Part shown: piece by piece, positions 1 to 64,000 of the stretch
Layout of the letters: the number at the start of each line of letters is the position of its first letter
Numbering within the stretch: position 1 is the stretch's first letter
Origin: an uncultured Erysipelotrichaceae bacterium
GTDB taxonomy: Bacteria > Bacillota_I > Bacilli_A > RFN20 > CAG-826
Length of the DNA stretch: 64,000 nucleotides
Reading direction: 5' to 3'
Assembly (NCBI GenBank): GCA_900315885.1
Contig: ONAT01000004.1
Coordinates: 32,580-96,579 of the forward strand
Translations under genes and position numbers: made by a program
Notes under the pieces: model-generated
Told to the model about the DNA's origin: nothing
The model's database searches: none
The model's input: the letters and a program-made list of their open reading frames with translations, nothing else

Positions 1-444
1 GTTCCAAACACTTATTCGCATTTAGAAAGATGCTTATATGCGACATATCTTACTTATGTTCCAGTGGAAGACTTATGTTATTCTTTAGTTACACATAAAG
101 ATGACAGAGGAGCGTTTGTTGAATTGTTAAAATCAAAATATCATGGACAAGTGTCAATTAACATTGCACATCCTGGCATTACAAAAGGAAATCACTGGCA
201 TAACACTAAAAATGAAAAATTTATTGTTTTAAAAGGGCATTGCCTAATTAAATTAAGAAAAATAGATGGTAATGAGATTATTACTTATGATGTTAAAGAT
301 AGTGATTTAAAAGTTGTGGATATCGCTCCTGGATACACTCACTCTATTCAAAACATAGGCAAAGAAGATTCGATAACATTAATGTGGTCAAGTGAAGTAT
401 TTGACCCTAATAATCTAGACACTATTTACTTGGAGGTGGAATAA
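1..444 (+). CDS. CapF/FnlB-like protein, C-terminal cupin domain; 5' end outside window
   Basis: The frame of ORF 64..444 is open back to base 1. Cupin-type motifs GNHWHNTKNEKF and GYTHSIQN are present. The stop abuts the start of a Cap5G/FnlC-type epimerase gene, the usual order in UDP-L-FucNAc clusters. Confidence 0.6.
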   Translation, partial: VPNTYSHLERCLYATYLTYVPVEDLCYSLVTHKDDRGAFVELLKSKYHGQVSINIAHPGITKGNHWHNTKNEKFIVLKGHCLIKLRKIDGNEIITYDVKDSDLKVVDIAPGYTHSIQNIGKEDSITLMWSSEVFDPNNLDTIYLEVE

Positions 445-1590
445 ATGAAGAAACTAAAAGTTATGACTATTGTGGGAACAAGACCAGAAATCATTAGATT
501 ATCGGAAGTTATTAAACTTGCAGATCAATATTTTAATCATATCTTAGTTCACACTGGTCAAAATTATGATTACAACTTAAATGAAGTATTCTTCCAAGAT
601 TTAAATTTAAGAAAACCAGATTACTGCTTAAATACAGTGGGAAATTCATTAGGTGAAACAATAGGAAATGTTATCGCTAAAACTTATGACTTAATGGTTC
701 AAGAAAAGCCAGATGCAGTTTTAATTTTAGGAGATACAAATTCATGTTTAGCAGCAATATCTGCAAAAAGATTGCATATTCCATTATTCCATATGGAAGC
801 GGGAAATCGTTCTTTTGATGAAAGACTTCCAGAAGAAACTAATCGCCGCATTGTTGACCATATTTCCGATGTTAATATGTGTTATTCCGAGAATGCTCGT
901 AAGTATTTATATTTAGAAGGTGCCCCAAAAGAAAGAACATTCGTAGTTGGATCACCAATGACTGAAGTATTAAACGCACATATCAAGGAAATAGAAAAAA
1001 GTGATGTTCTCGAACGTTTAAATTTAAAGAAAAAGGGCTATATTCTTTTATCCGCTCATCGCGAAGAAAATATTGATGACGAAAAAAGTTTTAATCGCTT
1101 GATGAAAACAGTTAATGTTTTAGCAGAAAAATATGATATGCCAATTTTATATTCTTGTCATCCACGTTCTGAAAAATTTATCAACAAACGTAACTTCATT
1201 TTTGATAAACGCGTTATTAAACATAAACCACTAGGATTTATTGATTATAACAAATTACAAATGGAAGCTTTCTGTGTAGTTTCGGATTCTGGCACATTAC
1301 CGGAGGAAGCAAGTTATTATTTATCAATCAAAAAACCTGTTCCTGCTGTTTGTATTCGAACATCAACAGAACGCCCAGAGGCTATGGATGCGGGGGATTT
1401 CATTTTAGCGGGAATAGGACAAAAAGAAGTGCTTCAAGCTATTGATTTAGCTATAAAGATGAATGAAGAAAGAAATCTTGGAGAACCATGCCGTTTTTAT
1501 ACTAGAAAACACGTATCAACTAAAGTGATTCGCATAATTCAATCTTACACAAACATTGTTAATGAGAATGTTTGGAAGAAAAGAAAATAG
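445..1590 (+). CDS. fnlC: UDP-N-acetylglucosamine 2-epimerase (non-hydrolysing), Cap5G/FnlC type
   Basis: N-terminus MTIVGTRPEIIRLS...HTGQNYDYNLNEVFFQDLNLRKPD is typical of the non-hydrolysing 2-epimerase family. Full length, 381 aa. Confidence 0.85.
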   Translation: MKKLKVMTIVGTRPEIIRLSEVIKLADQYFNHILVHTGQNYDYNLNEVFFQDLNLRKPDYCLNTVGNSLGETIGNVIAKTYDLMVQEKPDAVLILGDTNSCLAAISAKRLHIPLFHMEAGNRSFDERLPEETNRRIVDHISDVNMCYSENARKYLYLEGAPKERTFVVGSPMTEVLNAHIKEIEKSDVLERLNLKKKGYILLSAHREENIDDEKSFNRLMKTVNVLAEKYDMPILYSCHPRSEKFINKRNFIFDKRVIKHKPLGFIDYNKLQMEAFCVVSDSGTLPEEASYYLSIKKPVPAVCIRTSTERPEAMDAGDFILAGIGQKEVLQAIDLAIKMNEERNLGEPCRFYTRKHVSTKVIRIIQSYTNIVNENVWKKRK

Positions 1591-1600
1591 GTGCACGGTT

Positions 1601-2776
1601 ATGAAGATAGCAGTTGTAGGAATTGGCTATGTTGGTTGTGCATTGTCGCTTGCCTTAGCTAAAAACAATGAAGTTGTAGCTTTGGATATTAATATAGATA
1701 AAATTAACTATATTAACGAAGAAGAATATGATAGGATTGCTAATTTTTATGGTTTATCAAGCGATAATTTAAATATTAAGGCAACTAATAACGAAAAAGA
1801 AGCATATGAAAATGCGAAATATATTTTTGTTTGCGTTCCAACAAATTACGATGAAACTAAAGGGACTTTTAATGTCTCTATTGTCGAATCAGTTGTGGAA
1901 AGTATAGCAAAAATCAATCCTTTTGCAGTTATTGTTATTAAGTCCACAATACCACTAGGATTTACTAAAAAATTAGGTAAAAAGCATAAAGATTTAAAAA
2001 TTATGTTCTCACCTGAATTTTTAAGAGAAACTAAATGCTTATATGATATCTTAAATCCTTCAAGAGTGGTTGTGGGTATTAATTCAAAAAAAGACAAACA
2101 AATTGCTAATGAATTAATAAATATCTTAAAAAAATCAAGTGTTAATGACGCTAAATCTTTAATTGTGGATTCTCAAGAAGCAGAGGCAATTAAATTATTT
2201 TCTAACACATATTTAGCAATGCGTGTGGCATTTTTTAACGAGCTTGATACTTTTGCGGAAACACATAATTTATCCACAAAAAACATTATTGATGGTGTGT
2301 GTCTTGATTCGCGTATTGGTCATTTTTATAATAACCCTTCATTTGGTTATGGAGGATATTGTTTACCAAAAGACACAAAACAATTGAAAAACAATTTTGA
2401 AAATGTACCAGAAAAATTAATTACTGCGACAATTGAAAGCAATGATATACGAATTAGTCACATTGCTAAAAGTATTGAAAACAAAGTCAATAAGTCTGAC
2501 ATGATTGGAGTTTTCCGATTAGTAATGAAAAAAGGCTCGGATAATTTCCGTTCTTCCTCAATTCTAAAAGTGATTAAAATCCTTGTTGAAGATGGATATA
2601 AAGTTGAAATATATGAGCCTATTATCAACTCAAATGCTTTAGAAGGTGTTGCTATTAATAACGATTTAACTGATTTCTTTAATAAGTCAAAAATAATTGT
2701 TACTAATCGTTATTCACAAGAATTAGAACCAGTTAAAGAAAAAGTATATACTCGAGATTTATTTAATTATGAATAA
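1601..2776 (+). CDS. ugd: UDP-glucose 6-dehydrogenase family protein
   Basis: Rossmann start MKIAVVGIGYVG at ATG 1601 (the ORF-track start 1556 overlaps the upstream gene). Catalytic GGYCLPKD motif present. Confidence 0.85.
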   Translation: MKIAVVGIGYVGCALSLALAKNNEVVALDINIDKINYINEEEYDRIANFYGLSSDNLNIKATNNEKEAYENAKYIFVCVPTNYDETKGTFNVSIVESVVESIAKINPFAVIVIKSTIPLGFTKKLGKKHKDLKIMFSPEFLRETKCLYDILNPSRVVVGINSKKDKQIANELINILKKSSVNDAKSLIVDSQEAEAIKLFSNTYLAMRVAFFNELDTFAETHNLSTKNIIDGVCLDSRIGHFYNNPSFGYGGYCLPKDTKQLKNNFENVPEKLITATIESNDIRISHIAKSIENKVNKSDMIGVFRLVMKKGSDNFRSSSILKVIKILVEDGYKVEIYEPIINSNALEGVAINNDLTDFFNKSKIIVTNRYSQELEPVKEKVYTRDLFNYE

Positions 2777-2808
2777 AACACTTCACGACGGAAGTGTTTT
2801 ACTTTTTG
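2776..2808. terminator. Rho-independent terminator (hairpin AAACACTTC / GAAGTGTTT then T-run)
   Basis: Perfect 9-bp stem directly after the ugd stop, followed by TTTTACTTTTT. Confidence 0.7.
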
Positions 2809-2969
2809 ATATCTAAGTGTATTTCTTTAAAACAAGGCTCTTCTTGAGGACCTGTTTGCGATTCTTCATATATTATGTCATCACTTGCCATTTCATTGAG
2901 AATCTTTTCTTTGTCTTTTATAATATCAATTCTTTCATATTTTTTATTTTTCTTCCTTTTCTTTTTCAT
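2799..2969 (-). CDS. Small lysine-rich hypothetical protein (56 aa, MKKKRKKNKKYERIDIIKDKEK...)
   Basis: Below the ORF-track cutoff. ATG at 2969 is preceded by AGGTGAAAATATG (SD-like), and the stop lies inside the ugd terminator hairpin. No family recognised. Confidence 0.2.
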   Translation of the reverse strand: MKKKRKKNKKYERIDIIKDKEKILNEMASDDIIYEESQTGPQEEPCFKEIHLDIKK

Positions 2970-3051
2970 ATTTTCACCTCATAGTTATTTTCTTTCATTA
3001 ATTTGTATATAATACTGGTTAAAAATGCTATATTATTTTTAGGTGATTATT

Positions 3052-3579
3052 ATGCATATTTTTAAGCATTTGCACACGATTAACAAGCATCGTCGACTTG
3101 TGCGTAAATATTGTTTTAAACTTGGCATTCCTTGGCAAGGGATGATTCATGATTTGTCCAAATACTCTTTTGTAGAATTTTTTAACGGGGCTAAATATTA
3201 CCAAGGGACTAGAAGTCCAAATGATCGAGAAAGAGAAGTTAAAGGATATTCGGAAGCTTGGATGCACCATAAAGGGAGAAACAAACATCATTATGAATAT
3301 TGGATAGATGTAAATAATGAAACACGTGAATATGAAGCAAAAGAAATACCTATCAAATATCTTAAAGAGATGTTAGCTGATCGTATAGCGGCGTCGCGTG
3401 TTTATAAAGGCAAAGACTATACAGATGCCGCACCATATGACTATTTTGTTACACATATGGCAATTCGTAATATGAATCCTAAAAGCATTGAAATTATGAA
3501 AGATTGGCTTTTATATTTGAAATTACATGGGGAAAAAGAAACAATTAAATACATCAAAAAGAATTATCCTCACAAGTAA
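3052..3579 (+). CDS. Hypothetical protein, DUF5662-like (recollection only)
   Basis: AGGTGA then ATG 3052. The HDLSKYS..EFF...YYQG.RSP...GY..AW.HHKGRNKHHYEYW pattern matches what I recall of DUF5662 proteins. Followed by a terminator. Confidence 0.6.
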   Translation: MHIFKHLHTINKHRRLVRKYCFKLGIPWQGMIHDLSKYSFVEFFNGAKYYQGTRSPNDREREVKGYSEAWMHHKGRNKHHYEYWIDVNNETREYEAKEIPIKYLKEMLADRIAASRVYKGKDYTDAAPYDYFVTHMAIRNMNPKSIEIMKDWLLYLKLHGEKETIKYIKKNYPHK

Positions 3580-3600
3580 TACTTTTATTGAGTATCAATA

Positions 3601-3630
3601 AACACCTTGTTTTTCAAGGTGTTTTTTCTT
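3601..3630 (+). terminator. Rho-independent terminator (AACACCTTG / CAAGGTGTT + T-run)
   Basis: 9-bp perfect stem, loop TTTTT, followed by TTTTTTCTT. Confidence 0.7.
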
Positions 3631-3659
3631 AAAATAATAGCAAGAAGTTGGTGAAGTAC

Positions 3660-5390
3660 ATGTTAAAAAGGTTTGTCTATTATTATAAAGATCATCGTCT
3701 AATGTTCGCATTAGATATGACTGCTTCATTTTTTATTGCTTTAATTGGTTTAGGCTATCCTATTTTAACGAGATTACTTTTACATACCTTTATTCCTAAT
3801 GGGAATGTATCTAAGATTGTTTGGTCTGGTTTAGGACTACTCGGTATTTATGCAGTACGCATGTTGCTTCGTTATTTTATTCAATATTATGGACACGTGA
3901 TTGGTGTTGAAATGCAAGCTCAAATGCGAAGAGATTTATTCAATAAATTACAGAAACTGCCTTATTCTTTTTATGATGAACATGAGTCGGGCAAAATTAT
4001 GTCGCGTATGAGTGTTGATTTAATGGATATAAGTGAATTAGCACATCATGGACCAGAAAACTTCTTTATTTGCGGTATCTCAATTATCGGCTCATTTGTT
4101 TATTTGGCAATTTTCGTTAATCTAACACTTACATTAATTATCTTTGCTTGTGTACCAATTTTAGTAACTATTTCAATTATTTTGAGAAAGCGCATGCTAG
4201 GTGCTTTTAAAAAGTCTCGTGAAGCAATTGCGCTTATTAATGCTTCAGTGGAAAGCAGTATTACAGGTATTAGAGTTACGAAAGCTTTTAATAACACGGA
4301 GAAAGAAACAGAAAAATTCGAACACAGTAATGAAGAATTTGTAAAAGCAAGAACAGGTGTCTTTAAAAATATGGCACAATTTATGTCCACGACTGAATTT
4401 GTCACAGATGCTTTCAATGTTATTGTTATTGTGGCAGGTGGTTTATTCTTAATTCAAGGAAAAATTGATGCGGTAGATTACACGACATTTATTACTTCAT
4501 TAAGCTTGTTCTTATCACCAATCAACACTTTGACAAGATTTATTGAACAACTACAAGATGGAATTACAGGCTTCCAACGTTTCTTAGAAATTATGGATCA
4601 AAAAGAAGAAGACCTTAATTTATCCGGAATTAATTTAAATGATGTTAAGGGCGATATTGAATTAAGGGATGTATCATTTAATTATGAAACATCCGGAGAA
4701 ATCTTACATGATGTCAATTTAAAAATCAAACACGGAACAATGCTTGCTTTAGTGGGAGAATCCGGAGGAGGGAAAACCACGATTTGTCACATTATTCCAA
4801 GATTTTATAAAATAAATTCTGGCCACATATTAATTGATGGACATGATATTGATGACCTTAACATTGTTTCTTTAAGAGACAATATTGGAATAGTTCAACA
4901 AGATGTGTTCTTATTTAATGGCACAATAAGAGATAACATATTATATGGAAAACTTAATGCAACAGAGGAAGAATTAATTGAAGCAAGTAAAAATGCTGGA
5001 ATTTATGATTATGTTATGAGTTTACCTAAAGGTTTTGAGACTGTTGTAGGTGAACGTGGTGTTAAGTTATCGGGTGGACAAAAACAAAGAATATCAATTG
5101 CGAGAGTATTTTTAAAGAATCCAGCAATTCTTATTCTTGATGAAGCGACTTCAGCCTTAGATAACGCGACTGAAATGGCAATTCAAAAAGCTTTAGATAA
5201 TTTAACTAAGGGAAGAACCACGATTGTGGTAGCGCACCGTTTATCCACAATTAAAAACGCTGATGAAATTGCGGTTATTTCTGGTGGAATGGTAAAAGAA
5301 ATAGGTTCACATGAAGAATTATTAAAAAATAGGAAGGAATATTATGCTTTATATCAAGCACAATTTAAAGTAAACGAGAATGAAGACTAA
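3660..5390 (+). CDS. ABC transporter ATP-binding/permease fusion (type I exporter, MsbA-like)
   Basis: N-terminal 6-TM domain. Walker A GESGGGKTT, signature LSGGQKQRISIAR, Walker B ILILDEATSALD. Confidence 0.9.
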   Translation: MLKRFVYYYKDHRLMFALDMTASFFIALIGLGYPILTRLLLHTFIPNGNVSKIVWSGLGLLGIYAVRMLLRYFIQYYGHVIGVEMQAQMRRDLFNKLQKLPYSFYDEHESGKIMSRMSVDLMDISELAHHGPENFFICGISIIGSFVYLAIFVNLTLTLIIFACVPILVTISIILRKRMLGAFKKSREAIALINASVESSITGIRVTKAFNNTEKETEKFEHSNEEFVKARTGVFKNMAQFMSTTEFVTDAFNVIVIVAGGLFLIQGKIDAVDYTTFITSLSLFLSPINTLTRFIEQLQDGITGFQRFLEIMDQKEEDLNLSGINLNDVKGDIELRDVSFNYETSGEILHDVNLKIKHGTMLALVGESGGGKTTICHIIPRFYKINSGHILIDGHDIDDLNIVSLRDNIGIVQQDVFLFNGTIRDNILYGKLNATEEELIEASKNAGIYDYVMSLPKGFETVVGERGVKLSGGQKQRISIARVFLKNPAILILDEATSALDNATEMAIQKALDNLTKGRTTIVVAHRLSTIKNADEIAVISGGMVKEIGSHEELLKNRKEYYALYQAQFKVNENED

Positions 5391-5796
5391 AGAAATATGG
5401 CGTTTTATTAAATTTACATTATTTTCAATTTCAGCAGGAGTTATTCAATTTGGTTCTTTTGCACTTTTTAATGAAGTAATTTTCCATGATGGCGAGTTTG
5501 GTTTATCATACTTTTTATCTTTGGTGTTATCAATCTTATGGAATTTTACTTTTAATTTTAAATTCACCTTTAAGGCCGCGACAAATGTGCCAAAGGCTAT
5601 GGCTCTAGCATTCTTGTTCTATGTGTTCTTCACCCCTATTAGTGTCTTTGGTGGCAATTGTTTAACGAAAGAATGTGGATGGAATAATTATCTTGTGGAA
5701 GCAATTATGATGGTATCTAATTTTATTTTAGAATTCTTTTGGTCTAAATATGTCACATATCGAAATAAAATTGATACTAAGCCAACTACAGAATAA
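5380..5796 (+). CDS. GtrA family membrane protein
   Basis: 138 aa, 4 hydrophobic segments. FIKF.LFS..AGVIQ and WNFTFNFKFTFK resemble GtrA-like proteins. An 11-nt overlap with the exporter stop suggests translational coupling. Confidence 0.7.
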   Translation: MKTKEIWRFIKFTLFSISAGVIQFGSFALFNEVIFHDGEFGLSYFLSLVLSILWNFTFNFKFTFKAATNVPKAMALAFLFYVFFTPISVFGGNCLTKECGWNNYLVEAIMMVSNFILEFFWSKYVTYRNKIDTKPTTE

Positions 5797-5839
5797 TTAA
5801 TAAGGATAGTAATAAAGCATTTATTAATTATTAAATAAA

Positions 5840-5848
5840 TGATATAAT
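5840..5848 (+). promoter_or_regulatory. Extended -10 element TGATATAAT
   Basis: TGnTATAAT lies 28 nt upstream of ATG 5876. It sits where the ORF-track start 5849 would be, which supports ATG 5876 as the true start. Confidence 0.4.
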
Positions 5849-5875
5849 TTGAATAGCAAAGGAGATTATATAAAT

Positions 5876-6544
5876 ATGTATACATTAATTGATAGAATTA
5901 TTTCCGTTTTTGGAACATTTGAATTAACAGAGGATAAAATCAAAGCTATTGGTACTCACTTCCCAGAATTAAAAGTTGGTATTGGCAAAGATCCACATGG
6001 AAATGTTGCAGGTAGAATCCAAGATCCTAATGGAAAATCACCACTTGCTTTAGGTTTTAGCCGTAATAGAGTTGATTGCTTCTTAGGGGCTGCAACTAGC
6101 AAAGATAGCCGTACTGAATTATTAAAAATGATTGATGCACTTGTCGTAGCATTAGATGAAATCAAAGACTATGGCATTAACCGTCTTGCATATAATGGTC
6201 GTGCTTTCTTAGAAGACAGTATGGGTGTAAAACGTGTTCTTTTAGGTAGTAAAGTTCCTCTATTAAACACAGATTCACCAATGATTGAAACATCTATTAG
6301 ACTCAATTATCGTGAAGAATATTTAAATGAAGAAATTAACAATATTATTTCTATCCAAGATGGAAATGTAACATCAAAGGAAACAAATGCATCAACAAAA
6401 GCTTTAATTATGGGCGCTGATGTTAACACAATTGGACAAAAACAAGAAGCTAGATTTACAAAGGATGATTTTGAACCAATGTTTATTCATTTCTTAGAAT
6501 TAGCTACTAAATCATTTGAAGATCTTGATGAATTATTAAAGTAA
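5876..6544 (+). CDS. Hypothetical protein
   Basis: AAGGAG lies 11 nt upstream of ATG 5876. 222 aa soluble protein, no family recognised. Confidence 0.6.
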   Translation: MYTLIDRIISVFGTFELTEDKIKAIGTHFPELKVGIGKDPHGNVAGRIQDPNGKSPLALGFSRNRVDCFLGAATSKDSRTELLKMIDALVVALDEIKDYGINRLAYNGRAFLEDSMGVKRVLLGSKVPLLNTDSPMIETSIRLNYREEYLNEEINNIISIQDGNVTSKETNASTKALIMGADVNTIGQKQEARFTKDDFEPMFIHFLELATKSFEDLDELLK

Positions 6545-6549
6545 AAAAA

Positions 6550-6585
6550 GAAGCGATATGTTATTAGCATGTCGCTTTTCTTTTG
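6550..6585. terminator. Bidirectional terminator between convergent genes
   Basis: Hairpin GAAGCGATATG / CATGTCGCTTT with an A-run upstream and a T-run downstream. Confidence 0.65.
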
Positions 6586-6591
6586 CCTTTA

Positions 6592-7239
6592 TTAAATATG
6601 TTTTAATAGTTCTTTAGGACTATCGATAATTATTTGTGCTTGATGAGATTTAAGAAATTCTTTACTTCTAAATCCCCATGAAACAGAAATACAAGGTAAG
6701 CCTGCATTTTTAGCAGTGGCTATATCAACATCTGAATCACCAACAAAGACACATTCATTGTTTGTATAATTAAAATGATGCATAGCTTCTAAAGTTGATT
6801 CAGGATTTGGCTTAGTTTTATTAAAGTCACGAGTGCCAATTGTTATGTCAATTAAATCGTTAAAATACAAATTGACAAGTGCTTTAGCGGCAACATCGTT
6901 TTTATTGGATATTACAGCAGTGTGATATCCTTTTTCTTTTAGTGTTTTAAGTAATTCGATTATCTCATCATAAGGTTTGGTAAAAACTTTATCATGTGAT
7001 AAATAGTAATTAATGAAATCGTTATATGCCTCAGCGTATGTTTCTTCATCAACATTAGATGGCAAAGCACGTTTCATTAAAACTTTTGTTCCATTTCCAA
7101 CGAATTCTCTAACTTCTTCAAGTGTCCTTTTTGGGAACCCTTGCGAAATTAAAGCGTAATTGACTGCGTTTTTTAAATCAGTTAGAGTGTCGAGCAATGT
7201 GCCATCAAGATCAAAAATAATTAACTTATATTTTTGCAT
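6592..7239 (-). CDS. HAD-superfamily hydrolase (phosphoglycolate phosphatase-like)
   Basis: Motif I FDLDGTLLDT, motif II ISNK, motif IV GDSDVD. Confidence 0.8.
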   Translation of the reverse strand: MQKYKLIIFDLDGTLLDTLTDLKNAVNYALISQGFPKRTLEEVREFVGNGTKVLMKRALPSNVDEETYAEAYNDFINYYLSHDKVFTKPYDEIIELLKTLKEKGYHTAVISNKNDVAAKALVNLYFNDLIDITIGTRDFNKTKPNPESTLEAMHHFNYTNNECVFVGDSDVDIATAKNAGLPCISVSWGFRSKEFLKSHQAQIIIDSPKELLKHI

Positions 7240-7243
7240 AAAA

Positions 7244-8086
7244 CTATTCTCCTTTGATAATTGCGTTATAAATTACGTTTTTACTTACATTATATTTTTC
7301 ACTTGCAAGTTTTGCGGCAAGTTTAGTGTTAACACCATTTTTAATTAATTCTTTAGCGTAAGATAAAACAACATCTAAATTTATTTGTTTATCTTCTTTT
7401 TCGCCATCCACAACAATAACCATTTCGCCTTTTAATGTATTAGCATCTAAGGAAGCAAGAGTATTTAAATCTTCACGGATAAATTCTTCAAATCTTTTAG
7501 TTAGTTCACGAGCTATACATGCTTTTCGATTGCCTAAAACATCTTTTAAATCCAAAAGCGTATCAGTTATACGATGTGGAGATTCATAAAAAACCATTGT
7601 TTCTTTCTTGTGTTTTAAATCTTCAAGTTCTTTTAATCTTGCAGATTGTTTGCTAGCTAAGAAGCCATGGAAGTAAAAGTGTGAAGTATCTAAACCAGAA
7701 CCCACTAAAGCGTTAAGCATTGCGTTTGGTCCAGAAATAACACTTACTTTAAATCCGTTTTCTAATGCTTTTACCACCAAGCGATGACCTGGGTCAGAAA
7801 TACCAGGATAACCAGCATCAGAGACATAAGCAATATTTCCAGTTTCTAAATATTTTAATAATTCTTCACTTGCCATCTCTTCGTTATGTTCATGACAAGA
7901 GATTAGTTTGTTGCTAATGCCAAAATTTGCTAGTAATTGTTTACTAACACGGGTATCTTCACATCCAATTGCTAAAACGGATTTTAAGATGTTAATTGCT
8001 CGAGGATTCATTTCTTCTAAGTTACCAATTGGCGTTGGAATTAGATATAAAATATGCAAATTTTCATCAAAATTCCTATTTCTCAT
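7244..8086 (-). CDS. rsmI: 16S rRNA (cytidine1402-2'-O)-methyltransferase
   Basis: LYLIPTPIGNLEEM...EDTR and SDAGYPGISDPG motifs. Conserved position after yaaT. Confidence 0.9.
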   Translation of the reverse strand: MRNRNFDENLHILYLIPTPIGNLEEMNPRAINILKSVLAIGCEDTRVSKQLLANFGISNKLISCHEHNEEMASEELLKYLETGNIAYVSDAGYPGISDPGHRLVVKALENGFKVSVISGPNAMLNALVGSGLDTSHFYFHGFLASKQSARLKELEDLKHKKETMVFYESPHRITDTLLDLKDVLGNRKACIARELTKRFEEFIREDLNTLASLDANTLKGEMVIVVDGEKEDKQINLDVVLSYAKELIKNGVNTKLAAKLASEKYNVSKNVIYNAIIKGE

Positions 8087-8966
8087 TGTATTTATTGTCC
8101 TTCATACATTTTTTAACCACGTCTAAATCAACAAAAACAACATTTTCACTATTTTCAAGCTTGATTTGGCGAGTTAAAACGTTCATTGATGTAATCTTGA
8201 ATTGTTCATTGTTATAAATAATACGAGTACCCAATCTTGGATAGCCTTCTTTAAGCTCAGTATAGGCATCATCTTCGTATTTTAAGCAACAAATGAGTTT
8301 ACCACAATGTCCCGATAATTTAGGAATATTAAGAGATAACATTTGATTTTTAGCACGATTTATAGAAATACCATCAAATTCATTTAAGAAAGTAGAGCAA
8401 CATAATGGCAAGCCACATATACCAATTCCTCCGACAATTTTAGCTTTATCACGGGTACCAATTTGACGTAATTCAATTCTACAATGTAGTTGAGCAGCTA
8501 AAACTTTTAATAATTCACGGAAATCAACACGATTATCCGCTAAATAAGAAAAGATAACTTTACTGCGGTCAAGTGTATATTCACATGTAATAAGACGCAT
8601 ATCTAAGTTTAAATTTTTGACTTCGCGTGTACAAATTTCTAACGCGTTTTGTGCAAGAGTAAGGTTTTCTTTTGCATTTGCAATATCTTCTTCACTAGCT
8701 CTACGAATTATTGGTTTAAGTTCAAGAGTTAATTTGTATTTTTCCATTGGCAATACTTCAGTGTCTACTTTTCCAAGTTCTAAACCGCGGACAGTTTCAA
8801 TGACAACATATTCACCAATTTTTAAATCACTTATATTTGTAGAAAAGAAGTACGCTTTCGCTGATGCGTTCATTTTTATTGCCACATAATAGTCATATTT
8901 TATTTGTTCTTGTGGTGTGTCTTCTTTAATTTCTTCGTTAGTGTTGTTGACTAATTCTTCCATCAC
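8076..8966 (-). CDS. ricT: PSP1 domain protein YaaT/RicT
   Basis: PSP1 C-terminal region with cysteine cluster GICGLPLCC...GHCGKLICCL. Synteny holB-yaaT. Confidence 0.85.
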   Translation of the reverse strand: MMEELVNNTNEEIKEDTPQEQIKYDYYVAIKMNASAKAYFFSTNISDLKIGEYVVIETVRGLELGKVDTEVLPMEKYKLTLELKPIIRRASEEDIANAKENLTLAQNALEICTREVKNLNLDMRLITCEYTLDRSKVIFSYLADNRVDFRELLKVLAAQLHCRIELRQIGTRDKAKIVGGIGICGLPLCCSTFLNEFDGISINRAKNQMLSLNIPKLSGHCGKLICCLKYEDDAYTELKEGYPRLGTRIIYNNEQFKITSMNVLTRQIKLENSENVVFVDLDVVKKCMKDNKYNEK

Positions 8967-9949
8967 TATTCATCTCCTTTTAGTATATATTGGATAACAT
9001 GGTCTATTAATAAACCAATATTGATATTCATATCAATTTGTCCTCTTGAGGCCATAATAGTAAGCAAAGAGGCTTGAATGTGTTTTAATTTGCTAGTAAT
9101 TATTTTAAATTCTTCTATGTGTGTCTTTAAAAACACATCACTATTTATTGTTATATTAAGTAAATCTTGAAATACGATAGTTAGCATATCAAGATAATAT
9201 CTTGCAGATTCTTTTGTTTTAATATTTGGTGTAACTTCCTGATGGATTTGGACAAAAGCAAGATTGTTGTTTTTTTGTAATGCATCGATTGTAGATAACA
9301 AACAATTCTTAGCATTTATAAAATCAGCATCAGTTTCTTTTTCTTTTATTAATTCGGCATTGTTAAAGAAATTACACAAGAGTTCAGCATCTTCTTCGTT
9401 AACGCCAAGTTTAATAGCTTCAGTTTTGATAATGCTTTTATCAATACTTTTAAGATGCATTGTTTGGCTACGAGATACGATGGTAGGAAGAACACGAGAT
9501 TCATTTTCACATGTTAAAAAGGCAAAAATGTTATCACTTGGTTCTTCTAGAAATTTAAGTAAGGCATTGATAGCTTCTTGAGTCATATTCTCAACGTGAT
9601 TAATGATATAAATCATTTTTCCTTTTGATTCCACTGCGCTTGTTTCAAATCTTTCTTCAATAACTTGAACATCCTCTTTTTTGATAGTTCTTAATGCTCC
9701 ATCAATAATAATTAAGTCAGCGTAGTTACCATCATCGATTCTTAAACAAGTTAAACAGTGTTCACAAGCTAAAGGGTTTGGAGAATCACAGACAAGACTT
9801 TTAGCTAAATAAGTTGCGACCTCTAATAAAGGTGTGCCTTGTTCACCGACAAGTAAGTAAGCATGCGAAAGGTGTGCAGTATTCAAAGCATTGAAAAATG
9901 TTTGATATACTACATTTTGTTTTTCCTTTAAGTACTTACCTACTAACAT
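8966..9949 (-). CDS. holB: DNA polymerase III subunit delta'
   Basis: LSHAYLLVGEQGT, zinc module CDSPNPLACEHCLTC, and SRSQ sensor motif (PTIVSRSQ). Synteny with tmk. Confidence 0.85.
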   Translation of the reverse strand: MLVGKYLKEKQNVVYQTFFNALNTAHLSHAYLLVGEQGTPLLEVATYLAKSLVCDSPNPLACEHCLTCLRIDDGNYADLIIIDGALRTIKKEDVQVIEERFETSAVESKGKMIYIINHVENMTQEAINALLKFLEEPSDNIFAFLTCENESRVLPTIVSRSQTMHLKSIDKSIIKTEAIKLGVNEEDAELLCNFFNNAELIKEKETDADFINAKNCLLSTIDALQKNNNLAFVQIHQEVTPNIKTKESARYYLDMLTIVFQDLLNITINSDVFLKTHIEEFKIITSKLKHIQASLLTIMASRGQIDMNINIGLLIDHVIQYILKGDE

Positions 9950-9952
9950 ATT

Positions 9953-10573
9953 TTATATACCTAGTTTCTTTTTAATTTGCTCCCAAGCTTGCTCGACAAC
10001 ATTTTCAAGTGGCTTTGAAGCATCAATAATAATGTATCTATCTTTATATTTGTCCGCTAATTCAAGGAATGTTTGACGAACTTTGTGGTGAAAGTCAATT
10101 TTCTCTAAATCTAGACGATTTACTTCTCTATTTGCATTCGCAGCAATGCGTTTTAGTCCTTCTTCAGGTGTGATATCAAAAAGAAGTGTAACATCAGGGA
10201 AGGTACCTTCAGTAGCAAACATATTAATATTTAAAATGTTATCAACACCTAATCCTCTTGCTCCACCTTGATAAGCTAAAGAAGAATCAAGATAACGATC
10301 ACAAATAACAATTTTTCCTTCTTTTAAAGCCGGCCAAACTTTTTCGACTAGATGTTGTCTACGGCTTGCAGCGTATAATAAAGCTTCAGCACGAGCATCT
10401 AAGTTTGTGTTGTTTTTGTCTAAGATAACATTACGAATTGATTCAGCAATAGGAGTGCCACCTGGTTCTCTAGTGTGGACAACATCATAACCGAGTTGTT
10501 CGAGTCTTCTTACGATAATATTTGCGACAGTGGATTTGCCACTGCCTTCTGGTCCTTCAATTGTAATAAACAT
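9953..10573 (-). CDS. tmk: dTMP (thymidylate) kinase
   Basis: MFITIEGPEGSGKST P-loop, DRY motif (CDRYLDSSLAYQG). Confidence 0.95.
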   Translation of the reverse strand: MFITIEGPEGSGKSTVANIIVRRLEQLGYDVVHTREPGGTPIAESIRNVILDKNNTNLDARAEALLYAASRRQHLVEKVWPALKEGKIVICDRYLDSSLAYQGGARGLGVDNILNINMFATEGTFPDVTLLFDITPEEGLKRIAANANREVNRLDLEKIDFHHKVRQTFLELADKYKDRYIIIDASKPLENVVEQAWEQIKKKLGI

Positions 10574-10584
10574 AATTTTACTCC

Positions 10585-11184
10585 TTATTTGATTTTTGTA
10601 CGTCCTTCAAATGATTTTGATAAAGTTAACGAATCAGCATAATCTAAATGACCCCCCATTGGTAACCCATATCCAAGGCGCGAGATTGAAACATCATATT
10701 TTTCTAATAAACGCGCAATAAATTGTGCAGTTGTTTCACCATCTAAAGTTGGTTCGGTAGCAAGTATGACTTCTTTAATATCTTCGTTTTGAACACGGTG
10801 CAATAAAGAATCAATGCCTAAATCTTCATATGAGACACCATTTTGAATTGATAAAACACCACCTAAAACGTGATATAAGCCATTAAAACTATCAGAATTT
10901 TCAAAAGCGATGGCGTCTTTTTGATAGCAGACGACCATTAATTTTGTCGTGTCACGATTTGGTGAAGCACAAACCTCACATAATTCGTTTTCGGTTAACA
11001 TTCCACATTTAGGACATTTGTGAATCTTTTTCTTAACTTGCGTGAGAGCATCACAAAGATTTTTGATCTCTTCTGCATCCCAGTCGAGTAAAGAATACGC
11101 CATTCTTTCCGCTGATTTGGTTCCAACACTAGGAAGTTTCTTTAATTCATTTGTAAGATTTTCTAGTGATTTTAGTTTTTCCAT
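10585..11184 (-). CDS. recR: Recombination protein RecR
   Basis: LPSVGTKSAERMAY helix-hairpin-helix, C4 zinc finger CPKCG...CEVC, Toprim domain. Confidence 0.95.
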   Translation of the reverse strand: MEKLKSLENLTNELKKLPSVGTKSAERMAYSLLDWDAEEIKNLCDALTQVKKKIHKCPKCGMLTENELCEVCASPNRDTTKLMVVCYQKDAIAFENSDSFNGLYHVLGGVLSIQNGVSYEDLGIDSLLHRVQNEDIKEVILATEPTLDGETTAQFIARLLEKYDVSISRLGYGLPMGGHLDYADSLTLSKSFEGRTKIK

Positions 11185-11187
11185 ATT

Positions 11188-11490
11188 CTAGAAACCTGGC
11201 ATTCCCATTCCACGTGTTACTTTTGATTGAATTGCTTCATTAGCTTCTTCAATTTGTGCGATACAGTCGTTGATAGCATCTTTGATTGCCATCTCTAAGA
11301 ACTCTTTATCATCTTTATCCATTCCTGATTCTGAAATTTGGATACTTGTGATTACTTTATTACCAAGCATTGTGACGGTAACAATACCATTTTTGCTAAC
11401 TTGGAATTCTTTTTTTGCAAGTTCATCTTGTGCTTTTTGCATTTCTCTTTGCATTTTTTGTGCTTGAATAAGCATTTGTTGCATGTTCAT
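11188..11490 (-). CDS. ybaB: YbaB/EbfC family nucleoid-associated protein
   Basis: 100 aa, MNMQQMLIQAQKMQREMQKAQ..., located between dnaX and recR. Confidence 0.9.
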   Translation of the reverse strand: MNMQQMLIQAQKMQREMQKAQDELAKKEFQVSKNGIVTVTMLGNKVITSIQISESGMDKDDKEFLEMAIKDAINDCIAQIEEANEAIQSKVTRGMGMPGF

Positions 11491-11494
11491 AATT

Positions 11495-13171
11495 TTATTC
11501 TCCTTTAATATCTATTATTAATTCCTCACAAGTTAAATGAGGTAATTTAGAAACTTGTCTTCTTTCCATGAAACTTCTTGATGATTCATAGCTTTCGTTA
11601 CGACTTAAGGCATATAGTTTAGTTTCGACACCTGTAACCATCTTTATAATATCCGTTAATGGTTTTTGGTTAGCGATAATATTTACTTTATCGGCTTCGT
11701 GTTGGAATTGATATTCCAAAACTAATATTTTGTCATTCATAACAAATGGACGACCATTTGCTAATAAAGAAGCAAACTTTCCTAAGGTTGGGTGAAGTTT
11801 ATATTTGTTAAAGCCTTCCCATTTAGCAATCAAATTAAGTTTCATTTCTTTGTTGCCAGTGACCATTATTTCAATAAGTTTTTCTTCATCTAATTTATTT
11901 TTCTCTCCATCACTTGCTAAATCAGAAAAAACAGATTTGTTAATTGGGACATCATCCATAATTTCTTCTTCGACTTTTGACTCTTCTTTAGTTATAGAAG
12001 GAGCAGGAGTGTTAATAGGAGTGGAAACCACATTGTCCTTTTGCTCAATTTTTGGTTCAGTTTCTTTTTCAACAATGACTGGTTTAGGCTTTTCACCTTT
12101 AATGTTTAGTAATTTCAATAAAGTGATTTGGAATAATGTGTTAATGTTACTAACATATTTGTATTCTTTTTGTGCATCTAATAAAATATTGATCATTTCA
12201 AGTGCGGAACTATTATCAATGACTTTTGTTAAGTTTTCAGCTTGCTCACTAGTTAGTTTAACAAGTAACTTATCATCACCAGTTTCATTCATGATAATTG
12301 TATCTTTTAGAATGTCTAATAAATCAATGGTGAGACGTTTAATATCTATACCTGAATCCACAAATTGATGCATCTTATCTAAAACATATTTGGTATCTTG
12401 TTCACAAATTTTTTGAATAAAGTTTATTTTTTCTTCAATACTTGCTAAGCCAAACAAATCTTCTACATCTTTTTCTTTAATATTTGAACCACTATAGGCA
12501 ATGACTTGATCAGCGATTGATAAAGCATCACGAACACCACCATCAGCAAGAGCGGCAACGCTTTCTAATGCTTTATCTTCATAAGTGATATTTTCTTTTG
12601 CAAAAATAGTTTTTAAACGAACAATTATATCCGCATCATCAACTTTTGTGAAATCATAACGTTGACATCTTGAAACTATAGTAGGTAAAACTTTATGAGC
12701 TTCCGTTGTAGCCAAAATAAATATGACGTGTGCAGGAGGTTCTTCAAGAGTTTTAAGCAAAGCGTTAAAAGCGCCAGATGTCATCATATGAACTTCATCG
12801 ATAATGTAAACTTTATAACGTCCTTTAATTGGTGAGTATTTAACTTTCTCAATTAAATCACGAACCTCATCAACGCCATTGTTACTTGCGGCATCTATCT
12901 CAATAACATCTGGATGACTACCATCGGTTACTGCTAAACAATTTGAGCAGTGATTGCATTGATGACCAATGCCCTCTTCACAATTTAAAGCTTTTGCTAA
13001 TAACTTTGCCATACTTGTTTTTCCTGTTCCTCTTGGACCACAGAAAAGGTAAGCATGAGCAATTTTGTTTGTTGCTAATGCATTTTGTAAAGTTTGGACA
13101 ATATGTTTTTGCCCTGCAACCTCTTCAAACGTTGAAGGTCGATAAGTTCTGTATAATGCTTTGTATGCCAT
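11495..13171 (-). CDS. dnaX: DNA polymerase III subunit gamma/tau
   Basis: MAYKALYRTYRP start, GPRGTGKTS Walker A, zinc module CEEGIGHQCNHCSNC, SRCQ. Confidence 0.95.
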   Translation of the reverse strand: MAYKALYRTYRPSTFEEVAGQKHIVQTLQNALATNKIAHAYLFCGPRGTGKTSMAKLLAKALNCEEGIGHQCNHCSNCLAVTDGSHPDVIEIDAASNNGVDEVRDLIEKVKYSPIKGRYKVYIIDEVHMMTSGAFNALLKTLEEPPAHVIFILATTEAHKVLPTIVSRCQRYDFTKVDDADIIVRLKTIFAKENITYEDKALESVAALADGGVRDALSIADQVIAYSGSNIKEKDVEDLFGLASIEEKINFIQKICEQDTKYVLDKMHQFVDSGIDIKRLTIDLLDILKDTIIMNETGDDKLLVKLTSEQAENLTKVIDNSSALEMINILLDAQKEYKYVSNINTLFQITLLKLLNIKGEKPKPVIVEKETEPKIEQKDNVVSTPINTPAPSITKEESKVEEEIMDDVPINKSVFSDLASDGEKNKLDEEKLIEIMVTGNKEMKLNLIAKWEGFNKYKLHPTLGKFASLLANGRPFVMNDKILVLEYQFQHEADKVNIIANQKPLTDIIKMVTGVETKLYALSRNESYESSRSFMERRQVSKLPHLTCEELIIDIKGE

Positions 13172-13432
13172 AATAATCACCAAGTGTATTATATCACTTT
13201 TCTTGTTTCTATTTAAACATTAAATAGAAAATATCATATAACATAAAATATTTAAAAAATTAGTGAGAGAATATTTCACATCTAAAGTTTTATAAATTAG
13301 AAGCAAAGAAAAAAATATGTACAATTTGCGTTTCTTTTTTAAGCAGTGCATAAAAATTGCAAATATTGTAATATAGTTAATGAATTGTTATAAAAAAAAT
13401 GATAAACTATACATTTGAAAGTAGGGATACTT

Positions 13433-14509
13433 ATGGAAGAAAAATTACATTCAAGATTAGAGGCGACAGAAAAGCGTCTTGCAGAAATTGATAAACTTCT
13501 TATGGATGAATCAACAATGAAAGATATGAAATTGTTCCGTGATTTATCAAAAGAAAGAGCAAATATCGCTCCTGTTGTCGAAAAATATGAAGTATATAAG
13601 AAAGCAACTCAAGATAAAGAAGATGCGAAAGTAATGGCTAATGAAGCTGATGAAGAATTATCTTTATTAGGAAAAGAAGAACTTAAAAGATTAGCTGAAT
13701 TAGAAGAAAAAACAGTTGAAGAAATTAGACTTTTACTTTTACCAAAAGATCCTAATGACGATAAGAATATTATCGTTGAAATTAGAGGCGCTGTCGGTGG
13801 AGATGAAGCTAATATCTTTGCTGGTGATTTGTTTAGAATGTATACAAGATATGCAGAAAAACAAGGTTGGAAAATTCAAATGATTGATGAAGCACCTTCA
13901 GAAATGGGTGGCTTCGCTATGGTTTCATTTATGATTAAAGGCGAGGGTGTTTATTCAAAGTTAAAATTTGAATCAGGTGCTCACCGCGTCCAACGTGTTC
14001 CAAAGACTGAGGCACAAGGAAGAATCCATACATCTGTAGCAACAGTTCTTGTTATGCCTGAAGCAGAAGAAGTTGAAATTGAAATTAGAAACGAAGACTT
14101 ACAAGTTGATACATATCGTTCACAAGGCGCTGGCGGACAAAACGTTAACAAGACTGAATCAGCTGTACGTATTACTCACATACCAACAGGTATTGTTGTA
14201 GCGTGCCAAGTTGAAAAATCACAAATTCAAAACCGTGAAATTGCGATGAATATGTTAAGAGCAAAGTTATTTGCGGCTAAACAAGCAGAGCAAGATGAAA
14301 AAATATCTTCTGAACGTCGTTTGAAAATTGGTACAGGTGAACGTTCAGAAAAAATTAGAACATACAATTATCCACAAAACCGTGTTACTGATCACCGCAT
14401 TGGATTTACAGTTCAAAAACTTGACCGTGTCATGGAAGGCGATTTAGATGAAATTCTTAATGCTTTAATTGATGCAGATCAACAAGACAAATTAGCAGGA
14501 GCACAATAA
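13433..14509 (+). CDS. prfA: Peptide chain release factor 1
   Basis: PKTEAQGR (PxT-type) recognition region and GGQ motif SQGAGGQNVNKTESAVRITH. Followed by prmC. Confidence 0.95.
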   Translation: MEEKLHSRLEATEKRLAEIDKLLMDESTMKDMKLFRDLSKERANIAPVVEKYEVYKKATQDKEDAKVMANEADEELSLLGKEELKRLAELEEKTVEEIRLLLLPKDPNDDKNIIVEIRGAVGGDEANIFAGDLFRMYTRYAEKQGWKIQMIDEAPSEMGGFAMVSFMIKGEGVYSKLKFESGAHRVQRVPKTEAQGRIHTSVATVLVMPEAEEVEIEIRNEDLQVDTYRSQGAGGQNVNKTESAVRITHIPTGIVVACQVEKSQIQNREIAMNMLRAKLFAAKQAEQDEKISSERRLKIGTGERSEKIRTYNYPQNRVTDHRIGFTVQKLDRVMEGDLDEILNALIDADQQDKLAGAQ

Positions 14510-14512
14510 TAG

Positions 14513-15367
14513 ATGAAATTCCGTGAATTTTATAGACAAAACAAAGACAAATATCTTGCATTTAATAACATAAATGACTATGTTTTTCGTGTTTTAATTA
14601 TGAAAGAAGCGGAAATTGATGGAAATATGAGCCAATTTTTTATCGCTGAAGATAAAGAATTGCAAAATGAAAAAAATTTATTAAAAAATTTAGAACGTGT
14701 AATAAATGGCGAACCCTATCAATATGTTGTGCAAGACGCAGCATTTTTGGGTCGCCATTTTTATGTTGATAAAAGAGTATTGATTCCCCGTTTAGAAACG
14801 GAAGAATTAGTAAGTGAATTAATCAAAACAATTAATGAAAAATATGAAAAAGAAAAAATAATGGTCGCGGATATTGGAACTGGTTCAGGCGCTATTGCTA
14901 TAACCATTGCAAAAGAAGTGCAAAATGCCGTTGTTTTTGGCTCGGATATATCAAATGATGCACTTGATGTGGCAAAAATGAATGCTAAATCAAATTCCAC
15001 AAATGTACAATTTGTTCATAGTGATATGCTAGATTATTTTATCAAAAATAATATTAAATTAGATGTTTTAGTATCTAATCCTCCATATATAAATAATATT
15101 GAAGAAGTAGATAAATCGGTTTTAAATTATGAGCCACATTTAGCCTTGTTTGCTAAAAACGGAATTGATTATTACGATATAATTTTAAAAAATTCACATA
15201 CTGTTATGAACAAAGATTCCATTATTGCTTTTGAATTTAATTATGATCAAAAAGATAAAATTAAAGATTTAATTAAATTATATATTCCTAATTCAACTTT
15301 TAAATTTTATAAAGACTTTGATGATAAATGGCGATATGTAATTATAAATTATTGCGCAAATGAGTAA
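14513..15367 (+). CDS. prmC: Release-factor glutamine N5-methyltransferase
   Basis: SAM motif DIGTGSGAI and catalytic NPPY (VSNPPYI). Confidence 0.9.
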   Translation: MKFREFYRQNKDKYLAFNNINDYVFRVLIMKEAEIDGNMSQFFIAEDKELQNEKNLLKNLERVINGEPYQYVVQDAAFLGRHFYVDKRVLIPRLETEELVSELIKTINEKYEKEKIMVADIGTGSGAIAITIAKEVQNAVVFGSDISNDALDVAKMNAKSNSTNVQFVHSDMLDYFIKNNIKLDVLVSNPPYINNIEEVDKSVLNYEPHLALFAKNGIDYYDIILKNSHTVMNKDSIIAFEFNYDQKDKIKDLIKLYIPNSTFKFYKDFDDKWRYVIINYCANE

Positions 15368-15463
15368 TATTTTGTGTTATCAAATTGATTTTTGGTAACA
15401 CTTTTCTTTTTGCTTGTATATTTCTTTAATATTTACCAACCTTTATTAGTGAGGTGATAAAAT

Positions 15464-15859
15464 ATGAAATTATTTTCAATAGGTATTAGTTTGATTTCTT
15501 TATCAGTAGTGGGTGTTTCTAAATTGTCTTCTGAACCATTTAAATATAAATATGAAATAACTGGTAATAGTAAATCCGCGAATGACATTTATAATTTATA
15601 TGAATATAAGGAAAAACTTATTGATATATATGATGAACATTTTTTAGCTTTGAACGAAACCGAGCGCGAAAAGAAACTAATAAATAATAATCAATTATTT
15701 AAAATTGATGAAAATTGTCGCGCTTATTATGCTTCTGGAACAATTGTGGTTTTAGTGGGCGATGGCAAAGGGTTAACAATAACTGGTGACTTACGTTATG
15801 ACACATGTGATGAGACAGTAATTAGAACTAAAATTTATATATTTGATATTTTTAATTAG
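15464..15859 (+). CDS. Hypothetical secreted protein
   Basis: N-terminal hydrophobic signal-like segment MKLFSIGISLISLSVVGV. GAGGTGA lies upstream of the ATG. Confidence 0.55.
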   Translation: MKLFSIGISLISLSVVGVSKLSSEPFKYKYEITGNSKSANDIYNLYEYKEKLIDIYDEHFLALNETEREKKLINNNQLFKIDENCRAYYASGTIVVLVGDGKGLTITGDLRYDTCDETVIRTKIYIFDIFN

Positions 15860-15882
15860 AACTATGCTACAATTATTGTAGT

Positions 15883-16506
15883 GTGGTGATTTATGTGAAA
15901 ACTTTGCTTATAGATGTTGATGACATTAAGAAAGCATCACAAATTTTATTAGATGGAGAAATTTTAGCTTTTCCTACTGAAACAGTATTTGGACTTGGTG
16001 TTGTATATGATAACGAACAAGCATTTCATAAACTTGTAGAAGCTAAAAAAAGGCCAGCAGATAAGCCTTTTACTTTAATGTGTAGCAACGTGAAACAAAT
16101 TGAAGATGTTGCTATCATTGATGGGCGAGCGCGAAAAATTATTAATAAATTTATGCCAGGAGAGATAACTCTCTTATTAAAACCAAAAGAAGGTATTCCA
16201 AAATGGGTGAATTTAGGAACAAGTAAAATAGGTGTGAGAATACCAGACCATGAATTAGCCTTAAAACTAATTGAAACAGTTGGAAAGCCACTACTAGTTC
16301 CAAGCGCAAATCCATCAAGTGAGAAACCTGCTTTAAATTATAAAGAAGCTTTAGATTACTTTGATGGCGTAATAGCAGGAGTTATAAAAGCAGAATCAAA
16401 ACACCATCTTCCATCAACAATTGTTGACTTAACGGAAGAAAAAGTTAAACTAATTAGAGAAGGCGATATCTCTTTAGAAGAAATATTAGCTGTAGAGGAG
16501 GAATAA
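15883..16506 (+). CDS. tsaC: L-threonylcarbamoyladenylate synthase (YrdC/TsaC/YwlC family)
   Basis: FPTETVFGLG and KRPADKPFTLM motifs of the Sua5/YrdC fold. An alternative GTG start a few codons in is possible. Confidence 0.85.
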   Translation: MVIYVKTLLIDVDDIKKASQILLDGEILAFPTETVFGLGVVYDNEQAFHKLVEAKKRPADKPFTLMCSNVKQIEDVAIIDGRARKIINKFMPGEITLLLKPKEGIPKWVNLGTSKIGVRIPDHELALKLIETVGKPLLVPSANPSSEKPALNYKEALDYFDGVIAGVIKAESKHHLPSTIVDLTEEKVKLIREGDISLEEILAVEEE

Positions 16507-16507
16507 T

Positions 16508-16948
16508 ATGAAGTTTTCAATCGGATGTGACCATGGTGGTTACGAATACAAAGAACAAGTTATTAAATATTTAAAAGACAAAGGACATGAAGTTGTTGAT
16601 TGTGGAACATATTCATTAGATTCTTGCCATTATCCAGTATTTGCTATTAAGACAGCAGAAAAAGTAAAAAATGGTGAAGTCGACCGAGGAATTGTTATTT
16701 GCCGTTCAGGTGAAGGTGTGTCTATTGCCGCTAACAAAGTAAAAGGTATTAGATGTGGCATTGGCTATAACACAACAGTTGCTCGTTTAATGCGTGAACA
16801 CAATGATGCTAATATGATTGCATTTGGTGCTGATTATTTCACAATTCAAGAAGTAGAAGCAATGCTTGATGAATTCATTAAGGCAGAATTTGCCAAAGGT
16901 AAACACGAAATCCGCGTTAATATGATTAAAGATTACGAAAATAAATAG
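16508..16948 (+). CDS. rpiB: Ribose-5-phosphate isomerase B
   Basis: IGCDHGG start and ICRSGEGVSIAANK motif. Confidence 0.9.
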   Translation: MKFSIGCDHGGYEYKEQVIKYLKDKGHEVVDCGTYSLDSCHYPVFAIKTAEKVKNGEVDRGIVICRSGEGVSIAANKVKGIRCGIGYNTTVARLMREHNDANMIAFGADYFTIQEVEAMLDEFIKAEFAKGKHEIRVNMIKDYENK

Positions 16949-17022
16949 TGAGGAATCACTATTTTTATTTTTTTTGAATAACTACCTCAATTATGGACAA
17001 AATGTAATTGAGGTGAATAACG

Positions 17023-17712
17023 ATGGACGAAAATATTAAACCAAAAGACCCAAAAAAGAGAAAAATGAAAGATGATACAAAAATTGGAATAGCAATTGCA
17101 GCTTCTGCAGTGTTGTTCTTTGGATGTATCTTTGCTATTGAATCTGGAATTAATAATGATGAACCTGTTGGAGGATTAGTTTCTAATGTCTCTGTGCCGA
17201 ATAGTAATGTCTCAACATCAACGAAAGGACCGGATAGTGCATCAGTCTACGATCCAATGAAGGAATATGTTAATAAACCTATTATTGATGCAAAATTAGA
17301 AAGACAATTCTATGATGCTTCAGCAAAGCCAGAAGAAAGATTGAATGCTGTTATTACCTTACCAGGAGAAGATACTTATGCAAAAAGTGAGGGCGAAGAT
17401 TATGCATCTTCAACATCTTTCACGGTTTATGCTTCATTCTCGGGTAAAGTAATTAAAACTGAAAACAATACTCTTTATGGTAATGTTGTATGGGTTGAAC
17501 ACGATTCAAAAGTAGTGGCAATTTATGCTTCTTTGGGTGAAGTTAGAGTTAATCAAGGTCAACGTATTAAACAAGGCGATGTAATTGGAACATCTGGTAA
17601 GTCAACATTTACTTCCGAATTAGGAAGCGAAACAGCGCATTTTGAATTATCGCGTGATGATAAACCAATTAACCCTAAAGATGCGTATGGCGAATATGTT
17701 AAAAATCTATAA
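17023..17712 (+). CDS. M23 family (LytM-type) peptidase-like protein with N-terminal TM anchor
   Basis: C-terminal GQRIKQGDVIGTSGKS...HFELSRDDKPINP resembles the M23 beta-barrel. TM segment IGIAIAASAVLFFGCIFAI. Confidence 0.7.
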   Translation: MDENIKPKDPKKRKMKDDTKIGIAIAASAVLFFGCIFAIESGINNDEPVGGLVSNVSVPNSNVSTSTKGPDSASVYDPMKEYVNKPIIDAKLERQFYDASAKPEERLNAVITLPGEDTYAKSEGEDYASSTSFTVYASFSGKVIKTENNTLYGNVVWVEHDSKVVAIYASLGEVRVNQGQRIKQGDVIGTSGKSTFTSELGSETAHFELSRDDKPINPKDAYGEYVKNL

Positions 17713-17784
17713 TTTTATAATAATTAAATATTAAAGTTCAGATTATTCTGAGCTTTTTTATTTTTGCCTAACTATATTATATAT

Positions 17785-18927
17785 GTGAAGAAATTATTTT
17801 GCTGCGAAAGATGCGGAAATACTGATCCAAAATATATTGGAAATATAAACGGAAAGTTATATTGCCGGAAATGCATAACATTTAAAGGCGAAGAAGCAAT
17901 CTATAAAAAAAGTAGCGAAAAGGATGTGAAATTTTATCTTAATTTTACTTTGAGTGATGAGCAAAAAGAGATATCTTCACGTGTTAAAGATAATTTTATC
18001 AATAAAAAGAATTCTTTGATATACGCTGTGACAGGAGCGGGAAAAACTGAAATAGTTTATGAGGTTATTAGTTACGCTTTATCAAAAGGAGGAAAAGTCG
18101 GATTTGCAATTCCTCGAAAAGATGTAGTTATAGAACTTGAACCACGTCTTAGAAAAGCTTTTAAAAATGAAAAAGTAGTCGCTGTTTATGGCGGGCATAA
18201 TAAAGACTTATATGGAGATATAACTTTATTAACTACGCACCAGTTATATCGATATAAAAATTATTTTGACTTATTAATCGTTGATGAAATAGATGCATTT
18301 CCATATCAAAACAACGATATTTTGCATATTTTTTTCTTAAAATCATATCGTACAAATTTTGTTTTAATGAGCGCAACTCCAAGTGATGAAATAATTGATT
18401 ATTTTAATAAAAATGGTTGTGTTTTACGCTTGTTTAAAAGATTTCACAATAATCCTTTGATTGTGCCGAGTGTAAAAAAATGTTCAGCAAGTCAGCAATT
18501 TATTCTTCTTTTTAAAATCTTAAAAAGATTTAAAAGCGAAAACAAGCCAGTGCTGGTATTTGTGCCTACGATTGATTTGTGCAAAAAAGTATATAAAATT
18601 TTGCATCTTTTCTTTAAAAACATTGAATTTGTGCATTCGAAAAAAGAAAACAAAGAAATTATTATGAATCAATTTCGCTTGAAAAAATTCTTTTGTTTGG
18701 TAACTACTACAATTTTAGAAAGAGGAATCACGATAGATAACTTACAAGTTGTTGTTTTGTTTGCAAATCATAAAGTTTTTAATTATCAAACCCTAATTCA
18801 AATTGCAGGGCGGGTAGGAAGAAATACTAAGCATCCTAAGGGAGAAGTTATTTTTTTAACAAATGAATTTAATGAAGACATTAAGATCTCTATTAGAAAA
18901 ATACAAGAGTTCAACAAGTTTTTGTAA
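17785..18927 (+). CDS. comFA: ComFA-like DEAD/DEAH-box helicase (competence protein)
   Basis: N-terminal 4-Cys CERCG...CRKC, Walker A TGAGKTE, DEID box, helicase C motif QIAGRVGR. The start is uncertain (TTG 17764 or GTG 17785). Confidence 0.8.
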   Translation: MKKLFCCERCGNTDPKYIGNINGKLYCRKCITFKGEEAIYKKSSEKDVKFYLNFTLSDEQKEISSRVKDNFINKKNSLIYAVTGAGKTEIVYEVISYALSKGGKVGFAIPRKDVVIELEPRLRKAFKNEKVVAVYGGHNKDLYGDITLLTTHQLYRYKNYFDLLIVDEIDAFPYQNNDILHIFFLKSYRTNFVLMSATPSDEIIDYFNKNGCVLRLFKRFHNNPLIVPSVKKCSASQQFILLFKILKRFKSENKPVLVFVPTIDLCKKVYKILHLFFKNIEFVHSKKENKEIIMNQFRLKKFFCLVTTTILERGITIDNLQVVVLFANHKVFNYQTLIQIAGRVGRNTKHPKGEVIFLTNEFNEDIKISIRKIQEFNKFL

Positions 18928-19507
18928 AGTGTGTTTTAAAGAGCTGCCTATAAATAATAAAAATGTATCTATATGTGGCAATTGCTTTTCAAAATTTGAG
19001 TCAATTTATAAAAAAGAAAGCATAAATCGTGTAAATTATTTTTATATTTATAGATACAACGAATTTATACGTAGCTTGATTTATCAGTTTAAAGGGTGTT
19101 ATGACATAGAACTGAGCAAATGCTTTTTAGAAAGACAAAGAATTATGTTAAAAATCTTATATCATGATTATTTAGTTATTCCCATTCCCTCATGGAAAGA
19201 TGATGATAATAAACGTGGCTTTAATCATGTTTTTGAGATATTTTCATCACTAAATCTTAAAATGTGTCCATGCCTTCATAAAAAAGAAAATATAAAACAA
19301 AGCTCACTAAATAAAGAGCAAAGGTTAAAAACAAAAAATCTATCTATTGATAAAGTTAATTTAACAAATAAAAAGATTTTAATTGTTGATGATGTTATGA
19401 CTACAGGTTCGACAGTTAAGCACGCAATTGAAATTATTAAAAAGAAGAAACCAAAAATTATAAAAGTATTAATTTTAGCAAAGAATTGTCGAACAAATAA
19501 AAAATAA
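18863..19507 (+). CDS. comFC: ComF family phosphoribosyltransferase-like protein
   Basis: N-terminal CKVC...CGNC zinc motif and C-terminal PRPP-binding loop ILIVDDVMTTGST. Confidence 0.85.
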   Translation: MNLMKTLRSLLEKYKSSTSFCKVCFKELPINNKNVSICGNCFSKFESIYKKESINRVNYFYIYRYNEFIRSLIYQFKGCYDIELSKCFLERQRIMLKILYHDYLVIPIPSWKDDDNKRGFNHVFEIFSSLNLKMCPCLHKKENIKQSSLNKEQRLKTKNLSIDKVNLTNKKILIVDDVMTTGSTVKHAIEIIKKKKPKIIKVLILAKNCRTNKK

Positions 19508-19580
19508 GTCGAACCATTTTTCTTCAATCCTTGATAGAAAATTTTATAATTAAGTTATAAGCAGGAAAGGTGGTAAAGTA

Positions 19581-19781
19581 ATGGTAGGAAAAGTTAAATG
19601 GTTCAACGCTGAAAAAGGCTTTGGATTTATTAACCGTGGTGAGGGCGCTGATATCTTCGTTCACTATTCTCAAATTATGGAAGATGGATATCGTACCTTA
19701 GATGAAGGACAAGAAGTCGAGTTTGAATTATTAGAAACAAACCGCGGGCTTCAAGCTAAAAACGTTGTTAAAATATCCTAA
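19581..19781 (+). CDS. Cold-shock protein (CspA family)
   Basis: [15 protein letters not shown] (RNP1) and VFVHYS (RNP2), 66 aa. Confidence 0.95.
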
Positions 19782-19791
19782 CAAAATCAAA

Positions 19792-19826
19792 ATACAGGCT
19801 TATTTCTTATGAGTCTGTATTTTCTT
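19792..19826 (+). terminator. Rho-independent terminator after the csp gene
   Basis: ATACAGGCT / AGTCTGTAT hairpin followed by TTTTCTTT. Confidence 0.65.
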
Positions 19827-19937
19827 TACTATGATTAATAAAAGTTACAATTAAATATTTTTAATATTTATTATTTGGAATGTGACATGTTTTTTGATAC
19901 AATAAGAGGCGTATAGTGGAAGGAGTGTTCTAATAAT

Positions 19938-22331
19938 ATGAGTTTTATTGAAAAATTATTTCGTTTTGATCAAAGAGCACTGAAAAAAATTAAAAAAGAA
20001 AGTGATCAAGTTATTGCTTATGAAAGCCAAATGGCAGCATTAACTGATGATGAATTAAAAGCAAAAACACCTTACTTCAAGGAAAAATTAGCAAATGGCG
20101 CAACACTTGACGATATTAAGTACGAAGCTTTTGCTGTTGCACGTGAAGCTGCAAAAAGAGTATTGGGCCAATTCCCATTCCCTGTTCAAATTCAAGGTGC
20201 ATTAGTTCTTAACCAAGGTGACGTCGCAGAAATGCGTACTGGTGAAGGTAAAACTTTAACAGCGACCATGGCTGTATACTTAAATGCTTTGGAAGGAAAA
20301 GGCGTACATGTTGTTACCGTTAATGAGTACTTAGCGGCACGTGACGCAGACTGGATGGGACAAATATATCGCTGGTTAGGATTAACAGTTGGTATTAACT
20401 TAAGAGAAAAAACAACTTCAGAAAAGCGTGAAGCCTATAATTGTGATATTACATATACCACAAACTCAGAATTGGGTTTTGACTACTTACGTGATAATAT
20501 GGCACAAAGCGTTGATGGCCGTGTATTACGTGGTTTGAATTTCTGTGTAGTTGATGAAGCTGACTCAATTTTGATTGATGAATCTCGTACACCTTTAATT
20601 ATTTCTGGAGGCTCGAAGACGCAATCAAGTGCTTATAAATCTGCTGACTGGTTCGTTAAGATGTTAAAAAGAGACCGTGACTTCGTCGTTGATATTAAAG
20701 ACAAAACTATCAACTTAACAGATCATGGTAACGAATTAGCACAAAGACAATTCGGTATTCCAAATCTTTATGATCCACAATATCAAGAATTAGTTCATAG
20801 AATTTATCAGGCATTAAAAGCTAACTATATTTTTACAAAAAATGTTGAATACATGGTTGATCAAGATGGAGAAATCCAATTAATTGACCAATTCACAGGA
20901 CGTATTTTAAAAGGCCGTGAATATTCTGATGGCTTACAACAAGCTATTCAAGCTAAAGAAAATGTAAAGATTAAAGAAGAAACAGTTACAATGGCAACTA
21001 TTACATATCAAAATTTCTTCCGTCTTTACAAAAAATGTGCAGGTATGACTGGTACTGCTAAAACTGAAGAAGAAGAATTTAGAAAGATTTACAACATGCG
21101 TGTTGTGGTTATTCCAACAAATAAACCAATTCAACGTGTTGATGCAGTTGATATGATTTTCGGAACTAAAGACGCTAAATTTAAAGCTTTAGTGGAAGAA
21201 GTTAAAAAAAGACACGAAAAAGGTCAACCAATCTTAATTGGTACAGTATCTGTTGAAATGTCTGAATATATTTCAGGATTATTAGATAAAGCTAATTTAC
21301 CTCACGAAGTATTAAATGCTAAAAACCACGCTCGTGAAGCTGCTATTATTGAACATGCTGGCGAAAAAGGTGCAATTACAATTGCTACTAACATGGCTGG
21401 TCGTGGTACCGATATTAAGATTAATGACGAAGTTAAAGCATTAGGTGGTCTTTGTGTTTTTGGAACTGAAAGACACGAATCAAGACGTATTGATAACCAA
21501 TTAAGAGGTCGTTCTGGACGTCAAGGTGACCCAGGTTACTCATGCTTCTATGTTTCATTTGAAGATGATTTAATGATGCGTTTCGTTCCAGAAAACTTCC
21601 GTAAATATTTCTTAAAATTAGGCGATGAAGCTATTCAAATGCCAATGGCAAGTAAGATGATTACTGATGCTCAAACACGTATTGAAGGGCAAAACTTTGA
21701 TACTCGTAAGAGTTTGTTAGATTACGATGATGTCATGAGACAACAACGTGAAATTATGTATAAAAAACGTGATAAAGTCTTATTTACCGATGAAATTCAC
21801 GAAATGATTCAAGAATTCTTTATGACAGCAGGTAAAGCAATTGCTAAAAAAGCTGTTCCAGAAGGCGCTAAAGACGATTTAATTGATGGTGATAAATTAT
21901 ACAAAATGGTTGTGCCTCAATTATTACCTGAAGATGCTTTCAAAGCTTCAGCATTTAATGAATCACCTGCTGATGAAGCCGGTGAAGATATTGCTTACCT
22001 CTTAATGAAACGTTATAAGTTGCGCCGTGATGAATGGGGAGAAGATTTAGCTAACCACATTGAAAAACAAGTAGCATTACATTGTATTGACCGTTCATGG
22101 ACAACACATATTGATGCGTTAGCGAGATTACGTGATGGAATTCATTTAAGAAGTTACGCAAACGTAAACCCACTTCAAGATTATGTTAACGAAGGATTTG
22201 CTATGTTTAATGAGATGTTAGATACTATTGCATTAGATGTAGTTACTAATTTATTAAATCTTCGCGTACAAACTAAACCTGTAGAAGAACCTAATACTTC
22301 TACAACAAGCGAAGATAATAAAGGGGAATAA
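19938..22331 (+). CDS. secA: Preprotein translocase ATPase SecA
   Basis: MRTGEGKTL Walker A, VDEADSILIDE DEAD box, TNMAGRGTDI, 797 aa. Confidence 0.95.
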   Translation: MSFIEKLFRFDQRALKKIKKESDQVIAYESQMAALTDDELKAKTPYFKEKLANGATLDDIKYEAFAVAREAAKRVLGQFPFPVQIQGALVLNQGDVAEMRTGEGKTLTATMAVYLNALEGKGVHVVTVNEYLAARDADWMGQIYRWLGLTVGINLREKTTSEKREAYNCDITYTTNSELGFDYLRDNMAQSVDGRVLRGLNFCVVDEADSILIDESRTPLIISGGSKTQSSAYKSADWFVKMLKRDRDFVVDIKDKTINLTDHGNELAQRQFGIPNLYDPQYQELVHRIYQALKANYIFTKNVEYMVDQDGEIQLIDQFTGRILKGREYSDGLQQAIQAKENVKIKEETVTMATITYQNFFRLYKKCAGMTGTAKTEEEEFRKIYNMRVVVIPTNKPIQRVDAVDMIFGTKDAKFKALVEEVKKRHEKGQPILIGTVSVEMSEYISGLLDKANLPHEVLNAKNHAREAAIIEHAGEKGAITIATNMAGRGTDIKINDEVKALGGLCVFGTERHESRRIDNQLRGRSGRQGDPGYSCFYVSFEDDLMMRFVPENFRKYFLKLGDEAIQMPMASKMITDAQTRIEGQNFDTRKSLLDYDDVMRQQREIMYKKRDKVLFTDEIHEMIQEFFMTAGKAIAKKAVPEGAKDDLIDGDKLYKMVVPQLLPEDAFKASAFNESPADEAGEDIAYLLMKRYKLRRDEWGEDLANHIEKQVALHCIDRSWTTHIDALARLRDGIHLRSYANVNPLQDYVNEGFAMFNEMLDTIALDVVTNLLNLRVQTKPVEEPNTSTTSEDNKGE

Positions 22332-22335
22332 ATCA

Positions 22336-23446
22336 ATGCGTGATTTAGTCACGATACAATCTAGTTTGTTAGAAGTCACTAAGCAATTCAATAAGCTTAG
22401 TGACTCTCTTTGACGTTGATAAAATAAAAAGTAGCATTAAAGAAATCGAACAAAAAATGGCGTCCGATTCCTTTTGGAATGACCAAAAAGAATCTAAAAA
22501 AGTTATGGATACTCTCTCAGACTTAAAAGAAAAATATAACGCCTATGAAGAGATAGATGCGATGATTAAAAATATATCTGAATTAGTGGATATGACAACT
22601 GATTCTGATACAAATATGATTGAAGAAATAGATAGTGAATTAGATAAATTGATTGCAAAAGAACATGATTTTAATATCATGATACTTTTTGCTGGTGAAT
22701 TTGATAATTGTAACGCTATTTTGGAATTTCATCCAGGCGCAGGCGGTACAGAGAGTCAAGATTGGGCTGAAATGCTTTACCGTATGTATATTCGTTGGGC
22801 AGAAGATAAACATTTTAAAATGCAAATATTAGATTTCCAACAAGGCGAAGAAGCGGGACTTAAATCAGCTTCAATCCTTATTAAAGGAAAAAATGTTTAT
22901 GGTTTACTTAAAGGAGAATCAGGAGTGCATCGACTTGTAAGAATATCGCCATTTGATGCTTCAGGAAGAAGACACACATCTTTTGCTTCCGTTAATGTTA
23001 TGCCAGAAATAAACGATAATAATGACATTGAAATATTAGATAAAGATTTAAAAATTGATACTTATCGCTCCCAAGGTGCGGGAGGTCAAAATGTTAATAA
23101 GACTGAATCGGCAGTACGTATTACCCATATTCCAACAGGTATTGTAGTTTCGTGTCAAATAGATCGCTCGCAATTACAAAACCGTGAATTAGCGATGAAT
23201 ATGTTACGTTCAAGACTCTTCCAAATTAAGATGCAAGAAAAGCAAGAAGAGTTAAACAAATTACGTGGAGAAGTAAAAAATATAGAATGGGGTTCACAAA
23301 TAAGATCATATGTATTTTGTCCTTATACGATGGTAAAAGACTTACGAACTGAGTATCAAGAAGGTAATGTTACCAAAGTTATGGATGGTCAGATAGATGG
23401 ATTTATTGAAGCTTATTTAGAAATGGAGGCAAAGAAAAATGAATAA
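22336..23446 (+). CDS. prfB: Peptide chain release factor 2 (needs a programmed +1 frameshift)
   Basis: ATG 22336 opens a 25-codon frame (MRDLVTIQSSLLEVTKQFNKLSDSL) that ends at in-frame TGA 22411. The +1 frame continues DVDKIKSS... to 23446 and carries the SPF tripeptide (RISPFDA) and GGQ. Confidence 0.9.
22408..22414 (+). promoter_or_regulatory. prfB autoregulatory +1 frameshift site CTT TGA C
   Basis: Exact CTTTGAC heptamer at the junction of the two prfB frames. Confidence 0.9.
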
Positions 23447-24431
23447 ATATCAAGCAATGACAAAAAAAGAAAAAAAGAATTTCATTTTCCGAAGCCTTGA
23501 AGTAATATTAGGAACTTTAATACTTGCTTTCGGTCAAGTTATTTTTATTGAAAGATGTGTATTGGTTACTGGTGGCTTGGCTTCAATTGGGAATATCATT
23601 AATGAATTTATTCCATCTCCTAATACTGTAAGAATAACAGTTGTAGTCTTAAACATTGTGTGTTTCTTATTAGGATTAATATGTCTTGGCAAAAGTTTCT
23701 CAGCTAAAACATTGTTATCAACGATTGTCTACACTTTGTTTTATCCAATAGTATCTAAAATAATTCAAAGCGGTAGTGTTCCTTTCTTGGTTGTACCAGT
23801 AGATGTAGCTACTGGAACATTCTCCGAAACAACATTGTTTTTAGCAGCGGTATTTGGTGGAGTATTGTCAGGCATAGGAATAGCCTTAACACTTATCGGT
23901 GGAGGCTCAACTGGTGGAGTTGATGTCTTTGCAATACTTATTTCAAAAATCACACACACTAAAGTTTCAATATGGATATTTATTGTTGATGCAGTAGTAG
24001 TGGTGTTAGGCGCTATATTTGTAGGAGAAAATAACTCATTAATATATTTCTTAATATGTGTTTCTTCTTGCTTATGTTGTTCACTAGCTACAGAGTTTAT
24101 TCTTTCAAAAAGAAATAATTCATATGTAGTCTATATAGTGTCTGACAAATGGCAGGAAATTAATGATTTTATAATAAAAGATTTAGACCGTGGGTCAACA
24201 CTTATAAATATTGAAGGCGGATATAAAAATGAAAAGCATAAGATGATTCAGGCTGTTATTTCTCGAGATCAATATTCAGTATTACTAAGTAAGATTTCAG
24301 AAATAGATAAAGATGCGTTCGTAACAATTAATAGTGCGCATGAAGTTAATGGCGAAGGGTTTAAAGCATTACCTAAAGTTAATAATAAGAAAGATGGTGG
24401 AGAAAATGAGCGAAAAGAAGAGCAATGCTAA
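23439..24431 (+). CDS. YitT family membrane protein (DUF2179 C-terminal domain)
   Basis: Five to six hydrophobic segments and a soluble C-terminal domain ending ...FVTINSAHEVNGEGF. Confidence 0.75.
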   Translation: MNKYQAMTKKEKKNFIFRSLEVILGTLILAFGQVIFIERCVLVTGGLASIGNIINEFIPSPNTVRITVVVLNIVCFLLGLICLGKSFSAKTLLSTIVYTLFYPIVSKIIQSGSVPFLVVPVDVATGTFSETTLFLAAVFGGVLSGIGIALTLIGGGSTGGVDVFAILISKITHTKVSIWIFIVDAVVVVLGAIFVGENNSLIYFLICVSSCLCCSLATEFILSKRNNSYVVYIVSDKWQEINDFIIKDLDRGSTLINIEGGYKNEKHKMIQAVISRDQYSVLLSKISEIDKDAFVTINSAHEVNGEGFKALPKVNNKKDGGENERKEEQC

Positions 24432-25830
24432 GAAAAATATTATATTTACTGTAATTTCCTTTGGAGCCTTATTATTTGGCACGGTTTTTGGTAGCTTACT
24501 TACAAAAATGAATTATGCTAAATATGACAATGTTAATTTCCGTAAAATTACAGAAATTTATGATTTAATTAAAAACGATTGGCTATACAACAATATTTAT
24601 GGAAATATTGATGATTTTTTAACAGATTTGGCGATAAAAGGTATGACTAATGGAAATGCAGATCCGTATACTTTTTATACTGCAACTTACGCAGAACAAA
24701 ACTTAGATACAAACCAAAAAGGTATGGGAATAAGCCATGCTTATTATGGTGGAAATCGTATTATTGTCCACGTATTTGAAGATTCTCCTGCCGCAAAAGC
24801 AGGTCTTAAAGCGGGAGATGTAATTTTAGGAATGTATGAATCTTCTACAAGTTCGGATTTCATTAATTTCCAAGATTTAAGTAAAGATGAAGTAACCGAT
24901 ACAATGCAAGCTTATGATGAAGATATTATTAAACTTAGAATACAAAAAGCTTCAGATTTATCTACGACCGATTTAACAATTGAAAAAGATCAATTTGTAC
25001 AAAAAGCAGTAAGTGGTTCAATTAATACAGAAGATGGTAAGACAGAAGTTTATATTAAAATTCAAAATTTCATAGATTCTTTTTTACCAAAAGATTTTTT
25101 AACATTAATGAATACTGCACTTGAAAATAATTCAGTAATTGATAATTTAATTATTGATTTAAGAGATAATGGTGGAGGAAGAACAGACTATGCTTCTTAT
25201 TTAGCATCATTATTCGTACCTAAAGATAGTGTAATTGTACAATATAAATATAATGACAATTCAATTGAAAAAGAAACAAATGACTATAGTCCAAGATTTA
25301 TGAAATCAGTTAAGAACATCAAATTCTTACAAAATAATGGCACAGCTTCCGCTTCGGAAATGTTCATTCTTGCTTTAAAGGATAACTTAACAAAAGAAAA
25401 TATGCCAAAAGTAGATGTAATCGGTACTTATTCGTATGGAAAAGGTATCCGTCAAATGGTAAGACCATTCTCAGATGGCTCTTATATTCGTTACACAGAT
25501 GCATATGTTTTATCACCAAGCGGTTATTGTATTAATGGCATTGGTATTAAACCAACAACAGAAGTAGAATTTGATTATGAAATGTTAAATTATTATGGCG
25601 AAGTTGGCTTTGTTACTAAGAGTTTAAAAGAAAAGATTTTAAAACAAATTAACTTCGTTTTAGAGACAAATTACACTTCATATGATGAAGCGTTAGCAAA
25701 ATATTGTGAAGTTAAGTCACTTACTTTACAAGGCTTTAATTATGTTATAGGACGTTCTTTACAAAAAGATGCTTATAATAAATATTTAGTGATAATGAAT
25801 AAGATTTTAGAAATTGCTGAAGGAAATTAA
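24406..25830 (+). CDS. S41 family C-terminal processing peptidase with PDZ domain
   Basis: GGTGGAG precedes ATG 24406. N-terminal TM anchor, PDZ-like [16 protein letters not shown], catalytic region DLRDNGGG...TASASEMF...SYGKG. Confidence 0.85.
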
Positions 25831-25831
25831 A

Positions 25832-27805
25832 ATGGAATATCGTAAATTTGAATTAGTATCAAAATATAAACCTACGGGAGATCAACCTGAGGCCATAAAG
25901 GAATTATGTGAAGGAATTGCAAATGGCAAAAAATTGCAAGTCCTTTTAGGTGCGACCGGAACAGGTAAAACATTTACTATTTCAAATGTAATTGCGAGAG
26001 TAAATAAACCGACTTTAGTTTTAGTACATAATAAAACTTTAGCAGGTCAATTATATGCAGAATTTAAAGAATTATTTCCACATAACCGAGTTGAATACTT
26101 TGTTTCAAACTTTGATTTTTATCAACCAGAGGCTTACATTCCTAAGTCCGATACTTACATTGATAAAAACGCAGTAATGAATGAAGAAATTGAAATGTTA
26201 AGAACATCGGCGATTAATTCTGTATTAGAAAGAAGCGACACGATAGTAGTGGCCTCAGTTGCCTCAATTTATGGCTTAACTGATCCAGATGAATATCGAA
26301 ATCTATCTTTTAATTTAAGAGTGGGAGAAACTATCAATCGCAAAAAACTTTTTAAATCACTAATTGAAGGACAATATAAACGTAATGATTACGATTTAAC
26401 TTCAGGTTCATTCCAAGTTAAAGGTGACATTATAAATATTGTTCCAGCCTCAAGTAACACATTTTATATTAAATTAGATATGTTTGATGATGAAATTGAG
26501 CGCATTTGTGCAGTTGATTTTGTAACAGGAGAAGTATTGCACACTTATAATACTTATCCTATTTTTCCTGCATATGCACACGCATCAAGCCGCAAAAAAA
26601 TTAATGAAGCAATAAAATCAATTTCTGATGAAATGATAGAAAGAATTAAGTATTTCCAAGATAACAACAAATTAATTGAAGCGCAAAGAATTGAAATGCG
26701 TACAAGACAAGATATGGAATCTTTAATGGAATTTGGTATATGTCCAGGAATCGAAAACTATTCTCGTCATATTGATGGAAGAAAAAAAGGTGAAAGACCA
26801 TTTACACTTTTTGATTATTTTCCAAAAGATTTCTTGCTCGTTGTGGATGAATCACATGTTACTTTGCCACAAATACGTGGAATGTATAATGGTGATAGAT
26901 CAAGAAAACAAACACTTGTGGATTACGGATTCCGTCTTGAGTCAGCATTAGATAATAGACCTTTAAAATTTGAAGAATTTGAGGCTTTAATGCCATATAC
27001 AATTTGTGATTCTGCAACTCCTGGTGATTATGAATTAGAAAAAGTGAATCACCAAGTAGTAGAGCAAGTTATTAGACCAACTGGTCTTCTTGATCCACGC
27101 ATTGAAGTTCGTCCAACAAGAGGACAAATTGATGATTTGGTTTCGGAAATTAAGAATAGAATCGCAAACAAAGAAAAAGTCATGATTGTGACACTTACTA
27201 TTAAAATGGCGGAGGATTTGACCGCTTATTTAAAAAACTGTGACCTTAAGGTAGCGTATTTACATAACCAAACTAAAACTTTAGAAAGAACACAAATTAT
27301 TTACGAATTAAGAAAAGGTAAATATGATGTTTTAGTAGGTATAAACCTTTTAAGAGAAGGTTTAGATATTCCAGAAGTTTCATTAGTAGCTATCTTAGAT
27401 GCGGATAAAGAAGGATTTTTACGTTCTTCACGCTCTCTTATTCAAGTTATTGGACGTGCCGCTAGAAACGCCAATGGACTTGTCATAATGTATGCAGATA
27501 ATATTACTGATTCAATGAAATTTGCAATTGATGAAACTAATAGAAGAAGAAAAATTCAAAATGATTACAATGAGAAAAATGGTATTATTCCGACGACAAT
27601 TATTAAGGATATTCGTATGCCAATAAGAAACCAAGACTCAGATGGCTTTAATGCTTTGTTGAGCAAAGGCAAAAAATCACGTAAACAACTTGAATTAGAA
27701 ATTAAAGATTTAGAGAAACAAATGCGTGAAGCCGCTAAAGACTTAGACTTTGAAAAGGCTGCGGAATTGCGCGATATAATTTTAGAATTAAAAGCAGAAA
27801 TGTAA
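25832..27805 (+). CDS. uvrB: Excinuclease ABC subunit B
   Basis: [24 protein letters not shown] box, C-terminal UVR motif FEKAAELRD. Confidence 0.95.
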
Positions 27806-27821
27806 CTTTTGAGGTATATCA

Positions 27822-29003
27822 ATGATTAAATTTTTAGTGAGAAAATGTATAAAAGACTATAACAATATAGAAAATCCTAAAGTACGTGAAAAATATGGCA
27901 TTTTAGGTGGCATTTTAGGCATCATTTGTAACATTGTTTTGTTCTTTATAAAATTTATTATAGGGTTATTTATTAAATCAAGTTCTATCGTTTCTGATGC
28001 ATTTAATAACTTATCAGATATGGGCTCCAGTTTAGTAGCGGTTATAAGTGCAAAATTATCAAGTAAAAAGCCTGATAAAGATCATCCTTTTGGACATGGT
28101 CGACTCGAATATATTGCGGCCTTAATTGTCTCGTTCTTAATTATTTTTATGGGACTTCAAATTGTAATTACCGCAGTTACGAGTTTAATTGATGTTATTA
28201 AAGGAGTAAAAACTGTTGAATATAATTTGAACCTTGTTTTAATAGGAATTTTAACAGCATCAGTTTTAATCAAAGTGTGGATGTTCTTTTATTATCGTTA
28301 TTTAGGTAACAAAATTAATTCAAGTGTTCTTAAAGCATCATCCTTAGATAGTATTTCGGATGTTATTGTCTCAAGTGTCATTATCGTTTCAACTGTAGTA
28401 GGAGCGTTATTACTTCCTAATTTTCCACTTGATGATATTTTGTCAATTATCGTTGGTTTATTAATTGCTTTTAATGGTCTAAAAATGGCAATTGAAACAA
28501 TTAGTGATTTGTTAGGAAAACCAGCAGACCCAGAACTTGTTAAAAAAATAGATGATTTAATTTGTTCAGGGGAGGGAGTTTATGGCACACACGATTTATT
28601 AGTTCACGATTATGGCCCAGGACGTGTTATGGCTTCTGCACATGTTGAAGTGTCAGATAAAGCCGATATTGTTCAAACGCATGAAATGATTGATCAACTT
28701 GAAATGCGCGCAATGAAAGAACTAAATATTCCACTCGTTTTACATATGGATCCAATTAGTATTGATTGTCCTATTACTAATGAATTGCGCCAATTAGTGC
28801 ATAATACAATAGAGCAAATAAATCCAAAATTAAGCTTTCATGATTTGCGTATAACTAATGGCGAAAATAGAATAAATGTTATTTTTGATTTAGTTGTTCC
28901 ATATGAATTTTCTTCTCATGAAAAAGAATATATTGCCCAAATTAAGAAGGCTATTTATGATGATGATAATCGATTTATTGCCGTAATTAAGATTGATCAT
29001 TGA
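27822..29003 (+). CDS. Cation diffusion facilitator (CDF) family transporter
   Basis: Six TM segments, SDAFNNLSDMGSS and HPFGHGRLEY motifs, cytoplasmic C-terminal domain. Confidence 0.85.
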   Translation: MIKFLVRKCIKDYNNIENPKVREKYGILGGILGIICNIVLFFIKFIIGLFIKSSSIVSDAFNNLSDMGSSLVAVISAKLSSKKPDKDHPFGHGRLEYIAALIVSFLIIFMGLQIVITAVTSLIDVIKGVKTVEYNLNLVLIGILTASVLIKVWMFFYYRYLGNKINSSVLKASSLDSISDVIVSSVIIVSTVVGALLLPNFPLDDILSIIVGLLIAFNGLKMAIETISDLLGKPADPELVKKIDDLICSGEGVYGTHDLLVHDYGPGRVMASAHVEVSDKADIVQTHEMIDQLEMRAMKELNIPLVLHMDPISIDCPITNELRQLVHNTIEQINPKLSFHDLRITNGENRINVIFDLVVPYEFSSHEKEYIAQIKKAIYDDDNRFIAVIKIDH

Positions 29004-29086
29004 TAAAATAATAAAAAAAGTATTTTTTTAAAGGTTAAAATGTAGTATGATAATAAGGCAAACTGATTTGTACAGGAGGTATAGTT

Positions 29087-29350
29087 ATGTTTTTAGCAGA
29101 TTCTACAAGCACTAGTATGCATTTCTTAGATATATTATTTTTGATTGTTGCAGTTATTCTTATTATTCTTTCCTTACTCCAAGGTGGTAAGTCAGATGGT
29201 GCATCTGGCGCAATCACTGGTGGTGGATTAAATATCTTTGCTAAGCAAAAAGAAAGAGGCTCTGAAAAAGTAGTTTCAATCTTAACATTTGTATTTGCTA
29301 CAGTATTCTTTTTCTTAGCGGTACTTGTTCAAGTATTATATTATATTTAG
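29087..29350 (+). CDS. secG: Preprotein translocase subunit SecG
   Basis: 87 aa, two TM segments flanking LLQGGKSDGASGAITGG. AGGAGG RBS. Upstream of rnr as in other Bacillota. Confidence 0.85.
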   Translation: MFLADSTSTSMHFLDILFLIVAVILIILSLLQGGKSDGASGAITGGGLNIFAKQKERGSEKVVSILTFVFATVFFFLAVLVQVLYYI

Positions 29351-29424
29351 TCTATATGAATTGATAGAAAATGAGGTAGTTGCTACCTCTTTTTTGTTAG
29401 TTTGTTAGAAAGGAGATGTTAATT

Positions 29425-31512
29425 ATGAAAGAAAAAATAATCCGATATATTCAAGATAATCCATATTGCACATTTGGCAATTTGTGTGCGAATTTTGATA
29501 TAAGAAAAAATGAATTATTAAATATAGTTAACCACTTAGTTAATGATGGTGATTTGATTCAAGAAGATAACACTTATCTTACACCATATAATTTAGGGTT
29601 AATTAAGGCTCGTATTGTGACTGTAAAACATCACTTTGCTTTTGCATCTATTGATGAAAATGAAGATGATGTAATGATTGAAGAAGAACATCTTAATAAC
29701 GCTTTATTAAATGATATCGTATATTTACGATATGATTTATTTTTTGAAGTTGTAAAAATTGTTAAACGTGAACGTCAATTTGTGGTTGGTGAAGTATCAA
29801 AACAATTTGGAGTTTGTTATTTACTTGTTAATGGCATTGCTACAGATAACACAAAATTTATTGTTGAAGATTATGAAGGATATAATGAAGCAATATTAAA
29901 ATGTAAAATTATAAAAGAAACCAAAGGTACAATTTATGTTAGTGTGCAAGAAAAACTTGGTGATAAGAATGCGCCAGGTGTAGATATTACACGTATTTTA
30001 TTAGAACATGATTGTCCACTTGAATTTAATGAAGAAGTAAATAGTCAAGTTGCTAATTTACCAATAAATGTTGAAGAAGACGAAATTAAAGGACGTCTTG
30101 ATTTACGTGACGAATTAATTGTGACAATTGATGGTGAAGATGCAAAAGATTTAGATGACGCAGTAAGTGTTAAAAAAGAAGACTATGGTTATTTAGTAGG
30201 AGTCCATATCGCAGATGTATCACATTATGTAACCGAGTACTCTCCATTAGATAAAGAAGCATTAAATAGAGGTACATCAATTTATGTTGCAGACCGTGTT
30301 GTCCCAATGCTTCCATTTATCTTATCAAATGGCATATGTTCTCTTAATCCTAATGTGGATAGATTAACTATTTCTTGTTTAATTAAGTTAAATAACAATT
30401 TCGAGGTTATTAGTTCACAAATAACACCGAGTGTTATAAAATCTAAATATCGTTTAACTTATACTTTTGTAAATGAAGTATTAAAGGAACATAAAGAAGA
30501 AACTGAACTTGAAAAAATGCTGCAATTGCTAAATGTTATTGCCACAAATTTACGAGAACAAAAAAACAAACGTGGAGAATTAGATTTAGCAATTCCTGAA
30601 TTAAAAGTGGTTGTTAATCAAAAAGGAGAAGCTGTTGATGTAAAGAAAAAGATTCAACAAGATGGAGAAAAACTTATTGAAGATTTGATGATCCTTGCAA
30701 ACGAACAAGTCGCGGAAACAATCTATAAAAAGAATTTGCCTTTTATTTATCGAATACATGAGAATCCACCTGCTAAACGCATGGATACTCTTATTGCCTT
30801 TGCTTCACGGTTAGGATTTAAGCCTCACTTTAATTCTATAAGCGTTAAGCCAAAAGATTTACAAAGATTATTAGATGATGCAAAATACTCACCTAAATAT
30901 CAAATTGTAGCCCAAGTGCTTCTAAGAAGTTTAGCTAAAGCAAGATATTCCACATTTAATAAAGGACATTTTGGATTAGCAAGTGAGTGTTATACACACT
31001 TTACTTCACCAATAAGACGATATCCAGATTTGATTGTACATCGTTATCTACGCAAATATATTTTTAATAAAGATATCGATGACGCTTTTGAAAGAAAAGA
31101 AGAATTAAATTTTATTGCCGAGAATACTTCTATGAAGGAAAGACGTGCAATCGCGGTGGAGCGTGAATCTAACGATATGAAATGCGCTGAATACATGTCA
31201 AACTTTATAGGCTCTGAGTTTATGGGCTATATTACAGGTATGAGTAATTCTGGTATGTTCGTAGAATTAGATAATGGCGTTTCAGGAAAAATAGGATTTG
31301 AATCAATGGATGATTATTATTCTCTTGATGATAACTATTTCCACGCTTACGGAAAAAGAAAAGGTAAACGATATTCTCTTGGCGATAGAGTAACTGTTAT
31401 TGTTAATAATACAAATAAAGATACTGGCGATATTTCCTTAATAATTAAAGGAGAAAAGCCAAAACATATATCACGATTTAAAAGAAGAAATGGACATAAT
31501 AGGAGAAAATAA
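29425..31512 (+). CDS. rnr: Ribonuclease R
   Basis: RNB catalytic motif TIDGEDAKDLDDAVS, HFGLA...YTHFTSPIRRYPDL, C-terminal S1 domain and basic tail. Confidence 0.95.
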   Translation: MKEKIIRYIQDNPYCTFGNLCANFDIRKNELLNIVNHLVNDGDLIQEDNTYLTPYNLGLIKARIVTVKHHFAFASIDENEDDVMIEEEHLNNALLNDIVYLRYDLFFEVVKIVKRERQFVVGEVSKQFGVCYLLVNGIATDNTKFIVEDYEGYNEAILKCKIIKETKGTIYVSVQEKLGDKNAPGVDITRILLEHDCPLEFNEEVNSQVANLPINVEEDEIKGRLDLRDELIVTIDGEDAKDLDDAVSVKKEDYGYLVGVHIADVSHYVTEYSPLDKEALNRGTSIYVADRVVPMLPFILSNGICSLNPNVDRLTISCLIKLNNNFEVISSQITPSVIKSKYRLTYTFVNEVLKEHKEETELEKMLQLLNVIATNLREQKNKRGELDLAIPELKVVVNQKGEAVDVKKKIQQDGEKLIEDLMILANEQVAETIYKKNLPFIYRIHENPPAKRMDTLIAFASRLGFKPHFNSISVKPKDLQRLLDDAKYSPKYQIVAQVLLRSLAKARYSTFNKGHFGLASECYTHFTSPIRRYPDLIVHRYLRKYIFNKDIDDAFERKEELNFIAENTSMKERRAIAVERESNDMKCAEYMSNFIGSEFMGYITGMSNSGMFVELDNGVSGKIGFESMDDYYSLDDNYFHAYGKRKGKRYSLGDRVTVIVNNTNKDTGDISLIIKGEKPKHISRFKRRNGHNRRK

Positions 31513-31514
31513 AA

Positions 31515-32741
31515 ATGAAAAAGACTAGATTAAAAAAATATGCAGAATTAATAGTTAAAATGGGCATTAATGTTCAAAAAGGACAAGATGTTATTATTAA
31601 CTGTGGTTTAGACCAACCAGAATTTGTAAAAATGGTCGTAGATTATTGCTATAAGTTTGGAGCAAGAAAAGTAACTGTTGATTGGTATTATCAACCACTT
31701 GATAAATTACACAACCGCTATTGCTCTATTAAGACTTTAGCTTCAGTAGAAAAATGGCAATTAGAAAAATGGCAACATCGTGTTGATACTTTGCCTGCTA
31801 TTCTTTTTATTGACAGTGATAATCCAGATGGTTTAAAGGGAATTAATGAAGAAAAATCTGCGAAAGCACGTATGAAGTCATATCCATTAATTAAACCATT
31901 CCGTGATGCAATGGAAAACAAATATCAATGGTGTATAGCAGCAGTTCCTGGCAAAGAATGGGCTAAAAAAATATTTCCGAATTTATCAACTGCTAAAGCA
32001 ATGGAAAAACTATGGGAAGCAATTTTATATACCGCTCGTGTAGATGAAGATCCAATTAAGGCTTGGGAATTACATAATAAGGATTTAGCGGATAGATGTG
32101 CTTATTTAAATAGTTTGCATTTAAAGAATTTATATTATAAATCCAATAATGGAACAAACTTTAGAGTAGGACTATTGCCTAATGCTCTATTTATGGGAGG
32201 AGAAGAAGTCACTCTTGACCGCAATATTCACTTCAACCCAAATATTCCATCAGAAGAATGTTTTACTTCTCCAAGAAAAGGTGATATTGAGGGTGTAGTT
32301 TATGCCTCAAAACCTCTTTCTTATAATGGACAATTAATTGAAAACTTCTGGTTCAAATTTGAAAATGGTAGAGTTACGGAAGTACATGCTGAAAAAGGTG
32401 AAGAAGTATTACGTCATATGGTGAAAATGGATGATGGTGCTTCAATGTTAGGAGAGGTTGCCTTAATCCCATATAAGTCACCAATTTCAGATTTAAATAT
32501 TTTATTTTACAATACATTATTTGATGAAAATGCTTCATGTCACTTAGCTTTAGGAACAGGCTTCACTAATGCGATTAAAGATTTTGAAAAATACACTAAT
32601 GAAGAATTACATGAAATGGGCATTAATGAATCAATGATTCACGTCGACTTTATGATTGGTAACAAAGATTTATCAATTGTCGGTGAGACAATGTCTGGCG
32701 AGAAAATACAAATCTTTAAAGATGGCAACTGGGCTTTCTAA
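31515..32741 (+). CDS. M29 family aminopeptidase (AmpS/PepS type)
   Basis: LKKYAELIVKMGINVQKGQDV N-terminus and C-terminal HLALG...IHVDFMIG metal-site region. Confidence 0.85.
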   Translation: MKKTRLKKYAELIVKMGINVQKGQDVIINCGLDQPEFVKMVVDYCYKFGARKVTVDWYYQPLDKLHNRYCSIKTLASVEKWQLEKWQHRVDTLPAILFIDSDNPDGLKGINEEKSAKARMKSYPLIKPFRDAMENKYQWCIAAVPGKEWAKKIFPNLSTAKAMEKLWEAILYTARVDEDPIKAWELHNKDLADRCAYLNSLHLKNLYYKSNNGTNFRVGLLPNALFMGGEEVTLDRNIHFNPNIPSEECFTSPRKGDIEGVVYASKPLSYNGQLIENFWFKFENGRVTEVHAEKGEEVLRHMVKMDDGASMLGEVALIPYKSPISDLNILFYNTLFDENASCHLALGTGFTNAIKDFEKYTNEELHEMGINESMIHVDFMIGNKDLSIVGETMSGEKIQIFKDGNWAF

Positions 32742-32752
32742 TATCAACAATT

Positions 32753-32779
32753 AAGCATCTCAATTGAGGTGCTTTTTTA
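32753..32779 (+). terminator. Rho-independent terminator ending the core block
   Basis: AGCATCTC / GAGGTGCT hairpin (one G-T pair) followed by TTTTTT. Confidence 0.65.
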
Positions 32780-32797
32780 TTGCTCCTTTTGAAAAAA

Positions 32798-32816
32798 TGT
32801 CTTTTCTTAAAAGACA
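32798..32816 (+). repeat. 19-bp palindrome copy 1: TGTCTTTT-CTT-AAAAGACA
   Basis: Perfect 8-3-8 inverted repeat. The right half overlaps a -35-like AAGACA. Confidence 0.9.
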
Positions 32817-32838
32817 AATAGGTTAAACCAGTTATAAT
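32811..32838 (+). promoter_or_regulatory. Candidate promoter AAGACA-16 nt-TATAAT for the HTH gene
   Basis: Perfect -10 TATAAT at 32833-32838. The -35-like hexamer is embedded in palindrome copy 1. Confidence 0.35.
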
Positions 32839-32877
32839 TTAATTACTTATATATGAGGGTAAAGTATTATAAGAAAG

Positions 32878-33135
32878 GTGCTTTTTATTTTAAAGGGACA
32901 ATATAAAGCCAAAATTGTATTGGGAAGTGAAGATGTGCTAGAAAGAGTTTACCAATATTACATAATGCACGATATTGATAAGAGTGATACAAAAGCAATC
33001 GTCTTTGAAAAAGTTTATCTTGTAAAAGAAAGATATTCTATGGACGAAATTGCTATTTTAGCAAACACTTCTGAAAGTACAATAAGGCGTACAATTAGGT
33101 CATTTAGTAGCCTAATAAAGAAGCTAATTAACTAA
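32878..33135 (+). CDS. Small sigma-70 region-4-like helix-turn-helix protein
   Basis: C-terminal ...VYLVKERYSMDEIAILANTSESTIRRTIRSFSSLIKKL fits the region 4.2 HTH pattern. The start is uncertain (GTG 32878 or GTG 32935). Confidence 0.55.
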   Translation: MLFILKGQYKAKIVLGSEDVLERVYQYYIMHDIDKSDTKAIVFEKVYLVKERYSMDEIAILANTSESTIRRTIRSFSSLIKKLIN

Positions 33136-33164
33136 AATGCTTACGCCCTTATATCATAAGTATT

Positions 33165-33198
33165 AAAGAGAGATTTTATCATGAATCTCTCTTTTTTT
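33165..33198 (+). terminator. Rho-independent terminator after the HTH gene
   Basis: AAAGAGAGATT / AATCTCTCTTT hairpin followed by a T-run. Confidence 0.7.
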
Positions 33199-33269
33199 AC
33201 CTAGCAAATGTTGCAAGGAACTTGTCAAAATATGTCGAATTATAATGAAAACAAAGGAGGGTGAAATAA

Positions 33270-33737
33270 GTGAATTTTGATAATTTAAAACCATATGAAT
33301 TCTTTTTTAGTGTTGGTTATGTAACTTTAATAGCGAGTGTATTGACACTTGTAATTACGCAGTTAATAAAAAAGATCTTAACTAAAAAAGGAATTCTATA
33401 TGAAGGTATGGAACAAAGCAAAAGAGATATGTTTTTGTCACGCATTGGACGCATTGTTGCATTATTAAGCTATGTTGCAATTTATCTAATTAACGCATTC
33501 TTAACTAAGCATACTTTGGTGTTAGACAAATCTCTTCTTGCAGGTTTACTGAGTGGAGCATCATTAACTCTTGTTATTGCAAAATCAATTTATACTTCGC
33601 TACATCAATATTTTAAAAAGAAAAATGTTTTTGAGCGACTTGAGTGTTTAGAAAAAGTAATTGATGTTTTAGAAAATGAAGTAAATCAAGATGAAAAAGA
33701 GAAAGTAAATAAATGGCTATTAACTAATAATAAATAG
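33270..33737 (+). CDS. Small 3-TM membrane protein with charged C-terminal tail (holin-like topology)
   Basis: AAGGAGG then GTG 33270. Three hydrophobic segments: FFFSVGYVTLIASVLTLVITQLI, IGRIVALLSYVAIYLINAFL, LLAGLLSGASLTLVIAKSIY. The tail is ...ENEVNQDEKEKVNKW. It ends 9 nt before the Rhs gene. Confidence 0.6.
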   Translation: MNFDNLKPYEFFFSVGYVTLIASVLTLVITQLIKKILTKKGILYEGMEQSKRDMFLSRIGRIVALLSYVAIYLINAFLTKHTLVLDKSLLAGLLSGASLTLVIAKSIYTSLHQYFKKKNVFERLECLEKVIDVLENEVNQDEKEKVNKWLLTNNK

Positions 33738-33746
33738 GAGGACAAC

Positions 33747-36700
33747 ATGAAAAAGATAATAGTAAAAGAAAGTACAAATGAAGTTATAGATTCTTCTATA
33801 AAAGAAGAAAACAAAATCAAAAAAGATGAAAAACAAAAATTTTTTGATATAAAATTTGAAAACAATTTAAAGAATAAAAAAGTTTTTAGTTTAACAAAGG
33901 ACAAACACCAAGTAGATTTATCATTTCTTGGTAGAAAAGGAAAAGAATTAAGTAATGCACAAGGTGTAGAAATTGGTAATCATGTAAAATACACAAATTT
34001 TGAAAAAGGGTTAGATTTATCGTATGACTATCAAGATAATCTTGTTAAGGAAAGTGTAATTATTAATGAAAGAAAAGATAATTATGATTTTAGTTTCTCT
34101 TTAAACATTGGAGAGTTAAAACCAATATATAATTCTGAAACAAGGACATTAGAATTAAAAAATAATGGTAACACAATTTATCGCATTCTTAGCCCATTTA
34201 TGGTCGATAAAAACAATGTAAGAAGTGATGATTGTTCTTATGAAATTGAACAACAAGATAGTAATTTGATGATTAATTTACATTGTGATTCCGATTGGAT
34301 TAATGATGAGAGTCGAGTGTTTCCAGTAGTGGTAGATCCTACAATTGAAGTTGTAGGAGATGTTATACATGTTAAACAATATGTTGATGATAGTATTGAA
34401 GAATCTAGAGGGCTTAAAATTGGGTTAGATAGGTATGGAGTTTATGATTTAGAATTTGTCGTTAACTGCAGTTTGCTTAAAAAGAATATAAATGACTTTA
34501 GTAGAGTTGTTATATCATTGCAGGTTATGTCACATTTAAATGACATGATGTCATCAAATCAAGAGTATCAACTAACTTTTGGTAATAACAAAATATATGC
34601 AATAAGGCATAGCGATATAAAAGATGTCGTTAGATTTGATATTACTGATTTGGTCCTTGAAACATCTACAAACCTTAACTTAAAATTCGGCCCTGTAACA
34701 AGAGATTCTACTATTCAAAAAATAAATGGTAAAGTAATTTATAGATCATTTAAAACCTACTTTTATCCTTTTAGTTATAGTAAAGATGAAAGTAAAAAAT
34801 CAGAACTCATTATTGAATATGATAAGAAAAAGTGTTTTAACAATATAAAAGATTATAATGTTGGTAAATTAAATAGTTTGCTAATCGATATAAGAAATGG
34901 TGATTATAAAATTATTAATGATTTAGACTTTAAGCTTAAGTCGAACACTATTGATTTCGATGTGAAAGCTGTTTATGACAATCAAAATTCAAATAATTAT
35001 TACATGAGTGACTATTGGAAAACCAATTTACATCAAATTTTAGAGAAACCATCTTCTTATCAAAGTGTTTTAGGCGCAACACGAATTACTTATGTTGATG
35101 GCCTAAACAAAAAACATATTCTTATGACAAAATGGTATTATGTAAAAAATAACCAAAAGAACTATGTTCAAAAAAAAGATATATATTTAGATAGCGATGG
35201 AAAGCTCAAATATAATAAAGATGGTCAAGTTTATGAAATTAAAAGCGAAACCACTAATGAAGAAGGTATTACATATGCATCAGGAAATGACATTTCTAAT
35301 TTCAATCAATTAAAGGATTCAACAAAATATCATTACGAGATTAAATGTGGAGTTGGGACAATAAGTGATATCCAAATAATTAATTATACTAGAATTAAAA
35401 TACCAAAATATGTGGAACAAATTGATAGCAATGGAACAGAAGAAGACATTAGATTTGAAAACATAGATATTATAAATGGAAAGTCATTAATTTCCGGAAA
35501 CAATGTCATATTAAAAGGAACACAAGAAGTTGCATTAAAAGCAGACGGAGATGGTCTCTACTTTAAATATCAAGTATATATTGATGATGAAGTTTGCATA
35601 GAAGAACAACGAGTGGATATTAAACCAGATTTAGATAATTATGACGCAAACGATGATATCTATTTAAATGAAGATATCTTAAATATTAATTCACAAATTA
35701 AAAGTATAGAGAACTCTAAAAGACAAGCATATCTATCACTAAATTCTGCGATTACATCAATTCGTAATTTAGATGAACAAATTACATATCAATGGCGACT
35801 TATTGCTAGAACTGGCACTAAAGAATATGATGCTGAATTTAAACGTTTATATGAAGATAATAGTATAGGAATGAAAACTTTAAAAAGTTTTATTACAAAA
35901 TGCAACGATAGTGAAGATTTAAATGGTGCATTTAAATTGGATAGTAATGGCAAATTACAAGTTGTATTAGCGGATAAGGTTAGTGAAACGAAAAATGCAG
36001 GAACTGTATTAAGTGTCATTTCAAATTATTTAACATTATTAGGTAACAAGATTACTTTGCTAAATAAAACTATTGAAAAAGATTACTCCGGTGACTATGA
36101 AAGTTTTCAATTAAAATTATTGAATCGTCAATATAACGATGCAAAAGAACAAATGGAATTAATGATAAATAGTTGCTTTGAATATGATAAACAACTAGAT
36201 TATTTAAAAGGGCAAAAGAATCAATTAGTAAATAGTCAAAAGAAAGAAATAAATGACTTTATTATTGATAAAGATGGCAACACTCTTGGATTTGATGGTT
36301 ACGGACATTTAATTCTTATTCAGGACAGATATGAAAATAAAATAAATATTGAATATGATTATGATGATATTGAGACGGGTAGATTAAGTAGAGTCATAAG
36401 TGATATGAATACTTTAGAATATCATTACAATAAAGTTACTAAATTGTTAGATTATATTGGCGATTCAAGAGGAGTAAATACTAAATTTGTATATATCGGT
36501 GATGAAGAATTGCAATTAAGTTCAATCGCTGGGGCAAAAGAAACCACTACATTTAGTTATGGTAATACTTTCATAATAAAAACGTTATTAAATAGTCTTA
36601 AGTTAATTCATAATGACGATGATACAGTTAGTGTTAAAGAGTATTATTTAAACACAAAAATTGGTGAGAATATAACTTTTGATAGTTCTGTAGACGAAAT

Positions 36701-39700
36701 TAATACAACTGATGATTTATATATTTTTGATACAACAAGTTATTTAAAAACAATTATTAGAGATAAGAAAACAAATAATAGTAATGATTTAAATGAAACG
36801 AAAGAAGATGAAGTATATTACTTTTCATCATCTGGAAAATGTGTTAAGAATGTAACTGATGAATTTGTAAACGTATCTTATTACAATCTTGACTTACTTA
36901 AACAAGAGGCAACTTATAGAAATAACGATGAAGTGATTATAAAGCCATTAACAATATATGGAGAAAGTCATGAATATAGTTTCGATTTGACTAGTAACAA
37001 TAATGAGTTATTAAACAAGATAAAGCAAGCAGACCTTATTGGACTTAAATTAGTTTTAAACACAGGAAATGTTGATAACATAGGTATTCTTGATTTGGCT
37101 TTAAGAGTTGATGTTACTACGAGCACTAATAAAGTTGAAACCTTCAGCGAGTCATTCCAAGAGCTTAAACTCCAAGAAGTTGTGTTACCTATTTTTGTTA
37201 ATACAAGTAATATCAAAAAGTTAGTCATAAATGTTACGAGTAAGTCTAGTGACTTCAATGATAGTTATATAGATGTTCTTGACCTTATTGCCTTAGAAAA
37301 TGGTGCCACTTATAAATACGATAATAAAGATAGGTTGATATATAAACAAGATAAAGAAGCAAAGATAACTTATAGCGATTTCGATGCTCATGACAACCCT
37401 TTACAATCAGTTAGTGTTGATAAGTATGACGCAACAGTGACTACTAAATATGCATACGATGTTGAAAATAGATTGACATACGTTGAAGATTCTTTAGGCA
37501 ATGTTAACGAATATTATTACGATGATAATGGACAATGCATTAAAAAGAGATCGTATAATAAAGAAGATGCTTCTTTAGTGCGTCAAGAAACATATGAATA
37601 TGATGATAAAGGACGTATTAAAGATAAAAAAGGACCAATTAAAAATAAAAATAAGGACTATCCTTTAGAACATATTGAATACTTACCTCATAGTGAAGTA
37701 ACCTCAAAGGTTATAGGATATAATAAACTAGCTACAAATTATACCTATGACTATTTAACTAATGACTTATTGTCAATAAGTGCAAGTGCAGATGGTATTA
37801 GTAATTCAAATTCATTTGGCTATACAAAGGGTTTCTTGACATCTGTTTCAAGTCGTGGAGTTAAGGTTAAGTATGTGTATGATGGAAGAGGCAGAATTGA
37901 GTCTATATATCTTAATGATGATAGTGAAGACAATATTGATGGTGATATTGAAGATGATAAAAAGGCTTTTATAAGTAATGCTTATGTCGACAATTATAAT
38001 AGTAATCCAAGTAGTCTAGAAAACGACTTAAATATTAAATATGGCACATATCAAAAATCCACATATAAAAATGGATTAGAGGAAGGCATCTTTACTAACT
38101 CAAAAGGCCAAGTTTTAAGAGTGGAAACTGAAGAAACGGATAGAACTATTAGAATTGATAATACATATGATTCAAATGGTAATATTACAAATACACAAAG
38201 CACAATAACTGAAGGCGATGTTGTAACAACAGAAGATGTTACTTACACATATGATAGTCATAAAAAATTAACTAAAATGGTTAAAAAGATTGATGATGAA
38301 AGTGTATATGAAATAGAGTATGAATATAACGATAGAGATTTAATGGATGGCGAAACTATAAAACTAGATGGTGAAGACATTGAGACTGGATATGATTATG
38401 ATTTAAAAAGAAGGATAACACATGCTCTTCAAGATAATTACAATTGTGATATTACATATGATGCCCTAGATCGTATTACTCATAAAGAAGTCGGAGAAGG
38501 TAACGTTACGATTTGTCATACGTACTCTTATCTTAAAGAAGAAGATAATAGTTTAGATTTAATCGCTAGTGATATCGTTAAAGTCAAAGTGGTAAATGGT
38601 GATAATACAACTTATCAAATTGAAACTAATAGATATAGTTACGACGAAATGGGAAATATCATAGAAATAGATTGTGATGAAAGTAAAACAAGATATAAAT
38701 ATGATGCCTTAAGTAGATTAGAAAGAGAAGATAATCCATCTTTAAATAAAACTATAGTTTATAAGTATGATGAAAAAGGAAATGTCATTTTGAAAAAGAC
38801 CTATTCATATACATTAGATGATAAACTAGAAGAAACTCCTGTCATAGATGAGTATGTGTATTCATGTTCTAATTGGGGAGATCAATTGATTGATTATAAT
38901 GGTAAAACCTTTAAATATGACAATATGGGAAGACCATTAGTGTATAAAGGCGATACATGTACATGGAGTCAACGAGGTGAATTAAAGAGTGTAAAGAAAG
39001 ACAATCAAGAAGCATTTAAATACTATTATGACGCGAATGGTATACGAAACAAGAAAATAGTGAATGGCGTAGAAACAAAATTCGTAGTAGTGGGAACAAA
39101 GATACTAAAAAGCATCATAAAGGTAGGAAATGAAGAAAGAACAATAAAATACAAATACGTTCTAGATAAATTAGAAGGATTTGTATATACTAAAGATGGA
39201 ATATCAAAAGAGTATAGATACGAACGAAATATATTTGGAGATATTACAAGGCTATATAATAGTGAGGGAAGCATAGAAGCAACATATGTATATGATGCAT
39301 ATGGAAGGGTAAAAGTAATAAACTCAATAGGCGAAGAAGACACTAATATAGAATTCATAGGTAATATAAATCCATTTAGATATCGTGGATATTATTTTGA
39401 TATTGAAACAGGATTGTATTACTTAAATAGTAGATATTATGATCCAGAGTTAGGAAGATTTATAAGTCCAGATACAATGGAATATTTAAGCCCTAACAAT
39501 ATTAATGGATTGAATTTATATTGCTATTGTAATAATAATCCGATTAATAAATACGACTCTACAGGACACTTTGGAATTTGGGCAATTATAGGAATTGTAT
39601 GGGCTGCGATTCTTTTAGGAGGAGGGGCTCAATTGGCATCCAATGCACTTGCTGGTGAAACAGGTAGTGATTTATGGCGAGGAGTTGCTGGTTCAGCATT

Positions 39701-40130
39701 GGGTTCTGGTGTAAATGCATTGGCATTAATTTTGGCTCCATTTACTGGGGGAGCCTCATTAGCATTTGCCGCTGGGTTAGGGGCTGTGGTTCAAACTGGC
39801 GTTGATACACTCGAAACAGTTATTAGAGGCGAAAATGTGAATGGTTTGCAAACAGTTGCTGACCTAGGTATTAATTTTGTTACTACATTTGCTGGTAACT
39901 GGTTGGGGGCAAAATTGGTTCCTACGAACAGTGGTTGGTTTCAAACGAAAAATTTCTTGAGTGTATTTATAAAACCTTATGGACAAAAAATTTTATTACA
40001 AACTGCAATTGGTGCTGGACTATCAGGAACTGTCAATTTTGCAAGAAAATTTGACTGGAGTAGTATTGATTGGAGAAAGTTTGTACCAGCAATACCTGTT
40101 CCAATGATTCCAATTTATCCGTATTTTTAG
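33747..40130 (+). CDS. RHS/YD-repeat polymorphic toxin, 2127 aa, no N-terminal signal peptide
   Basis: AGGAGG RBS. Many YD repeats from about residue 845 onward (YEYDDKGRIKDK, YTYDSHKKL, YKYDALSRLERED, YVYDAYGRV). RHS core end RYYDPELGRFISPD...NLYCYCNNNPINKYDSTGH. Confidence 0.95.
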   Translation: MKKIIVKESTNEVIDSSIKEENKIKKDEKQKFFDIKFENNLKNKKVFSLTKDKHQVDLSFLGRKGKELSNAQGVEIGNHVKYTNFEKGLDLSYDYQDNLVKESVIINERKDNYDFSFSLNIGELKPIYNSETRTLELKNNGNTIYRILSPFMVDKNNVRSDDCSYEIEQQDSNLMINLHCDSDWINDESRVFPVVVDPTIEVVGDVIHVKQYVDDSIEESRGLKIGLDRYGVYDLEFVVNCSLLKKNINDFSRVVISLQVMSHLNDMMSSNQEYQLTFGNNKIYAIRHSDIKDVVRFDITDLVLETSTNLNLKFGPVTRDSTIQKINGKVIYRSFKTYFYPFSYSKDESKKSELIIEYDKKKCFNNIKDYNVGKLNSLLIDIRNGDYKIINDLDFKLKSNTIDFDVKAVYDNQNSNNYYMSDYWKTNLHQILEKPSSYQSVLGATRITYVDGLNKKHILMTKWYYVKNNQKNYVQKKDIYLDSDGKLKYNKDGQVYEIKSETTNEEGITYASGNDISNFNQLKDSTKYHYEIKCGVGTISDIQIINYTRIKIPKYVEQIDSNGTEEDIRFENIDIINGKSLISGNNVILKGTQEVALKADGDGLYFKYQVYIDDEVCIEEQRVDIKPDLDNYDANDDIYLNEDILNINSQIKSIENSKRQAYLSLNSAITSIRNLDEQITYQWRLIARTGTKEYDAEFKRLYEDNSIGMKTLKSFITKCNDSEDLNGAFKLDSNGKLQVVLADKVSETKNAGTVLSVISNYLTLLGNKITLLNKTIEKDYSGDYESFQLKLLNRQYNDAKEQMELMINSCFEYDKQLDYLKGQKNQLVNSQKKEINDFIIDKDGNTLGFDGYGHLILIQDRYENKINIEYDYDDIETGRLSRVISDMNTLEYHYNKVTKLLDYIGDSRGVNTKFVYIGDEELQLSSIAGAKETTTFSYGNTFIIKTLLNSLKLIHNDDDTVSVKEYYLNTKIGENITFDSSVDEINTTDDLYIFDTTSYLKTIIRDKKTNNSNDLNETKEDEVYYFSSSGKCVKNVTDEFVNVSYYNLDLLKQEATYRNNDEVIIKPLTIYGESHEYSFDLTSNNNELLNKIKQADLIGLKLVLNTGNVDNIGILDLALRVDVTTSTNKVETFSESFQELKLQEVVLPIFVNTSNIKKLVINVTSKSSDFNDSYIDVLDLIALENGATYKYDNKDRLIYKQDKEAKITYSDFDAHDNPLQSVSVDKYDATVTTKYAYDVENRLTYVEDSLGNVNEYYYDDNGQCIKKRSYNKEDASLVRQETYEYDDKGRIKDKKGPIKNKNKDYPLEHIEYLPHSEVTSKVIGYNKLATNYTYDYLTNDLLSISASADGISNSNSFGYTKGFLTSVSSRGVKVKYVYDGRGRIESIYLNDDSEDNIDGDIEDDKKAFISNAYVDNYNSNPSSLENDLNIKYGTYQKSTYKNGLEEGIFTNSKGQVLRVETEETDRTIRIDNTYDSNGNITNTQSTITEGDVVTTEDVTYTYDSHKKLTKMVKKIDDESVYEIEYEYNDRDLMDGETIKLDGEDIETGYDYDLKRRITHALQDNYNCDITYDALDRITHKEVGEGNVTICHTYSYLKEEDNSLDLIASDIVKVKVVNGDNTTYQIETNRYSYDEMGNIIEIDCDESKTRYKYDALSRLEREDNPSLNKTIVYKYDEKGNVILKKTYSYTLDDKLEETPVIDEYVYSCSNWGDQLIDYNGKTFKYDNMGRPLVYKGDTCTWSQRGELKSVKKDNQEAFKYYYDANGIRNKKIVNGVETKFVVVGTKILKSIIKVGNEERTIKYKYVLDKLEGFVYTKDGISKEYRYERNIFGDITRLYNSEGSIEATYVYDAYGRVKVINSIGEEDTNIEFIGNINPFRYRGYYFDIETGLYYLNSRYYDPELGRFISPDTMEYLSPNNINGLNLYCYCNNNPINKYDSTGHFGIWAIIGIVWAAILLGGGAQLASNALAGETGSDLWRGVAGSALGSGVNALALILAPFTGGASLAFAAGLGAVVQTGVDTLETVIRGENVNGLQTVADLGINFVTTFAGNWLGAKLVPTNSGWFQTKNFLSVFIKPYGQKILLQTAIGAGLSGTVNFARKFDWSSIDWRKFVPAIPVPMIPIYPYF
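39570..40127 (+). other. Rhs C-terminal toxin domain (186 aa, glycine/alanine-rich, hydrophobic)
   Basis: Starts right after the core-terminating NNPINKYDSTGH motif. Small-xxx-small glycine-zipper-like runs: LLGGGAQLASNALAG, GVAGSALGSGVNALALILAPFTGGASLAFAAGLGAVV, AIGAGLSG. Confidence 0.7.
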
Positions 40131-40140
40131 AGGTGAAAAT

Positions 40141-40528
40141 TATGATTATTAAAGATAAATTAATAAAAGAGTATCCGCTAACTAAAAAAATAGATTGTTC
40201 TTTTGAATGCTTTGAAGTTATGAAAAGAAGGTATGTTATTTTTTATGATGAAAAAATCAATAAAGAAAATATGGAATCTTTATTGGATGTATTTAATGAT
40301 AATTCGAAAAATAGCTTTACAGAAAAAAGAACATTAATTATAGTTGGGCATACGGATGAAAAGTTTAATAAAAAAGATTTATTGTTTTTTAACGGAGTTG
40401 ATACATTTGTTGTTTATTATTTAATAAATGATAACAACAAAGAAATTTACTTTAATGATCAAAGAGTGTTCTGGTTCAGTGTTGATTGGAAAAAAATAAT
40501 TAAAAAATTTAATGAAATATTAAAATAA
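40141..40528 (+). CDS. Candidate cognate immunity protein (129 aa, soluble)
   Basis: GAGGTGA RBS overlaps the Rhs stop, and the ATG is 10 nt after it. This is the canonical immunity position. No family recognised. Confidence 0.6.
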
Positions 40529-40555
40529 ATAGTGAATTTCTTTCACAAGCAAAAC

Positions 40556-40598
40556 TAGGTAAGTTTACTCAATGGGTAAGCTTACCTTTATTTTTTAT
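40556..40598 (+). terminator. Rho-independent terminator after the toxin-immunity pair
   Basis: AGGTAAGTTTAC / GTAAGCTTACCT hairpin followed by TTATTTTTT. Confidence 0.65.
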
Positions 40599-40620
40599 GG
40601 TATGGATTCAAAAATAGTCA

Positions 40621-40818
40621 AATTCACGATTTCTATTTACAAAAATCTTTTAAATATTTCATCTGAATGTTAAAATTAAAATAAAGATAGGGGTGAAATA
40701 ATACACGGGTTAATAATGTAATAACAATATAATGTAAAAAAATTAAAAAAATTCATATAATTATTTTCAAAATATTTATATACAATATTTTAGAAAATAT
40801 ATTAGTTAGCTAATTAGA
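40621..40818 (+). repeat. Direct repeat copy 1 (198 nt), upstream region of the 40844 cassette
   Basis: Aligns with 43444..43631. I count 4 substitutions, one 9-nt tandem duplication (AAAAAAATT) and a 1-nt indel. Confidence 0.9.
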
Positions 40819-40843
40819 CACATCAAAGGTTGGAAATTTAAGA

Positions 40844-41053
40844 ATGAAAAAAAAGACGTTTTATCAAACTAATATTTTTTGGCAGTTATTTTGTTTTGTG
40901 TTTCTTGCAATTTTTATATTGATTTTTATAGTCACTGTGCAATGTATTATTGCAATTATAAAAAATGGATTTGGTAAAACAATTTCCGATATAATGGCCT
41001 CTGTGTTTATATTAGCAGTACTTGTTATTGGTTGTTCATTGGCGTTAATCTAA
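40844..41053 (+). CDS. 2-TM N-terminal half of an interrupted 2TM+PH-like gene
   Basis: 69 aa with two hydrophobic helices. Its TAA at 41051 is in frame with ORF 41105..41449, and no other stop lies between them. Confidence 0.5.
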   Translation: MKKKTFYQTNIFWQLFCFVFLAIFILIFIVTVQCIIAIIKNGFGKTISDIMASVFILAVLVIGCSLALI

Positions 41054-41104
41054 TTCATTATTTTAGAACACAACAATGTTCATTTAACAAAAGACAAAAT
41101 ATAT

Positions 41105-41449
41105 ATGAACAATGATTGGAATCCAAAGAAAGATAAAATACAATATTATACTGAAGCATATTTTGCTGATATTGAATCTATTGATATTATTTGGACAAAA
41201 ATGGATTCTAGAGGTAAATTGATTAGACCTAAGCTTATCTCTGCTTCAGTAGAAAAGCCATATTTATCTATAAAAACTAAAGATGGTAAAATATCTAATT
41301 TCTTTGTCATGTATATTCCGAAGAAAAATGTAATAAAAATAATAAATGAAATTAGTTATCGAATGAAAAGTGTAGGGAACAATATTAAGATTATTAATTC
41401 CGATGAAGCATATTTAAAAATTAAGAAAAAAATTTATATCGATATCTAG
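41105..41449 (+). CDS. Soluble C-terminal half of the interrupted 2TM+PH-like gene
   Basis: Same frame as 40844..41053. No SD precedes ATG 41105. The layout matches the soluble halves of 44667..45080 and 45979..46467. Confidence 0.45.
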   Translation: MNNDWNPKKDKIQYYTEAYFADIESIDIIWTKMDSRGKLIRPKLISASVEKPYLSIKTKDGKISNFFVMYIPKKNVIKIINEISYRMKSVGNNIKIINSDEAYLKIKKKIYIDI

Positions 41450-41503
41450 ATATTAAATTATTAAATAGTCACATGAACTAGCAAGAGTATAACTGTTTCA
41501 AGA

Positions 41504-41522
41504 TGTCTTTTTTTAAAAGACA
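41504..41522 (+). repeat. 19-bp palindrome copy 2: TGTCTTTT-TTT-AAAAGACA
   Basis: Perfect 8-3-8 inverted repeat. Confidence 0.9.
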
Positions 41523-41577
41523 AATTTTTCTAAAATTAAAATAGTAAATTGCGATAACACAATTTATCAATTGAATA

Positions 41578-41862
41578 TTGCTAGATTCAATCAAACAATT
41601 AATCAATTGGCATGGCGGAATTGCCTTACTGATTGCTTTCGGAATAAGTACTGTTTTAGGTGGTGTATATGGAAGCGTATCAGTTGCTGAAAGTATACTT
41701 TATGATATTAATAATCCTTATGGGTTTAGAGACTGTGATTGGGGAGAATTTAAACTACATCCAGATCTAGACTTAGAAGAAAAAATTAATCAATTTGAAA
41801 TATTAGGAGATTATAAAGAAGACTTAAGAAAAAGAAGAGAAAAATGGTATAAAGAAGTATGA
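41578..41862 (+). CDS. Small single-TM protein (94 aa) coupled to the cyclase gene
   Basis: TTG start with no obvious SD. Glycine-rich TM GGIALLIAFGISTVLGGVYGSV. The stop TGA overlaps the GAGGTG RBS of the cyclase, whose ATG is 8 nt downstream. Confidence 0.35.
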   Translation: MLDSIKQLINWHGGIALLIAFGISTVLGGVYGSVSVAESILYDINNPYGFRDCDWGEFKLHPDLDLEEKINQFEILGDYKEDLRKRREKWYKEV

Positions 41863-41870
41863 GGTGATAA

Positions 41871-42620
41871 ATGATGTATGAATATGATTATATAAACGGA
41901 AAAAGAAGAGTAAACGAGATACTAAATGATTCCAATGAAATTGAGGCAAAAGAGAAAGTACCAAAAGAAAATGATTTTACTTTTCATAATGGTTATTTTG
42001 CTTGGGTTACTGCTGTATTTGTTGACATAAGGGATTCAACATCAATTTTCACAGAAAATAAGAAGACTTCAACTTCAAAAATTATAAGAGCATTTACTTC
42101 CGAAGTAATTGGAATTTTAAAGGACGACGATAATTTGCGCGAAATTGGTATTAGAGGAGATTGTGTATATGCTATCTATACTACATCCCAAAAATACGAA
42201 GATTATGAAATTGCGAATAAAGTGTTTTATGTAAATACTTTTATGAAAATGTTAAATAAATTATTGCAAAACAAAAACATGAAAACTATTAAAGTTGGGA
42301 TTGGCGTTTCTACAGCACAAGAACTAGTTGTTAAAGCCGGAAGAGAAAAAACTGGCATTAATAACTTAGTATGGATTGGAAAAGCGGTAACTTATGCTTC
42401 TAAATTTTCTTCTTTAGCAAATTCTAATGATTATAATAACATTATTTTTTCCGACAACTTTTATAATAGTTTTATTGGGGATTTAAAAAATAACAATAAA
42501 AATAAAAATGTTGAATCTTGGTTTAAGCAACATAGAGATAGCAAATTGGGTTATTTTTACGACTGTGACATAATCAAATCAGAATTCAATGATTGGATTG
42601 AAAATGGTATGAAAGGATAA
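41871..42620 (+). CDS. Stand-alone class III nucleotidyl cyclase (Pycsar PycC-like)
   Basis: Cyclase homology-domain motifs in order: AVFVDIRDSTSIF (metal Asp 1), IRGDCVYAIY (metal Asp 2), IKVGIGVSTAQELVVKAG, VWIGKAVTYASKFSSLA. 249 aa with no other domain. Confidence 0.7.
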   Translation: MMYEYDYINGKRRVNEILNDSNEIEAKEKVPKENDFTFHNGYFAWVTAVFVDIRDSTSIFTENKKTSTSKIIRAFTSEVIGILKDDDNLREIGIRGDCVYAIYTTSQKYEDYEIANKVFYVNTFMKMLNKLLQNKNMKTIKVGIGVSTAQELVVKAGREKTGINNLVWIGKAVTYASKFSSLANSNDYNNIIFSDNFYNSFIGDLKNNNKNKNVESWFKQHRDSKLGYFYDCDIIKSEFNDWIENGMKG

Positions 42621-42635
42621 CAAAGGAGAGTTTAG

Positions 42636-43142
42636 ATGAACAAAAATGAAGAAAAATATGAAATTTTATCTGGGATAAGTAATCAAATATCATCTTTTGA
42701 TAATAAAGCGAGCATTTTAATTTCAGCTATAGGAATTGTTTTCGCATTATCTTTATCTTTCTTAGATGTGTTTTGTGAAGATGATTTTTTATCAAAATGT
42801 CAAATTTTTAAAATAATTTACTATGCATTATTTATATTATTTATTATCAATACAATTGTTGTAATAGGTTCATATATATTAGTTATTATTCCTAGGAAGA
42901 AAATTGGAAATAATAAATATGCAAATTATTATAACGACATTGCTGATTTAGATATTTATGGTCATAAGGAATATGATGATTTGTTAGAAGATTATACAAA
43001 AAACGATAATTTACTTACAGAACAAATTATTATTAATTCAAAGATATGTAAAACCAAACATTTATTTTTGAAAGTTGGTATAATATCATTAATACCATTT
43101 TCAATATTGTTATTGGTTCTTATTGTACTGACAATAATTTAA
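42636..43142 (+). CDS. Multi-TM effector (Pycsar PycTM-like)
   Basis: AAGGAG RBS 15 nt after the cyclase stop. N-terminal helix with the SFDNKASILISAIGIV motif as I recall it for Pycsar effector domains. 3-4 hydrophobic segments, 168 aa. Confidence 0.65.
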   Translation: MNKNEEKYEILSGISNQISSFDNKASILISAIGIVFALSLSFLDVFCEDDFLSKCQIFKIIYYALFILFIINTIVVIGSYILVIIPRKKIGNNKYANYYNDIADLDIYGHKEYDDLLEDYTKNDNLLTEQIIINSKICKTKHLFLKVGIISLIPFSILLLVLIVLTII

Positions 43143-43351
43143 TTAACAAATATTAAATACGAGATTCCTGCTTTTTTAATATGTAAACTATGTTTTCTGG
43201 TTTCATCAAGGTGTGATGGCACAAGATGCTGTGGCAGATTGTAATCAGTCTTATCTACTTTACGAAACATGATTGATTTTATAGAAAAAGTTTTAAAAAC
43301 TGAGTTTTTAATACCTTCTTTAGCCTATTAGGTGTAAGGAGGTATTTTTAT

Positions 43352-43465
43352 ATGATGCAAATTGTTTTAAATAAGAATACATATTTTATTAACGAATCAT
43401 TTAATGGGGCAACAAGAACATTAATCAATATTCTTAAGAATAGAATTCACTATTTCTATTTATAA
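43352..43465 (+). CDS. Small ORF (37 aa), possibly a truncated gene remnant
   Basis: Strong AAGGAGG RBS. Its 3' end (KNRIHYFYL*) lies inside direct repeat copy 2. Copy 1 has CAA where this copy has the TAA stop. Confidence 0.3.
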   Translation: MMQIVLNKNTYFINESFNGATRTLINILKNRIHYFYL

Positions 43466-43631
43466 AAATCTTTTAAATATTTCATCTGAATGTTAAAATT
43501 AAAATAAAGATAGGGGTGAAATAATATACGGGTTAATAACGTAATAACAATATAATGTAAAAAAATTCATATAATTATTTTCAAAATATTTATATACAAT
43601 ATTTTAGAAAATATATTAGTTAGTAATTAGA
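43444..43631 (+). repeat. Direct repeat copy 2 (188 nt), upstream region of the 43644 cassette
   Basis: See copy 1. The similarity ends just before the RBS of the downstream gene in both copies. Confidence 0.9.
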
Positions 43632-43643
43632 GGGAGACTATCT

Positions 43644-44246
43644 GTGATTATATTTAAAAGAGAAAAAAATGCATTGTTGAAATTTAAGCAATATATAGAA
43701 GGGGAAATGGATTTTGATACTTTCTGGCAAGAATATATTGCTTGTGGCGATTTAATGAAATATTTATGCAAGTTTGATCAAAGAAGGCGTGAAGAATTTT
43801 TGATTAATAATGATTTCATAAATTATTTTTATAACGGAAAACCTGCTTTTCAGTTAAAAGTTGGCTTACAGGCATCAATAATGGCATATTTGAAGAAAAG
43901 AAAAATTAAATTTGAAAACAAAACAAAAGAATATGTTCTATGGGAAAAATGGAATAGTTATATACCAGATTTTGTTCCTTGTAATGAATCAATGTATTAT
44001 TTTATGGAAAACTTAGACAATGGCGTTAGACACTCAAAAAAATATTATCGTGACTATTTTTCAAAGATTTATCAATACGTAAAATATTATCCGCGATGGT
44101 TGCAAATGTGCGAATGGCCTATGGATGATGATGGAACCCCAACTAAATTCTTGTATCAAACTGGTTTTCCTAATAAACATGATTTTATTGAGTATTGGTT
44201 TCTAAAAAAAGATGGTACAAAAATTAAAATAGAACAATACGATTAA
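43644..44246 (+). CDS. Hypothetical soluble protein (200 aa), immunity-protein-like
   Basis: AGGGAG then GTG 43644. Trp/Tyr-rich. No catalytic motif recognised. Confidence 0.55.
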   Translation: MIIFKREKNALLKFKQYIEGEMDFDTFWQEYIACGDLMKYLCKFDQRRREEFLINNDFINYFYNGKPAFQLKVGLQASIMAYLKKRKIKFENKTKEYVLWEKWNSYIPDFVPCNESMYYFMENLDNGVRHSKKYYRDYFSKIYQYVKYYPRWLQMCEWPMDDDGTPTKFLYQTGFPNKHDFIEYWFLKKDGTKIKIEQYD

Positions 44247-44313
44247 TGAGTGCTCAATGTCGGGGACTACAATTAGTGACTTGGTTTTTTTGAAAATTAA
44301 ATGGCTATTAGTA

Positions 44314-44486
44314 GTGTTTAGATGTGTTACTAAAAACGGATTAAAGGTTGCTGAAGTTGTCAGTAAAGACCAGACTTATGTTAGTCAAGTTGCTAAAGTT
44401 GAAGAATGATTGGACAATATTCTCATATATCTAATGGACTAACTCTAGATGCTTTACTATTTATTACAAAATGGTTTGTATTCTAA
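44314..44486 (+). pseudogene. Decayed XRE-type HTH gene remnant (two frames)
   Basis: 44314..44409 reads ...GLKVAEVVSKDQTYVSQVAKVEE*. Shifted frame 44412..44486 reads GQYSHISNGLTLDALLFITKWFVF*. Together they resemble an HTH_3 fold broken by a frameshift. Confidence 0.3.
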
Positions 44487-44534
44487 AAATATCTATTTTT
44501 TTGATTAATGATTAATTGTTTGGAGGTGCATTAT

Positions 44535-44645
44535 GTGAATTCTAAATTTACTTTAAGATTCTTGGCAGCACTAATTGCTGGTGGAACAGAAACTGCCTAT
44601 GATTTAACATCATATTTAATTGGGAAATTAATTTCAGCTTTTTAG
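44535..44645 (+). CDS. Small ORF (36 aa, VNSKFTLRFLAALIAGGTETAYDLTSYLIGKLISAF)
   Basis: GGAGGTG precedes GTG 44535. It ends 12 nt before the RBS of the next gene. It may be a peptide or an orphan toxin-tail fragment. Confidence 0.25.
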   Translation: MNSKFTLRFLAALIAGGTETAYDLTSYLIGKLISAF

Positions 44646-44666
44646 TCATTAGGAGGATTGATTATT

Positions 44667-45080
44667 TTGAAACAAAAATTTTATAAAAATTTATTTCAAA
44701 CGATGTCATATTTTGCTGTAATAATAATTTTCGAGGTGTTTTTACTTATTGGTTTTTTTGCTAGTTTAAGTTATGGTCAAAATTTTGGTTGGATACTATT
44801 GATAATATCTTTATCTTTAATTGCATTATTCTATCTAATAGGGTTTTATTGGATTTTCCAAATAGTATCTATTGATGAACATGGAATTAAAATATTATTC
44901 AAAAGTAAAATTGTTAAGCAACTTAAATGGGAAGAAATAGATACAATAGAAGAAGCAAATATAATGAGAAATCCAGCACTAAGAATTAAAGCATTTGATG
45001 GAAGTGAAATTCATTTAGATAAAAGAAAACAAATTGTTAAAGCGATAGAAATATATTCGCAAAATAAAATAATAAAATAA
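44667..45080 (+). CDS. 2-TM + PH-like small membrane protein (paralog B)
   Basis: AGGAGG at 44651-44656. TTG 44667 has better spacing than TTG 44658. Two TM helices, then a soluble IVSIDEHGIKILFKSKIVKQLKWEEIDTIE... domain. Confidence 0.6.
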   Translation: MKQKFYKNLFQTMSYFAVIIIFEVFLLIGFFASLSYGQNFGWILLIISLSLIALFYLIGFYWIFQIVSIDEHGIKILFKSKIVKQLKWEEIDTIEEANIMRNPALRIKAFDGSEIHLDKRKQIVKAIEIYSQNKIIK

Positions 45081-45172
45081 TTTTATTTAACGCACTGTAA
45101 AAACAGATATTATTAGATTAGTAGGAGACATTGCAAGTTCAATATTCAATAATTTTTAGGAGGACATAAACT

Positions 45173-45358
45173 ATGTGGGAATTTATTAAATATTGTCTAT
45201 ATTGTTTATTAATGTCAATCTCTGCTGCTTTTGGAAACAATCCTGAGGGAATGACATTCAAACACGCAATAGTTGGAAGTATTACAATGTTTGTATTATT
45301 AGGATTAGCTTTGGGCATTCTTTGGTTAATTGCAAGGGTTGTTAATAAATCTAGATAA
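45173..45358 (+). CDS. Small 2-TM membrane protein (61 aa)
   Basis: TAGGAGGA RBS 7 nt upstream. Two hydrophobic segments. Confidence 0.5.
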   Translation: MWEFIKYCLYCLLMSISAAFGNNPEGMTFKHAIVGSITMFVLLGLALGILWLIARVVNKSR

Positions 45359-45396
45359 AATGTAACTTACAAGGTTTATATAGGAGATTAGTTTTA

Positions 45397-45702
45397 ATGG
45401 AAAAACAAAAAAAGAAAAAAACATTAAAATATACAAAATGTTTTAAAGTATATGAAAAAGAATTAACATGGGATTTATTTATTAAATATTTAAATGATAA
45501 TATGGAATTTTGCTTTTATTTGAATGATATAACAATTGATATTGCTTTTCATTATAAGGACAAAATAAAAGTATATGAATTAAATATTTCTTCAGGTGAA
45601 AATAGAACTAATTTAAATTTTAATTCAATAGATGAACTTATTTCTTTTAAAGCTTTTAACAATAAATCACTTTATGATATTTGGGACGAATTAGAGAATT
45701 AA
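45397..45702 (+). CDS. Hypothetical small soluble protein (101 aa)
   Basis: TAGGAGA RBS. Followed by a terminator. No family recognised. Confidence 0.5.
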   Translation: MEKQKKKKTLKYTKCFKVYEKELTWDLFIKYLNDNMEFCFYLNDITIDIAFHYKDKIKVYELNISSGENRTNLNFNSIDELISFKAFNNKSLYDIWDELEN

Positions 45703-45727
45703 TTAATAAATTAACATCTCATTAGTT

Positions 45728-45769
45728 AGATGCATTTGCTACATTAAAGTAGTAGATGCATCTTTTTTT
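45728..45769 (+). terminator. Rho-independent terminator
   Basis: AGATGCAT...ATGCATCT outer stem plus CTAC/GTAG inner stem, followed by TTTTTTT. Confidence 0.6.
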
Positions 45770-45865
45770 GTGTGTAAAGAAATTTTAATAATATTTTTAA
45801 AATTGACCCTCACATTTGTTATTTTAAATGCCCAGTACTATTGAAGGGGGACTCAATTGTTTAAA

Positions 45866-45884
45866 TGTCTTTTCAGAAAAGACA
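45866..45884 (+). repeat. 19-bp palindrome copy 3: TGTCTTTT-CAG-AAAAGACA
   Basis: Perfect 8-3-8 inverted repeat. Confidence 0.9.
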
Positions 45885-45978
45885 AATTAAATCTGTTTTT
45901 TTGATAGATTTCAAATGTTGATTAGCAAAAAATAAAAGCAACTTTTTATAATTGTGATATGATTAAGAAAAAGGAGCT

Positions 45979-46467
45979 ATGGTTTTTGTGAAAAAGATTT
46001 ATTCAAATAAGTCCGTTATTTACTTTTCAATCTTTGGGATTGTTTTTATATCAATAATAATGATTTTGAGTATTATTTCCTTAATGTCTAATGTGGAAGA
46101 AACTACAAATAATATTCTTATGATTATTGTGTTGATATTAATATATTTATTCTTTTTAGTGTTGTTTGTTTTTTCGTTAAATAAATTTGGATATAAAGTA
46201 ATATATGATAGTAATAAAAAAGTTATTTCTAAAAAAGGATTTATCTTTGGACACGAATACCAAATAAAGCTAGAAGATATAAAAGAAGTGGCGGTGTTAT
46301 CACTACCAAAAGAAACAGCTTATTATGTTTTAACTGATTCAAAAGATGATAAACAAGAATCATTTATTAAAATTAAGAAAACAAAAAAGAATGAGGCTTT
46401 TGTAAAACAATTTTGGGATAAAGCAATTAAGGAATACGAAGATTACGAAGAATTGTTTAATAAATAA
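45979..46467 (+). CDS. 2-TM + PH-like small membrane protein (paralog C)
   Basis: AAGGAG RBS. Two TM helices, then YKVIYDSNKKVISKKGFIFGHEYQIKLEDIKEVAV... and a C-terminal helix. Confidence 0.6.
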   Translation: MVFVKKIYSNKSVIYFSIFGIVFISIIMILSIISLMSNVEETTNNILMIIVLILIYLFFLVLFVFSLNKFGYKVIYDSNKKVISKKGFIFGHEYQIKLEDIKEVAVLSLPKETAYYVLTDSKDDKQESFIKIKKTKKNEAFVKQFWDKAIKEYEDYEELFNK

Positions 46468-46509
46468 TTTTAGATATAGTTTTAAATATTGGAAGATTAT
46501 TTATGTTTT

Positions 46510-46537
46510 TTAAGTATATTTAATACTCTGTTATAAT
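46510..46537 (+). promoter_or_regulatory. Candidate promoter TTAAGT-16 nt-TGTTATAAT (extended -10)
   Basis: TGnTATAAT at 46529-46537. Palindrome copy 4 starts 8 nt downstream, so it would cover the transcription start. Confidence 0.4.
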
Positions 46538-46544
46538 CACTAAT

Positions 46545-46563
46545 TGTCATTTTAGAAAAGACA
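46545..46563 (+). repeat. 19-bp palindrome copy 4: TGTCATTT-TAG-AAAAGACA (one mismatch)
   Basis: 8-3-8 inverted repeat with one mismatch. Confidence 0.85.
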
Positions 46564-46589
46564 AAACTAGTTTGCTTTAGAGTGCAAAA

Positions 46590-46608
46590 TGTCTTTTTGG
46601 AAAAGACA
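46590..46608 (+). repeat. 19-bp palindrome copy 5: TGTCTTTT-TGG-AAAAGACA, extendable to 12-3-12 and followed by a T-run
   Basis: AAAATGTCTTTT-TGG-AAAAGACATTTT then TTTGTTTTT. It has intrinsic-terminator geometry. Confidence 0.9.
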
Positions 46609-46643
46609 TTTTTTTGTTTTTGACATGTGTGCAAGTTGAGAAT

Positions 46644-46662
46644 TGTCTTTTGATAAAAGACA
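46644..46662 (+). repeat. 19-bp palindrome copy 6: TGTCTTTT-GAT-AAAAGACA
   Basis: Perfect 8-3-8 inverted repeat. Confidence 0.9.
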
Positions 46663-46746
46663 AAAGTAAATAGTCTGTAGCCATTACTTCATAATTAATC
46701 GTATAAATAGTATGCATATTACGTATAAATTATTAGAGGAACGAGT

Positions 46747-49314
46747 ATGCACTATAACGAAAGCGTAGAAAAGGTACTGAATGACACTGGTAGTGGATTT
46801 ATAGGATTAAAAGAAGAAGAGGCAAAAAGACGTTTTGATAAGAGTAAACCTAATGAAATTAGGCATACTGAAAAAACGACACTGTTTAAAATTATTCTTA
46901 ATCAAATCAAAGATGCAATGGTTATTATTCTTTTAATCGCAAGTATCTTATCTTTTTTATTACATGATTATTTGGAAGGTATCGTAATTATTATTATTGT
47001 TTTTATAGATACGATTATTGGCGTATTACAAGAATATAAAGCTGAAACAGCTATTGAATCCTTAAAACAATTAGCGCCGAATTATTCTTATGTAATACGT
47101 GATAATAAAATAAGAAAAATATTAAGTAGAGAAGTTGTAGTGGGTGATATTGTAGTTTTAGATGAAGGTAATTTAGTACCTGCAGATTTAAGACTAATAT
47201 CTTCAACTGGTTTAAGAGTCACAGAATCATCACTTACAGGTGAGGCTTTAGCGGTTAATAAGACTAGTGAAGTCGTTTTAAAAGATGGAACTCCATTAGG
47301 AGATCGAGTTAACATGGCTTTTTCTTCTTCGCTTGTAACATATGGGCATGGTTTAGGTGTAGTTGTAGCTATAGGTATGGATACAGAGGTTGGTAAAATC
47401 GCTCACATCCTTTCACATCAAAACAAATTTAAAACGCCTCTTAAAACTAAATTAGAGGATATAGGAAAAAAATTATCTTTAATTGGTATCTTTATTTGTT
47501 TCTTTATTTTTACAATCGGTATTATTAATGGTTTATCATGGGAACCATTAATGATGACATCTATTGCTTTAGCAATCTCAATAATTCCTGAAGGATTACC
47601 AGCAACTGCGACAATTGTTTTAGCGATTGGTGTGGAGCGGATGGCGAAAAAGCAAGTTTTAGTACGTAAATTACCATCCGTAGAAACATTAGGCTCAACT
47701 TCTATTATATGTTCAGATAAAACAGGAACTTTGACACAAAACAAGATGAATGTAATTGATGTTGTTTCAGGAAATAAAGAAGAACTATATAATTGTATTG
47801 CTTTAGCTAATAACGCTAAATACCAAGATGATAAATATATTGGTGATCCAACAGAAGTTGCTTTAGCTTCTTTTATTAAAGATAATTATCTTAAAATAAA
47901 TGAAAAATATTCACGCATAAAAGAAATTCCCTTTGATTCCAAAAGAAAAAAAATGACAGTAATTATAAAAAAACAAGGCGGATATGATGCATATTCTAAA
48001 GGGGCAATTGAAGAATTGTTAAATCACGCGAACAAAGAATATGTTAATAATAGGGCTATTCCTTTAACAAGTGCTAGAAAAAAAGAATTAATCGCACAAA
48101 GTGAAAAATATTCTCTTAAAGCGTGTCGTGTTATGACGTTTACCAAAAAAGAGAATGTTAATCCTTTAGATAATAATATTGAAGATGATGTGATATTTAT
48201 TGGTATGGTTTCAATGTTTGATCCACCGAAAGAAGACGTGAAAAAAGTTTTAGAAAGAACAAAAAAATCAGGAATTAAGACAGTTATTATGACAGGAGAC
48301 CATCCTTTGACCGCGGAAAGTATCGCACGTCAAATTGGTATATATGAAAGTCCAGCTTTAACAGGCTATGATTTAACAAATATTGATGATAGTCAATTAG
48401 CCTCGTTAGTAAAAAAACACAACATTTTTGCACGTGTTTCTCCCTATGATAAGTTACGTATTATCAAAGCCTATAAACAAAACAATGAAGTTGTGGCAAT
48501 GATTGGTGATGGTGTTAATGACGCACCAGCGCTTAAGACATCTGATTTAGGCATTGCTATGGGGAAAAACGGCACAGATGTTGCTAAAGAAGCTTCGGAT
48601 ATGATTTTGCTTGATGATAATTTTTCTTCTTTGGTGGATGCGATATTTGAAGGACGTAAAGTGTTTAAAAACATTCAAAAGGTAATTCAATTTCTTCTTG
48701 CGGGAAATGTGGGAGAAATTCTTACTCTTTTAATTGCCATAACATTAGGATTTAGATTTATGCCTCTTAGCGCTGTACAAATTTTATGGATTAATCTTGC
48801 TACAGATACTTTACCTGCTTTAGCCTTAGGAGTAGACCCAATTAACTCAGAAATTCTTAATGAAAAACCTAAAAAACGAGATAGTTTTATGGACAAAGCA
48901 CTAATAAAAAGAGTTATTTGTAATGGATTAGTTATGGCACTTTTAACAATTACTGCTTATTTAATTGGCTATAAAAGAAGTTTGTATTTAGGAAAAACTT
49001 TTGATGTTTCTAATGCAATAGGACAGACAATGGCACTTTGTGTTTTAGCTTTTTCACAATTAATTCACGCTTTTAACCAGCGCTCAAATAAAGATTCTAT
49101 TTTCTCCGCTAAAATGGTTATGAATAAATATCTAGTCTTAGCATTAGTAATTTCATTTGGACTTATCTTTGCTATTTTATTTATTCCTTTTTTTCAAAAT
49201 ATCTTTAATTTCACGAATTTAGACTTAAGTGAGTGGCTAATTGTTATTTCATTTTCCTTTTTTATAATGTTTATCAATGAATTATTTAAACTTTTTAGGT
49301 ATCATAAGCGATAA
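46747..49314 (+). CDS. P-type cation-transporting ATPase (P2/Ca2+-ATPase-like)
   Basis: TGE-type actuator motif (SLTGEA), IIPEGLPA, phosphorylation site CSDKTGTLTQN, TGDHPLTA, GDGVNDAPALK. 855 aa. Confidence 0.9.
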   Translation: MHYNESVEKVLNDTGSGFIGLKEEEAKRRFDKSKPNEIRHTEKTTLFKIILNQIKDAMVIILLIASILSFLLHDYLEGIVIIIIVFIDTIIGVLQEYKAETAIESLKQLAPNYSYVIRDNKIRKILSREVVVGDIVVLDEGNLVPADLRLISSTGLRVTESSLTGEALAVNKTSEVVLKDGTPLGDRVNMAFSSSLVTYGHGLGVVVAIGMDTEVGKIAHILSHQNKFKTPLKTKLEDIGKKLSLIGIFICFFIFTIGIINGLSWEPLMMTSIALAISIIPEGLPATATIVLAIGVERMAKKQVLVRKLPSVETLGSTSIICSDKTGTLTQNKMNVIDVVSGNKEELYNCIALANNAKYQDDKYIGDPTEVALASFIKDNYLKINEKYSRIKEIPFDSKRKKMTVIIKKQGGYDAYSKGAIEELLNHANKEYVNNRAIPLTSARKKELIAQSEKYSLKACRVMTFTKKENVNPLDNNIEDDVIFIGMVSMFDPPKEDVKKVLERTKKSGIKTVIMTGDHPLTAESIARQIGIYESPALTGYDLTNIDDSQLASLVKKHNIFARVSPYDKLRIIKAYKQNNEVVAMIGDGVNDAPALKTSDLGIAMGKNGTDVAKEASDMILLDDNFSSLVDAIFEGRKVFKNIQKVIQFLLAGNVGEILTLLIAITLGFRFMPLSAVQILWINLATDTLPALALGVDPINSEILNEKPKKRDSFMDKALIKRVICNGLVMALLTITAYLIGYKRSLYLGKTFDVSNAIGQTMALCVLAFSQLIHAFNQRSNKDSIFSAKMVMNKYLVLALVISFGLIFAILFIPFFQNIFNFTNLDLSEWLIVISFSFFIMFINELFKLFRYHKR

Positions 49315-49365
49315 AAAGTATTATACTTTCTTATTGGTAAATACTAGTAAAGAAAGGGTTATACT

Positions 49366-50754
49366 ATGACAAGTGATAAATACGACGTGATGGTTAATAG
49401 TAAAATTAAACCATTAATTCTAAAACTATCAATTCCAACGATTATTTCCATGCTTATAACGGCGATTTATAATTTCGCGGATACTTTCTTTGTAAGTGGT
49501 GTAGAACACTCTAAAGAAGCTATAAGCGCCGTAGGAGTAGTTTTCTCTTTTATGGCAATAATTCAAGCGATTGGTTACTTTTTTGGTCATGGTACAGGTC
49601 ATTATATTGCCCGTTTAATAGGTGAAAGAAATTATGATAAAGCAAAAACTATTGTCACGGATGGAGTAGTGCTTTCTTTTGCTTTTGGTGTTATTTTAAT
49701 GATTTTAGGCTTAATATTTATTACACCTTTAACCAAATTCTTAACTGCGAACAAAAATGAGTATGTTTTTCTTTATTCTAAAGATTATTTGTTTTGGATA
49801 TTGCTTGGTGCACCTTTTATGTGTACTTCAAATACTTTAAATAATCAAATGCGTTATCAAGGCAATGCTTTCTTTGCAATGATAGGAATAAGTGTAGGAG
49901 CGGTCTTAAATATTTTCCTTGATCCTTTATTTATTAAACAATTCGGAGTTTATGGAGCAGGTTTATCAACATTTATTAGTCAAGTTATTAGTTTTGCTTT
50001 GCTAGTAGGTGGCACGATGACAAAATATAACATTAGCATTGATTTTAAATCGTTTAAAATTGATAAAAAAATCATTGGTATTATTTTTAATGGAGGTGTT
50101 CCATCTTTAGCAAGACAAGGATTAAACGCTGTATCAATTACTATTTTGAATTTAGTTTCAATTCATTATTCAATAGATGCTTTATCAGCGATGACCGTGG
50201 TAAATCGTATCATGTCATTTGCTATATCAGTTACATTAGGTATTGGTCAAGGATTTCAACCTGTGTGTGGTGTTAATTACGGCGCTAAAAGATATGATAG
50301 AGTTAAAGAAGGTTATTATTTTACAATTTTCTTATGTGTCATAACTCTTATCGTATTTGCGTTAATTAGTATTTTTGCTGGTGAACAATTAATTAAATTA
50401 TTCGCAAACGGAAATGAAAATCTTGAAAATTATGATGATTTTATTGCAATTGGTAAAGAACTGCTATTATTTCAATCAATTGCTATTCCATTATTTGGAT
50501 TTAATACTGCTACAAATATGTTGCTTCAAACAACAGGTAAATCATTTAGGGCAACAATTCTTGCAATTGGAAGACAAGCCTTATTCTTTATACCAGTACT
50601 TTTGTTATTTGACAAACTTTGGGGTTTTAAAGGCGTAGAATTATCGCAAATGGTCGCAGATATCATTTGCTTTATAGTTGCAATTCCTTTGGCAATATCT
50701 TTCTTTAAAGAGATTTATAAAGAGACAACAAAAAACAGCGTAGCTACTAACTGA
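49366..50754 (+). CDS. MATE family efflux transporter
   Basis: 462 aa, 12 hydrophobic segments, N-terminal PTIISMLITAIYNFADTFFVS pattern. Confidence 0.85.
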   Translation: MTSDKYDVMVNSKIKPLILKLSIPTIISMLITAIYNFADTFFVSGVEHSKEAISAVGVVFSFMAIIQAIGYFFGHGTGHYIARLIGERNYDKAKTIVTDGVVLSFAFGVILMILGLIFITPLTKFLTANKNEYVFLYSKDYLFWILLGAPFMCTSNTLNNQMRYQGNAFFAMIGISVGAVLNIFLDPLFIKQFGVYGAGLSTFISQVISFALLVGGTMTKYNISIDFKSFKIDKKIIGIIFNGGVPSLARQGLNAVSITILNLVSIHYSIDALSAMTVVNRIMSFAISVTLGIGQGFQPVCGVNYGAKRYDRVKEGYYFTIFLCVITLIVFALISIFAGEQLIKLFANGNENLENYDDFIAIGKELLLFQSIAIPLFGFNTATNMLLQTTGKSFRATILAIGRQALFFIPVLLLFDKLWGFKGVELSQMVADIICFIVAIPLAISFFKEIYKETTKNSVATN

Positions 50755-50772
50755 GTTACGCTGTTTAATTTT
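50733..50772. terminator. Bidirectional terminator between convergent genes
   Basis: AACAGCGTA / TACGCTGTT hairpin enclosing the MATE stop codon, followed by TAATTTTT. Confidence 0.65.
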
Positions 50773-50779
50773 TAATTAT

Positions 50780-51895
50780 TTATTTCTTTGCGATAGCTAG
50801 TGAACCATCAACAAGTCGATTAGATGTTTCTTTATCAAAGAGAATAATTCCGTTTCCTTTGAAGTCGAAGTGTACTTTTTCATCGACTGCGTAGTCAATA
50901 ATACCGAATACAACTGATGTTAAGATATCATCATTAACATTGATTTTTACAGTTGTTTCCATACCAGCAGGCAATGTTGAATAAACTTTTGCTTTAATAC
51001 CTTTTTTAGCGATTTCAATGTATTCTGGTCTGACACCTAATACGACATTTTCACTTGGCAACTCAAAGTCTTCGTTTGGTGTAAATATTGTTTCAACACC
51101 AGCAAAGATAACTGAATATGTTCCATCTTCACGTTTTGTGGCTTTAGCGTCAATAAAGTTCATAGCAGGATTTCCAACGAAATCAGCAACAAACAAATTA
51201 TTAGGCTTAGCATAAACGGTTAGAGGTGGATCGTATTGTTGTAAGATACCATTTTTCATTAAGCAAACTTCAGTTGCAAGAGTCATAGCTTCTAGTTGAT
51301 CGTGAGTGACGTATACAAATGTTGAATTGGTTTCATTATGTAGACGTTTTAATTCAGTTCTCATTTCTAGACGTAACTTTGCATCAAGGTTACTTAATGG
51401 TTCATCCATGAATAATACTTTTGGATTTGGTGCTAAAGTTCTTGCGATTGCAACACGTTGTTGTTGACCACCAGATAATTCACTTGGATAACGAGCAACG
51501 AATTCTTCAATTTTTAACATTTTTAATAATTCGTCTACTCTTTTTTTGATGTCTTCTTTTTTCCATTTTAAGTTTTCTAGACCGAAAGCAATGTTTTGAT
51601 AAACTGTCATATGTGGCCATAGAGCGTAGTTTTGGAATAAGAATCCGACATTTCTTTTAGCTGGAGAGATATTGATTCCTTTTTCTGAATCAAATACGGT
51701 AACTCCATCAATAATAATTCGTCCTGATGTAGGTGTTTCAAGACCTGCAATCATACGTAAAGTTGTTGTTTTACCACAACCAGATGGGCCTAATAATGTG
51801 ACGAATCCACGATCTTTAATAACCATGTTTAGATTATCAACACCGACGAATTTACCCCATCTTTTTGTAACATTTTCTAAAATAATTTCAGGCAT
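50780..51895 (-). CDS. ABC importer ATP-binding protein (MalK/PotA/FbpC-like with C-terminal regulatory domain)
   Basis: GPSGCGKTT, LSGGQQQRVAIAR, LFMDEPLSNLD. Confidence 0.9.
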   Translation of the reverse strand: MPEIILENVTKRWGKFVGVDNLNMVIKDRGFVTLLGPSGCGKTTTLRMIAGLETPTSGRIIIDGVTVFDSEKGINISPAKRNVGFLFQNYALWPHMTVYQNIAFGLENLKWKKEDIKKRVDELLKMLKIEEFVARYPSELSGGQQQRVAIARTLAPNPKVLFMDEPLSNLDAKLRLEMRTELKRLHNETNSTFVYVTHDQLEAMTLATEVCLMKNGILQQYDPPLTVYAKPNNLFVADFVGNPAMNFIDAKATKREDGTYSVIFAGVETIFTPNEDFELPSENVVLGVRPEYIEIAKKGIKAKVYSTLPAGMETTVKINVNDDILTSVVFGIIDYAVDEKVHFDFKGNGIILFDKETSNRLVDGSLAIAKK

Positions 51896-51899
51896 ATTT

Positions 51900-53780
51900 C
51901 TAACCTCCTACACCTTTATCAATAGAAGCACCAGTTAGTTTATTAACAAGCAAGTTAATAGCTAAGACTGATACAATAATAATCAAGTTAATACCATTAC
52001 TAATTTGTGTACAATCGTATTTCTCGTAGTTTTCAAGAACTGCAGTAAGGATTGTACCTGATCCTGTTAACAAGACGAATAATGTTAATTCACGCATACA
52101 TGATACGAATGGTAACAAGTATCCAGAAATAAAGCTTGATTTTTGAATCGGGAATAATACACGTGTCATACGTTTCCACCATGGGACACCAACGATAACA
52201 GCAGCTTCTTCAATTTCATTTGATAGTTGTAACATTGCGTTTGTTCCTGATCTTGACGCGAATGGTAAGAACTTAACAGAACCAACGATGATGAGAAGTA
52301 GCAATGAACCGTTTAAGAATCCAAATGTTGGAGTGTATGAAATAATGAGATATATCGTAGCAAATGACATTGCTGGGATAAGGTAAGGTAAGAAAGCAAC
52401 GTTACTTACAAAGTTTGCTAACTTACTACCACGTCTTTTTGCAGTACCATAACCGATTAAAATACCACATGTTCCAGCAATTAATGCACATGCTCCAGAA
52501 AGAAGTAATGAATTGAGGAACGCAGACCATATTTCTTTGTTATGTAAGATACCAACGGAGTTTTGAATATAAGTATTAGTAACTTCAGTTGTTGTCCAAT
52601 AGTATGTTGTAAATGTTGAATAGTTTCCAGAAACTTCTAAGAATGATTCGAGTGCAAATGATATAAGTGGAACAATTGCAAAGAAAGCAGCATAGAAAAT
52701 TACGAGTGCAGTAATAACTGGTTTTCCAACTTTTCCAAGTTTTACAAGCGATACTTGAGAAGATTTACCAGTAACTGTGGTAAAAGATCTTCTACTATTT
52801 GTAACAAATTGGTTAATCATCAAGATAATAATACTAAATAGCATTAAGATTGTTGCTAATACATAGCCTTGACCTTTGTACTGAGGAGAACTAATAAGTT
52901 GTCTCATTTTTAAGGATAAAGTTATTAGTCCACCTTTTGTTCCTAAGAATGCAGGAACAGTATAACTACTTACCGAACTAGCAAATACGAGCAAGACTGT
53001 TGATAATAATGCCGGCATTACAATTGGCAAAGTAATTCGATATAAAATTTTGAATCGAGAAGCTTTTAAGATAGTTGCAGCTTCTTCGAGGTTTGCATCC
53101 ATATTACGTAAAATACCACCGATTAAGATGTACGCAAATGGAGCATAGTGTATTCCTAAACAAATAGCACAAGGCCAGAAGCCATAAACAAGGTTAGCAG
53201 GTGTAATTATGCCAGTCAGTGACTGGAGCATACCCATTTGAGCTTGAATACCTTCGAGACCGGTGTTCTTGAAGAAGTTCTCCCAGAACATAGCAATAGA
53301 CCAAGATGGCATGATATAAGGGAATACGAATACTAATGAAATAAATTTTTTGGCAGGGAAGTCAGATCTAGTAATTAACCATGCGATTCCACCACCGATA
53401 CATACAGAAATAATACAAGCGACAATAGCCATTAAAACAGAGTTTTTGAGAGGCAAATAGAATGCATTAACAGCATAATTGAATTTTTTCTCAGAAAATA
53501 TTTTGGCCCAGTGATCAAGTGTAAGTGCTCCTACGTCGCCTAAACGCTCTTCACCGATATGGATTGTAACTGTATTGTATAATAAGTAAACGAGAGGGAT
53601 AAGAACTGTAATAGCAAGGATAATAGCGAATACCACTAATATGATATTAGATGGTTTAGAAAAATAACTTTTTAGAGAATTTAGTATTTTTCCAAAAGTT
53701 GATAAAGACTTTTTTTCGTTATTCTCGTTATTATTAGAGCTGTTATTTTGATTCTCGTTTAGAGGTAATGTTTCATCCAT
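51900..53780 (-). CDS. ABC importer permease, duplicated (two fused transmembrane domains)
   Basis: 626 aa, about 12 TM segments. The size and duplication resemble Fe(III)/thiamine/AEP-type fused permeases. Confidence 0.8.
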   Translation of the reverse strand: MDETLPLNENQNNSSNNNENNEKKSLSTFGKILNSLKSYFSKPSNIILVVFAIILAITVLIPLVYLLYNTVTIHIGEERLGDVGALTLDHWAKIFSEKKFNYAVNAFYLPLKNSVLMAIVACIISVCIGGGIAWLITRSDFPAKKFISLVFVFPYIMPSWSIAMFWENFFKNTGLEGIQAQMGMLQSLTGIITPANLVYGFWPCAICLGIHYAPFAYILIGGILRNMDANLEEAATILKASRFKILYRITLPIVMPALLSTVLLVFASSVSSYTVPAFLGTKGGLITLSLKMRQLISSPQYKGQGYVLATILMLFSIIILMINQFVTNSRRSFTTVTGKSSQVSLVKLGKVGKPVITALVIFYAAFFAIVPLISFALESFLEVSGNYSTFTTYYWTTTEVTNTYIQNSVGILHNKEIWSAFLNSLLLSGACALIAGTCGILIGYGTAKRRGSKLANFVSNVAFLPYLIPAMSFATIYLIISYTPTFGFLNGSLLLLIIVGSVKFLPFASRSGTNAMLQLSNEIEEAAVIVGVPWWKRMTRVLFPIQKSSFISGYLLPFVSCMRELTLFVLLTGSGTILTAVLENYEKYDCTQISNGINLIIIVSVLAINLLVNKLTGASIDKGVGG

Positions 53781-53803
53781 TTTTTAGCTCCTTATAAATA
53801 AAG

Positions 53804-53835
53804 GGTGTAGTAAACCACGTTTAGCCTACTACACC
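53804..53835 (-). terminator. Intercistronic hairpin between the binding-protein and permease genes
   Basis: GGTGTAGTA / TACTACACC 9-bp stem. On the minus strand it is followed by CTTTATTTA. It may act as an attenuator or mRNA stabiliser. Confidence 0.45.
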
Positions 53836-53850
53836 ACATTAATAAATTAA

Positions 53851-55104
53851 TTATTTATGTTCGTATTGTGAAACAAACATTGAAACGTCTTCGTAGTTAG
53901 CAGCGACTATTTCAGGATTTTCAATAACTAAACGATCTTTCCACCAAGCTAATTCTTTATCGTTTGATGCGATAGATGTTGTTTTATTTGTTGAATAGTA
54001 TCCTGCTTTTGTGCCCCAAGCATTTTCAAATCCTGCTTTAGATGTGATGTAGCTTACTAATGCACAAGCTGCATATGGATATTTAGCATTTGCTGCGACC
54101 ATTGAGTACATCTTGTAGCAGAATCCAGCAAAGCCATTGACTTTTTCATTTGTTGCATCTAATTCGATTGCTGGGAGGCTTAAGTTTTGAACTTTTTCTT
54201 TACCAAAATCGCCTTCGGTTGTATCTTTTAATTCTTTAATCTTGTTGTAGTTAACAAGTGCCATTGAACCTGTTTTACCTTTTGCTGCATCTTTACAAGC
54301 AGTTCCATCAGATGAGTGAGCTTGTGAATTTGTTAAGAATTCTGCAATCCATTTATAACCAATGTTTGGATAATCTTTTTCTGCAGTATATTTCTTACCA
54401 TAGAATGCTTCATAAGCTGTTTCGAGTTTTGCAACCCATTCATCAGATGTTAACATTGCTAAGAAGTTCATATTAACGTTTTCTGTTGAAGGTGTTTTAA
54501 ATGATGGAGTTGCAATGTGGCCTTTGTCTGAAGCCTTACCTGCGACTTGCCATACGTTTGTCATGTATTTCTTTAATGAATGTGAATCTGAAGCATCATT
54601 ATTGTTGTACATGAATACTTTGTTTAGATAGACAGCTGCCATAGGTACTGTATCATCATCAGCGATAGTGTCTGCAGCTTCTTTTGGAATGAAGTTTTGG
54701 AGATATCCAGGTTTTAGCATTGTGCTTTGTAACATATTGCCATCTTGGAGTAAAACCATATCAGCAACATATTGTTTTGCTTGGAATGCGGCGGATAATT
54801 TGCTATATAAAGCAGCGTCTCCACTCTTTTCGTTTTCAACTTTAATTCCAGTTTCTTCTGTGAATTTTGTTAAAGCAGTAACTAATTGTGATGAGTTACC
54901 CATAACTTTGACAGTGTTTGCGCCTACTTCTTCTTTAGCTTTTGCAATGAGTTGTTCGTAAGTCATTTCGTGAGCTAATTCAACTACTGTAGGTTCCTTT
55001 GTTTCTGAAGTCCCACCATTGCTGGTTGATGGTTTTGTTCCACCATTACAACCTGCAAGTAGCATCGCTACTAAGACAAAAGGAAGTGTGTTTTTCTTTT
55101 TCAT
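53851..55104 (-). CDS. ABC importer substrate-binding lipoprotein
   Basis: Lipobox signal MKKKNTLPFVLVAMLLAGC. 417 aa. First gene of the operon, with a GGAGGAA RBS. Confidence 0.85.
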   Translation of the reverse strand: MKKKNTLPFVLVAMLLAGCNGGTKPSTSNGGTSETKEPTVVELAHEMTYEQLIAKAKEEVGANTVKVMGNSSQLVTALTKFTEETGIKVENEKSGDAALYSKLSAAFQAKQYVADMVLLQDGNMLQSTMLKPGYLQNFIPKEAADTIADDDTVPMAAVYLNKVFMYNNNDASDSHSLKKYMTNVWQVAGKASDKGHIATPSFKTPSTENVNMNFLAMLTSDEWVAKLETAYEAFYGKKYTAEKDYPNIGYKWIAEFLTNSQAHSSDGTACKDAAKGKTGSMALVNYNKIKELKDTTEGDFGKEKVQNLSLPAIELDATNEKVNGFAGFCYKMYSMVAANAKYPYAACALVSYITSKAGFENAWGTKAGYYSTNKTTSIASNDKELAWWKDRLVIENPEIVAANYEDVSMFVSQYEHK

Positions 55105-55109
55105 TTTTA

Positions 55110-55916
55110 TTCCTCCTCTATGTTTTTAATGTTTGGAATCTCGAATGGATTTCGGCAGTCTTGGATGAGTGTCAAGAATTACAAACACCTGTAATTTTGG
55201 GTGTTTCGCAAAATGGTGCTAAATATATGGGTGGCTATTATGTAGTTACTCAACTTATTAAGGCGTATATAATAAAGAACAATATTACAATACCAGTTGC
55301 TATTCATCTTGATCACGCCGCAACTTTTGAAACTTGTAAAGAAGCAATTGATGAAGGATTTACTTCGGTTATGATTGATGCATCAAAGATGCCTCTAGAA
55401 GAAAATATTGCTACTACTAAAAAAGTAGTAGATTATGCACACTCAAGAGGCATTAGTGTCGAATCAGAATTAGGCAGAATTGGTGGCAAAGAAGATTTAG
55501 TCGTTGCTGAATCTTGTTATGCAGTCAAAGAAGAGTGTCTTCAAATGGTAAAAGAGACAAATATTGATTGCTTAGCACCTGCTCTTGGCTCACAACATGG
55601 TATCTATAAAGGAAAACCAAAATTAGGATTTAAACAAATGGAAGAAATTCATAATTTGGTTGGTATTCCTTTAGTCCTTCACGGGGGATCTGGTATTCCT
55701 GATGATCAAATAAGAAGAGCAATTTCTTTAGGAACAGCGAAAATTAATGTTAATACTGATTGCCTTTGTGCTTGGGTGAAAATCTTACATGAAGAAATTA
55801 AAAATAATCCGAATGAAATTGATCCACGTAAATTAATTGGACCAGGTAAACAAGGAATTAAAGATGTCATCAAAAACAGATGTGAGGTTTTTGGCTCCAT
55901 TGGAAAGGCTAATTAA
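55110..55916 (+). pseudogene. fba: Class II fructose-1,6-bisphosphate aldolase missing about 20 N-terminal codons
   Basis: Homology starts at FNVWNLEW... (about 55125) and runs to the normal C-terminus, through PVILGVS, HLDH, VMIDAS, LVLHGGSG and GTAKINVNT. No ATG, GTG or TTG start lies between the divergent gene start (55104) and the homologous region. The listed ATG 54999 lies inside the opposite-strand gene. Confidence 0.55.
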
Positions 55917-55920
55917 ATAA

Positions 55921-56661
55921 ATGATTAAGAGATCATTATATGAAAATTTAAGTGATAAGTTCTCGGTTTGGAAAAGGTTTTTGATATTCTTAATTGATGG
56001 AATAACTACGGTAGGAATAACTTTAACGTTGTTTTTAACTATATGTAATTATTCAATTTCTGCTTTAGCAAAAACTCAAATTAACAATATAAATGTAATT
56101 ATGCAAGAGGTGTGTAGCGAGAAATCAGTTCCTTATAAAGAAGGAAGATATGGTTTATACCGTGTAGATACCGATAAATACATACAATTGTTAGAAGAAA
56201 GTGGAATGGCTGGAGATAAAGCCGTTGAAGAAGGCTATAACATAGTTGAGAAAATTGATGATTTAGTTGTGGCTAATAAAAACTACAAAGATAACTATCA
56301 TAAATTCCGTCAAATATATTTAGTAAATTTTATTGCTTGCTTATCTATTAGCACTATCATATTTCAATTAGTGATTCCTTTAACTAATAAAAATCGTCGA
56401 ACTTTAGGAATGATGACTTGCAGAGCATCTTTGGTGGATGCTGAAAATATTATAGTTGATAATAAAATGGCTTTCTTTAGATTTGGAGTTATTCTTATTC
56501 TTGAATTAGTGACAGTGTACCTTATAATTGGATGGCTAGGAATAATCTTTGAAGCATTTATTTCAATCTTTATAATCTCAATAACTAATAGGCGTTTAAC
56601 GATACATGATGCCTTATTGAGAACTAAAATAATAGACTCTAGTAAAGCCTTCACAGAATAA
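55921..56661 (+). CDS. RDD family membrane protein
   Basis: TM segments and NRRTLGMMTCRASLVD, resembling the RDD motif region. Confidence 0.55.
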   Translation: MIKRSLYENLSDKFSVWKRFLIFLIDGITTVGITLTLFLTICNYSISALAKTQINNINVIMQEVCSEKSVPYKEGRYGLYRVDTDKYIQLLEESGMAGDKAVEEGYNIVEKIDDLVVANKNYKDNYHKFRQIYLVNFIACLSISTIIFQLVIPLTNKNRRTLGMMTCRASLVDAENIIVDNKMAFFRFGVILILELVTVYLIIGWLGIIFEAFISIFIISITNRRLTIHDALLRTKIIDSSKAFTE

Positions 56662-56718
56662 TTTCTTTTATATTTTTCCTAAAAATAGTATAATTACAAC
56701 AACTTAAGGAGATTATTT

Positions 56719-57843
56719 ATGATAGAAATTAAAGAAGTCAAAGGGCGTAGAATGTTAAAGCAATTCATTGAGTTCCCTGTAAAACTCTACAAAGATTGCC
56801 CATATTTTACTCCATATTTATATGAGGACGAATTAGCAAACTTAACACCAGGAAAGAATCCTGCTGCAAAGTATTGTGAATTTAAATTATTCTTAGCTTA
56901 TAAAGACAAAAAAATAGTTGGAAGAATATGTGGTATTATTAATCACTTTTCCAATGAAAAATATCATCAAAACCGCGTTAGATTCAATCGTATTGATATG
57001 ATTGATGACATAGAAGTAACAAAGGCTTTAATTAAAGCAGTAGAAGATTTTGGAAAAGAACAGGGACTTACTGAAATTAATGGCCCATTAGGATATTCTG
57101 ATCAAGACAAAGAAGGTATGCTTACCAAAGGATTTGATCAAATGAATATGTTCGTGACATTCTACACACATGAGTATTATGTTGAGCATATGAAACAATT
57201 AGGCTTTAAAGTTGATGCCAAATGGAATGAATACAAAATTATTATTCCAAAAGAAATTGACCCAAGAATTACTAAGATGTCACAATTTGTACAAAAGAAA
57301 TACAAATTCCATTTACAAAAAATCAAATCAAAACGCGAATTAAAACGTGATGTTATTATTGAAGTTCTAAAATTGACAAATGTTTGTTACGCAAATTTAT
57401 ATGGATATGTACCAATTGATGAAAAACAAATGATTCATCTTGCTGATCAATATATTCCATTAGTCAATCTCAATTATTTACAATTAGTTAGAGATGAAAA
57501 TGAGAAATTAGTGGCCTATGGTTTAATGATTCCTACCCCAGTTAATGCTTTAAAAAAGCACAAAGGACATCTATTCCCATTAGGATGGATTGATTTTTTA
57601 AAAGATTTAAAACATTCAAAGGTTCTTGATATGTTATTAGTCGCTGTTGACCCAAAATATCAATCTAGTGGTGTTATGGCAATAATTTTTGAAAAAGCTA
57701 TTTCAAACGCAATTAAAAATGGTATTACTCATGCGGAGACTGGACCAGAACTCGAATATAACGAAAACGTTCAATCTTTATGGAAAAACTTAGAAACTAT
57801 CAACCATAAAGAAAGAGTATGCTGGTTAAAACCAATTGAATAA
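56719..57843 (+). CDS. GNAT-like N-acetyltransferase family protein (tentative)
   Basis: 374 aa. The N-terminal MLKQFIEFPVKLYKDCPYFTPYLYED pattern and the C-terminal LLVAVDPKYQSSGVMAII acetyl-CoA-site-like segment resemble what I recall for this family. Confidence 0.5.
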   Translation: MIEIKEVKGRRMLKQFIEFPVKLYKDCPYFTPYLYEDELANLTPGKNPAAKYCEFKLFLAYKDKKIVGRICGIINHFSNEKYHQNRVRFNRIDMIDDIEVTKALIKAVEDFGKEQGLTEINGPLGYSDQDKEGMLTKGFDQMNMFVTFYTHEYYVEHMKQLGFKVDAKWNEYKIIIPKEIDPRITKMSQFVQKKYKFHLQKIKSKRELKRDVIIEVLKLTNVCYANLYGYVPIDEKQMIHLADQYIPLVNLNYLQLVRDENEKLVAYGLMIPTPVNALKKHKGHLFPLGWIDFLKDLKHSKVLDMLLVAVDPKYQSSGVMAIIFEKAISNAIKNGITHAETGPELEYNENVQSLWKNLETINHKERVCWLKPIE

Positions 57844-57856
57844 TTTAATAACTAAG

Positions 57857-57878
57857 AGGCAAATCGTTGCCTTTTTTT
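57857..57878 (+). terminator. Rho-independent terminator
   Basis: AGGCAA-ATCG-TTGCCT followed by TTTTTTT. Confidence 0.7.
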
Positions 57879-57925
57879 AGCACTTGACAACGAGAGTATA
57901 ATAGTTAAGAAAGTGAGATGATATT

Positions 57926-58810
57926 ATGCTAGAAGTTTTCTTAGATGCTTTAATAGATAGTCTTAAAGTTTTAGCAGTCATTTTCGTTTTTAATTTCATC
58001 TTTACTTTTTTCGAAAAAAGAATTGCAAAAAAGATTAACAATAAAAGTAAATTGAATCCTTTATTAGGAGCGTTGTTTGGACTTGTACCTGAATGTGGTT
58101 TTTCAGTAGTAGCTTCAGATTTGTATCTCAAAAATCATATTACGATGGGTACGTTAGTGGCAGTCTTTATTGCTTGTAGTGACGAAGCATTACCGATATT
58201 CTTATCTAATCCTAGTAAAATAATTATGATTTTGCCATTACTCGCTATTAAATTTGTTGTGGGATTTATTGTTGGATTTTTAGTAGATGTGTTTCTTGCC
58301 AAAGATAAGAAAGCTATAGAAGAGCACTATGAACACTGTGAACATGAAGAAATTGTTCATATAGGATGTTGCCATCATAATATTGAAGAAGAAGAAAACG
58401 AAAGCAAATTTCATGAATATGTTTTACATCCTCTTATTCATTCATTAAAACTATTTGTGTACGTATTAGTCATTAATATTGTCTTTGGAATGGCTGTGTA
58501 TTTTGTAAAAGAAGATAATATTGCAGCATTTTTAAAGCAAAGTAAGTATTTGACTCCTTTATTTTCCACACTTGTTGGACTAATACCTAATTGTGCAAGT
58601 TCTGTTGTTATTTCAAAACTTTATTTGGCTAATCAAATCAATTTTGGATCTTGTATTGCGGGTTTAATATGTAACGCGGGTTTAGGCTTTGTCTTCTTAT
58701 TTAAAGATAAAAAGAATATTAAAAATACAATGAAAATATTGCTTATTGTTATGTTTAGCGCACTTATTGTTGGTTACGCAATTAATCTAATATTTGGCTT
58801 TGGAGTATAA
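57926..58810 (+). CDS. Putative metal-ion permease (ArsP_2 / putative manganese transporter-like) with His/Cys-rich loop
   Basis: The motif pair GLVPECGFSVVASDLY and GLIPNCASSVVISKLY marks two homologous halves. The central loop is EEHYEHCEHEEIVHIGCCHHNIEEEE. Confidence 0.65.
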   Translation: MLEVFLDALIDSLKVLAVIFVFNFIFTFFEKRIAKKINNKSKLNPLLGALFGLVPECGFSVVASDLYLKNHITMGTLVAVFIACSDEALPIFLSNPSKIIMILPLLAIKFVVGFIVGFLVDVFLAKDKKAIEEHYEHCEHEEIVHIGCCHHNIEEEENESKFHEYVLHPLIHSLKLFVYVLVINIVFGMAVYFVKEDNIAAFLKQSKYLTPLFSTLVGLIPNCASSVVISKLYLANQINFGSCIAGLICNAGLGFVFLFKDKKNIKNTMKILLIVMFSALIVGYAINLIFGFGV

Positions 58811-58842
58811 GTTGTTATAGAATAATAAATGAGGTAGACAAA

Positions 58843-59022
58843 ATGAAAAAGTGTTTAGTTTTAATGATGATGTTATTAGTAAGTTGTAATGGAAATAGCA
58901 ATAGTACTAAAAATAGTGCAATAAGCATTAATCCTAATGAAATTACTAATTCCATATCAAAAAGTAATGATGATGAAGTAATTGAGGATAAGACTAGATT
59001 TGAAGCAAGTAAATCAGTGTAG
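58843..59022 (+). CDS. Lipoprotein signal-peptide half of an interrupted gene
   Basis: GAGGTAGA RBS. MKKCLVLMMMLLVSC lipobox. TAG 59020 is in frame with ORF 59032..59760. Confidence 0.5.
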   Translation: MKKCLVLMMMLLVSCNGNSNSTKNSAISINPNEITNSISKSNDDEVIEDKTRFEASKSV

Positions 59023-59031
59023 GGCTTTGAA

Positions 59032-59760
59032 ATGGGCATTGAATTACAAAAAGCAATCGGTGCGGATTTACCAAAGTTATCTAGTTTTCCTAGTGATAAA
59101 TTTAATGTTCAATATGGTTCTATGGACGGGAATACATATTGCCCATATGTTAATGTTTTTTATAAAGGTATTAATGTTGATTATACTAAAGATTATCAAA
59201 ATTTATTGAGCAAATATGGCTTTGTTTATAAAATAGCGGATGTTTATGATGGAGTCACTTGGATTGATTATACCAAGAGGAACTTTAACAATGATTTAAT
59301 TGAGGTACATTTTGCTTACTACGAAAGTGAAGGCTATTATTATTTTGATATTTATACGTATCTTTTAAATAATGGTGGAGGGATGAGAGTACCTGAACAA
59401 GGAGATATTGCGCTTTTGCCAAGTAATTTTACTTCAAGTTATGCTGATGCTGGGTTAATAAACATCGGAGATTATCAATTTAATTCTTATCAAACAATGA
59501 AGCAGGGCGATTATTTGCAAATGAAAAAAGGTGTGAATTCATTTATTGAAAACGTAACACCTATTAATAATCTCTATTCTCTTTATATTGATTATTTACA
59601 AGGTGAATTTGCTGTTTACATTGGAAATGAGAAGAATAATATGAAAGAAATAACTTCAACTCCATATGGCGTTTATCCATTAAATGGCGCAAAGTATTTC
59701 AAAATCACATTAAAGGGTAATACTGTAGCAAAAATATCATACATATACTTAAACTTTTAA
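59032..59760 (+). CDS. Mature-domain half of the interrupted lipoprotein gene
   Basis: Same frame as 58843..59022, separated only by TAG GGC TTT GAA. No SD of its own. Followed by terminator AACAAGC-AATT-GCTTGTT + T-run at 59763-59785. Confidence 0.5.
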   Translation: MGIELQKAIGADLPKLSSFPSDKFNVQYGSMDGNTYCPYVNVFYKGINVDYTKDYQNLLSKYGFVYKIADVYDGVTWIDYTKRNFNNDLIEVHFAYYESEGYYYFDIYTYLLNNGGGMRVPEQGDIALLPSNFTSSYADAGLINIGDYQFNSYQTMKQGDYLQMKKGVNSFIENVTPINNLYSLYIDYLQGEFAVYIGNEKNNMKEITSTPYGVYPLNGAKYFKITLKGNTVAKISYIYLNF

Positions 59761-59824
59761 AGAACAAGCAATTGCTTGTTTTTTATTTGTGTAAAATTAG
59801 TTATAATTTTAATGAAGGTCAAAG

Positions 59825-61018
59825 GTGATACTTGTGAAGATATTAATTGTTGGTGCAGGCGCAAGTGGATTGGTGCTTGCTATAAAACTAAAAATGAATA
59901 GACCTGAGTTAGATGTTTTAGTATTAGACAAAAATAATAAAGTAGGTAAAAAACTATTAATTACTGGAAATGGTAAGTGTAACATGGGAAATAGTGATTT
60001 CTCTAATCCTTTTTTGTATCGCAATAAGACTTTGACTGAATTGGTATTTAAAACTTATGGCTTTAATGCACAACAAGAATTTTTCAATAAATTAGGTGTT
60101 AAAACAAAGATGATGGGTAACTTATCTTACCCATATAGCGAATCTGCACGTACATTTGTTGATTATTTATATTTAGTAGCCTTGAAATATAATGTAAAAT
60201 TTTTATTTGAAGAAGAACTTATAGACTATAGTGGTTCAAATAATATTGTAGTTAAAACAAATAAGAACACTTATTATGTTGATAAATTAGTATTATCAAC
60301 AGGTGGCAAAACATATCAAAAAGTTGGTGGAAGTGAAGTAACGTTTAATCTACTAGCAAAGCACAATTATAAAATGTCTTCGTTACATCCTGGCTTATGT
60401 CCAGTTGTAGTTAAAGAAAAAGTTAAATCACTTGCAGGGGTTAGGGTTAAAGCAAATGTTAAACTATTTATAAATAATGCAGAAGTTTATGAAGAAAATG
60501 GCGAAGTATTATTTAAAGATGATGGCTTATCAGGAATTGTAATATTTAATATAGCTTCACTTATTGCAAGAAATTATCTAAATGAAACAAATATCAAAAT
60601 TGTTTTAGATTTATTTAAAGATCAAAGCAAAGATGAATTATTTAAAGAATTTAAAGCGCATAACACTGATATTAATTTGATGCGAGGATATTTCGTTAAT
60701 AGCGTAAGTGATTATATTTTAAAAAAGATTAATTTATCACTTGATCACAATACTTTTAAAGATTCAGAGATTATGTCTTTAGCAAATATTTGTAAAAACT
60801 TAACTTTTACATTTGATAAATTATATGACTTTGAAAATGCGCAAGTAACTATTGGTGGAGTTCAAAGCAATAATTTTGATGAGCATTTAATGTCTAAATT
60901 AGAAAATAATGTCTATTTTATTGGCGAAATTATTGATAACGATGGCTTATGTGGTGGTTACAATTTAATGTGGGCTTTTGGTAGTGCGCTTTATTTAGGA
61001 GATTTCTTATGCAAATAA
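59825..61018 (+). CDS. HI0933/BaiN-like FAD-dependent oxidoreductase
   Basis: VGAGASGL dinucleotide fold and LLITGNGKCN motif. The start may be GTG 59834. Confidence 0.8.
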   Translation: MILVKILIVGAGASGLVLAIKLKMNRPELDVLVLDKNNKVGKKLLITGNGKCNMGNSDFSNPFLYRNKTLTELVFKTYGFNAQQEFFNKLGVKTKMMGNLSYPYSESARTFVDYLYLVALKYNVKFLFEEELIDYSGSNNIVVKTNKNTYYVDKLVLSTGGKTYQKVGGSEVTFNLLAKHNYKMSSLHPGLCPVVVKEKVKSLAGVRVKANVKLFINNAEVYEENGEVLFKDDGLSGIVIFNIASLIARNYLNETNIKIVLDLFKDQSKDELFKEFKAHNTDINLMRGYFVNSVSDYILKKINLSLDHNTFKDSEIMSLANICKNLTFTFDKLYDFENAQVTIGGVQSNNFDEHLMSKLENNVYFIGEIIDNDGLCGGYNLMWAFGSALYLGDFLCK

Positions 61019-62589
61019 TCGTAAATAATGTGTTTTTATCTCTTAATGAAAAAGAAGATAATTTATATGCAAAAGTTTCAAAAATATTGCACCTTAAAGA
61101 GACAGATATTGCAAATATCCAAATAATAAAAAAAGCAGTCGATGCGCGTAAAAAGAATAATATTCTCTTTGTCTATAGTTTCTTAGTGGAGACAAAAAGA
61201 GATTTTAAAATTTTAAATAATAATGTTAAGATTTCTGATTTCAAAGAAACTATTGATATTTTGCCTATTAAAATGGCACATCGCCCAGTTATTGTTGGCT
61301 TTGGACCTGCGGGAATGTTTTTAGCCTTGTATTTAGCTAGAGCAGGCGCTAAACCAATTGTCTTAGAACGTGGCAAATCTATTGAAGATAGGGCAAAAGA
61401 TATAGAAGAATTTAGAAAAAATGCAACATTTTCAGAACATTCTAATGTATGCTTTGGCGAAGGTGGAGCGGGTGCATTTAGTGATGGAAAACTAAATACA
61501 GGCATTAAAGATTCAAGAATAAGATTTTGTTTAAGAGAATTTATTAAACATGGGGCGCCAGAAAATATTTTTTATGAAGCTCATCCACATATTGGAAGCG
61601 ACTATTTGAAAAAAGTTGTGAAAGCTTTTCGTGAAGAAATCATTTCTTTAGGTGGAGAAATTAGATTTTCTAATAAATTTATAGGTTTTTCCAAGCAAAA
61701 TGATGATATTTTTGTAGAAGTTGAAGATGATTATAATAAAAAATACACTATTACGACTAATGATTTAGTTTTGGCGATTGGCCATAGTGCACGAGATACA
61801 TATAAAATGCTTTATGAAAATAAAGTATCTATGAAACCTAAAGATTTCTCTATGGGTGTAAGAATTGAACATTTGCAAGAAGAAGTAAATAAATCACAAT
61901 ATGGAAAATTTTATAAAAATAAAGATCTACCAGTTGCTGATTATAAATTAGTGGTTCACTTACCAAACAATCGCACACTTTATTCCTTTTGTATGTGCCC
62001 AGGTGGTGAGGTTGTGGCTTCAAATAGTGAAAAAAACTCTATTGTCACAAATGGCATGAGTTATTTTAAAAGAGATTTAGAGAATGCAAATGCAGCATTA
62101 TTAGTTAATGTAAGAGTTGATGATTATTATACGGGGTCACCACTTGATGGAATGTATTTCCAAGAAGCAATTGAAAGAAAAGCGTTTAATGCTCAAAAAG
62201 CATATTACGCCCCTATTCAACGAGTGGATGATTTCTTAAAGCATAAAGTTTCTACGCAAATAGGAAGAGTAAAACCATCATATTTGCCAGGAGTGTATTT
62301 TGCAAATTTAGATGATATCTTACCTAGTTTTGTCTCTGAATCTTTGAGGTTAGGGATTCCGATGCTTGAACAAAAATTCCCGTTTTTTAAGGATGAGGCA
62401 GCGATTCTTACAGGGGTTGAAACTAGATCATCTAGTCCCATTGTTATAGCAAGAAACGAAAAAGGTGTTTGTAATATTGATGGTATTTATCCTTGTGGAG
62501 AAGGCGCCTCATACGCTGGAGGAATTATGTCCGCAGCGATTGATGGTTTAAGAATTGGTGAATTTATAAATAAAAAATATAATAAATAA
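61009..62589 (+). CDS. FAD-dependent protein (uncharacterised NAD(FAD)-utilising dehydrogenase family)
   Basis: VIVGFGPAGMFLALYLARAG dinucleotide fold, FCMCPGGEVV and CGEGASYAGGI motifs. 10-nt overlap with the previous flavoprotein gene. Confidence 0.75.
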   Translation: MQIIVNNVFLSLNEKEDNLYAKVSKILHLKETDIANIQIIKKAVDARKKNNILFVYSFLVETKRDFKILNNNVKISDFKETIDILPIKMAHRPVIVGFGPAGMFLALYLARAGAKPIVLERGKSIEDRAKDIEEFRKNATFSEHSNVCFGEGGAGAFSDGKLNTGIKDSRIRFCLREFIKHGAPENIFYEAHPHIGSDYLKKVVKAFREEIISLGGEIRFSNKFIGFSKQNDDIFVEVEDDYNKKYTITTNDLVLAIGHSARDTYKMLYENKVSMKPKDFSMGVRIEHLQEEVNKSQYGKFYKNKDLPVADYKLVVHLPNNRTLYSFCMCPGGEVVASNSEKNSIVTNGMSYFKRDLENANAALLVNVRVDDYYTGSPLDGMYFQEAIERKAFNAQKAYYAPIQRVDDFLKHKVSTQIGRVKPSYLPGVYFANLDDILPSFVSESLRLGIPMLEQKFPFFKDEAAILTGVETRSSSPIVIARNEKGVCNIDGIYPCGEGASYAGGIMSAAIDGLRIGEFINKKYNK

Positions 62590-62602
62590 AAGGAGAAAAC
62601 AT

Positions 62603-63619
62603 ATGAATCACGAAGTAAAAGAAGGACGCCTATTAGATGAAAATGGTGAGGTAATTGAAGCGGGATTTGCTTATTCTTTAGTAAAGGAATATAATCGCGA
62701 CCACATCAAAGCTAAAAAAAGTAGAATTAAAGAGTGGGACTATTATTACATTGGAAATGACGAATATGGAATAGCCTTAACTATTGATGATAATTCTTAT
62801 ATGGGTTTAGCAAGTGTTTCATTTTTGAACTTTAAAGAAAAATGGGAATGCACAAGAAGTGTTATTAAATGGTTCACAAATGGAAGTGTAAAGTTGCCAT
62901 CATCTTCAAAAATTGGCGATGTATCTTTAAAGGGTAAAGATTTTTCTTTAGAATTCTTTAATGATGGCAAGAAAAGACGTCTTGTCTGCGAAATGAAAAA
63001 TGTTAAAAAAGGCAAAGACTTTAGCTGTGATGTCACTCTTTTAGAAACTAATGAATCAAGTATGGTAATTGTGACACCATTTGATAAGCCAAAATATTTC
63101 TATTACAATCAAAAAATAAATTGTTTGAAAGCACAAGGACACGCTAAATTTGATAATAAAACTTATTCTTTAGATAATTGTTATGGCGTTTTGGATTGGG
63201 GGAGAGGTGTTTGGACATATAAAAACACTTGGTATTGGTCAAGTTTAAGTTCTGTTTCTGATGGTGTTAGAATTGGCTGGAATTTAGGCTATGGCTTTGG
63301 CAATACGAAAGCCGCAAGCGAAAATATGTTCTTCTATAATGATAAGGCATATAAACTTGATGATGTTAGCTTTAATATTCCTACTAAAGATGGTAAAGAT
63401 GACTTTATGAGCCCTTGGACTTTTACATCAAAAGATGGAAAGATTAATATGACATTTAGACCCATTATTGATAGATATTCTGGCACAGATGTCATTATTA
63501 TTAAGTCAATTCAACATCAAGTATTTGGCTTATTCTCCGGATATATTTATGCAGGTGAAGAAAAAATCGAATTTGAAAATCTTTTAGGTTTTGCAGAAAA
63601 AGTAAAAAATCATTGGTAA
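62603..63619 (+). CDS. DUF2804-like protein (recollection only)
   Basis: AAGGAGA RBS, 338 aa. KEWDYYYI and WYWSS patterns match what I recall for DUF2804. Confidence 0.5.
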   Translation: MNHEVKEGRLLDENGEVIEAGFAYSLVKEYNRDHIKAKKSRIKEWDYYYIGNDEYGIALTIDDNSYMGLASVSFLNFKEKWECTRSVIKWFTNGSVKLPSSSKIGDVSLKGKDFSLEFFNDGKKRRLVCEMKNVKKGKDFSCDVTLLETNESSMVIVTPFDKPKYFYYNQKINCLKAQGHAKFDNKTYSLDNCYGVLDWGRGVWTYKNTWYWSSLSSVSDGVRIGWNLGYGFGNTKAASENMFFYNDKAYKLDDVSFNIPTKDGKDDFMSPWTFTSKDGKINMTFRPIIDRYSGTDVIIIKSIQHQVFGLFSGYIYAGEEKIEFENLLGFAEKVKNHW

Positions 63620-63676
63620 TAAATTACTTTTAAAAGTTTTTAATTATATTTATAATTATTGAAAGGAGTGAAGCAA

Positions 63677-64000
63677 ATGAAAGTGTTGACATATTTTGTG
63701 TATTTTTTAAAAAATGCTTGGTTTGTTTTGCTATATAAATTATTTAAAATAAAGAAAAAATGCACACGATTCATGCATAAAAAGAATATTACTATTAATT
63801 ATAGTGATGACACTTTATATGAAATGATAATGTCAAATAAACCTTTTGCGGCGGTTAGATATGGTGCTGTAGAGTTATCTTGTATTAATAATTGGCAAAA
63901 GATTAATTTGGGCTTAAAGCGTAATTACAAAAAAAGTGTTAAATACTCTATGAAAAATAATGCAGGTTTCTTTCCTCCTGAAGATAAGTATTTAAAACAA
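63677..64000 (+). CDS. DUF1792/GT-D-like glycosyltransferase, 5' part (3' end outside window)
   Basis: AAAGGAG RBS, ATG 63677. The frame stays open to the end of the window (108 codons). PFAAVRYGAVELS resembles the R-x-GDGE region of DUF1792 proteins. Confidence 0.5.
   Translation, partial: MKVLTYFVYFLKNAWFVLLYKLFKIKKKCTRFMHKKNITINYSDDTLYEMIMSNKPFAAVRYGAVELSCINNWQKINLGLKRNYKKSVKYSMKNNAGFFPPEDKYLKQ

Follow-up and report, generated by a model that had tools for sequence, protein, structure and literature searches.

Colicin-type pore-forming domains are membrane-permeabilising C-terminal payloads of bacteriocins, and their immunity proteins, like those of the ionophoric CdiA-CT toxins, are integral membrane proteins. 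The CdiA-CT toxins themselves permeabilise membranes as the C-terminal payloads of polymorphic toxins (PMC11630599), a role that we propose for the domain described here as well, although no Pfam, PDB-sequence or fold similarity to CdiA-CT or colicin-type domains was found for it. Tse5 (RhsP1, PA2684) of Pseudomonas aeruginosa is an Rhs-borne pore-former that depolarises cells, and its immunity protein Tsi5, with two predicted TM regions, is recovered in the cytoplasmic membrane fraction (PMC9637101). Soluble antidotes have also been described, since ExiB and TipE neutralise the membrane-depolarising toxins EsxX of S. aureus and TelE of S. gallolyticus (PMC12744356). It is also argued there that a membrane toxin encapsulated by Rhs requires no immunity in the cytoplasm.

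Here we describe an Rhs C-terminal domain (the tail) and its soluble partner, found in a stretch of 64,000 nucleotides that we refer to as the window (Table 1). Our main reading, to which we give a probability of about 0.6, is that 39570..40528 is a self-contained Rhs toxin–immunity cassette in which a membrane-acting toxin would be neutralised from the cytoplasmic side.

Table 1. Features of the rhs locus, in window coordinates
Feature	Position	Strand	Basis or remark
155-aa multi-TM protein	33270..33737	+	ORF directly 5' of the Rhs gene
Rhs N-terminal region, YD-repeat shell and Rhs-associated core (residues 1-1941)	33747..39569	+	
Recombination zone	39154..39578	+	blastn against sister strain L001
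Core-terminating motif NNPINKYDSTGH	39534..39569	+	PxxxxDPxG[LH]-type autoproteolysis site
C-terminal toxin domain, 186 aa (Rhs residues 1942-2127)	39570..40127	+	no known family or fold
RBS GAGGTG of the 128-aa gene	40130..40135	+	6 nt 5' of the ATG
Soluble alpha/beta protein, 128 aa, cognate immunity candidate	40142..40528	+	
Intrinsic-terminator-like hairpin, 14-bp stem and T run	40557..40597	+	closes the rhs–immunity transcription unit
94-aa ORF, remnant of a different Rhs tail family (CT_A)	41578..41862	+	phmmer, blastn
140-aa 2-TM protein, orphan immunity-type gene of another Rhs tail family	44658..45080	+	homology
61-aa 2-TM protein, orphan immunity-type gene of a strongly Gly-rich Rhs tail family	45173..45358	+	homology

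The Rhs gene and its C-terminal domain

The Rhs protein is encoded by a single ORF (33747..40130, 2127 aa). The operon probably begins with the multi-TM protein gene directly upstream; terminator-like hairpins lie 5' of this gene at 32753 and 33165, and its product may serve in export or release, is kept in sister strain L001 (E=2.5e-95) and has no Pfam match above cut-off and no PHROG match. The Rhs ORF carries RHS/YD repeats (PF05593, E=7e-10; TIGR01643) and an Rhs-associated core domain (TIGR03696, residues 1849-1941, E=1.3e-22) that ends exactly at residue 1941, the His of the core-terminating motif, right after which the tail begins. Homologues have NxPVNxxDPTGH at the same column, and cleavage after the motif would be expected from known Rhs proteins (PMC9637101). 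The core end aligns with solved Rhs structures (8h8a, Tse5 8cp6_B, TccC and others), and matches to solved structures stop there, Tse5 covering the core end only, except for weak matches to SGS1 and SGS4 (query residues <=463 and <=469). Whereas Tse5 is delivered by a T6SS in a Gram-negative host, no delivery system was identified for the present Rhs: its N-terminal region has no evident Sec signal peptide and no secretion system genes were found near the locus.

The tail is much richer in GC than the core (40.1% against 27.7%). As the first-pass annotation had stated, the 186 residues after the core motif are Gly/Ala-rich and hydrophobic, and both of the peptides it quoted are present. Gly, Ala and Ser make up 14.0%, 12.9% and 5.4% of the tail, against 5.3%, 2.1% and 7.4% of the core, and both His and Cys are absent. 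Taken strictly, however, the glycine-zipper label that it attached to the domain does not apply. The defining motifs, (G/A/S)xxxGxxxG and GxxxGxxx(G/S/T), do not occur in the tail and are not conserved in its family; GxxxG occurs only twice, and the 23 small-xxx-small pairs exceed the number in composition-preserving shuffles (18.7 ± 3.0) by only about 1.4 SD. The signal is one of Gly/Ala-rich hydrophobic helices and not of a zipper register. Helices are predicted at tail residues 3-27 (TM-like), 39-55, 61-85, 92-116 and 136-160, with a variable Pro-rich stretch after the last, and a medium-confidence AF2 model (pLDDT 75, pTM 0.71) has five helices of about 25 residues. Only for residues 1-19 is the insertion energy TM-like (summed dG ~0); hydrophobicity is moderate over residues 38-74, and the last two helices (4 and 5) are amphipathic.

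Searches of Pfam, NCBIfam, PHROGs and PDB sequences returned no match to the tail, nor did Foldseek of the tail model against PDB and BFVD, with Tse5 included in this result; the tail has no sequence similarity to Tse5, and a search of PDB chains with the family profile gave nothing at E<0.39. The absence of a nuclease, deaminase or ADP-ribosyltransferase signature noted in the first pass was borne out, as neither these nor any other family was found at E<=0.1, and the profile and structure searches place the tail in no known enzymatic toxin family. The tail is a previously undescribed family of Rhs C-terminal domains, seen only at Rhs C-termini and in gut Bacilli/Mollicutes-like MAGs. The domain is C-terminal in all cases; 17 of 20 longer members scanned have RHS/YD-shell domains only and the other three have no match. 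Across 128 members the TM-like first helix is kept (KD19 >= 1.6 in 90%), with medians of 25% for Gly+Ala and 11% for charged residues, and the 25 invariant positions comprise 10 Gly and 10 polar or acidic residues (Q, S, N, D, E). The tail is best read as a membrane-acting payload, because it is conserved, hydrophobic and all-helical and is not a recognisable enzyme.

A soluble partner and its pairing with the tail

The gene that follows had been described as having an RBS that overlaps the Rhs stop, no TM segment and no recognisable family. All of this stands, and only the start needs correction, from 40141 to the ATG at 40142: the frame that begins there encodes the 128-aa protein, and the one from 40143 contains 11 stop codons. 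The RBS shares one base with the TAG stop (40128..40130), and the two genes are translationally coupled. The terminator-like hairpin that follows them is the sole such site in 39300..41200, where 0.5 would be expected from shuffles. The 128-aa protein has no TM segment (maximum KD19 0.83) and no match in Pfam, NCBIfam or PHROGs; its homologues (175 and 347 clusters in separate searches) include none that is annotated, and the structure search, for a protein with an AF2 model of pLDDT 85 and pTM 0.82, gave no significant neighbour. It is an undescribed family, soluble and cytoplasmic. In having a small soluble cytoplasmic alpha/beta protein adjacent to a hydrophobic non-enzymatic toxin the locus resembles EsxX–ExiAB/ExiCD and TelE–TipE (PMC12744356), and the hosts are of Bacillota type on both sides. 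In contrast to the present Rhs tail, EsxX and TelE have N-terminal LXG domains, are T7SSb substrates and carry an extended strict glycine zipper. ExiA, ExiB and TipE are moreover DUF5085/GyrI-like, whereas the 128-aa protein has no such Pfam match at E<=1, and the 50 Foldseek matches listed for it include no GyrI-like structure.

Synteny, co-divergence and cassette mobility strongly support the 128-aa protein as the cognate partner of the tail. First, 22 of 24 species-representative genomes have an immunity homologue 3' of their tail homologue, 20 of them at a distance of no more than about 60 nt, and loci L001-L006 show the same arrangement. When the search was started from the immunity gene, 13 of 24 metagenome contigs had an intact tail immediately 5' and seven a decayed one; the metagenome loci are partly redundant and such pair counts are non-independent events. 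Second, tail and immunity distances are correlated over 30 non-identical pairs (Mantel r=0.92, a value reached in 0 of 2000 permutations), the immunity protein diverging faster (0.45 versus 0.32). Third, an orphan cassette in sister strain L001 is the same pair (100% protein and 99.5% DNA identity), sitting 3' of an Rhs that bears another tail. By blastn, window 39154-50139 matches L001 8437-19413 at 99.5% and window 34811-39578 matches L001 2094-6825 at 88.5%, and the recombination zone matches both the end of the main L001 rhs and the 5' remnant of the L001 orphan cassette. The pair is mobile as one unit, and in the window recombination inside the conserved core end has joined it to the main rhs.

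The tail of the main L001 Rhs (1039..7326), CT_A, is accompanied by a 167-aa 2-TM partner (L001 7329..7832). It shares with the present tail the Rhs scaffold and position, a TM-like helix directly after ...GH, Gly/Ala richness and exchange by recombination at the same locus, but it differs in having at least five strict glycine-zipper motifs and a 2-TM partner, and the two fall into separate BLAST clusters at E<1e-5. The 94-aa ORF of the window matches this Rhs (phmmer E=2.3e-5; window 41619-41692 against L001 6822-6895, 86% by blastn).

The immunity gene also occurs alone, with no tail nearby (L031, L048, L052, L054), beside tail remnants and inside immunity islands, and the lone copies fit protection against incoming toxin. 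L005 and L020 encode the immunity domain with a 2-TM hairpin fused to its C-terminal side; Lys clusters flanking the hairpin predict a cytoplasmic orientation. Distant tail relatives have 2-TM proteins 3' of them (L062, L066, L061), and comparison of the 128-aa protein with the cytoplasmic parts of these was not significant (hhalign E=0.011 to 0.75).

Proposed action at the membrane and alternative explanations

In the mechanism that we favour, the tail would be kept inside the Rhs shell and, by analogy with known Rhs proteins, freed by cleavage after ...DSTGH. It would then most likely partition into the target cytoplasmic membrane, with TM-like helix 1 and the hydrophobic helix 2-3 pair driving insertion and the conserved polar residues Q21, S24, N25, Q75, D79, E82, N110, Q144, S152 and N156 lining a channel or oligomer interface, and membrane potential would be dissipated. 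The 128-aa protein would bind the toxin directly at or from the cytoplasmic face of the membrane and so neutralise it. We infer membrane action from composition, the medium-confidence model and genomic context, whereas insertion and depolarisation have been demonstrated for Tse5, whose toxic tail likewise sits at the Rhs C-terminus after the autoproteolysis motif and is hydrophobic and without enzymatic signature. A membrane site is supported by the 2-TM partners of distant relatives and by the L005 and L020 fusions. Against it stand the absence of a strict zipper and the fact that only one segment is clearly TM-competent; a soluble cytoplasmic protein, furthermore, could not easily block a toxin inserting from outside unless part of that toxin reaches the cytoplasmic face.

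In the same genomes, further Rhs tails of hydrophobic character have 2-TM immunity proteins as partners, so that the soluble partner of the present family may point to another target, possibly a cytoplasmic one. The hydrophobic N-terminal helices (residues ~1-85) would then serve only for membrane passage while residues ~86-186 hit the cytoplasmic target and are blocked by the immunity protein. The orphan state of a soluble, cytoplasmic immunity protein agrees with this, as do the invariant D79 and E82 (which could be catalytic rather than pore-lining), the nearly invariant E88 and the strongly conserved segment PTNxGWFxPxKF...YGQK. So do two features of the N-terminal part: 11 of 19 unrelated tail clusters in the loci open with a TM-like helix just behind the cleavage motif, which fits a generic delivery element, and subfamily P0279/P0293/P0319 has only the N-terminal ~100 residues in common with the family, its C-terminal half being different. 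A glycine-zipper segment acts as carrier across the target membrane in the T6SS DNase Tde1 (PMC10240207). However, Gly/Ala-rich helix makes up the C-terminal half too, which shows no catalytic signature, His/Cys or enzyme fold; about 160 residues are conserved throughout and modelled as one helical bundle, and it is with 2-TM proteins that the distant full-length relatives are paired. We regard a cytoplasmic target as a tentative and rather unlikely explanation.

An improbable explanation is a dual system in which the 128-aa protein only shields the producer from toxin that is newly made or escapes ahead of export, and a separate membrane protein encoded elsewhere handles incoming toxin. Soluble ExiAB and membrane ExiCD set this precedent for EsxX (PMC12744356), and small membrane ORFs do lie 3' in the window (40844..41053 and others). 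Yet a terminator separates these from the pair, and across about 50 loci, many of which run straight into housekeeping genes, no membrane protein, ExiCD-like or other, is conserved beside it. The orphan pattern is also reversed, since exiAB accompany their toxin and exiCD are the orphans, whereas here it is the soluble gene that occurs alone and in immunity islands, and the producer should in any case be protected by the Rhs shell, as has been argued for Tse5 (PMC12744356).

The first-pass annotation had offered a downstream 2-TM protein as the true immunity, leaving the 128-aa protein unrelated to the toxin; most channel-forming effectors do have membrane immunity proteins (PMC12744356, PMC9637101) and 2-TM ORFs do lie 0.3 to 6 kb 3' of the pair, but we consider this highly improbable given the strong intervening terminator, the lack of co-occurrence of any such ORF with the tail family in other loci, the homology of 44658..45080 and 45173..45358 to genes directly 3' of other orphan Rhs tails (L009 7540..7971, E=4e-20; L012 2760..2960, E=1.5e-21, beside tail L012 2133..2747), the restriction of the 69-aa ORF 40844..41053 and the 162-aa ORF at 45979 to the sister strain, and the co-occurrence and co-divergence of the 128-aa gene with the toxin. 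Nor are these ORFs detectably paralogous, as they had been taken to be, no BLASTP match being found among them at E<0.01.

The idea of a new pore-forming Rhs payload with an unusual soluble immunity protein thus survives in part: a membrane-acting tail is the best reading and the soluble partner is well supported as cognate, but the novelty was overstated, since both an Rhs pore-former (Tse5) and soluble antidotes (TipE, ExiAB) are already known. What would be new is their combination, an Rhs-borne membrane toxin whose sole conserved partner is cytoplasmic.

The rhs gene and its transcription unit

The rhs gene encodes a protein of RHS/YD shell repeats (PF05593, E = 7e-10 in Pfam; TIGR01643, E = 4.9e-5 in NCBIfam) and an Rhs-associated core domain (TIGR03696, E = 1.3e-22, residues 1849-1941) that ends at ...NNPINKYDSTGH. 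The 186-aa C-terminal domain that follows (residues 1942-2127, 39570..40127; hereafter the tail, with residues numbered within it) has its start marked by a PxxxxDPxG[LH]-type motif at the end of the core, and the motif column is conserved across homologues; from this motif we predict a site of autoproteolysis. With its shell repeats, its core and motif, and a variable tail accompanied by an immunity gene and exchanged orphan cassettes, the locus encodes an Rhs/YD-repeat polymorphic toxin. The gene directly 3' of rhs encodes a 128-aa protein (hereafter the immunity protein), and its ribosome-binding site, GAGGTG (40130..40135), overlaps the TAG stop of rhs as the first-pass annotation had described. 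The start given there as 40141 needs correction, the actual ATG being at 40142, from which reading yields the 128-aa protein.

The hairpin after the immunity gene is the sole terminator-like site in 39300..41200, where 0.5 would be expected, and further terminator-like sites lie at 32753 and 33165, 5' of the gene for a 155-aa membrane protein that precedes rhs. Since such sites flank 33270..40528, the transcription unit probably runs from the membrane-protein gene through rhs to the 128-aa gene. The 155-aa protein has no Pfam match above cut-off and no PHROG match. We found no signal peptide on Rhs and no secretion system among the window genes, the neighbours being housekeeping genes such as those for SecA, RF1/RF2, UvrB and RNase R. 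Because Rhs lacks a signal peptide, the 155-aa protein becomes a candidate for exporting or releasing it, perhaps as a holin-like factor. Two class-I release factors (PCRF and RF-1 domains) are encoded in the window, at 13415..14509 and 22400..23446; as both RF1 and RF2 are present, UGA is read as stop and translation table 11 is appropriate, despite the Mollicutes-like affiliation of related MAGs.

Coordinates of the genes and sites discussed, in the window and in fetched loci (handles beginning with L)
Feature	Sequence	Coordinates	Strand	Remarks
155-aa protein, several TM segments and charged C-terminal tail	window	33270..33737		stop 10 nt before rhs start; kept in sister strain
rhs ORF, 2127 aa	window	33747..40130	+	ORF call
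Immunity gene, 128 aa	window	40142..40528	+	ATG at 40142
Terminator-like hairpin, 14-bp stem and T run	window	40557..40597		after immunity gene
94-aa ORF, CT_A remnant	window	41578..41862		match to tail of L001 main Rhs
PycC cyclase	window	41871..42620		PADLOC PDLC02368 E = 1.3e-86; Pfam Guanylate_cyc E = 6.6e-7
PycTM effector	window	42636..43142		PADLOC E = 3.8e-19; Pfam PF18967, 27.3 bits vs cut-off 27.2
2-TM ORF	window	44658..45080		homologue L009 7540..7971, 3' of a different orphan Rhs tail
2-TM ORF	window	45173..45358		homologue L012 2760..2960, 3' of another Gly-rich orphan tail
Orphan immunity homologue	L031	3001..3387		no toxin nearby
Orphan immunity homologue	L048	2989..3420		no toxin nearby
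Orphan immunity homologue	L052	2962..3393		no toxin nearby
Orphan immunity homologue	L054	3001..3390		no toxin nearby
Anchored immunity variant, ~330 aa	L005	6834..7832		N-terminal 127 aa homologous to immunity protein, 49% identity
Anchored immunity variant, ~330 aa	L020	6564..7571		N-terminal 127 aa homologous to immunity protein, 49% identity

A conserved, mobile tail/immunity cassette

Among 24 species-representative genomes recovered through the toxin, 22 have an immunity homologue 3' of the tail (within ~60 nt in 20 of the 24), and six loci found by exact-protein look-up keep the same order of tail and immunity gene down to 35-50% identity. We also approached synteny from the immunity side, in 24 metagenome contigs that extend 600 nt or more 5' of the immunity gene; these are partly redundant and their counts are not independent events. 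Directly 5' of the immunity gene, 13 contigs carry an intact tail, seven a frameshifted or truncated tail and four none (L031, L048, L052 and L054). The orphan gene of L031 sits between a serine-dehydratase-like gene and rpsL/rpsG/fusA, and that of L048 lies directly 3' of an orphan tail of another Rhs tail family, CT_A, and its 2-TM partner. Across 30 non-identical pairs the distance matrices of tail and immunity protein are closely correlated (Mantel r = 0.92, a value reached by 0 of 2000 permutations), with the immunity protein diverging faster than the tail. This matched divergence shows co-inheritance; it is compatible with co-evolution and does not prove it. Synteny and correlated divergence together uphold the soluble 128-aa protein as the immunity candidate for the tail.

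Single-sequence search gives the immunity family 175 clusters, and profile search 347; all lack annotation. The protein had been described as free of TM segments and foreign to any recognised family, and both points stand: its maximum KD19 is 0.83, Pfam returns only sub-threshold matches (YodL, E = 0.021; Glycos_transf_1, E = 0.029) and NCBIfam, PHROGs and PADLOC return none. Likewise, the family profile has no relevant match among PDB sequences. Its structural model, built on homologues at least 59% identical, is a confident alpha/beta fold (pLDDT 85, pTM 0.82) for which Foldseek finds weak restriction-endonuclease-like folds (best McrC, E = 0.018), none significant among the matches listed. 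Two loci, L005 and L020, encode an anchored variant in which a ~150-aa domain follows the immunity part and a 2-TM hairpin closes the C-terminus. The Lys clusters on either side of the hairpin predict a cytoplasmic, membrane-tethered immunity domain; judged from its sequence, the variant looks like a naturally membrane-tethered form of the immunity protein.

The main Rhs of a sister strain (L001, an ENA contig) is 2095 aa long and ends in CT_A rather than in the tail of the window. It is followed, in order, by genes for a 167-aa 2-TM protein, a 102-aa membrane protein, a 217-aa orphan module and a 128-aa protein; the tail in the orphan module is 100% identical to that of the window, and the 128-aa gene next to it is also identical. 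Window 39154-50139 and L001 8437-19413 share 99.5% DNA identity, the Rhs bodies (window 34811-39578, L001 2094-6825) only 88.5%. Since both alignments cover 39154-39578, the junction falls within the conserved end of the core, as would be anticipated if a tail had been replaced, in either direction, through homologous recombination. A 94-aa ORF in the window that matches the tail of the L001 main Rhs is a remnant of CT_A and the scar of an earlier tail exchange at the rhs locus. Tail and immunity gene thus form a conserved, mobile two-gene Rhs cassette drawn from two undescribed families.

The alternative raised in the first-pass annotation, that the true immunity is one of the downstream 2-TM proteins, does not survive: the two such ORFs that could be traced have their homologues beside other tails, and no membrane protein is conserved 3' of the immunity gene across loci, many of which run into housekeeping genes. 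Nor are the downstream 2-TM proteins paralogs of one another as had been supposed, since BLASTP finds no pairwise similarity among them. A 69-aa ORF at 40844 and a 162-aa ORF at 45979 have homologues in the sister strain only. The traced 2-TM ORFs and the lack of a conserved membrane protein identify 40.8-46.5 kb as an island and not the source of the tail's immunity. Within it lie the remnant of a tail, two or more orphan genes of immunity type from other tail families, untraced small ORFs and a Pycsar system; the downstream 2-TM ORFs are not part of the tail/immunity cassette. The Pycsar anti-phage system is complete (41871..43142), lies inside this island of orphan Rhs immunity genes and is present in L001 too.

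Sequence and model of the tail family

A single-sequence search with the tail returned 89 clusters, none annotated; the profile, run against 1.84 billion representative proteins, returned 148, of which 65 had E ≤ 1e-10. The domain is always C-terminal, with a median of 6 residues beyond it. When 20 longer members were scanned, 17 had only RHS_repeat or YD-shell domains and three had no match, and neither LXG nor any other trafficking domain was present. The genomes that carry the domain are gut MAGs with the labels Bacilli, Mollicutes, Anaeroplasma (placed in Mollicutes by NCBI), Anaeroplasmataceae, Avacholeplasma, Clostridium sp. CAG:307 or Clostridia.

The tail differs in composition from the core, with 14.0% Gly, 12.9% Ala and 5.4% Ser (5.3%, 2.1% and 7.4%, respectively, in the core) and a GC content of 40.1% vs 27.7%; His and Cys are absent from it. 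The first reading of the tail as a glycine zipper was not sustained. The strict motif, defined as (G/A/S)xxxGxxxG or GxxxGxxx(G/S/T) (PMC12744356), occurs 0 times in the tail and at most once, at non-conserved positions, in five of 19 family members. The tail has two GxxxG motifs and 23 small-xxx-small pairs, vs 18.7 ± 3.0 in composition-preserving shuffles. What the tail does show is apolar helices rich in Gly and Ala. Residues 1-19 are TM-like, with insertion energies that sum to about 0; residues 38-74 are moderately hydrophobic and the later helices amphipathic. The TM-like first helix is a conserved feature of the 128 near-full-length members (KD19 has a median of 1.94 and is at least 1.6 in 90% of them), whose median content is 25% for Gly plus Ala and 11% for charged residues. 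Ten Gly positions are invariant, together with Q21, S24, N25, W36, V39, L51, Q75, D79, E82, N110, F133, L142, Q144, S152 and N156.

The AlphaFold2 model of the tail (pLDDT 75, pTM 0.71) has five long helices, at 3-27, 39-55, 61-85, 92-116 and 136-160, and is poorly defined at loop 121-135 and residues 170-186. Searches of Pfam, NCBIfam and PHROGs gave nothing meaningful (the best, ApoL at E = 0.73 and MakE at E = 0.19, lie far below cut-offs), and, among all PDB chain sequences, the best match of the family profile was an unrelated protein at E = 0.39. Foldseek reached E = 0.55 in PDB and 0.40 in BFVD, its weak top matches being the vinculin tail and membrane helical bundles of a generic kind, none with a TM-score above 0.30 in PDB.

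Site of action and immunity

We favour, with a probability of roughly 0.6, a tail that acts on the cytoplasmic membrane and an immunity protein that binds it at the cytoplasmic face. The main rival, which we consider unlikely, is that the hydrophobic N-terminal half only carries the tail across the membrane and that the target is cytoplasmic. In the fetched loci a TM-like helix directly follows the ...GH motif in 11 of 19 BLAST clusters of Rhs tails, and maximum KD19 is at least 1.77 in 17 of 19 (L001-L064 and the window, after ...DPxG[HN]), in a sample biased towards neighbours of the tail family under study; the Rhs repertoire of these gut Bacilli/Mollicutes-like organisms seems to consist largely of hydrophobic tails, or of tails that share a hydrophobic leader helix. 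On the other side, profile and Foldseek searches bear out the first-pass annotation, which had recognised no nuclease, deaminase or ADP-ribosyltransferase motif in the tail. Nucleases, deaminases, ADP-ribosyltransferases, NADases and peptidases gave no Pfam, NCBIfam, PHROGs, PDB-profile or fold match, and Gly, together with Q, S, N, D and E, accounts for most of the invariant residues.

Genes for 2-TM proteins come after distant tail relatives in L062 (212 aa), L066 (237 aa) and L061 (63 aa), and in L064 the protein encoded after a closer relative is soluble and 158 aa long. An hhalign search for an immunity-like domain in these partners gave E = 0.011 (L066), 0.1 (L064) and 0.75 (L062), with probabilities all below 4% and no significant match. 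The 2066-aa Rhs of L066 (1..12201; ENA ERZ27280357 k141_422550), which bears a distant relative of the tail, stands in a prophage-like module at the place of the tail fibre, with a tail-fibre-like gene 5' of it (PHROG 'tail protein', E = 5e-23; Pfam Gp10_C) and, 3' of it, small ORFs matching PHROG families and an M23/LysM endolysin. This context suggests phage or tailocin machinery as the carrier, or the means of release, of some Rhs toxins of the clade.

In P. aeruginosa, Tse5-CT is likewise an Rhs-borne tail for which no enzymatic function is predicted; it makes ion-selective pores after inserting into membranes, and its immunity protein Tsi5, with two predicted TM regions, is recovered in the cytoplasmic-membrane fraction (PMC9637101). 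Our tail has no sequence or fold similarity to Tse5-CT (PDB profile E = 0.39, from a PDB sequence set that may omit the Tse5-CT chain; Foldseek E = 0.55), the Tse5 entries 8cp6 and 9i9y matching Rhs at the core end only, and the system lacks a Tsi5-like 2-TM immunity, its partner having no TM segment and no membrane protein being conserved nearby. Immunity to channel-forming effectors is 'in almost all cases' provided by polytopic membrane proteins; however, cytoplasmic EsxX is neutralised by a soluble DUF5085 pair, ExiAB, and TelE by soluble TipE, while the membrane proteins ExiCD guard against external EsxX and are the ones found as orphans (PMC12744356). In the tail family, by contrast, the orphan retained is the soluble immunity protein. 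The strict motif of glycine-zipper membrane toxins (TelE, EsxX, TspA, Tse4, CdzC/D) is absent from the tail, which also has no colicin pore-forming match in Pfam at E ≤ 1 or among the 50 Foldseek PDB matches listed. Similarly, the immunity protein has no Pfam match at E ≤ 1 to the DUF5085/GyrI-like, duplicated-SHS2 family of TipE, ExiA and ExiB, and no GyrI-like protein is among its 50 Foldseek PDB matches listed. An Rhs tail with no strict zipper and only a soluble partner of an unrelated family thus fits none of the Tse5, EsxX and TelE patterns. Tse5 has been argued to need no cytoplasmic immunity since the Rhs cage shields the toxin (PMC12744356), an argument put to the test by a tail whose sole conserved partner is cytoplasmic.

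More tentatively, and with some doubt, the Rhs-delivered tail may insert into or cross the target membrane, and a dedicated soluble domain may neutralise it from the cytoplasmic side. This domain would protect against incoming toxin too, and not solely against toxin still within the producer before export; in some lineages it would be tethered by a 2-TM anchor. Were the tail instead to act in the cytoplasm, it would simply be one more new toxin domain. Both families are uncharacterised (~150 toxin clusters at 50% identity, ~350 immunity clusters at 90%), with no curated annotation and no solved structural relative, and both are common in MAGs from human and animal guts that bear the labels Bacilli, Mollicutes, Anaeroplasma or Clostridium sp. 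CAG:307. At 186 and 128 aa, toxin and immunity protein make a tractable pair that could reveal how a soluble protein neutralises a hydrophobic toxin. To our knowledge, the interbacterial weapons and competition mechanisms of gut Mollicutes-like Bacilli are essentially unstudied. If neutralisation from the cytoplasmic face is borne out, it would constitute a third immunity logic for membrane toxins, besides membrane-embedded immunity (Tsi5, TsaI, ExiCD) and pre-secretion sequestration (ExiAB), and one operating in these gut bacteria.

Follow-up and report, generated by a model that had tools for sequence, protein, structure and literature searches.

Downstream of a full-length Rhs gene in the window (the whole 64,000-nucleotide stretch of DNA analyzed here, from an uncultured Erysipelotrichaceae bacterium) lie three small genes, A, B and C, whose products share one layout, which raises the question of what these proteins do and whether they form a single family guarding against the neighboring toxin, as a preliminary description of this DNA had proposed. 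That description was accurate as to their coordinates and architecture: all three have a basic, Lys-rich N-terminus, two hydrophobic helices and a soluble C-terminal tail. The evidence presented below argues that A, B and C are very probably three independent orphan immunity genes from different cassettes, each made of an Rhs toxin tip and its immunity gene, the remains of which would have been stacked downstream of the resident Rhs gene.

Protein A is encoded on the forward strand by a single frame of 201 codons (40844..41449) that one in-frame TAA interrupts at 41051-41053, at codon 70, where TM2 ends. Intact 201-aa versions are found among its relatives, one of which, P0122 (97% identical), carries Glu in place of the stop; the nonsense codon would inactivate the gene, although an assembly error could also be its source. 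Protein B (44667..45080, forward strand) has a tail of 73 residues after its two TM helices and starts at a TTG at 44667, about 10 nt after AGGAGG, which gives a 137-aa product as in its relatives. Protein C (45979..46467, forward strand) has 162 residues, combines two TM helices with a PH-like domain, and is preceded by its own AGGAG site. These are taken to be real genes because of their many conserved relatives (264, 85 and 109 matched across the three families) and because dN/dS between family members is 0.2-0.35, a sign of purifying selection.

The three proteins had been regarded as paralogous, and pairwise and HMM alignment had been suggested as a check, but the comparison did not bear out the kinship: BLASTP among them returned nothing (E > 1), hhalign was not significant for A-C and A-B, and the one positive result, 81% for B-C, was confined to the N-terminus and TM region, with its signal in the N-terminal motif and TM1. 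When hhalign was run on the soluble domains only, the probabilities (0.3% for B-C and 3% for A against B and C together) were likewise not significant. Iterative HMM searching that started with the C family picked up B and never A; B is joined to the C superfamily through an intermediate sequence, and A has no sequence link to either. Because the soluble domains gave no significant alignment and the match between B and C comes from the N-terminal motif and TM1, the claim that A, B and C are demonstrable homologs was dropped. Judged from these alignments, they are not recent paralogs.

The likeness to membrane-anchored PH proteins fared better, holding at the level of models for A and C and resting on sequence for B. 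The AlphaFold2 models of A (pLDDT 78; strands 79-154, helix 160-176) and C (pLDDT 85; strands 72-133, helix 136-143) show a β-rich soluble domain that ends in a helix and resembles the PH superfold, a seven-stranded β-sandwich capped by a C-terminal helix, and they place the beta-like start and the terminal basic helix of the soluble domain where the preliminary description had predicted them. Foldseek, also proposed there as a check, returned PH domains as the top matches of both models. For A, the Btk PH domain accounts for the first 32 matches, with a best E-value of 5.5e-3 and low TM-scores of 0.3-0.4 (at most 0.39). For C, PH-superfold domains (SSRP1, Pob3, Spt16, Vps36, GRK2) make up the whole top 10 and the majority of the first 50 matches, the best of them with an E-value of 2.5e-3, a probability of 1.0 and a TM-score of 0.58. 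A PH-like fold of A and C is supported by the models together with these matches, whose E-values are modest; for B, the same fold would follow from its full-length alignment to C and from the intermediate sequence.

Two TM helices plus a bacterial PH domain are the architecture of YdbS, and in the YdbS/YdbT proteins (bPH_2, PF03703) an N-terminal TM pair likewise precedes a cytoplasmic PH-like β-sandwich with a C-terminal helix; moreover, the C-family profile weakly matches a YdbT-like protein (E 3.5e-6 per genome). That A, B and C are housekeeping membrane proteins of this type, present in the island by chance, is nevertheless barely credible. None of the three matches Pfam bPH_2 at E<=1, let alone at its gathering score, and just two of 75 C-family members reach E~0.08; the distribution is patchy, covering 14 of 399 sampled genomes of the class, with tight linkage to toxin tips, and conserved toxin-independent synteny across the order was not seen. 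A, B and C differ from YdbS/YdbT both in having no significant sequence match and in associating with toxins instead of housekeeping neighbors. Other catalogued families fit no better. Against the STM3941 family of NCBIfam (NF041635, cut-off 40 bits), B scores 27.3 bits (E 2.8e-6) and C 11.4, A has no match, and the C family gets to E<=0.1 in four of its 75 members (best 7.7e-4). No Imm family, whether Imm17, Imm-CdiI or another, appeared when the three proteins and their family members were scanned against Pfam, and the inter-helix loops (KNGFGKTISD, SYGQNFG and SNVEETTNN) do not contain the Imm17-type WxW...R. Pfam also gave no match to four toxin tips, and profile searches of PDB sequences with the C and B families returned noise only. 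Neither the tips nor the 2-TM/PH-like immunity proteins are covered by Pfam, NCBIfam or PADLOC families.

The PADLOC result bears on another alternative, already raised in the preliminary description, namely that these proteins are sensors or effectors of a different defense function. Many abortive-infection effectors are short TM proteins, and the island in which these small 2-TM proteins lie contains PycC and PycTM, so that A, B and C might be phage-defense sensors or membrane effectors related to the neighboring Pycsar module. However, PADLOC gave no family at E<=0.01 for any of them in the same scan that detected PycC (1.3e-86) and PycTM (3.8e-19), and the Pycsar pair is already complete. 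The relatives inspected in this analysis lie beside Rhs tips or in Rhs toxin/immunity arrays, with no cyclase or other Pycsar gene adjoining according to Pfam annotation and inspection of ORFs. A link to the adjacent Pycsar module was rejected on this context of the relatives, and a role in phage defense is considered highly improbable.

Gene context is what decides the function of A, B and C, and from it they are most likely orphan immunity proteins of uncatalogued 2-TM/PH-like families. This reading is supported by relatives located directly behind Rhs tips, a toxin stub in front of B, co-divergence of toxins and immunity proteins, the PH-like fold, orphan status in this genome, purifying selection and precedents in other bacteria. 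A survey of homologues, likewise suggested beforehand, linked all three families to Rhs toxin tips, since in some genomes the gene lies immediately 3' of an Rhs C-terminal domain on the same strand, 7-25 nt behind, or overlapping, a distinct glycine-zipper domain of about 200 aa. In three loci (L011-L013), 29 nt are shared between the A-family gene and the 3' end of a Gly/Ala/Ser-rich glycine-zipper tip ORF of 215 aa, which starts with the Rhs core-end motif DPSG. In the B family, a glycine-zipper Rhs-CT, present as an orphan Rhs-CT, ends 10-22 nt before the gene in all ten loci with upstream sequence (L001-L006 and L046-L049). For the C family, a search of 1.84 billion proteins supplied representatives, whereas gene context was taken from a separate set of related loci. 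In five of these loci (L035, L036, L039, L040 and L043), the family member follows a full-length or partial Rhs glycine-zipper tip at a distance of about 20 nt, and in two others (L037 and L044) it follows the frameshifted remains of a toxin. More distant C-superfamily members are found directly behind glycine-zipper tips in eight of 12 loci from the 399-genome sample of the class.

The type of immunity protein also co-varies with the type of toxin at the sequence level: among 24 locus pairs with similar immunity proteins, the toxins are similar in 20, and the A-, B- and C-type tips are mutually distinct. The tips are 30-45% Gly+Ala+Ser and carry 12-30 small-xxx-small-xxx-small motifs. Since this co-variation is with the tip and not with the Rhs shell, A, B and C could instead be accessory factors for the export, maturation or membrane insertion of the tips; that the Rhs proteins of these loci are signal-less also speaks for this on the point of cell exit. 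Such a role is very improbable, because immunity genes canonically sit directly 3' of the tip and the persistence of orphans at dN/dS 0.2-0.35 without a toxin fits protection, not export.

Adjacency to a tip is seen in part of the loci, and many members of the A, B and C families are orphans, including all three copies in the window. No A-, B- or C-type cognate tip was found elsewhere in this 1.3-Mb, 96.9%-complete genome. What precedes B is a stub of its cognate toxin gene (44535..44645, forward strand), comprising the last 36 codons and the stop of a glycine-zipper Rhs C-terminal domain; in tblastn, codons 44535..44642 are 81% identical to the last 36 residues of a 331-aa orphan Rhs-CT in L002 (E 1e-12). 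Intact toxins with this tail sit upstream of B relatives that are 96% identical, and the DNA homology of the window to B-relative loci begins at 44533. No such remnant precedes A, where the best match, of 17 residues, is non-significant and overlaps the start of A itself, or C, where none was found upstream and the DNA homology to C-family loci begins just 16 nt before the ATG. A second C-family copy is present on contig C32 of the same genome, within another orphan Rhs-CT array. The earlier suggestion of orphan-immunity genes is therefore upheld by the relatives of all three directly behind glycine-zipper Rhs tips and by the B toxin stub. Its companion, a family diversified in place to guard against the neighboring Rhs payload, is not, as each protein pairs elsewhere with a different tip.

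The resident Rhs toxin itself has another partner. It is a 2127-aa Rhs/YD-repeat protein (33747..40130, forward strand; ORF and RHS_repeat Pfam match), and its toxin tip is formed by the last ~190 residues, starting from the core-end motif DSTGH at residue 1937 (nt ~39555..40127). The tip is hydrophobic, Gly/Ala/Ser-rich and glycine-zipper-like, and it is 58% identical to the Rhs tip of the locus L011. The gene that follows (40142..40528, forward strand) encodes a candidate cognate immunity protein of 128 aa, in which a TM segment was sought and none detected; its identity is 42% to a 130-aa ORF that comes directly after the L011 counterpart of the tip and 46% to an orphan copy from L046. By these comparisons, the resident tip pairs with the soluble 128-aa protein, and the pair is conserved elsewhere, which counts against the idea that A, B and C were kept as guards of the resident payload.

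One or more of them could still provide membrane-side immunity to the resident tip, complementing the 128-aa protein. The resident tip is glycine-zipper-like too, a distant relative of it in L011, a 295-aa orphan with 36% identity, has after it a C-superfamily protein of 151 aa with the 2-TM/PH-like layout, and the toxin EsxX needs both soluble and membrane immunity, with ExiCD complementing ExiAB (PMC12744356). On the other hand, A, B and C are each paired elsewhere with a different type of tip, the closest resident-type tip, that of L011, has the soluble partner alone directly after it, A is broken, and B carries the stub of a different toxin. Membrane-side immunity to the resident tip is unlikely.

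If A, B and C are orphan immunity proteins, as proposed here, they would reside in the inner membrane as N-in/C-in hairpins of two TM helices, a topology that follows from the positive-inside rule, given the Lys-rich N-terminus and an inter-helix loop of 7-10 residues that is neutral to acidic and has no net positive charge. The PH-like β-sandwich would then be placed on the cytoplasmic face. The tips, all-helical glycine-zipper domains of about 200 aa, are presumably membrane-depolarizing or pore-forming, to judge by their composition alone, and presumably delivered by neighboring cells. The immunity protein would meet the inserted toxin within the membrane, where the TM hairpin and the juxtamembrane PH surface may bind toxin helices and keep them from assembling into a conducting oligomer; residue conservation is highest around the end of TM2 and within the opening strands and loops of the PH domain. 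Because the cognate toxins have been lost from this genome, A, B and C would protect solely against toxins fired by other strains, and A would already have decayed through its nonsense codon.

This kind of locus is known. Tse5 (RhsP1, PA2684) of Pseudomonas aeruginosa has an Rhs C-terminal hydrophobic helical tip that inserts into and depolarizes the membrane (PMC9637101, PMC10684867), and its membrane immunity protein Tsi5 (PA2683) has two predicted TM regions (PMC9637101). Tsi5 resembles the putative immunity proteins considered here as a small inner-membrane protein that has two predicted TM regions and whose gene adjoins the Rhs tip, and it is by this description only that A, B and C are likened to it. 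Tse5 is delivered by a T6SS in a Gram-negative bacterium, whereas the present host belongs to the Bacillota and has lost the cognate toxins, and a PH-like cytoplasmic domain is not described for Tsi5 (PMC9637101, PMC10684867). In Staphylococcus aureus ST398, the glycine-zipper membrane-depolarizing toxin EsxX is countered by ExiAB and ExiCD, and its membrane-bound immunity proteins occur as orphans in 'antitoxin islands' of toxin-less strains (PMC12744356). A soluble immunity protein against this toxin class is found there as well, comparable to the 128-aa candidate that follows the resident tip, but EsxX is an LXG/T7SS toxin and not Rhs. The polytopic ExiC and ExiD work together as a pair, and ExiAB belong to the DUF5085 family; Pfam scans revealed no homology of A, B and C to the EsxX immunity proteins. 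In orphan rhs-CT/rhsI, cdiA-CT/cdiI and polyimmunity loci, too, a full-length polymorphic toxin gene is followed by a stack of spare tips and immunity genes together with the decayed stubs of toxins, and the immunity genes outlive their toxins (Zhang et al. 2012, PMC3482391). In that catalogue, Imm-CdiI and Imm17 are the only two-TM immunity proteins, and there is no PH-like immunity family (PMC3482391). What is new here is the immunity architecture and the undescribed protein families.

A broader and rather doubtful proposal is that proteins with two TM helices and a cytoplasmic PH-like domain form a large uncatalogued immunity superfamily for glycine-zipper Rhs toxins of Bacillota, possibly with an independent origin of the A type, which neutralizes the pore cytoplasmically through the PH domain; this domain might plug the pore or sequester cytoplasmic loops of the toxin. 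To our knowledge, no pore-forming polymorphic toxin has yet been described as being neutralized in this way. If the proposal is true, related tips are handled by either a membrane or a soluble protein, and these loci could reveal how a single class of toxin is countered in different compartments.

Glycine-zipper Rhs tips and their 2-TM/PH-like partners are absent from Pfam, NCBIfam, PADLOC and the standard catalogue of polymorphic toxins, and so are currently annotated as hypothetical; with both families named, toxin and immunity genes could be profiled better in gut metagenomes. These pairs are also compact and testable, and could reveal how a membrane-inserted toxin is neutralized and whether the PH domain takes part. 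Orphan immunity genes record the weapons carried by a bacterium's neighbors, and this small-genome gut bacterium, which does not itself make the membrane toxins concerned, would keep at least three and probably four antidotes to them. The fourth is encoded by a 61-aa ORF (45173..45358, forward strand) with two TM segments and no PH domain, which is 67% identical to a 66-aa ORF directly after another glycine-zipper tip in L046 and L049 and is probably an orphan membrane immunity candidate of another type.

The genome (1.32 Mb, about 30% G+C, 96.9% complete, class Bacilli) carries, on contig C38, an island of plus-strand genes flanked by an M29 aminopeptidase and a P-type ATPase. The island encodes, in order, a small membrane protein of 155 aa (33270..33737), an Rhs protein of 2127 aa with a hydrophobic, Gly/Ala/Ser-rich end of ~190 residues (33747..40130), a soluble 128-aa ORF (40142..40528), protein A (40844..41449), a 94-aa Gly-rich ORF (41578..41862), a Pycsar pair (41871..43142), a 200-aa ORF (43644..44246), a short toxin stub (44535..44645), protein B (44667..45080), a 61-aa two-TM membrane ORF (45173..45358), a 101-aa ORF (45397..45702) and protein C (45979..46467). 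Loci in which spare tips (C-terminal toxin domains), immunity genes and decayed stubs come after a full-length Rhs gene are textbook material.

The layout first described for A, B and C, including the interruption of A, is confirmed by the reading frames, the transmembrane (TM) segments and the models of A and C. Protein A is one 201-codon frame broken by a single TAA at 41051-41053; its 85 relatives are mostly intact and 201 aa long, and in the closest of them (97% identity) Glu stands in place of the stop. Protein B starts with TTG at 44667, about 10 nt 3' of an AGGAGG, giving a 137-aa product as in its relatives; for C, an AGGAG lies 5 nt 5' of the ATG, and an intrinsic-terminator-like hairpin stands between C and the preceding gene. 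All three proteins have a Lys-rich N-terminus and two hydrophobic helices joined by a short, neutral-to-acidic loop with no net positive charge, so that by the positive-inside rule both termini should be cytoplasmic. The dN/dS values against relatives, 0.2-0.35 in each of the three families, demonstrate purifying selection at the sequence level and thus mark A, B and C as real genes. The differences between B and a 96%-identical relative (44667..45077 against 10001..10411 of locus L046) are all non-synonymous (dN 0.015, dS 0.000, 137 codons, too few changes for a test), and are compatible with relaxed or changed selection after toxin loss.

The decisive evidence for the function reading comes from the neighbouring genes in other genomes, where relatives of A, B and C are found directly behind, or overlapping, Rhs glycine-zipper tips, the ~200-aa Gly/Ala/Ser-rich C-terminal domains of Rhs proteins. 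At each B-family locus where upstream sequence is available (L001-L006, L046-L049), the B-type gene stands 10-22 nt behind an Rhs-tip ORF, and this ORF runs from the conserved end of the Rhs core into a ~200-aa Gly/Ala/Ser-rich hydrophobic domain ending in ...SKFALRFL..LIAGGTEA.YD..SYL.GKL.S.F. The last 36 codons of such a tip survive in the window at 44535..44642 (81% identity, E 1e-12), DNA homology to the B-type toxin loci starts at 44533, and the toxin is still whole in strains with a 96%-identical B protein. For C, a full scan of 1.84 billion representatives gave 109 relatives; those of 56-71% identity stand about 20 nt behind full-length Rhs genes or tips whose C-terminus reads ...IDILRNRKNQK...NQ.YAY.F (L035, L036, L039, L040, L043), others follow frameshifted remains of the same tip type (L037, L044), and others are orphans (L033, L034, L041, L042). 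In the A family, the pairing is seen in L013: the Rhs ORF (1958 aa) ends with the core, and the next ORF, 215 aa long and starting MFVDPSG, is a glycine-zipper tip whose 3' end the A relative overlaps by 29 nt. The A-type tip is itself an orphan in L011 and L012, and A is an orphan in the other loci of its family, among them L008-L010, whose synteny with the window runs through the M29 peptidase but which have no Rhs gene; L050-L054 of this family are toxin/immunity arrays.

The association also holds in counts. A C-family match is present in 14 of 399 genomes sampled from the class, and at the 12 loci of other genomes in this sample with single-gene-size matches the glycine-zipper tip ends within a few bases of the C-type gene, or overlaps its start, in eight, with a short remnant in one more. 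When 19 toxin-immunity pairs were compared, tips were alike in 20 of the 24 locus pairs with alike immunity proteins, and all tips contain 30-45% Gly+Ala+Ser and 12-30 overlapping small-xxx-small-xxx-small motifs. By these sequence comparisons, the genes occupy the canonical immunity position and co-vary with the glycine-zipper tip class.

In the window's own genome, the three genes stand as orphans: cognate tips of the B, A and C types were found nowhere else in it, and the stretch before A and C shared with toxin-bearing loci extends no further than about 16-23 nt 5' of the start codon. The proposal of orphan immunity genes is thus upheld by the gene order in relatives, the toxin stub before B and the absence of cognate tips from the genome, with protection itself attributed by analogy. 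A second C-family gene of the same genome lies on contig C32 inside an array of orphan Rhs tips. This array (5..4287, at the contig edge) comprises tips of 277 aa and 199 aa, whose downstream genes encode products of 192 aa (with TM helices at the C-terminus), 103 aa and 285 aa (lipoprotein-like), and then the 160-aa C-family gene.

The preliminary description had also proposed that the family guards against the neighbouring Rhs payload, and this part has to be given up. The last 208 residues of the resident Rhs, a glycine-zipper-like tip, are 58% identical to a tip in L011; the gene behind that L011 tip encodes a soluble protein of 130 aa that shares 42% identity with the 128-aa ORF of the window. 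Since this pair is conserved, the partner of the resident payload is, by sequence, the soluble 128-aa protein, which speaks against A, B and C as partners of the resident tip; they arrived with other tips, or remained when those tips were lost. A further copy of the soluble protein is an orphan in L046, and related tips in other loci have 2-TM/PH-like partners in its place.

The same description regarded A, B and C as paralogues diversified in place, a view that the sequences do not bear out: BLASTP among the three gives no match, and no recent paralogy is demonstrable. Profile-profile comparison relates C to B (81% probability, E 1.2e-5), C to A at 51% over 22 columns and B to A at 10%. The B-C signal is located in the N-terminal 'KKxFYxN' motif and TM1; once the TM region is removed, both B-C and A-(B+C) comparisons are non-significant. 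Iterative HMM searches from the C family (database size set to 10^6) drew in B-family members at E about 2e-4 before any B sequence had joined the model, and never picked up A. The two are bridged by one intermediate, encoded after an Rhs tip in L021, that aligns with a B-type protein over 130 residues (28%, E 6e-5) and with a C-type protein over 158 residues (24%, E 6e-4). B and C are therefore probably remote homologues, and A has the same architecture with no detectable sequence relation to them. The acidic segment noticed earlier corresponds to xEDIxxV, which keeps one register throughout the A/B/C comparisons and begins the fourth strand in the models; this register is consistent with structural equivalence and is non-significant alone.

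A, B and C fall outside every curated family in the Pfam, NCBIfam and PADLOC collections searched. Pfam and PADLOC scans returned no match for any of them, NCBIfam gave a sub-threshold STM3941_fam match for B only (27.3 bits against a cut-off of 40), and bPH_2 appeared at E~0.08 in two of 75 C-family members. The C model (alignment of 24 rows, pLDDT 85, pTM 0.68) has an N-terminal strand (4-8), TM helices at 11-37 and 42-70, six strands from 72 to 133 and a helix at 136-143. The PH superfold accounts for all of its top 10 Foldseek matches in the PDB and for the majority of the first 50, among them the N-terminal and middle domains of SSRP1/Pob3, Spt16, Vps36, Sin1, GRK2 and a PTB domain, the best with E 2.5e-3, probability 1.0 and a TM-score of 0.58 on target length. 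The A model (22 rows, stop read as Glu, pLDDT 78, pTM 0.65) has TM helices at 11-41 and 47-76, six strands and a helix at 160-176, and the Btk PH domain fills the first 32 places among its matches (best E 5.5e-3, TM-score <=0.39, rmsd about 6 Å). With modest E-values and uniform matches, the suggested PH-like soluble domain is well supported in C and fairly so in A as modelled; for B, we infer it from the full-length alignment to C and the L021 intermediate sequence.

By precedent, the tips would be membrane-depolarising or pore-forming toxins, which the small membrane proteins would neutralise inside the membrane. Tse5-CT makes ion-selective pores, with the two-TM protein Tsi5 as its antagonist (PMC9637101); the glycine zipper of EsxX causes membrane depolarisation, against which the membrane proteins ExiCD act from outside, and ExiCD are found as orphans in antitoxin islands as well (PMC12744356). 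The discussion section of the latter paper lists several such cases, with TspA counteracted by TsaI and TelE by TipE. Near-invariant residues are concentrated where TM2 ends on the cytoplasmic side and in the opening strands and loops of the PH domain (N68, R85, G87, G91 and I101 in the C family; G62-Q68, D73-K78, W91, E93, I94 and N105-A107 in the B family), which suggests a working surface at the cytoplasmic membrane interface. In C, the N-terminal strand is predicted to join the sandwich, which would account for the conservation of the N-terminal motif. Tsi5 is a known case of membrane immunity against a pore-forming Rhs tip, but full-text searches of open-access papers found no immunity protein of this sort described with a cytoplasmic PH-like domain; in the comprehensive catalogue of 2012, Imm-CdiI and Imm17 are the only two-TM immunity proteins, and the T7SS component EsaC is the only protein given a PH-like fold (PMC3482391). 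The system is of a known kind, but its immunity architecture and toxin families are undescribed.

Two further genes of the island have counterparts in similar settings. The 61-aa two-TM ORF is 67% identical to a 66-aa ORF directly after a different glycine-zipper tip in L046 and L049, and probably counts as the fourth orphan among the membrane immunity genes here, one from another family that lacks a PH domain; a candidate 20-codon toxin stub at 45097..45156 is non-significant (E 0.45). The 155-aa membrane protein directly precedes the Rhs gene, which is signal-less, and a 46%-identical counterpart holds the same position in L013. The anti-phage Pycsar pair is complete and lies mid-array on the plus strand, with the cyclase PycC at 41871..42620 (PADLOC 1.3e-86; Pfam Guanylate_cyc), starting 8 nt after the end of the 94-aa Gly-rich ORF, and the effector PycTM at 42636..43142 (PADLOC 3.8e-19; Pfam PycTM at threshold). 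A direct repeat of 198 bp (93% identity) occurs upstream of A (40621..40818) and of the 200-aa ORF (43444..43631), and may be a shared promoter/leader region or a recombination scar between cassettes. Strong terminator-like hairpins at 40557-40587 and 45728-45763 lie within intergenic stretches (40492..40595 and 45701..45767) that are kept at 74-85% identity between genes of toxin/immunity arrays in several other genomes (L001-L004, L003, L011-L013, L025, L028, L033, L034), and these stretches appear to travel with the cassettes.

Follow-up and report, generated by a model that had tools for sequence, protein, structure and literature searches.

A probable two-gene Pycsar defence cassette of cyclase and three-TM effector in the Rhs tail of an uncultured Erysipelotrichaceae bacterium

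Pycsar systems with a transmembrane effector, which consist of the cyclase PycC and its partner PycTM, were reportedly described by Tal et al. in 2021. cUMP is formed by cyclases of clades A to D and cCMP by those of clade E alone (Hou et al. 2024, PMC11224242), and an N-terminal α-helix ahead of the cyclase core is considered a hallmark of PycC (PMC11224242). Transmembrane effectors are used by clade C (Liu et al. 2026, PMC13069673). The related Pucsar systems combine a stand-alone, cGMP-producing cyclase PucC with PucTM or PucTIR. Their effector EcPucTM, a member of the same pJV1-spdB3/PycTM family of three-TM proteins, is a hexameric channel that needs Q16 and F98 for defence (10.64898/2026.08.12.744502).

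The locus considered here is located in a window of 64,000 nucleotides (the whole stretch of DNA that was analysed) from an uncultured human-gut Erysipelotrichaceae bacterium. A preliminary description had read it as a Pycsar module, and this reading is supported by profile HMMs, structure and co-conservation. Both open reading frames were recovered exactly where they had been placed, 15 nt apart on the plus strand:

41871 to 42620, plus strand: pycC, ATG start, 249 aa, stand-alone Pycsar cyclase
42621 to 42635, plus strand: spacer of 15 nt between pycC and pycTM with a GGAG ribosome-binding site, read from the sequence
42636 to 43142, plus strand: pycTM, ATG start, 168 aa, three-TM effector

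The short spacer and the GGAG site would fit transcription of pycC and pycTM on one message. The best explanation of the pair, to which we assign a probability of about 0.9, is a two-gene Pycsar abortive-infection system of PycC and PycTM that most likely signals through cUMP. It shares with the described PycC and PycTM systems a stand-alone cyclase of approximately 250 aa with N-terminal helix, class III fold and two metal-binding aspartates, an adjacent three-TM effector of the PF18967/DUF5706 (pJV1-spdB3) type in a two-gene operon, full-length HMM matches, and a patchy occurrence on mobile elements or in defence contexts. No difference is apparent at the system level; notable in this locus are the cyclase-first gene order and the position within an Rhs array.

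The assignment of the cyclase is based on several lines of evidence. PDLC02368, a PADLOC PycC model dated 2023, matches the protein over its full length (E=1.3e-86, 288 bits), and six more PADLOC PycC models match as well; the match to PDLC02370 has E=6e-5. A family-profile search of the PDB ranked all four solved PycC structures first (8jsz, 1.3e-11; 7r65, 9e-10; 6yii, 6e-4; 8jsf, 2e-3), while canonical adenylate cyclases gave E>0.1 in the same search. The AlphaFold model (pLDDT 92.7) retrieved 7r65 first in Foldseek (TM 0.78/0.84), followed by 8jsz (0.74/0.72), with canonical cyclases at TM ~0.59. Two of the checks suggested in the preliminary description, a search with defence-system HMMs and a comparison with characterised PycC structures, thus point to PycC and not to housekeeping cyclases, with 7r65 and 8jsz as the closest folds. 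A helix at residues 7-18 precedes the core in the monomer model (pLDDT 84-89), and Y5, G10, K11 and R13 in this region are invariant in the clade alignment. In line with the earlier claim of a cyclase devoid of sensor or further domains, Pfam recognizes PF00211 alone (29.5 bits; cut-off, 21.9). An NCBIfam scan gave no match for either the cyclase or PycTM.

All cyclase motifs that had been quoted are present, namely VFVDIRDST (residues 49-57), IRGDCVYAIY (94-103), VGIGVSTAQELVVKAG (142-157) and WIGKAVTYASKFSSLA (168-183). They contain the catalytic aspartate pair shared with BcPycC (7R65, the B. cepacia cUMP synthase of clade B) and AnPycC (8JSZ, the Anabaena uridylate cyclase of clade D): D52 and D97 align with D52/D96 of BcPycC and, by motif, with D62/D106 of AnPycC, and both are invariant among 21 clade members. 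Sequence identity to these two enzymes is only ~20%, and they share an Asn where the present cyclase has Thr174, a site occupied by T, S or A within the clade. Asn at this position is the canonical ribose contact. Four residues further on, the Lys/Arg site holds K or N in the clade and Lys178 here. Given Thr in place of Asn and the K/N variation at the next site, catalytic details may differ from those of other PycC enzymes.

A clade-specific pocket of five invariant residues (F50, G93, R95, C98 and Y100) does not coincide with any of the three characterised triads. F50, R95 and Y100 occupy the positions of F60, K104 and F109 in AnPycC, whereas the Y50/D94/R97 triad of BcPycC corresponds to F50/R95/C98. 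A check for clade E traits showed that F100, R142 and Q144 of EaPycC are replaced by F50, G93 and R95. Clade E enzymes also feature a Y-shaped C-terminal β structure. With these residues, a length of 249 aa versus ~340 aa and weak matches to 8jsf (2e-3) and PDLC02370, the protein does not appear to be a cytidylate cyclase of clade E. Likewise, it does not resemble an AnPycC-type enzyme of clade D: its best model is PDLC02368 rather than PDLC02369, and the zinc ribbon that AnPycC requires for activity (C221/C223/C260/H263) is absent, as the last 45 residues hold just one Cys and do not show a CxC...CxxH pattern. Among the models PDLC02366-02370, BcPycC (clade B) fits PDLC02367 best and AnPycC (clade D) fits PDLC02369 best, although the older models PDLC00766 and PDLC00763 outscore these. 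Because of this order, PDLC02368 probably represents clade C, an assignment that follows the PADLOC model numbering and not a tree. Taking the putative clade C membership together with the clade D-like pocket, the product is most likely cUMP. The preliminary description was right that the nucleotide cannot be read from the sequence with certainty; the evidence nevertheless leans toward cUMP. A solved structure for this PycC clade was not among the matches of the PDB search, nor are specificity residues for it stated in the Pycsar literature surveyed.

The same architecture could also operate with a different signal, either cCMP in analogy to clade E or a purine cyclic nucleotide such as cGMP in analogy to Pucsar, and with an effector tuned to it. 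We regard this as unlikely. The invariant pocket that matches none of the three triads leaves room for it, specificity not being certain from sequence, and the cytidylate cyclase EaPycC likewise combines a Phe (F100) with an Arg near the second metal-binding Asp (R142), so that Arg95 could in principle mimic R142/Q144 and direct the enzyme to cCMP. In addition, cGMP is made by close relatives of Pycsar-1 cyclases that work with the same three-TM effector family (Pucsar preprint, 10.64898/2026.08.12.744502). On the other hand, cUMP synthases are the best matches in both sequence and structure, with the cytidylate cyclase 8jsf reaching E=2e-3 only, and clades A to D are cUMP makers according to the literature. 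The cGMP cyclases of Pucsar use Glu118 and Lys195; invariant Gly93, which lies four residues before D97, is found where PfPucC has the guanine-contacting Glu118 (compared by position, not by alignment) and EaPycC has Arg142, and this argues against membership in Pucsar. The cyclase moreover fits the older PycC model from 2023 over its full length, while the E. coli 'clade F' branch has been described as distant from such sequences.

A more far-reaching variant is that this PycC clade employs a catalytic and base-recognition arrangement unlike that of any characterised PycC, in which case the signal might not be cUMP. This idea draws on the invariant pocket, Thr in place of Asn and the missing zinc ribbon, and appears doubtful, more so than a mere change of nucleotide. 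If it were true, the signal might be cCMP, a purine cyclic nucleotide or a mixture. In many relatives, a single PycTM is flanked by a pair of paralogous cyclases; this arrangement could reflect two signals, or a heterodimeric cyclase, acting on one pore. Since the pocket of the clade differs from the three characterised triads, the identity of the product would fill a gap.

The second protein belongs to the PycTM family. PADLOC model PDLC02364 matches it over the full length (E=3.8e-19), and Pfam PF18967 is reached with 27.3 bits, barely over the cut-off of 27.2; among 62 PycTM homologues, 61 contain PF18967 and the exception is a 92-aa fragment. The partner is consequently not a member of an unrelated family, an outcome that the preliminary description had named as speaking against a Pycsar system. 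Of the three to four TM helices proposed there, hydropathy and the AlphaFold model agree on three (approximately residues 25-45, 59-84 and 144-166) and do not bear out a fourth. The model is all-helical (pLDDT 84.9). An N-terminal cytosolic helix bears Q17 and FDNKA, the latter as part of the previously noted FDNKASIL, which was located at residues 21-28; the cytosolic loop 85-143 bears PR, NYY, QIxINSxIC and KH. These motifs, including Q17 and Y98/Y99, are invariant in the homologue alignment. Q17 and Y98/Y99 parallel the required Q16 and F98 of EcPucTM, and abortive infection through a hexameric pore is likely shared. Searches of the PDB with the PycTM sequence gave noise (E>1) and Foldseek with its model gave no match at E<0.001, which is consistent with there being no PycTM or PucTM structure in the PDB copy searched. 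CBASS 2-TM effectors are likewise small, nucleotide-activated membrane proteins, but the corresponding PADLOC models match much more weakly than PycTM (best E=2.8e-8), a CD-NTase is not found nearby, and the partner is a class III-fold cyclase. In RefSeq, homologues of the effector are named 'Pycsar system effector family protein'.

A working scheme for the PycC and PycTM pair can be drawn by analogy with published Pycsar and Pucsar work, from which the nucleotide, the trigger, the ligand site, the pore and the abortive outcome are adopted. A homodimeric PycC of class III fold would stay idle until phage infection. The active enzyme, with two divalent metals bound by D52 and D97, would then form a 3',5'-cyclic mononucleotide from a pyrimidine NTP, most likely cUMP from UTP. 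The signal is probably bound by the cytosolic motifs of PycTM (Q17, FDNKA, PR, NYY, QIxINSxIC and KH), whereupon the effector probably forms an oligomeric pore in the membrane or opens one. Membrane integrity would collapse and growth would stop before phage replication is completed.

Co-conservation of the two genes in other genomes, a lack of which had been named as a reason to abandon the Pycsar reading, is pronounced. Among 80 related loci distributed over many phyla, the cyclase is accompanied by an adjacent PycTM in 73 cases (72 on the same strand) and by an adjacent PycTIR in three, which amounts to linkage with either effector in 76 of 80. Three of the other four loci are cut by the contig end or too short to show a neighbour, and the fourth is L060. 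Most relatives from the clade display the order TM to cyclase, often with a second cyclase, as compared with cyclase to TM here. The distribution is patchy over phyla, and strains of one organism differ in whether they carry the pair; such natural variation in sister strains may be usable for metagenomic phage-host association studies. At least 21 independent contigs from different samples encode exactly the same protein; this recurrence and the HMM E-values of 1e-86 and 4e-19 place the features of the pair well beyond chance. Relative to the mobile copy L087, PycC has a dN/dS of 0.086 and PycTM one of 0.137; hence, both genes are under purifying selection.

These data also bear on whether the cassette is merely a decaying relic that is unexpressed or inactive in the present genome. 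A truncated remnant directly upstream, the recombination-prone array and the scarcity of regulatory signals would fit such a scenario: candidate promoter sites are no commoner than in shuffled sequence, so none was assigned, no convincing terminator was found for the cassette, and the sole terminator-like hairpin (40557-40587) is situated upstream of it. Against this, both reading frames are intact and of full length for their families, all clade-invariant residues are kept, and the ribosome-binding site and the 15-nt spacing are preserved. With dN/dS values of 0.09-0.14 and an identical protein in different samples, decay is improbable.

The genomic surroundings are defined by the following features:

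33747 to 40130, upstream of the pair: Rhs protein (PF05593, 39.5 bits)
40621 to 40809, no strand assigned: left copy of a direct repeat of ~190 bp (repeat search, families D1 and D2, and blastn)
41578 to 41862, plus strand: 94-aa open reading frame, a chimeric truncated remnant that stops 8 nt ahead of pycC
41696 to 43159, plus strand: extent of the Pycsar cassette (blastn against L087/L088, 85% nucleotide identity)
43444 to 43623, no strand assigned: right copy of the ~190-bp direct repeat (repeat search, families D1 and D2)

The preliminary description had placed the pair beside a polymorphic toxin locus. An Rhs gene indeed lies upstream, but the pair is not beside this locus: it sits inside its variable, immunity-type tail. 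The copy in L087, which is 85% identical at the nucleotide level, resides on a serine-recombinase/MobL element, and the pair of 1.46 kb moves as a unit. Further copies are found beside a DpnII restriction-modification system, at another site with HNH and Fic genes, and on plasmids, for instance on pUC06D of L. lactis, where the neighbouring gene is annotated as 'Pycsar system effector family protein'. The direct repeats bracket the segment that contains the cassette, and the right copy is located just upstream of a 200-aa orphan immunity-type gene. The island of the pair is variable and low in GC (0.23-0.29 versus 0.30-0.33). The pair came into the recombination-prone Rhs tail as a mobile cassette that originated from a mobilisable element, and its position shows that the swapping of CT and immunity modules at Rhs loci can shuffle phage-defence cassettes, too.

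Conceivably, the two genes could instead serve the Rhs locus, as an orphan toxin/immunity pair or a delivery accessory rather than as an independent phage defence. They are surrounded by small unannotated ORFs of the immunity or orphan type, all on the same strand, and the island yielded no further defence gene: none of nine small ORFs matched PADLOC, and Pfam returned sub-threshold noise alone. Nonetheless, such a role is very improbable. The same two genes are found where no Rhs gene is present, in the sister strain L004 and on unrelated backbones (the MobL element, next to the DpnII system and on plasmids); the sister strains L096 and L097 have the Rhs locus but lack the pair; the stretch homologous to the mobile copy at the nucleotide level is confined to 41696-43159; both proteins fall into defence-system families; and the listed neighbourhoods of close relatives contain no Rhs gene. 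That the cyclase might be a housekeeping cAMP or cGMP enzyme with an unrelated membrane neighbour, as the RefSeq label of its homologues ('adenylate/guanylate cyclase domain-containing protein') and the generic Pfam domain PF00211 could suggest, can be dismissed in view of the absent sensor domain, the far weaker canonical matches in sequence and structure, the tight linkage to PycTM or PycTIR, the patchy and strain-variable distribution, and the lack of both the canonical K/D or E/C base-recognition pair and the Asn/Arg pair, with Gly93 at the K/E site and Thr174/Lys178 at the latter.

The PycC and PycTM pair is an ordinary new member of the catalogued Pycsar family and is recognized by current defence-system models. 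PADLOC or DefenseFinder would call the locus automatically, and beyond annotation it matters little in this respect. It does add a clean minimal Pycsar system from an uncultured human-gut Erysipelotrichaceae bacterium and documents a defence cassette that was caught from a mobilisable element by the tail of an Rhs locus.

Two candidates for additional components were considered and rejected. A 175-aa HTH-type gene precedes pycC in L087; as a conserved regulator it is not plausible, since none of the 80 related loci has a homologue of it. Structured RNAs were not detected in an Rfam scan of positions 40000-47000. The 94-aa open reading frame upstream of pycC starts with TTG right after a stop codon and has no visible ribosome-binding site. 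It was discarded as a third component, since no homologue turned up in the 80 loci and the reading frame is a shortened version of a donor-element gene, its residues 40-88 matching positions 119-167 of the 175-aa L087 protein at 84% identity.

The cyclase and membrane protein form an ordinary, intact two-gene Pycsar system (PycC plus PycTM) from an already catalogued clade; the type is known, and this uncharacterised example adds a member to it. Re-reading of the sequence placed both ORFs where the preliminary description had them, with all of its quoted motifs present in the two proteins:

41871-42620, + strand: pycC, 249-aa ORF
15-nt spacer between the two genes, + strand: contains a GGAG ribosome-binding site
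42636-43142, + strand: pycTM, 168-aa ORF

PADLOC-DB bears out the proposed family membership of both proteins. PycC is covered along its whole length by model PDLC02368 (288 bits, E=1.3e-86), with weaker matches to six further PycC models, and its partner matches three PycTM models (best E=3.8e-19, full length). CBASS 2-TM effector models give the partner no more than weak hits. Pfam detects PF00211 in PycC and no other significant domain, as expected for the stand-alone cyclase first described, and PF18967 (PycTM, formerly DUF5706) in PycTM with a score just at the gathering cut-off. The latter family is found in 61 of the 62 detectable PycTM homologues, the exception being a 92-aa fragment, and the NCBI entry identical to PycTM is named 'DUF5706 domain-containing protein [Erysipelotrichaceae bacterium]'. 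An NCBIfam scan returned no model matching PycC or PycTM. Of all sequences in the PDB, a profile built from 21 PycC relatives (alignment A1) placed the four solved PycC enzymes first, i.e. AnPycC (8jsz, E=1.3e-11), BcPycC (7r65, E=9e-10), PaPycC (6yii, E=6e-4) and EaPycC (8jsf, E=2e-3), with mammalian adenylate cyclases at E>0.1. The structural comparison agrees: the AlphaFold model of PycC (pLDDT 92.7, pTM 0.89) is nearest to 7r65 (TM 0.78/0.84) and then to 8jsz (TM 0.74/0.72), compared with a TM of ~0.59 at most for canonical class III cyclases. In alignment, D52 and D96, which bind metal in BcPycC, fall opposite Asp52 and Asp97, both invariant across the clade. Both genes are full length, retain all clade-invariant residues and are under purifying selection, with dN/dS values of 0.086 (PycC) and 0.137 (PycTM) relative to the copy in locus L087. 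On the - strand, a 43-aa ORF (43139-43270), predicted as a gene in L006, overlaps the end of pycTM at its stop codon.

The pairing is also conserved. In a survey of relatives restricted to one genome per species, 80 loci with cyclase identities of 43-68% were collected from Bacillota, Mollicutes, Fibrobacterota, Elusimicrobiota, Melainabacteria, Campylobacterota, Bacteroidota, Actinomycetota and Proteobacteria (e.g. Neisseria, Psychrobacter, Haemophilus). An iterated HMM search over every ORF located a PycTM homologue directly beside the cyclase in 73 loci (same strand in 72), so that the Pycsar reading now has both family membership and co-conservation behind it. The order is cyclase before TM gene in the window and its closest relatives and the reverse in most others. 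Three further loci, L063 (2908-3771), L079 (1655-2545) and L080 (6699-7586), carry in place of PycTM a PycTIR-type CNBD-TIR protein adjoining the cyclase (E ~1e-62 to 1e-71) together with a second, clade D-like cyclase; effectors have therefore been swapped within one cyclase clade. No assignable PycTM or PycTIR neighbour was found in the remaining four, three of them being cut by a contig end or too short, the fourth being L060. Second cyclases occur in ~30 of the 80 loci, either as a paralogue at ~200 bits or as a different-clade PycC of ~470 aa, in agreement with 'Pycsar-1' as described in a preprint on the cGMP branch, Pucsar (10.64898/2026.08.12.744502). Such pairs could work as a heterodimer, respond to two triggers or produce two signals. 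Two cyclases flank or precede a single PycTM in L007, L013-L016, L019, L022, L025, L027-L029, L035, L036, L043, L069, L076, L090 and L091.

Of the three to four TM helices originally suggested for the effector, three are retained. Hydropathy yields three hydrophobic segments (~25-45, ~59-84 and ~144-166), preceded by an N-terminal helix of 24 residues and with a polar loop of 58 residues between TM2 and TM3, and the AlphaFold model (pLDDT 84.9, helices only) has the same layout, leaving three helices rather than four. The invariant polar motifs (Q17, F21-D-N-K-A25, P86-R87, N97-Y-Y99, Q130-I-x-I-N-S-x-I-C138 and K141-H142) all lie within predicted cytosolic parts. For EcPucTM, a pJV1-spdB3 3-TM protein like PycTM, the Pucsar preprint reports a cylindrical hexamer around a ~15 A central channel, loss of defence in the Q16A and F98A variants, and MOI-dependent growth arrest (10.64898/2026.08.12.744502). 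As Q17 and Y98/Y99 of the window's PycTM are invariant at similar positions, matched by residue number only, this suggests by analogy an assembly or ligand site common to both proteins.

As to the nucleotide, cUMP is the best guess and a fairly probable one, judged from clade and pocket residues. Among PADLOC models PDLC02366-02370, the best fit is PDLC02367 for partial BcPycC (clade B) and PDLC02369 for partial AnPycC (clade D) sequence; PDLC00766 and PDLC00763, which are older, outscore these two. Hence, the series probably follows clades A-E of Tal et al., in which case the window's PycC (PDLC02368) would probably belong to clade C. Clades A-D convert UTP into cUMP, cCMP arising from clade E only (Hou et al. 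2024, PMC11224242), and TM effectors are used by clades C and E (Liu et al. 2026, PMC13069673). With the two metal-binding Asp residues as reference points, F60, K104 and F109 of AnPycC, needed for its cUMP synthesis, correspond to F50, R95 and Y100, while Y50, D94 and R97 of BcPycC correspond to F50, R95 and C98. F100, R142 and Q144 of EaPycC become F50, G93 and R95 here, and the guanine-contacting Glu118 of PfPucC, four positions ahead of the second metal-binding Asp, becomes the invariant Gly93. A less probable product would be cCMP or a purine cyclic nucleotide. Where BcPycC, AnPycC and canonical class III cyclases have a conserved ribose-contacting Asn, the window's PycC has Thr174 (codon 42390-42392; T/S/A across the clade), and the Lys four residues further on alternates with Asn in the clade.

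A mobilisable element was the source of the pair, which arrived as a 1.46-kb cassette. In L087 an 87% identical pair belongs to an element that also encodes a MobL relaxase and a large serine recombinase, and nucleotide homology to the window (85% identity) is confined to 41696-43159, i.e. both genes with flanks of 175 nt (upstream) and 17 nt (downstream). The exact PycC sequence occurs on at least 21 contigs, most of them of human-gut metagenomic origin; MAG GCA_022777715.1 has it too. The settings of relatives are unrelated to one another: a 68% relative adjoins a DpnII-type R-M system (L090, which also holds a second cyclase), another neighbours HNH and Fic genes, and further relatives are plasmid-borne (Lactococcus, Bacillus and other genera); beside the cyclase of L. 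lactis pUC06D is a gene that bears the annotation 'Pycsar system effector family protein'. Ruminococcus phage NatCom_28274 (PV036439.1 1970-2683) encodes a full-length distant cyclase homologue (31% identity) annotated as hypothetical protein.

The surroundings of the cassette comprise:

31515-32741: peptidase M29 gene, island flank
40621-40809 and 43444-43623: left and right copies of a ~190-bp direct repeat, with the inner part of a probable swapped-in block between them
41578-41862, + strand: 94-aa ORF, stop 8 nt before pycC
43644-44246: 200-aa gene, 4.1 kb from a different Rhs tip
46747-49314: P-type ATPase gene, island flank

The 94-aa ORF is chimeric: its first 39 residues are a Gly-rich hydrophobic stretch and its C-terminal 49 derive from an HTH gene, residues 40-88 being 84% identical to residues 119-167 of the 175-aa HTH-type protein whose gene (5472-5999) precedes pycC in L087. 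It starts with TTG immediately after a stop codon, with no visible RBS. As a truncated HTH-gene copy with no homologue in the 80 related loci, it is ruled out as a third system component and is a remnant marking the left junction of the cassette.

The island is low in GC (0.23-0.29 vs 0.30-0.33) and consists mostly of a 2127-aa Rhs protein (PF05593) and small unannotated ORFs. A polymorphic toxin locus is thus present as described, only that the pair is lodged within its variable tail rather than next to it. Sister contigs cover all combinations: Rhs and Pycsar co-occur in the window, L001, L003 and L005; L002 has Pycsar and a longer orphan array, and L004 (GCA_022777715.1) has lost the whole Rhs gene, window position 33416 meeting 40427 (L004 8577/8567 junction), and kept Pycsar and the downstream array. 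L096 and L097 have no Pycsar: there the 200-aa gene starts 6 nt after a 2129-aa Rhs, and homology of L096 to the window ends at 39546, the conserved Rhs core end, and restarts at 43645. This makes the 200-aa gene a probable immunity gene for another Rhs C-terminal toxin, orphaned in the window, and 39547-43644 would then probably be a swapped-in block, carrying an alternative toxin tip with its downstream gene, the Pycsar cassette and two small ORFs. Rhs C-terminal toxin/immunity swapping has occurred at this locus (window 39547-43644 vs L096 7360-8001).

The direct repeats (95-100% identical, one 9-nt indel; third copy in L099) enclose a 2.6-kb segment with three small ORFs and the Pycsar pair, and may serve in recombination or represent an intergenic or promoter element repeated within the Rhs orphan array. 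From the end of cassette homology (43159) to the right copy (43444) are 284 nt. The Rhs C-terminal ~190 aa (39550-40130), after an NPINKYDSTGH motif, are Gly- and Ala-rich; they had no Pfam match and look like a glycine-zipper, membrane-active toxin. The gene right after Rhs (40070-40528; 152 aa, 128 aa in another call) is unannotated. Just past it lies a terminator-like hairpin (40557-40587; 14-bp stem, then T-run), the sole one in 40000-44500, which suggests a single transcription unit for Rhs and its downstream gene, with separate transcription of the array beyond. Where the window has a 114-aa ORF (41105-41449), L004 and L006 have one of 170 aa.
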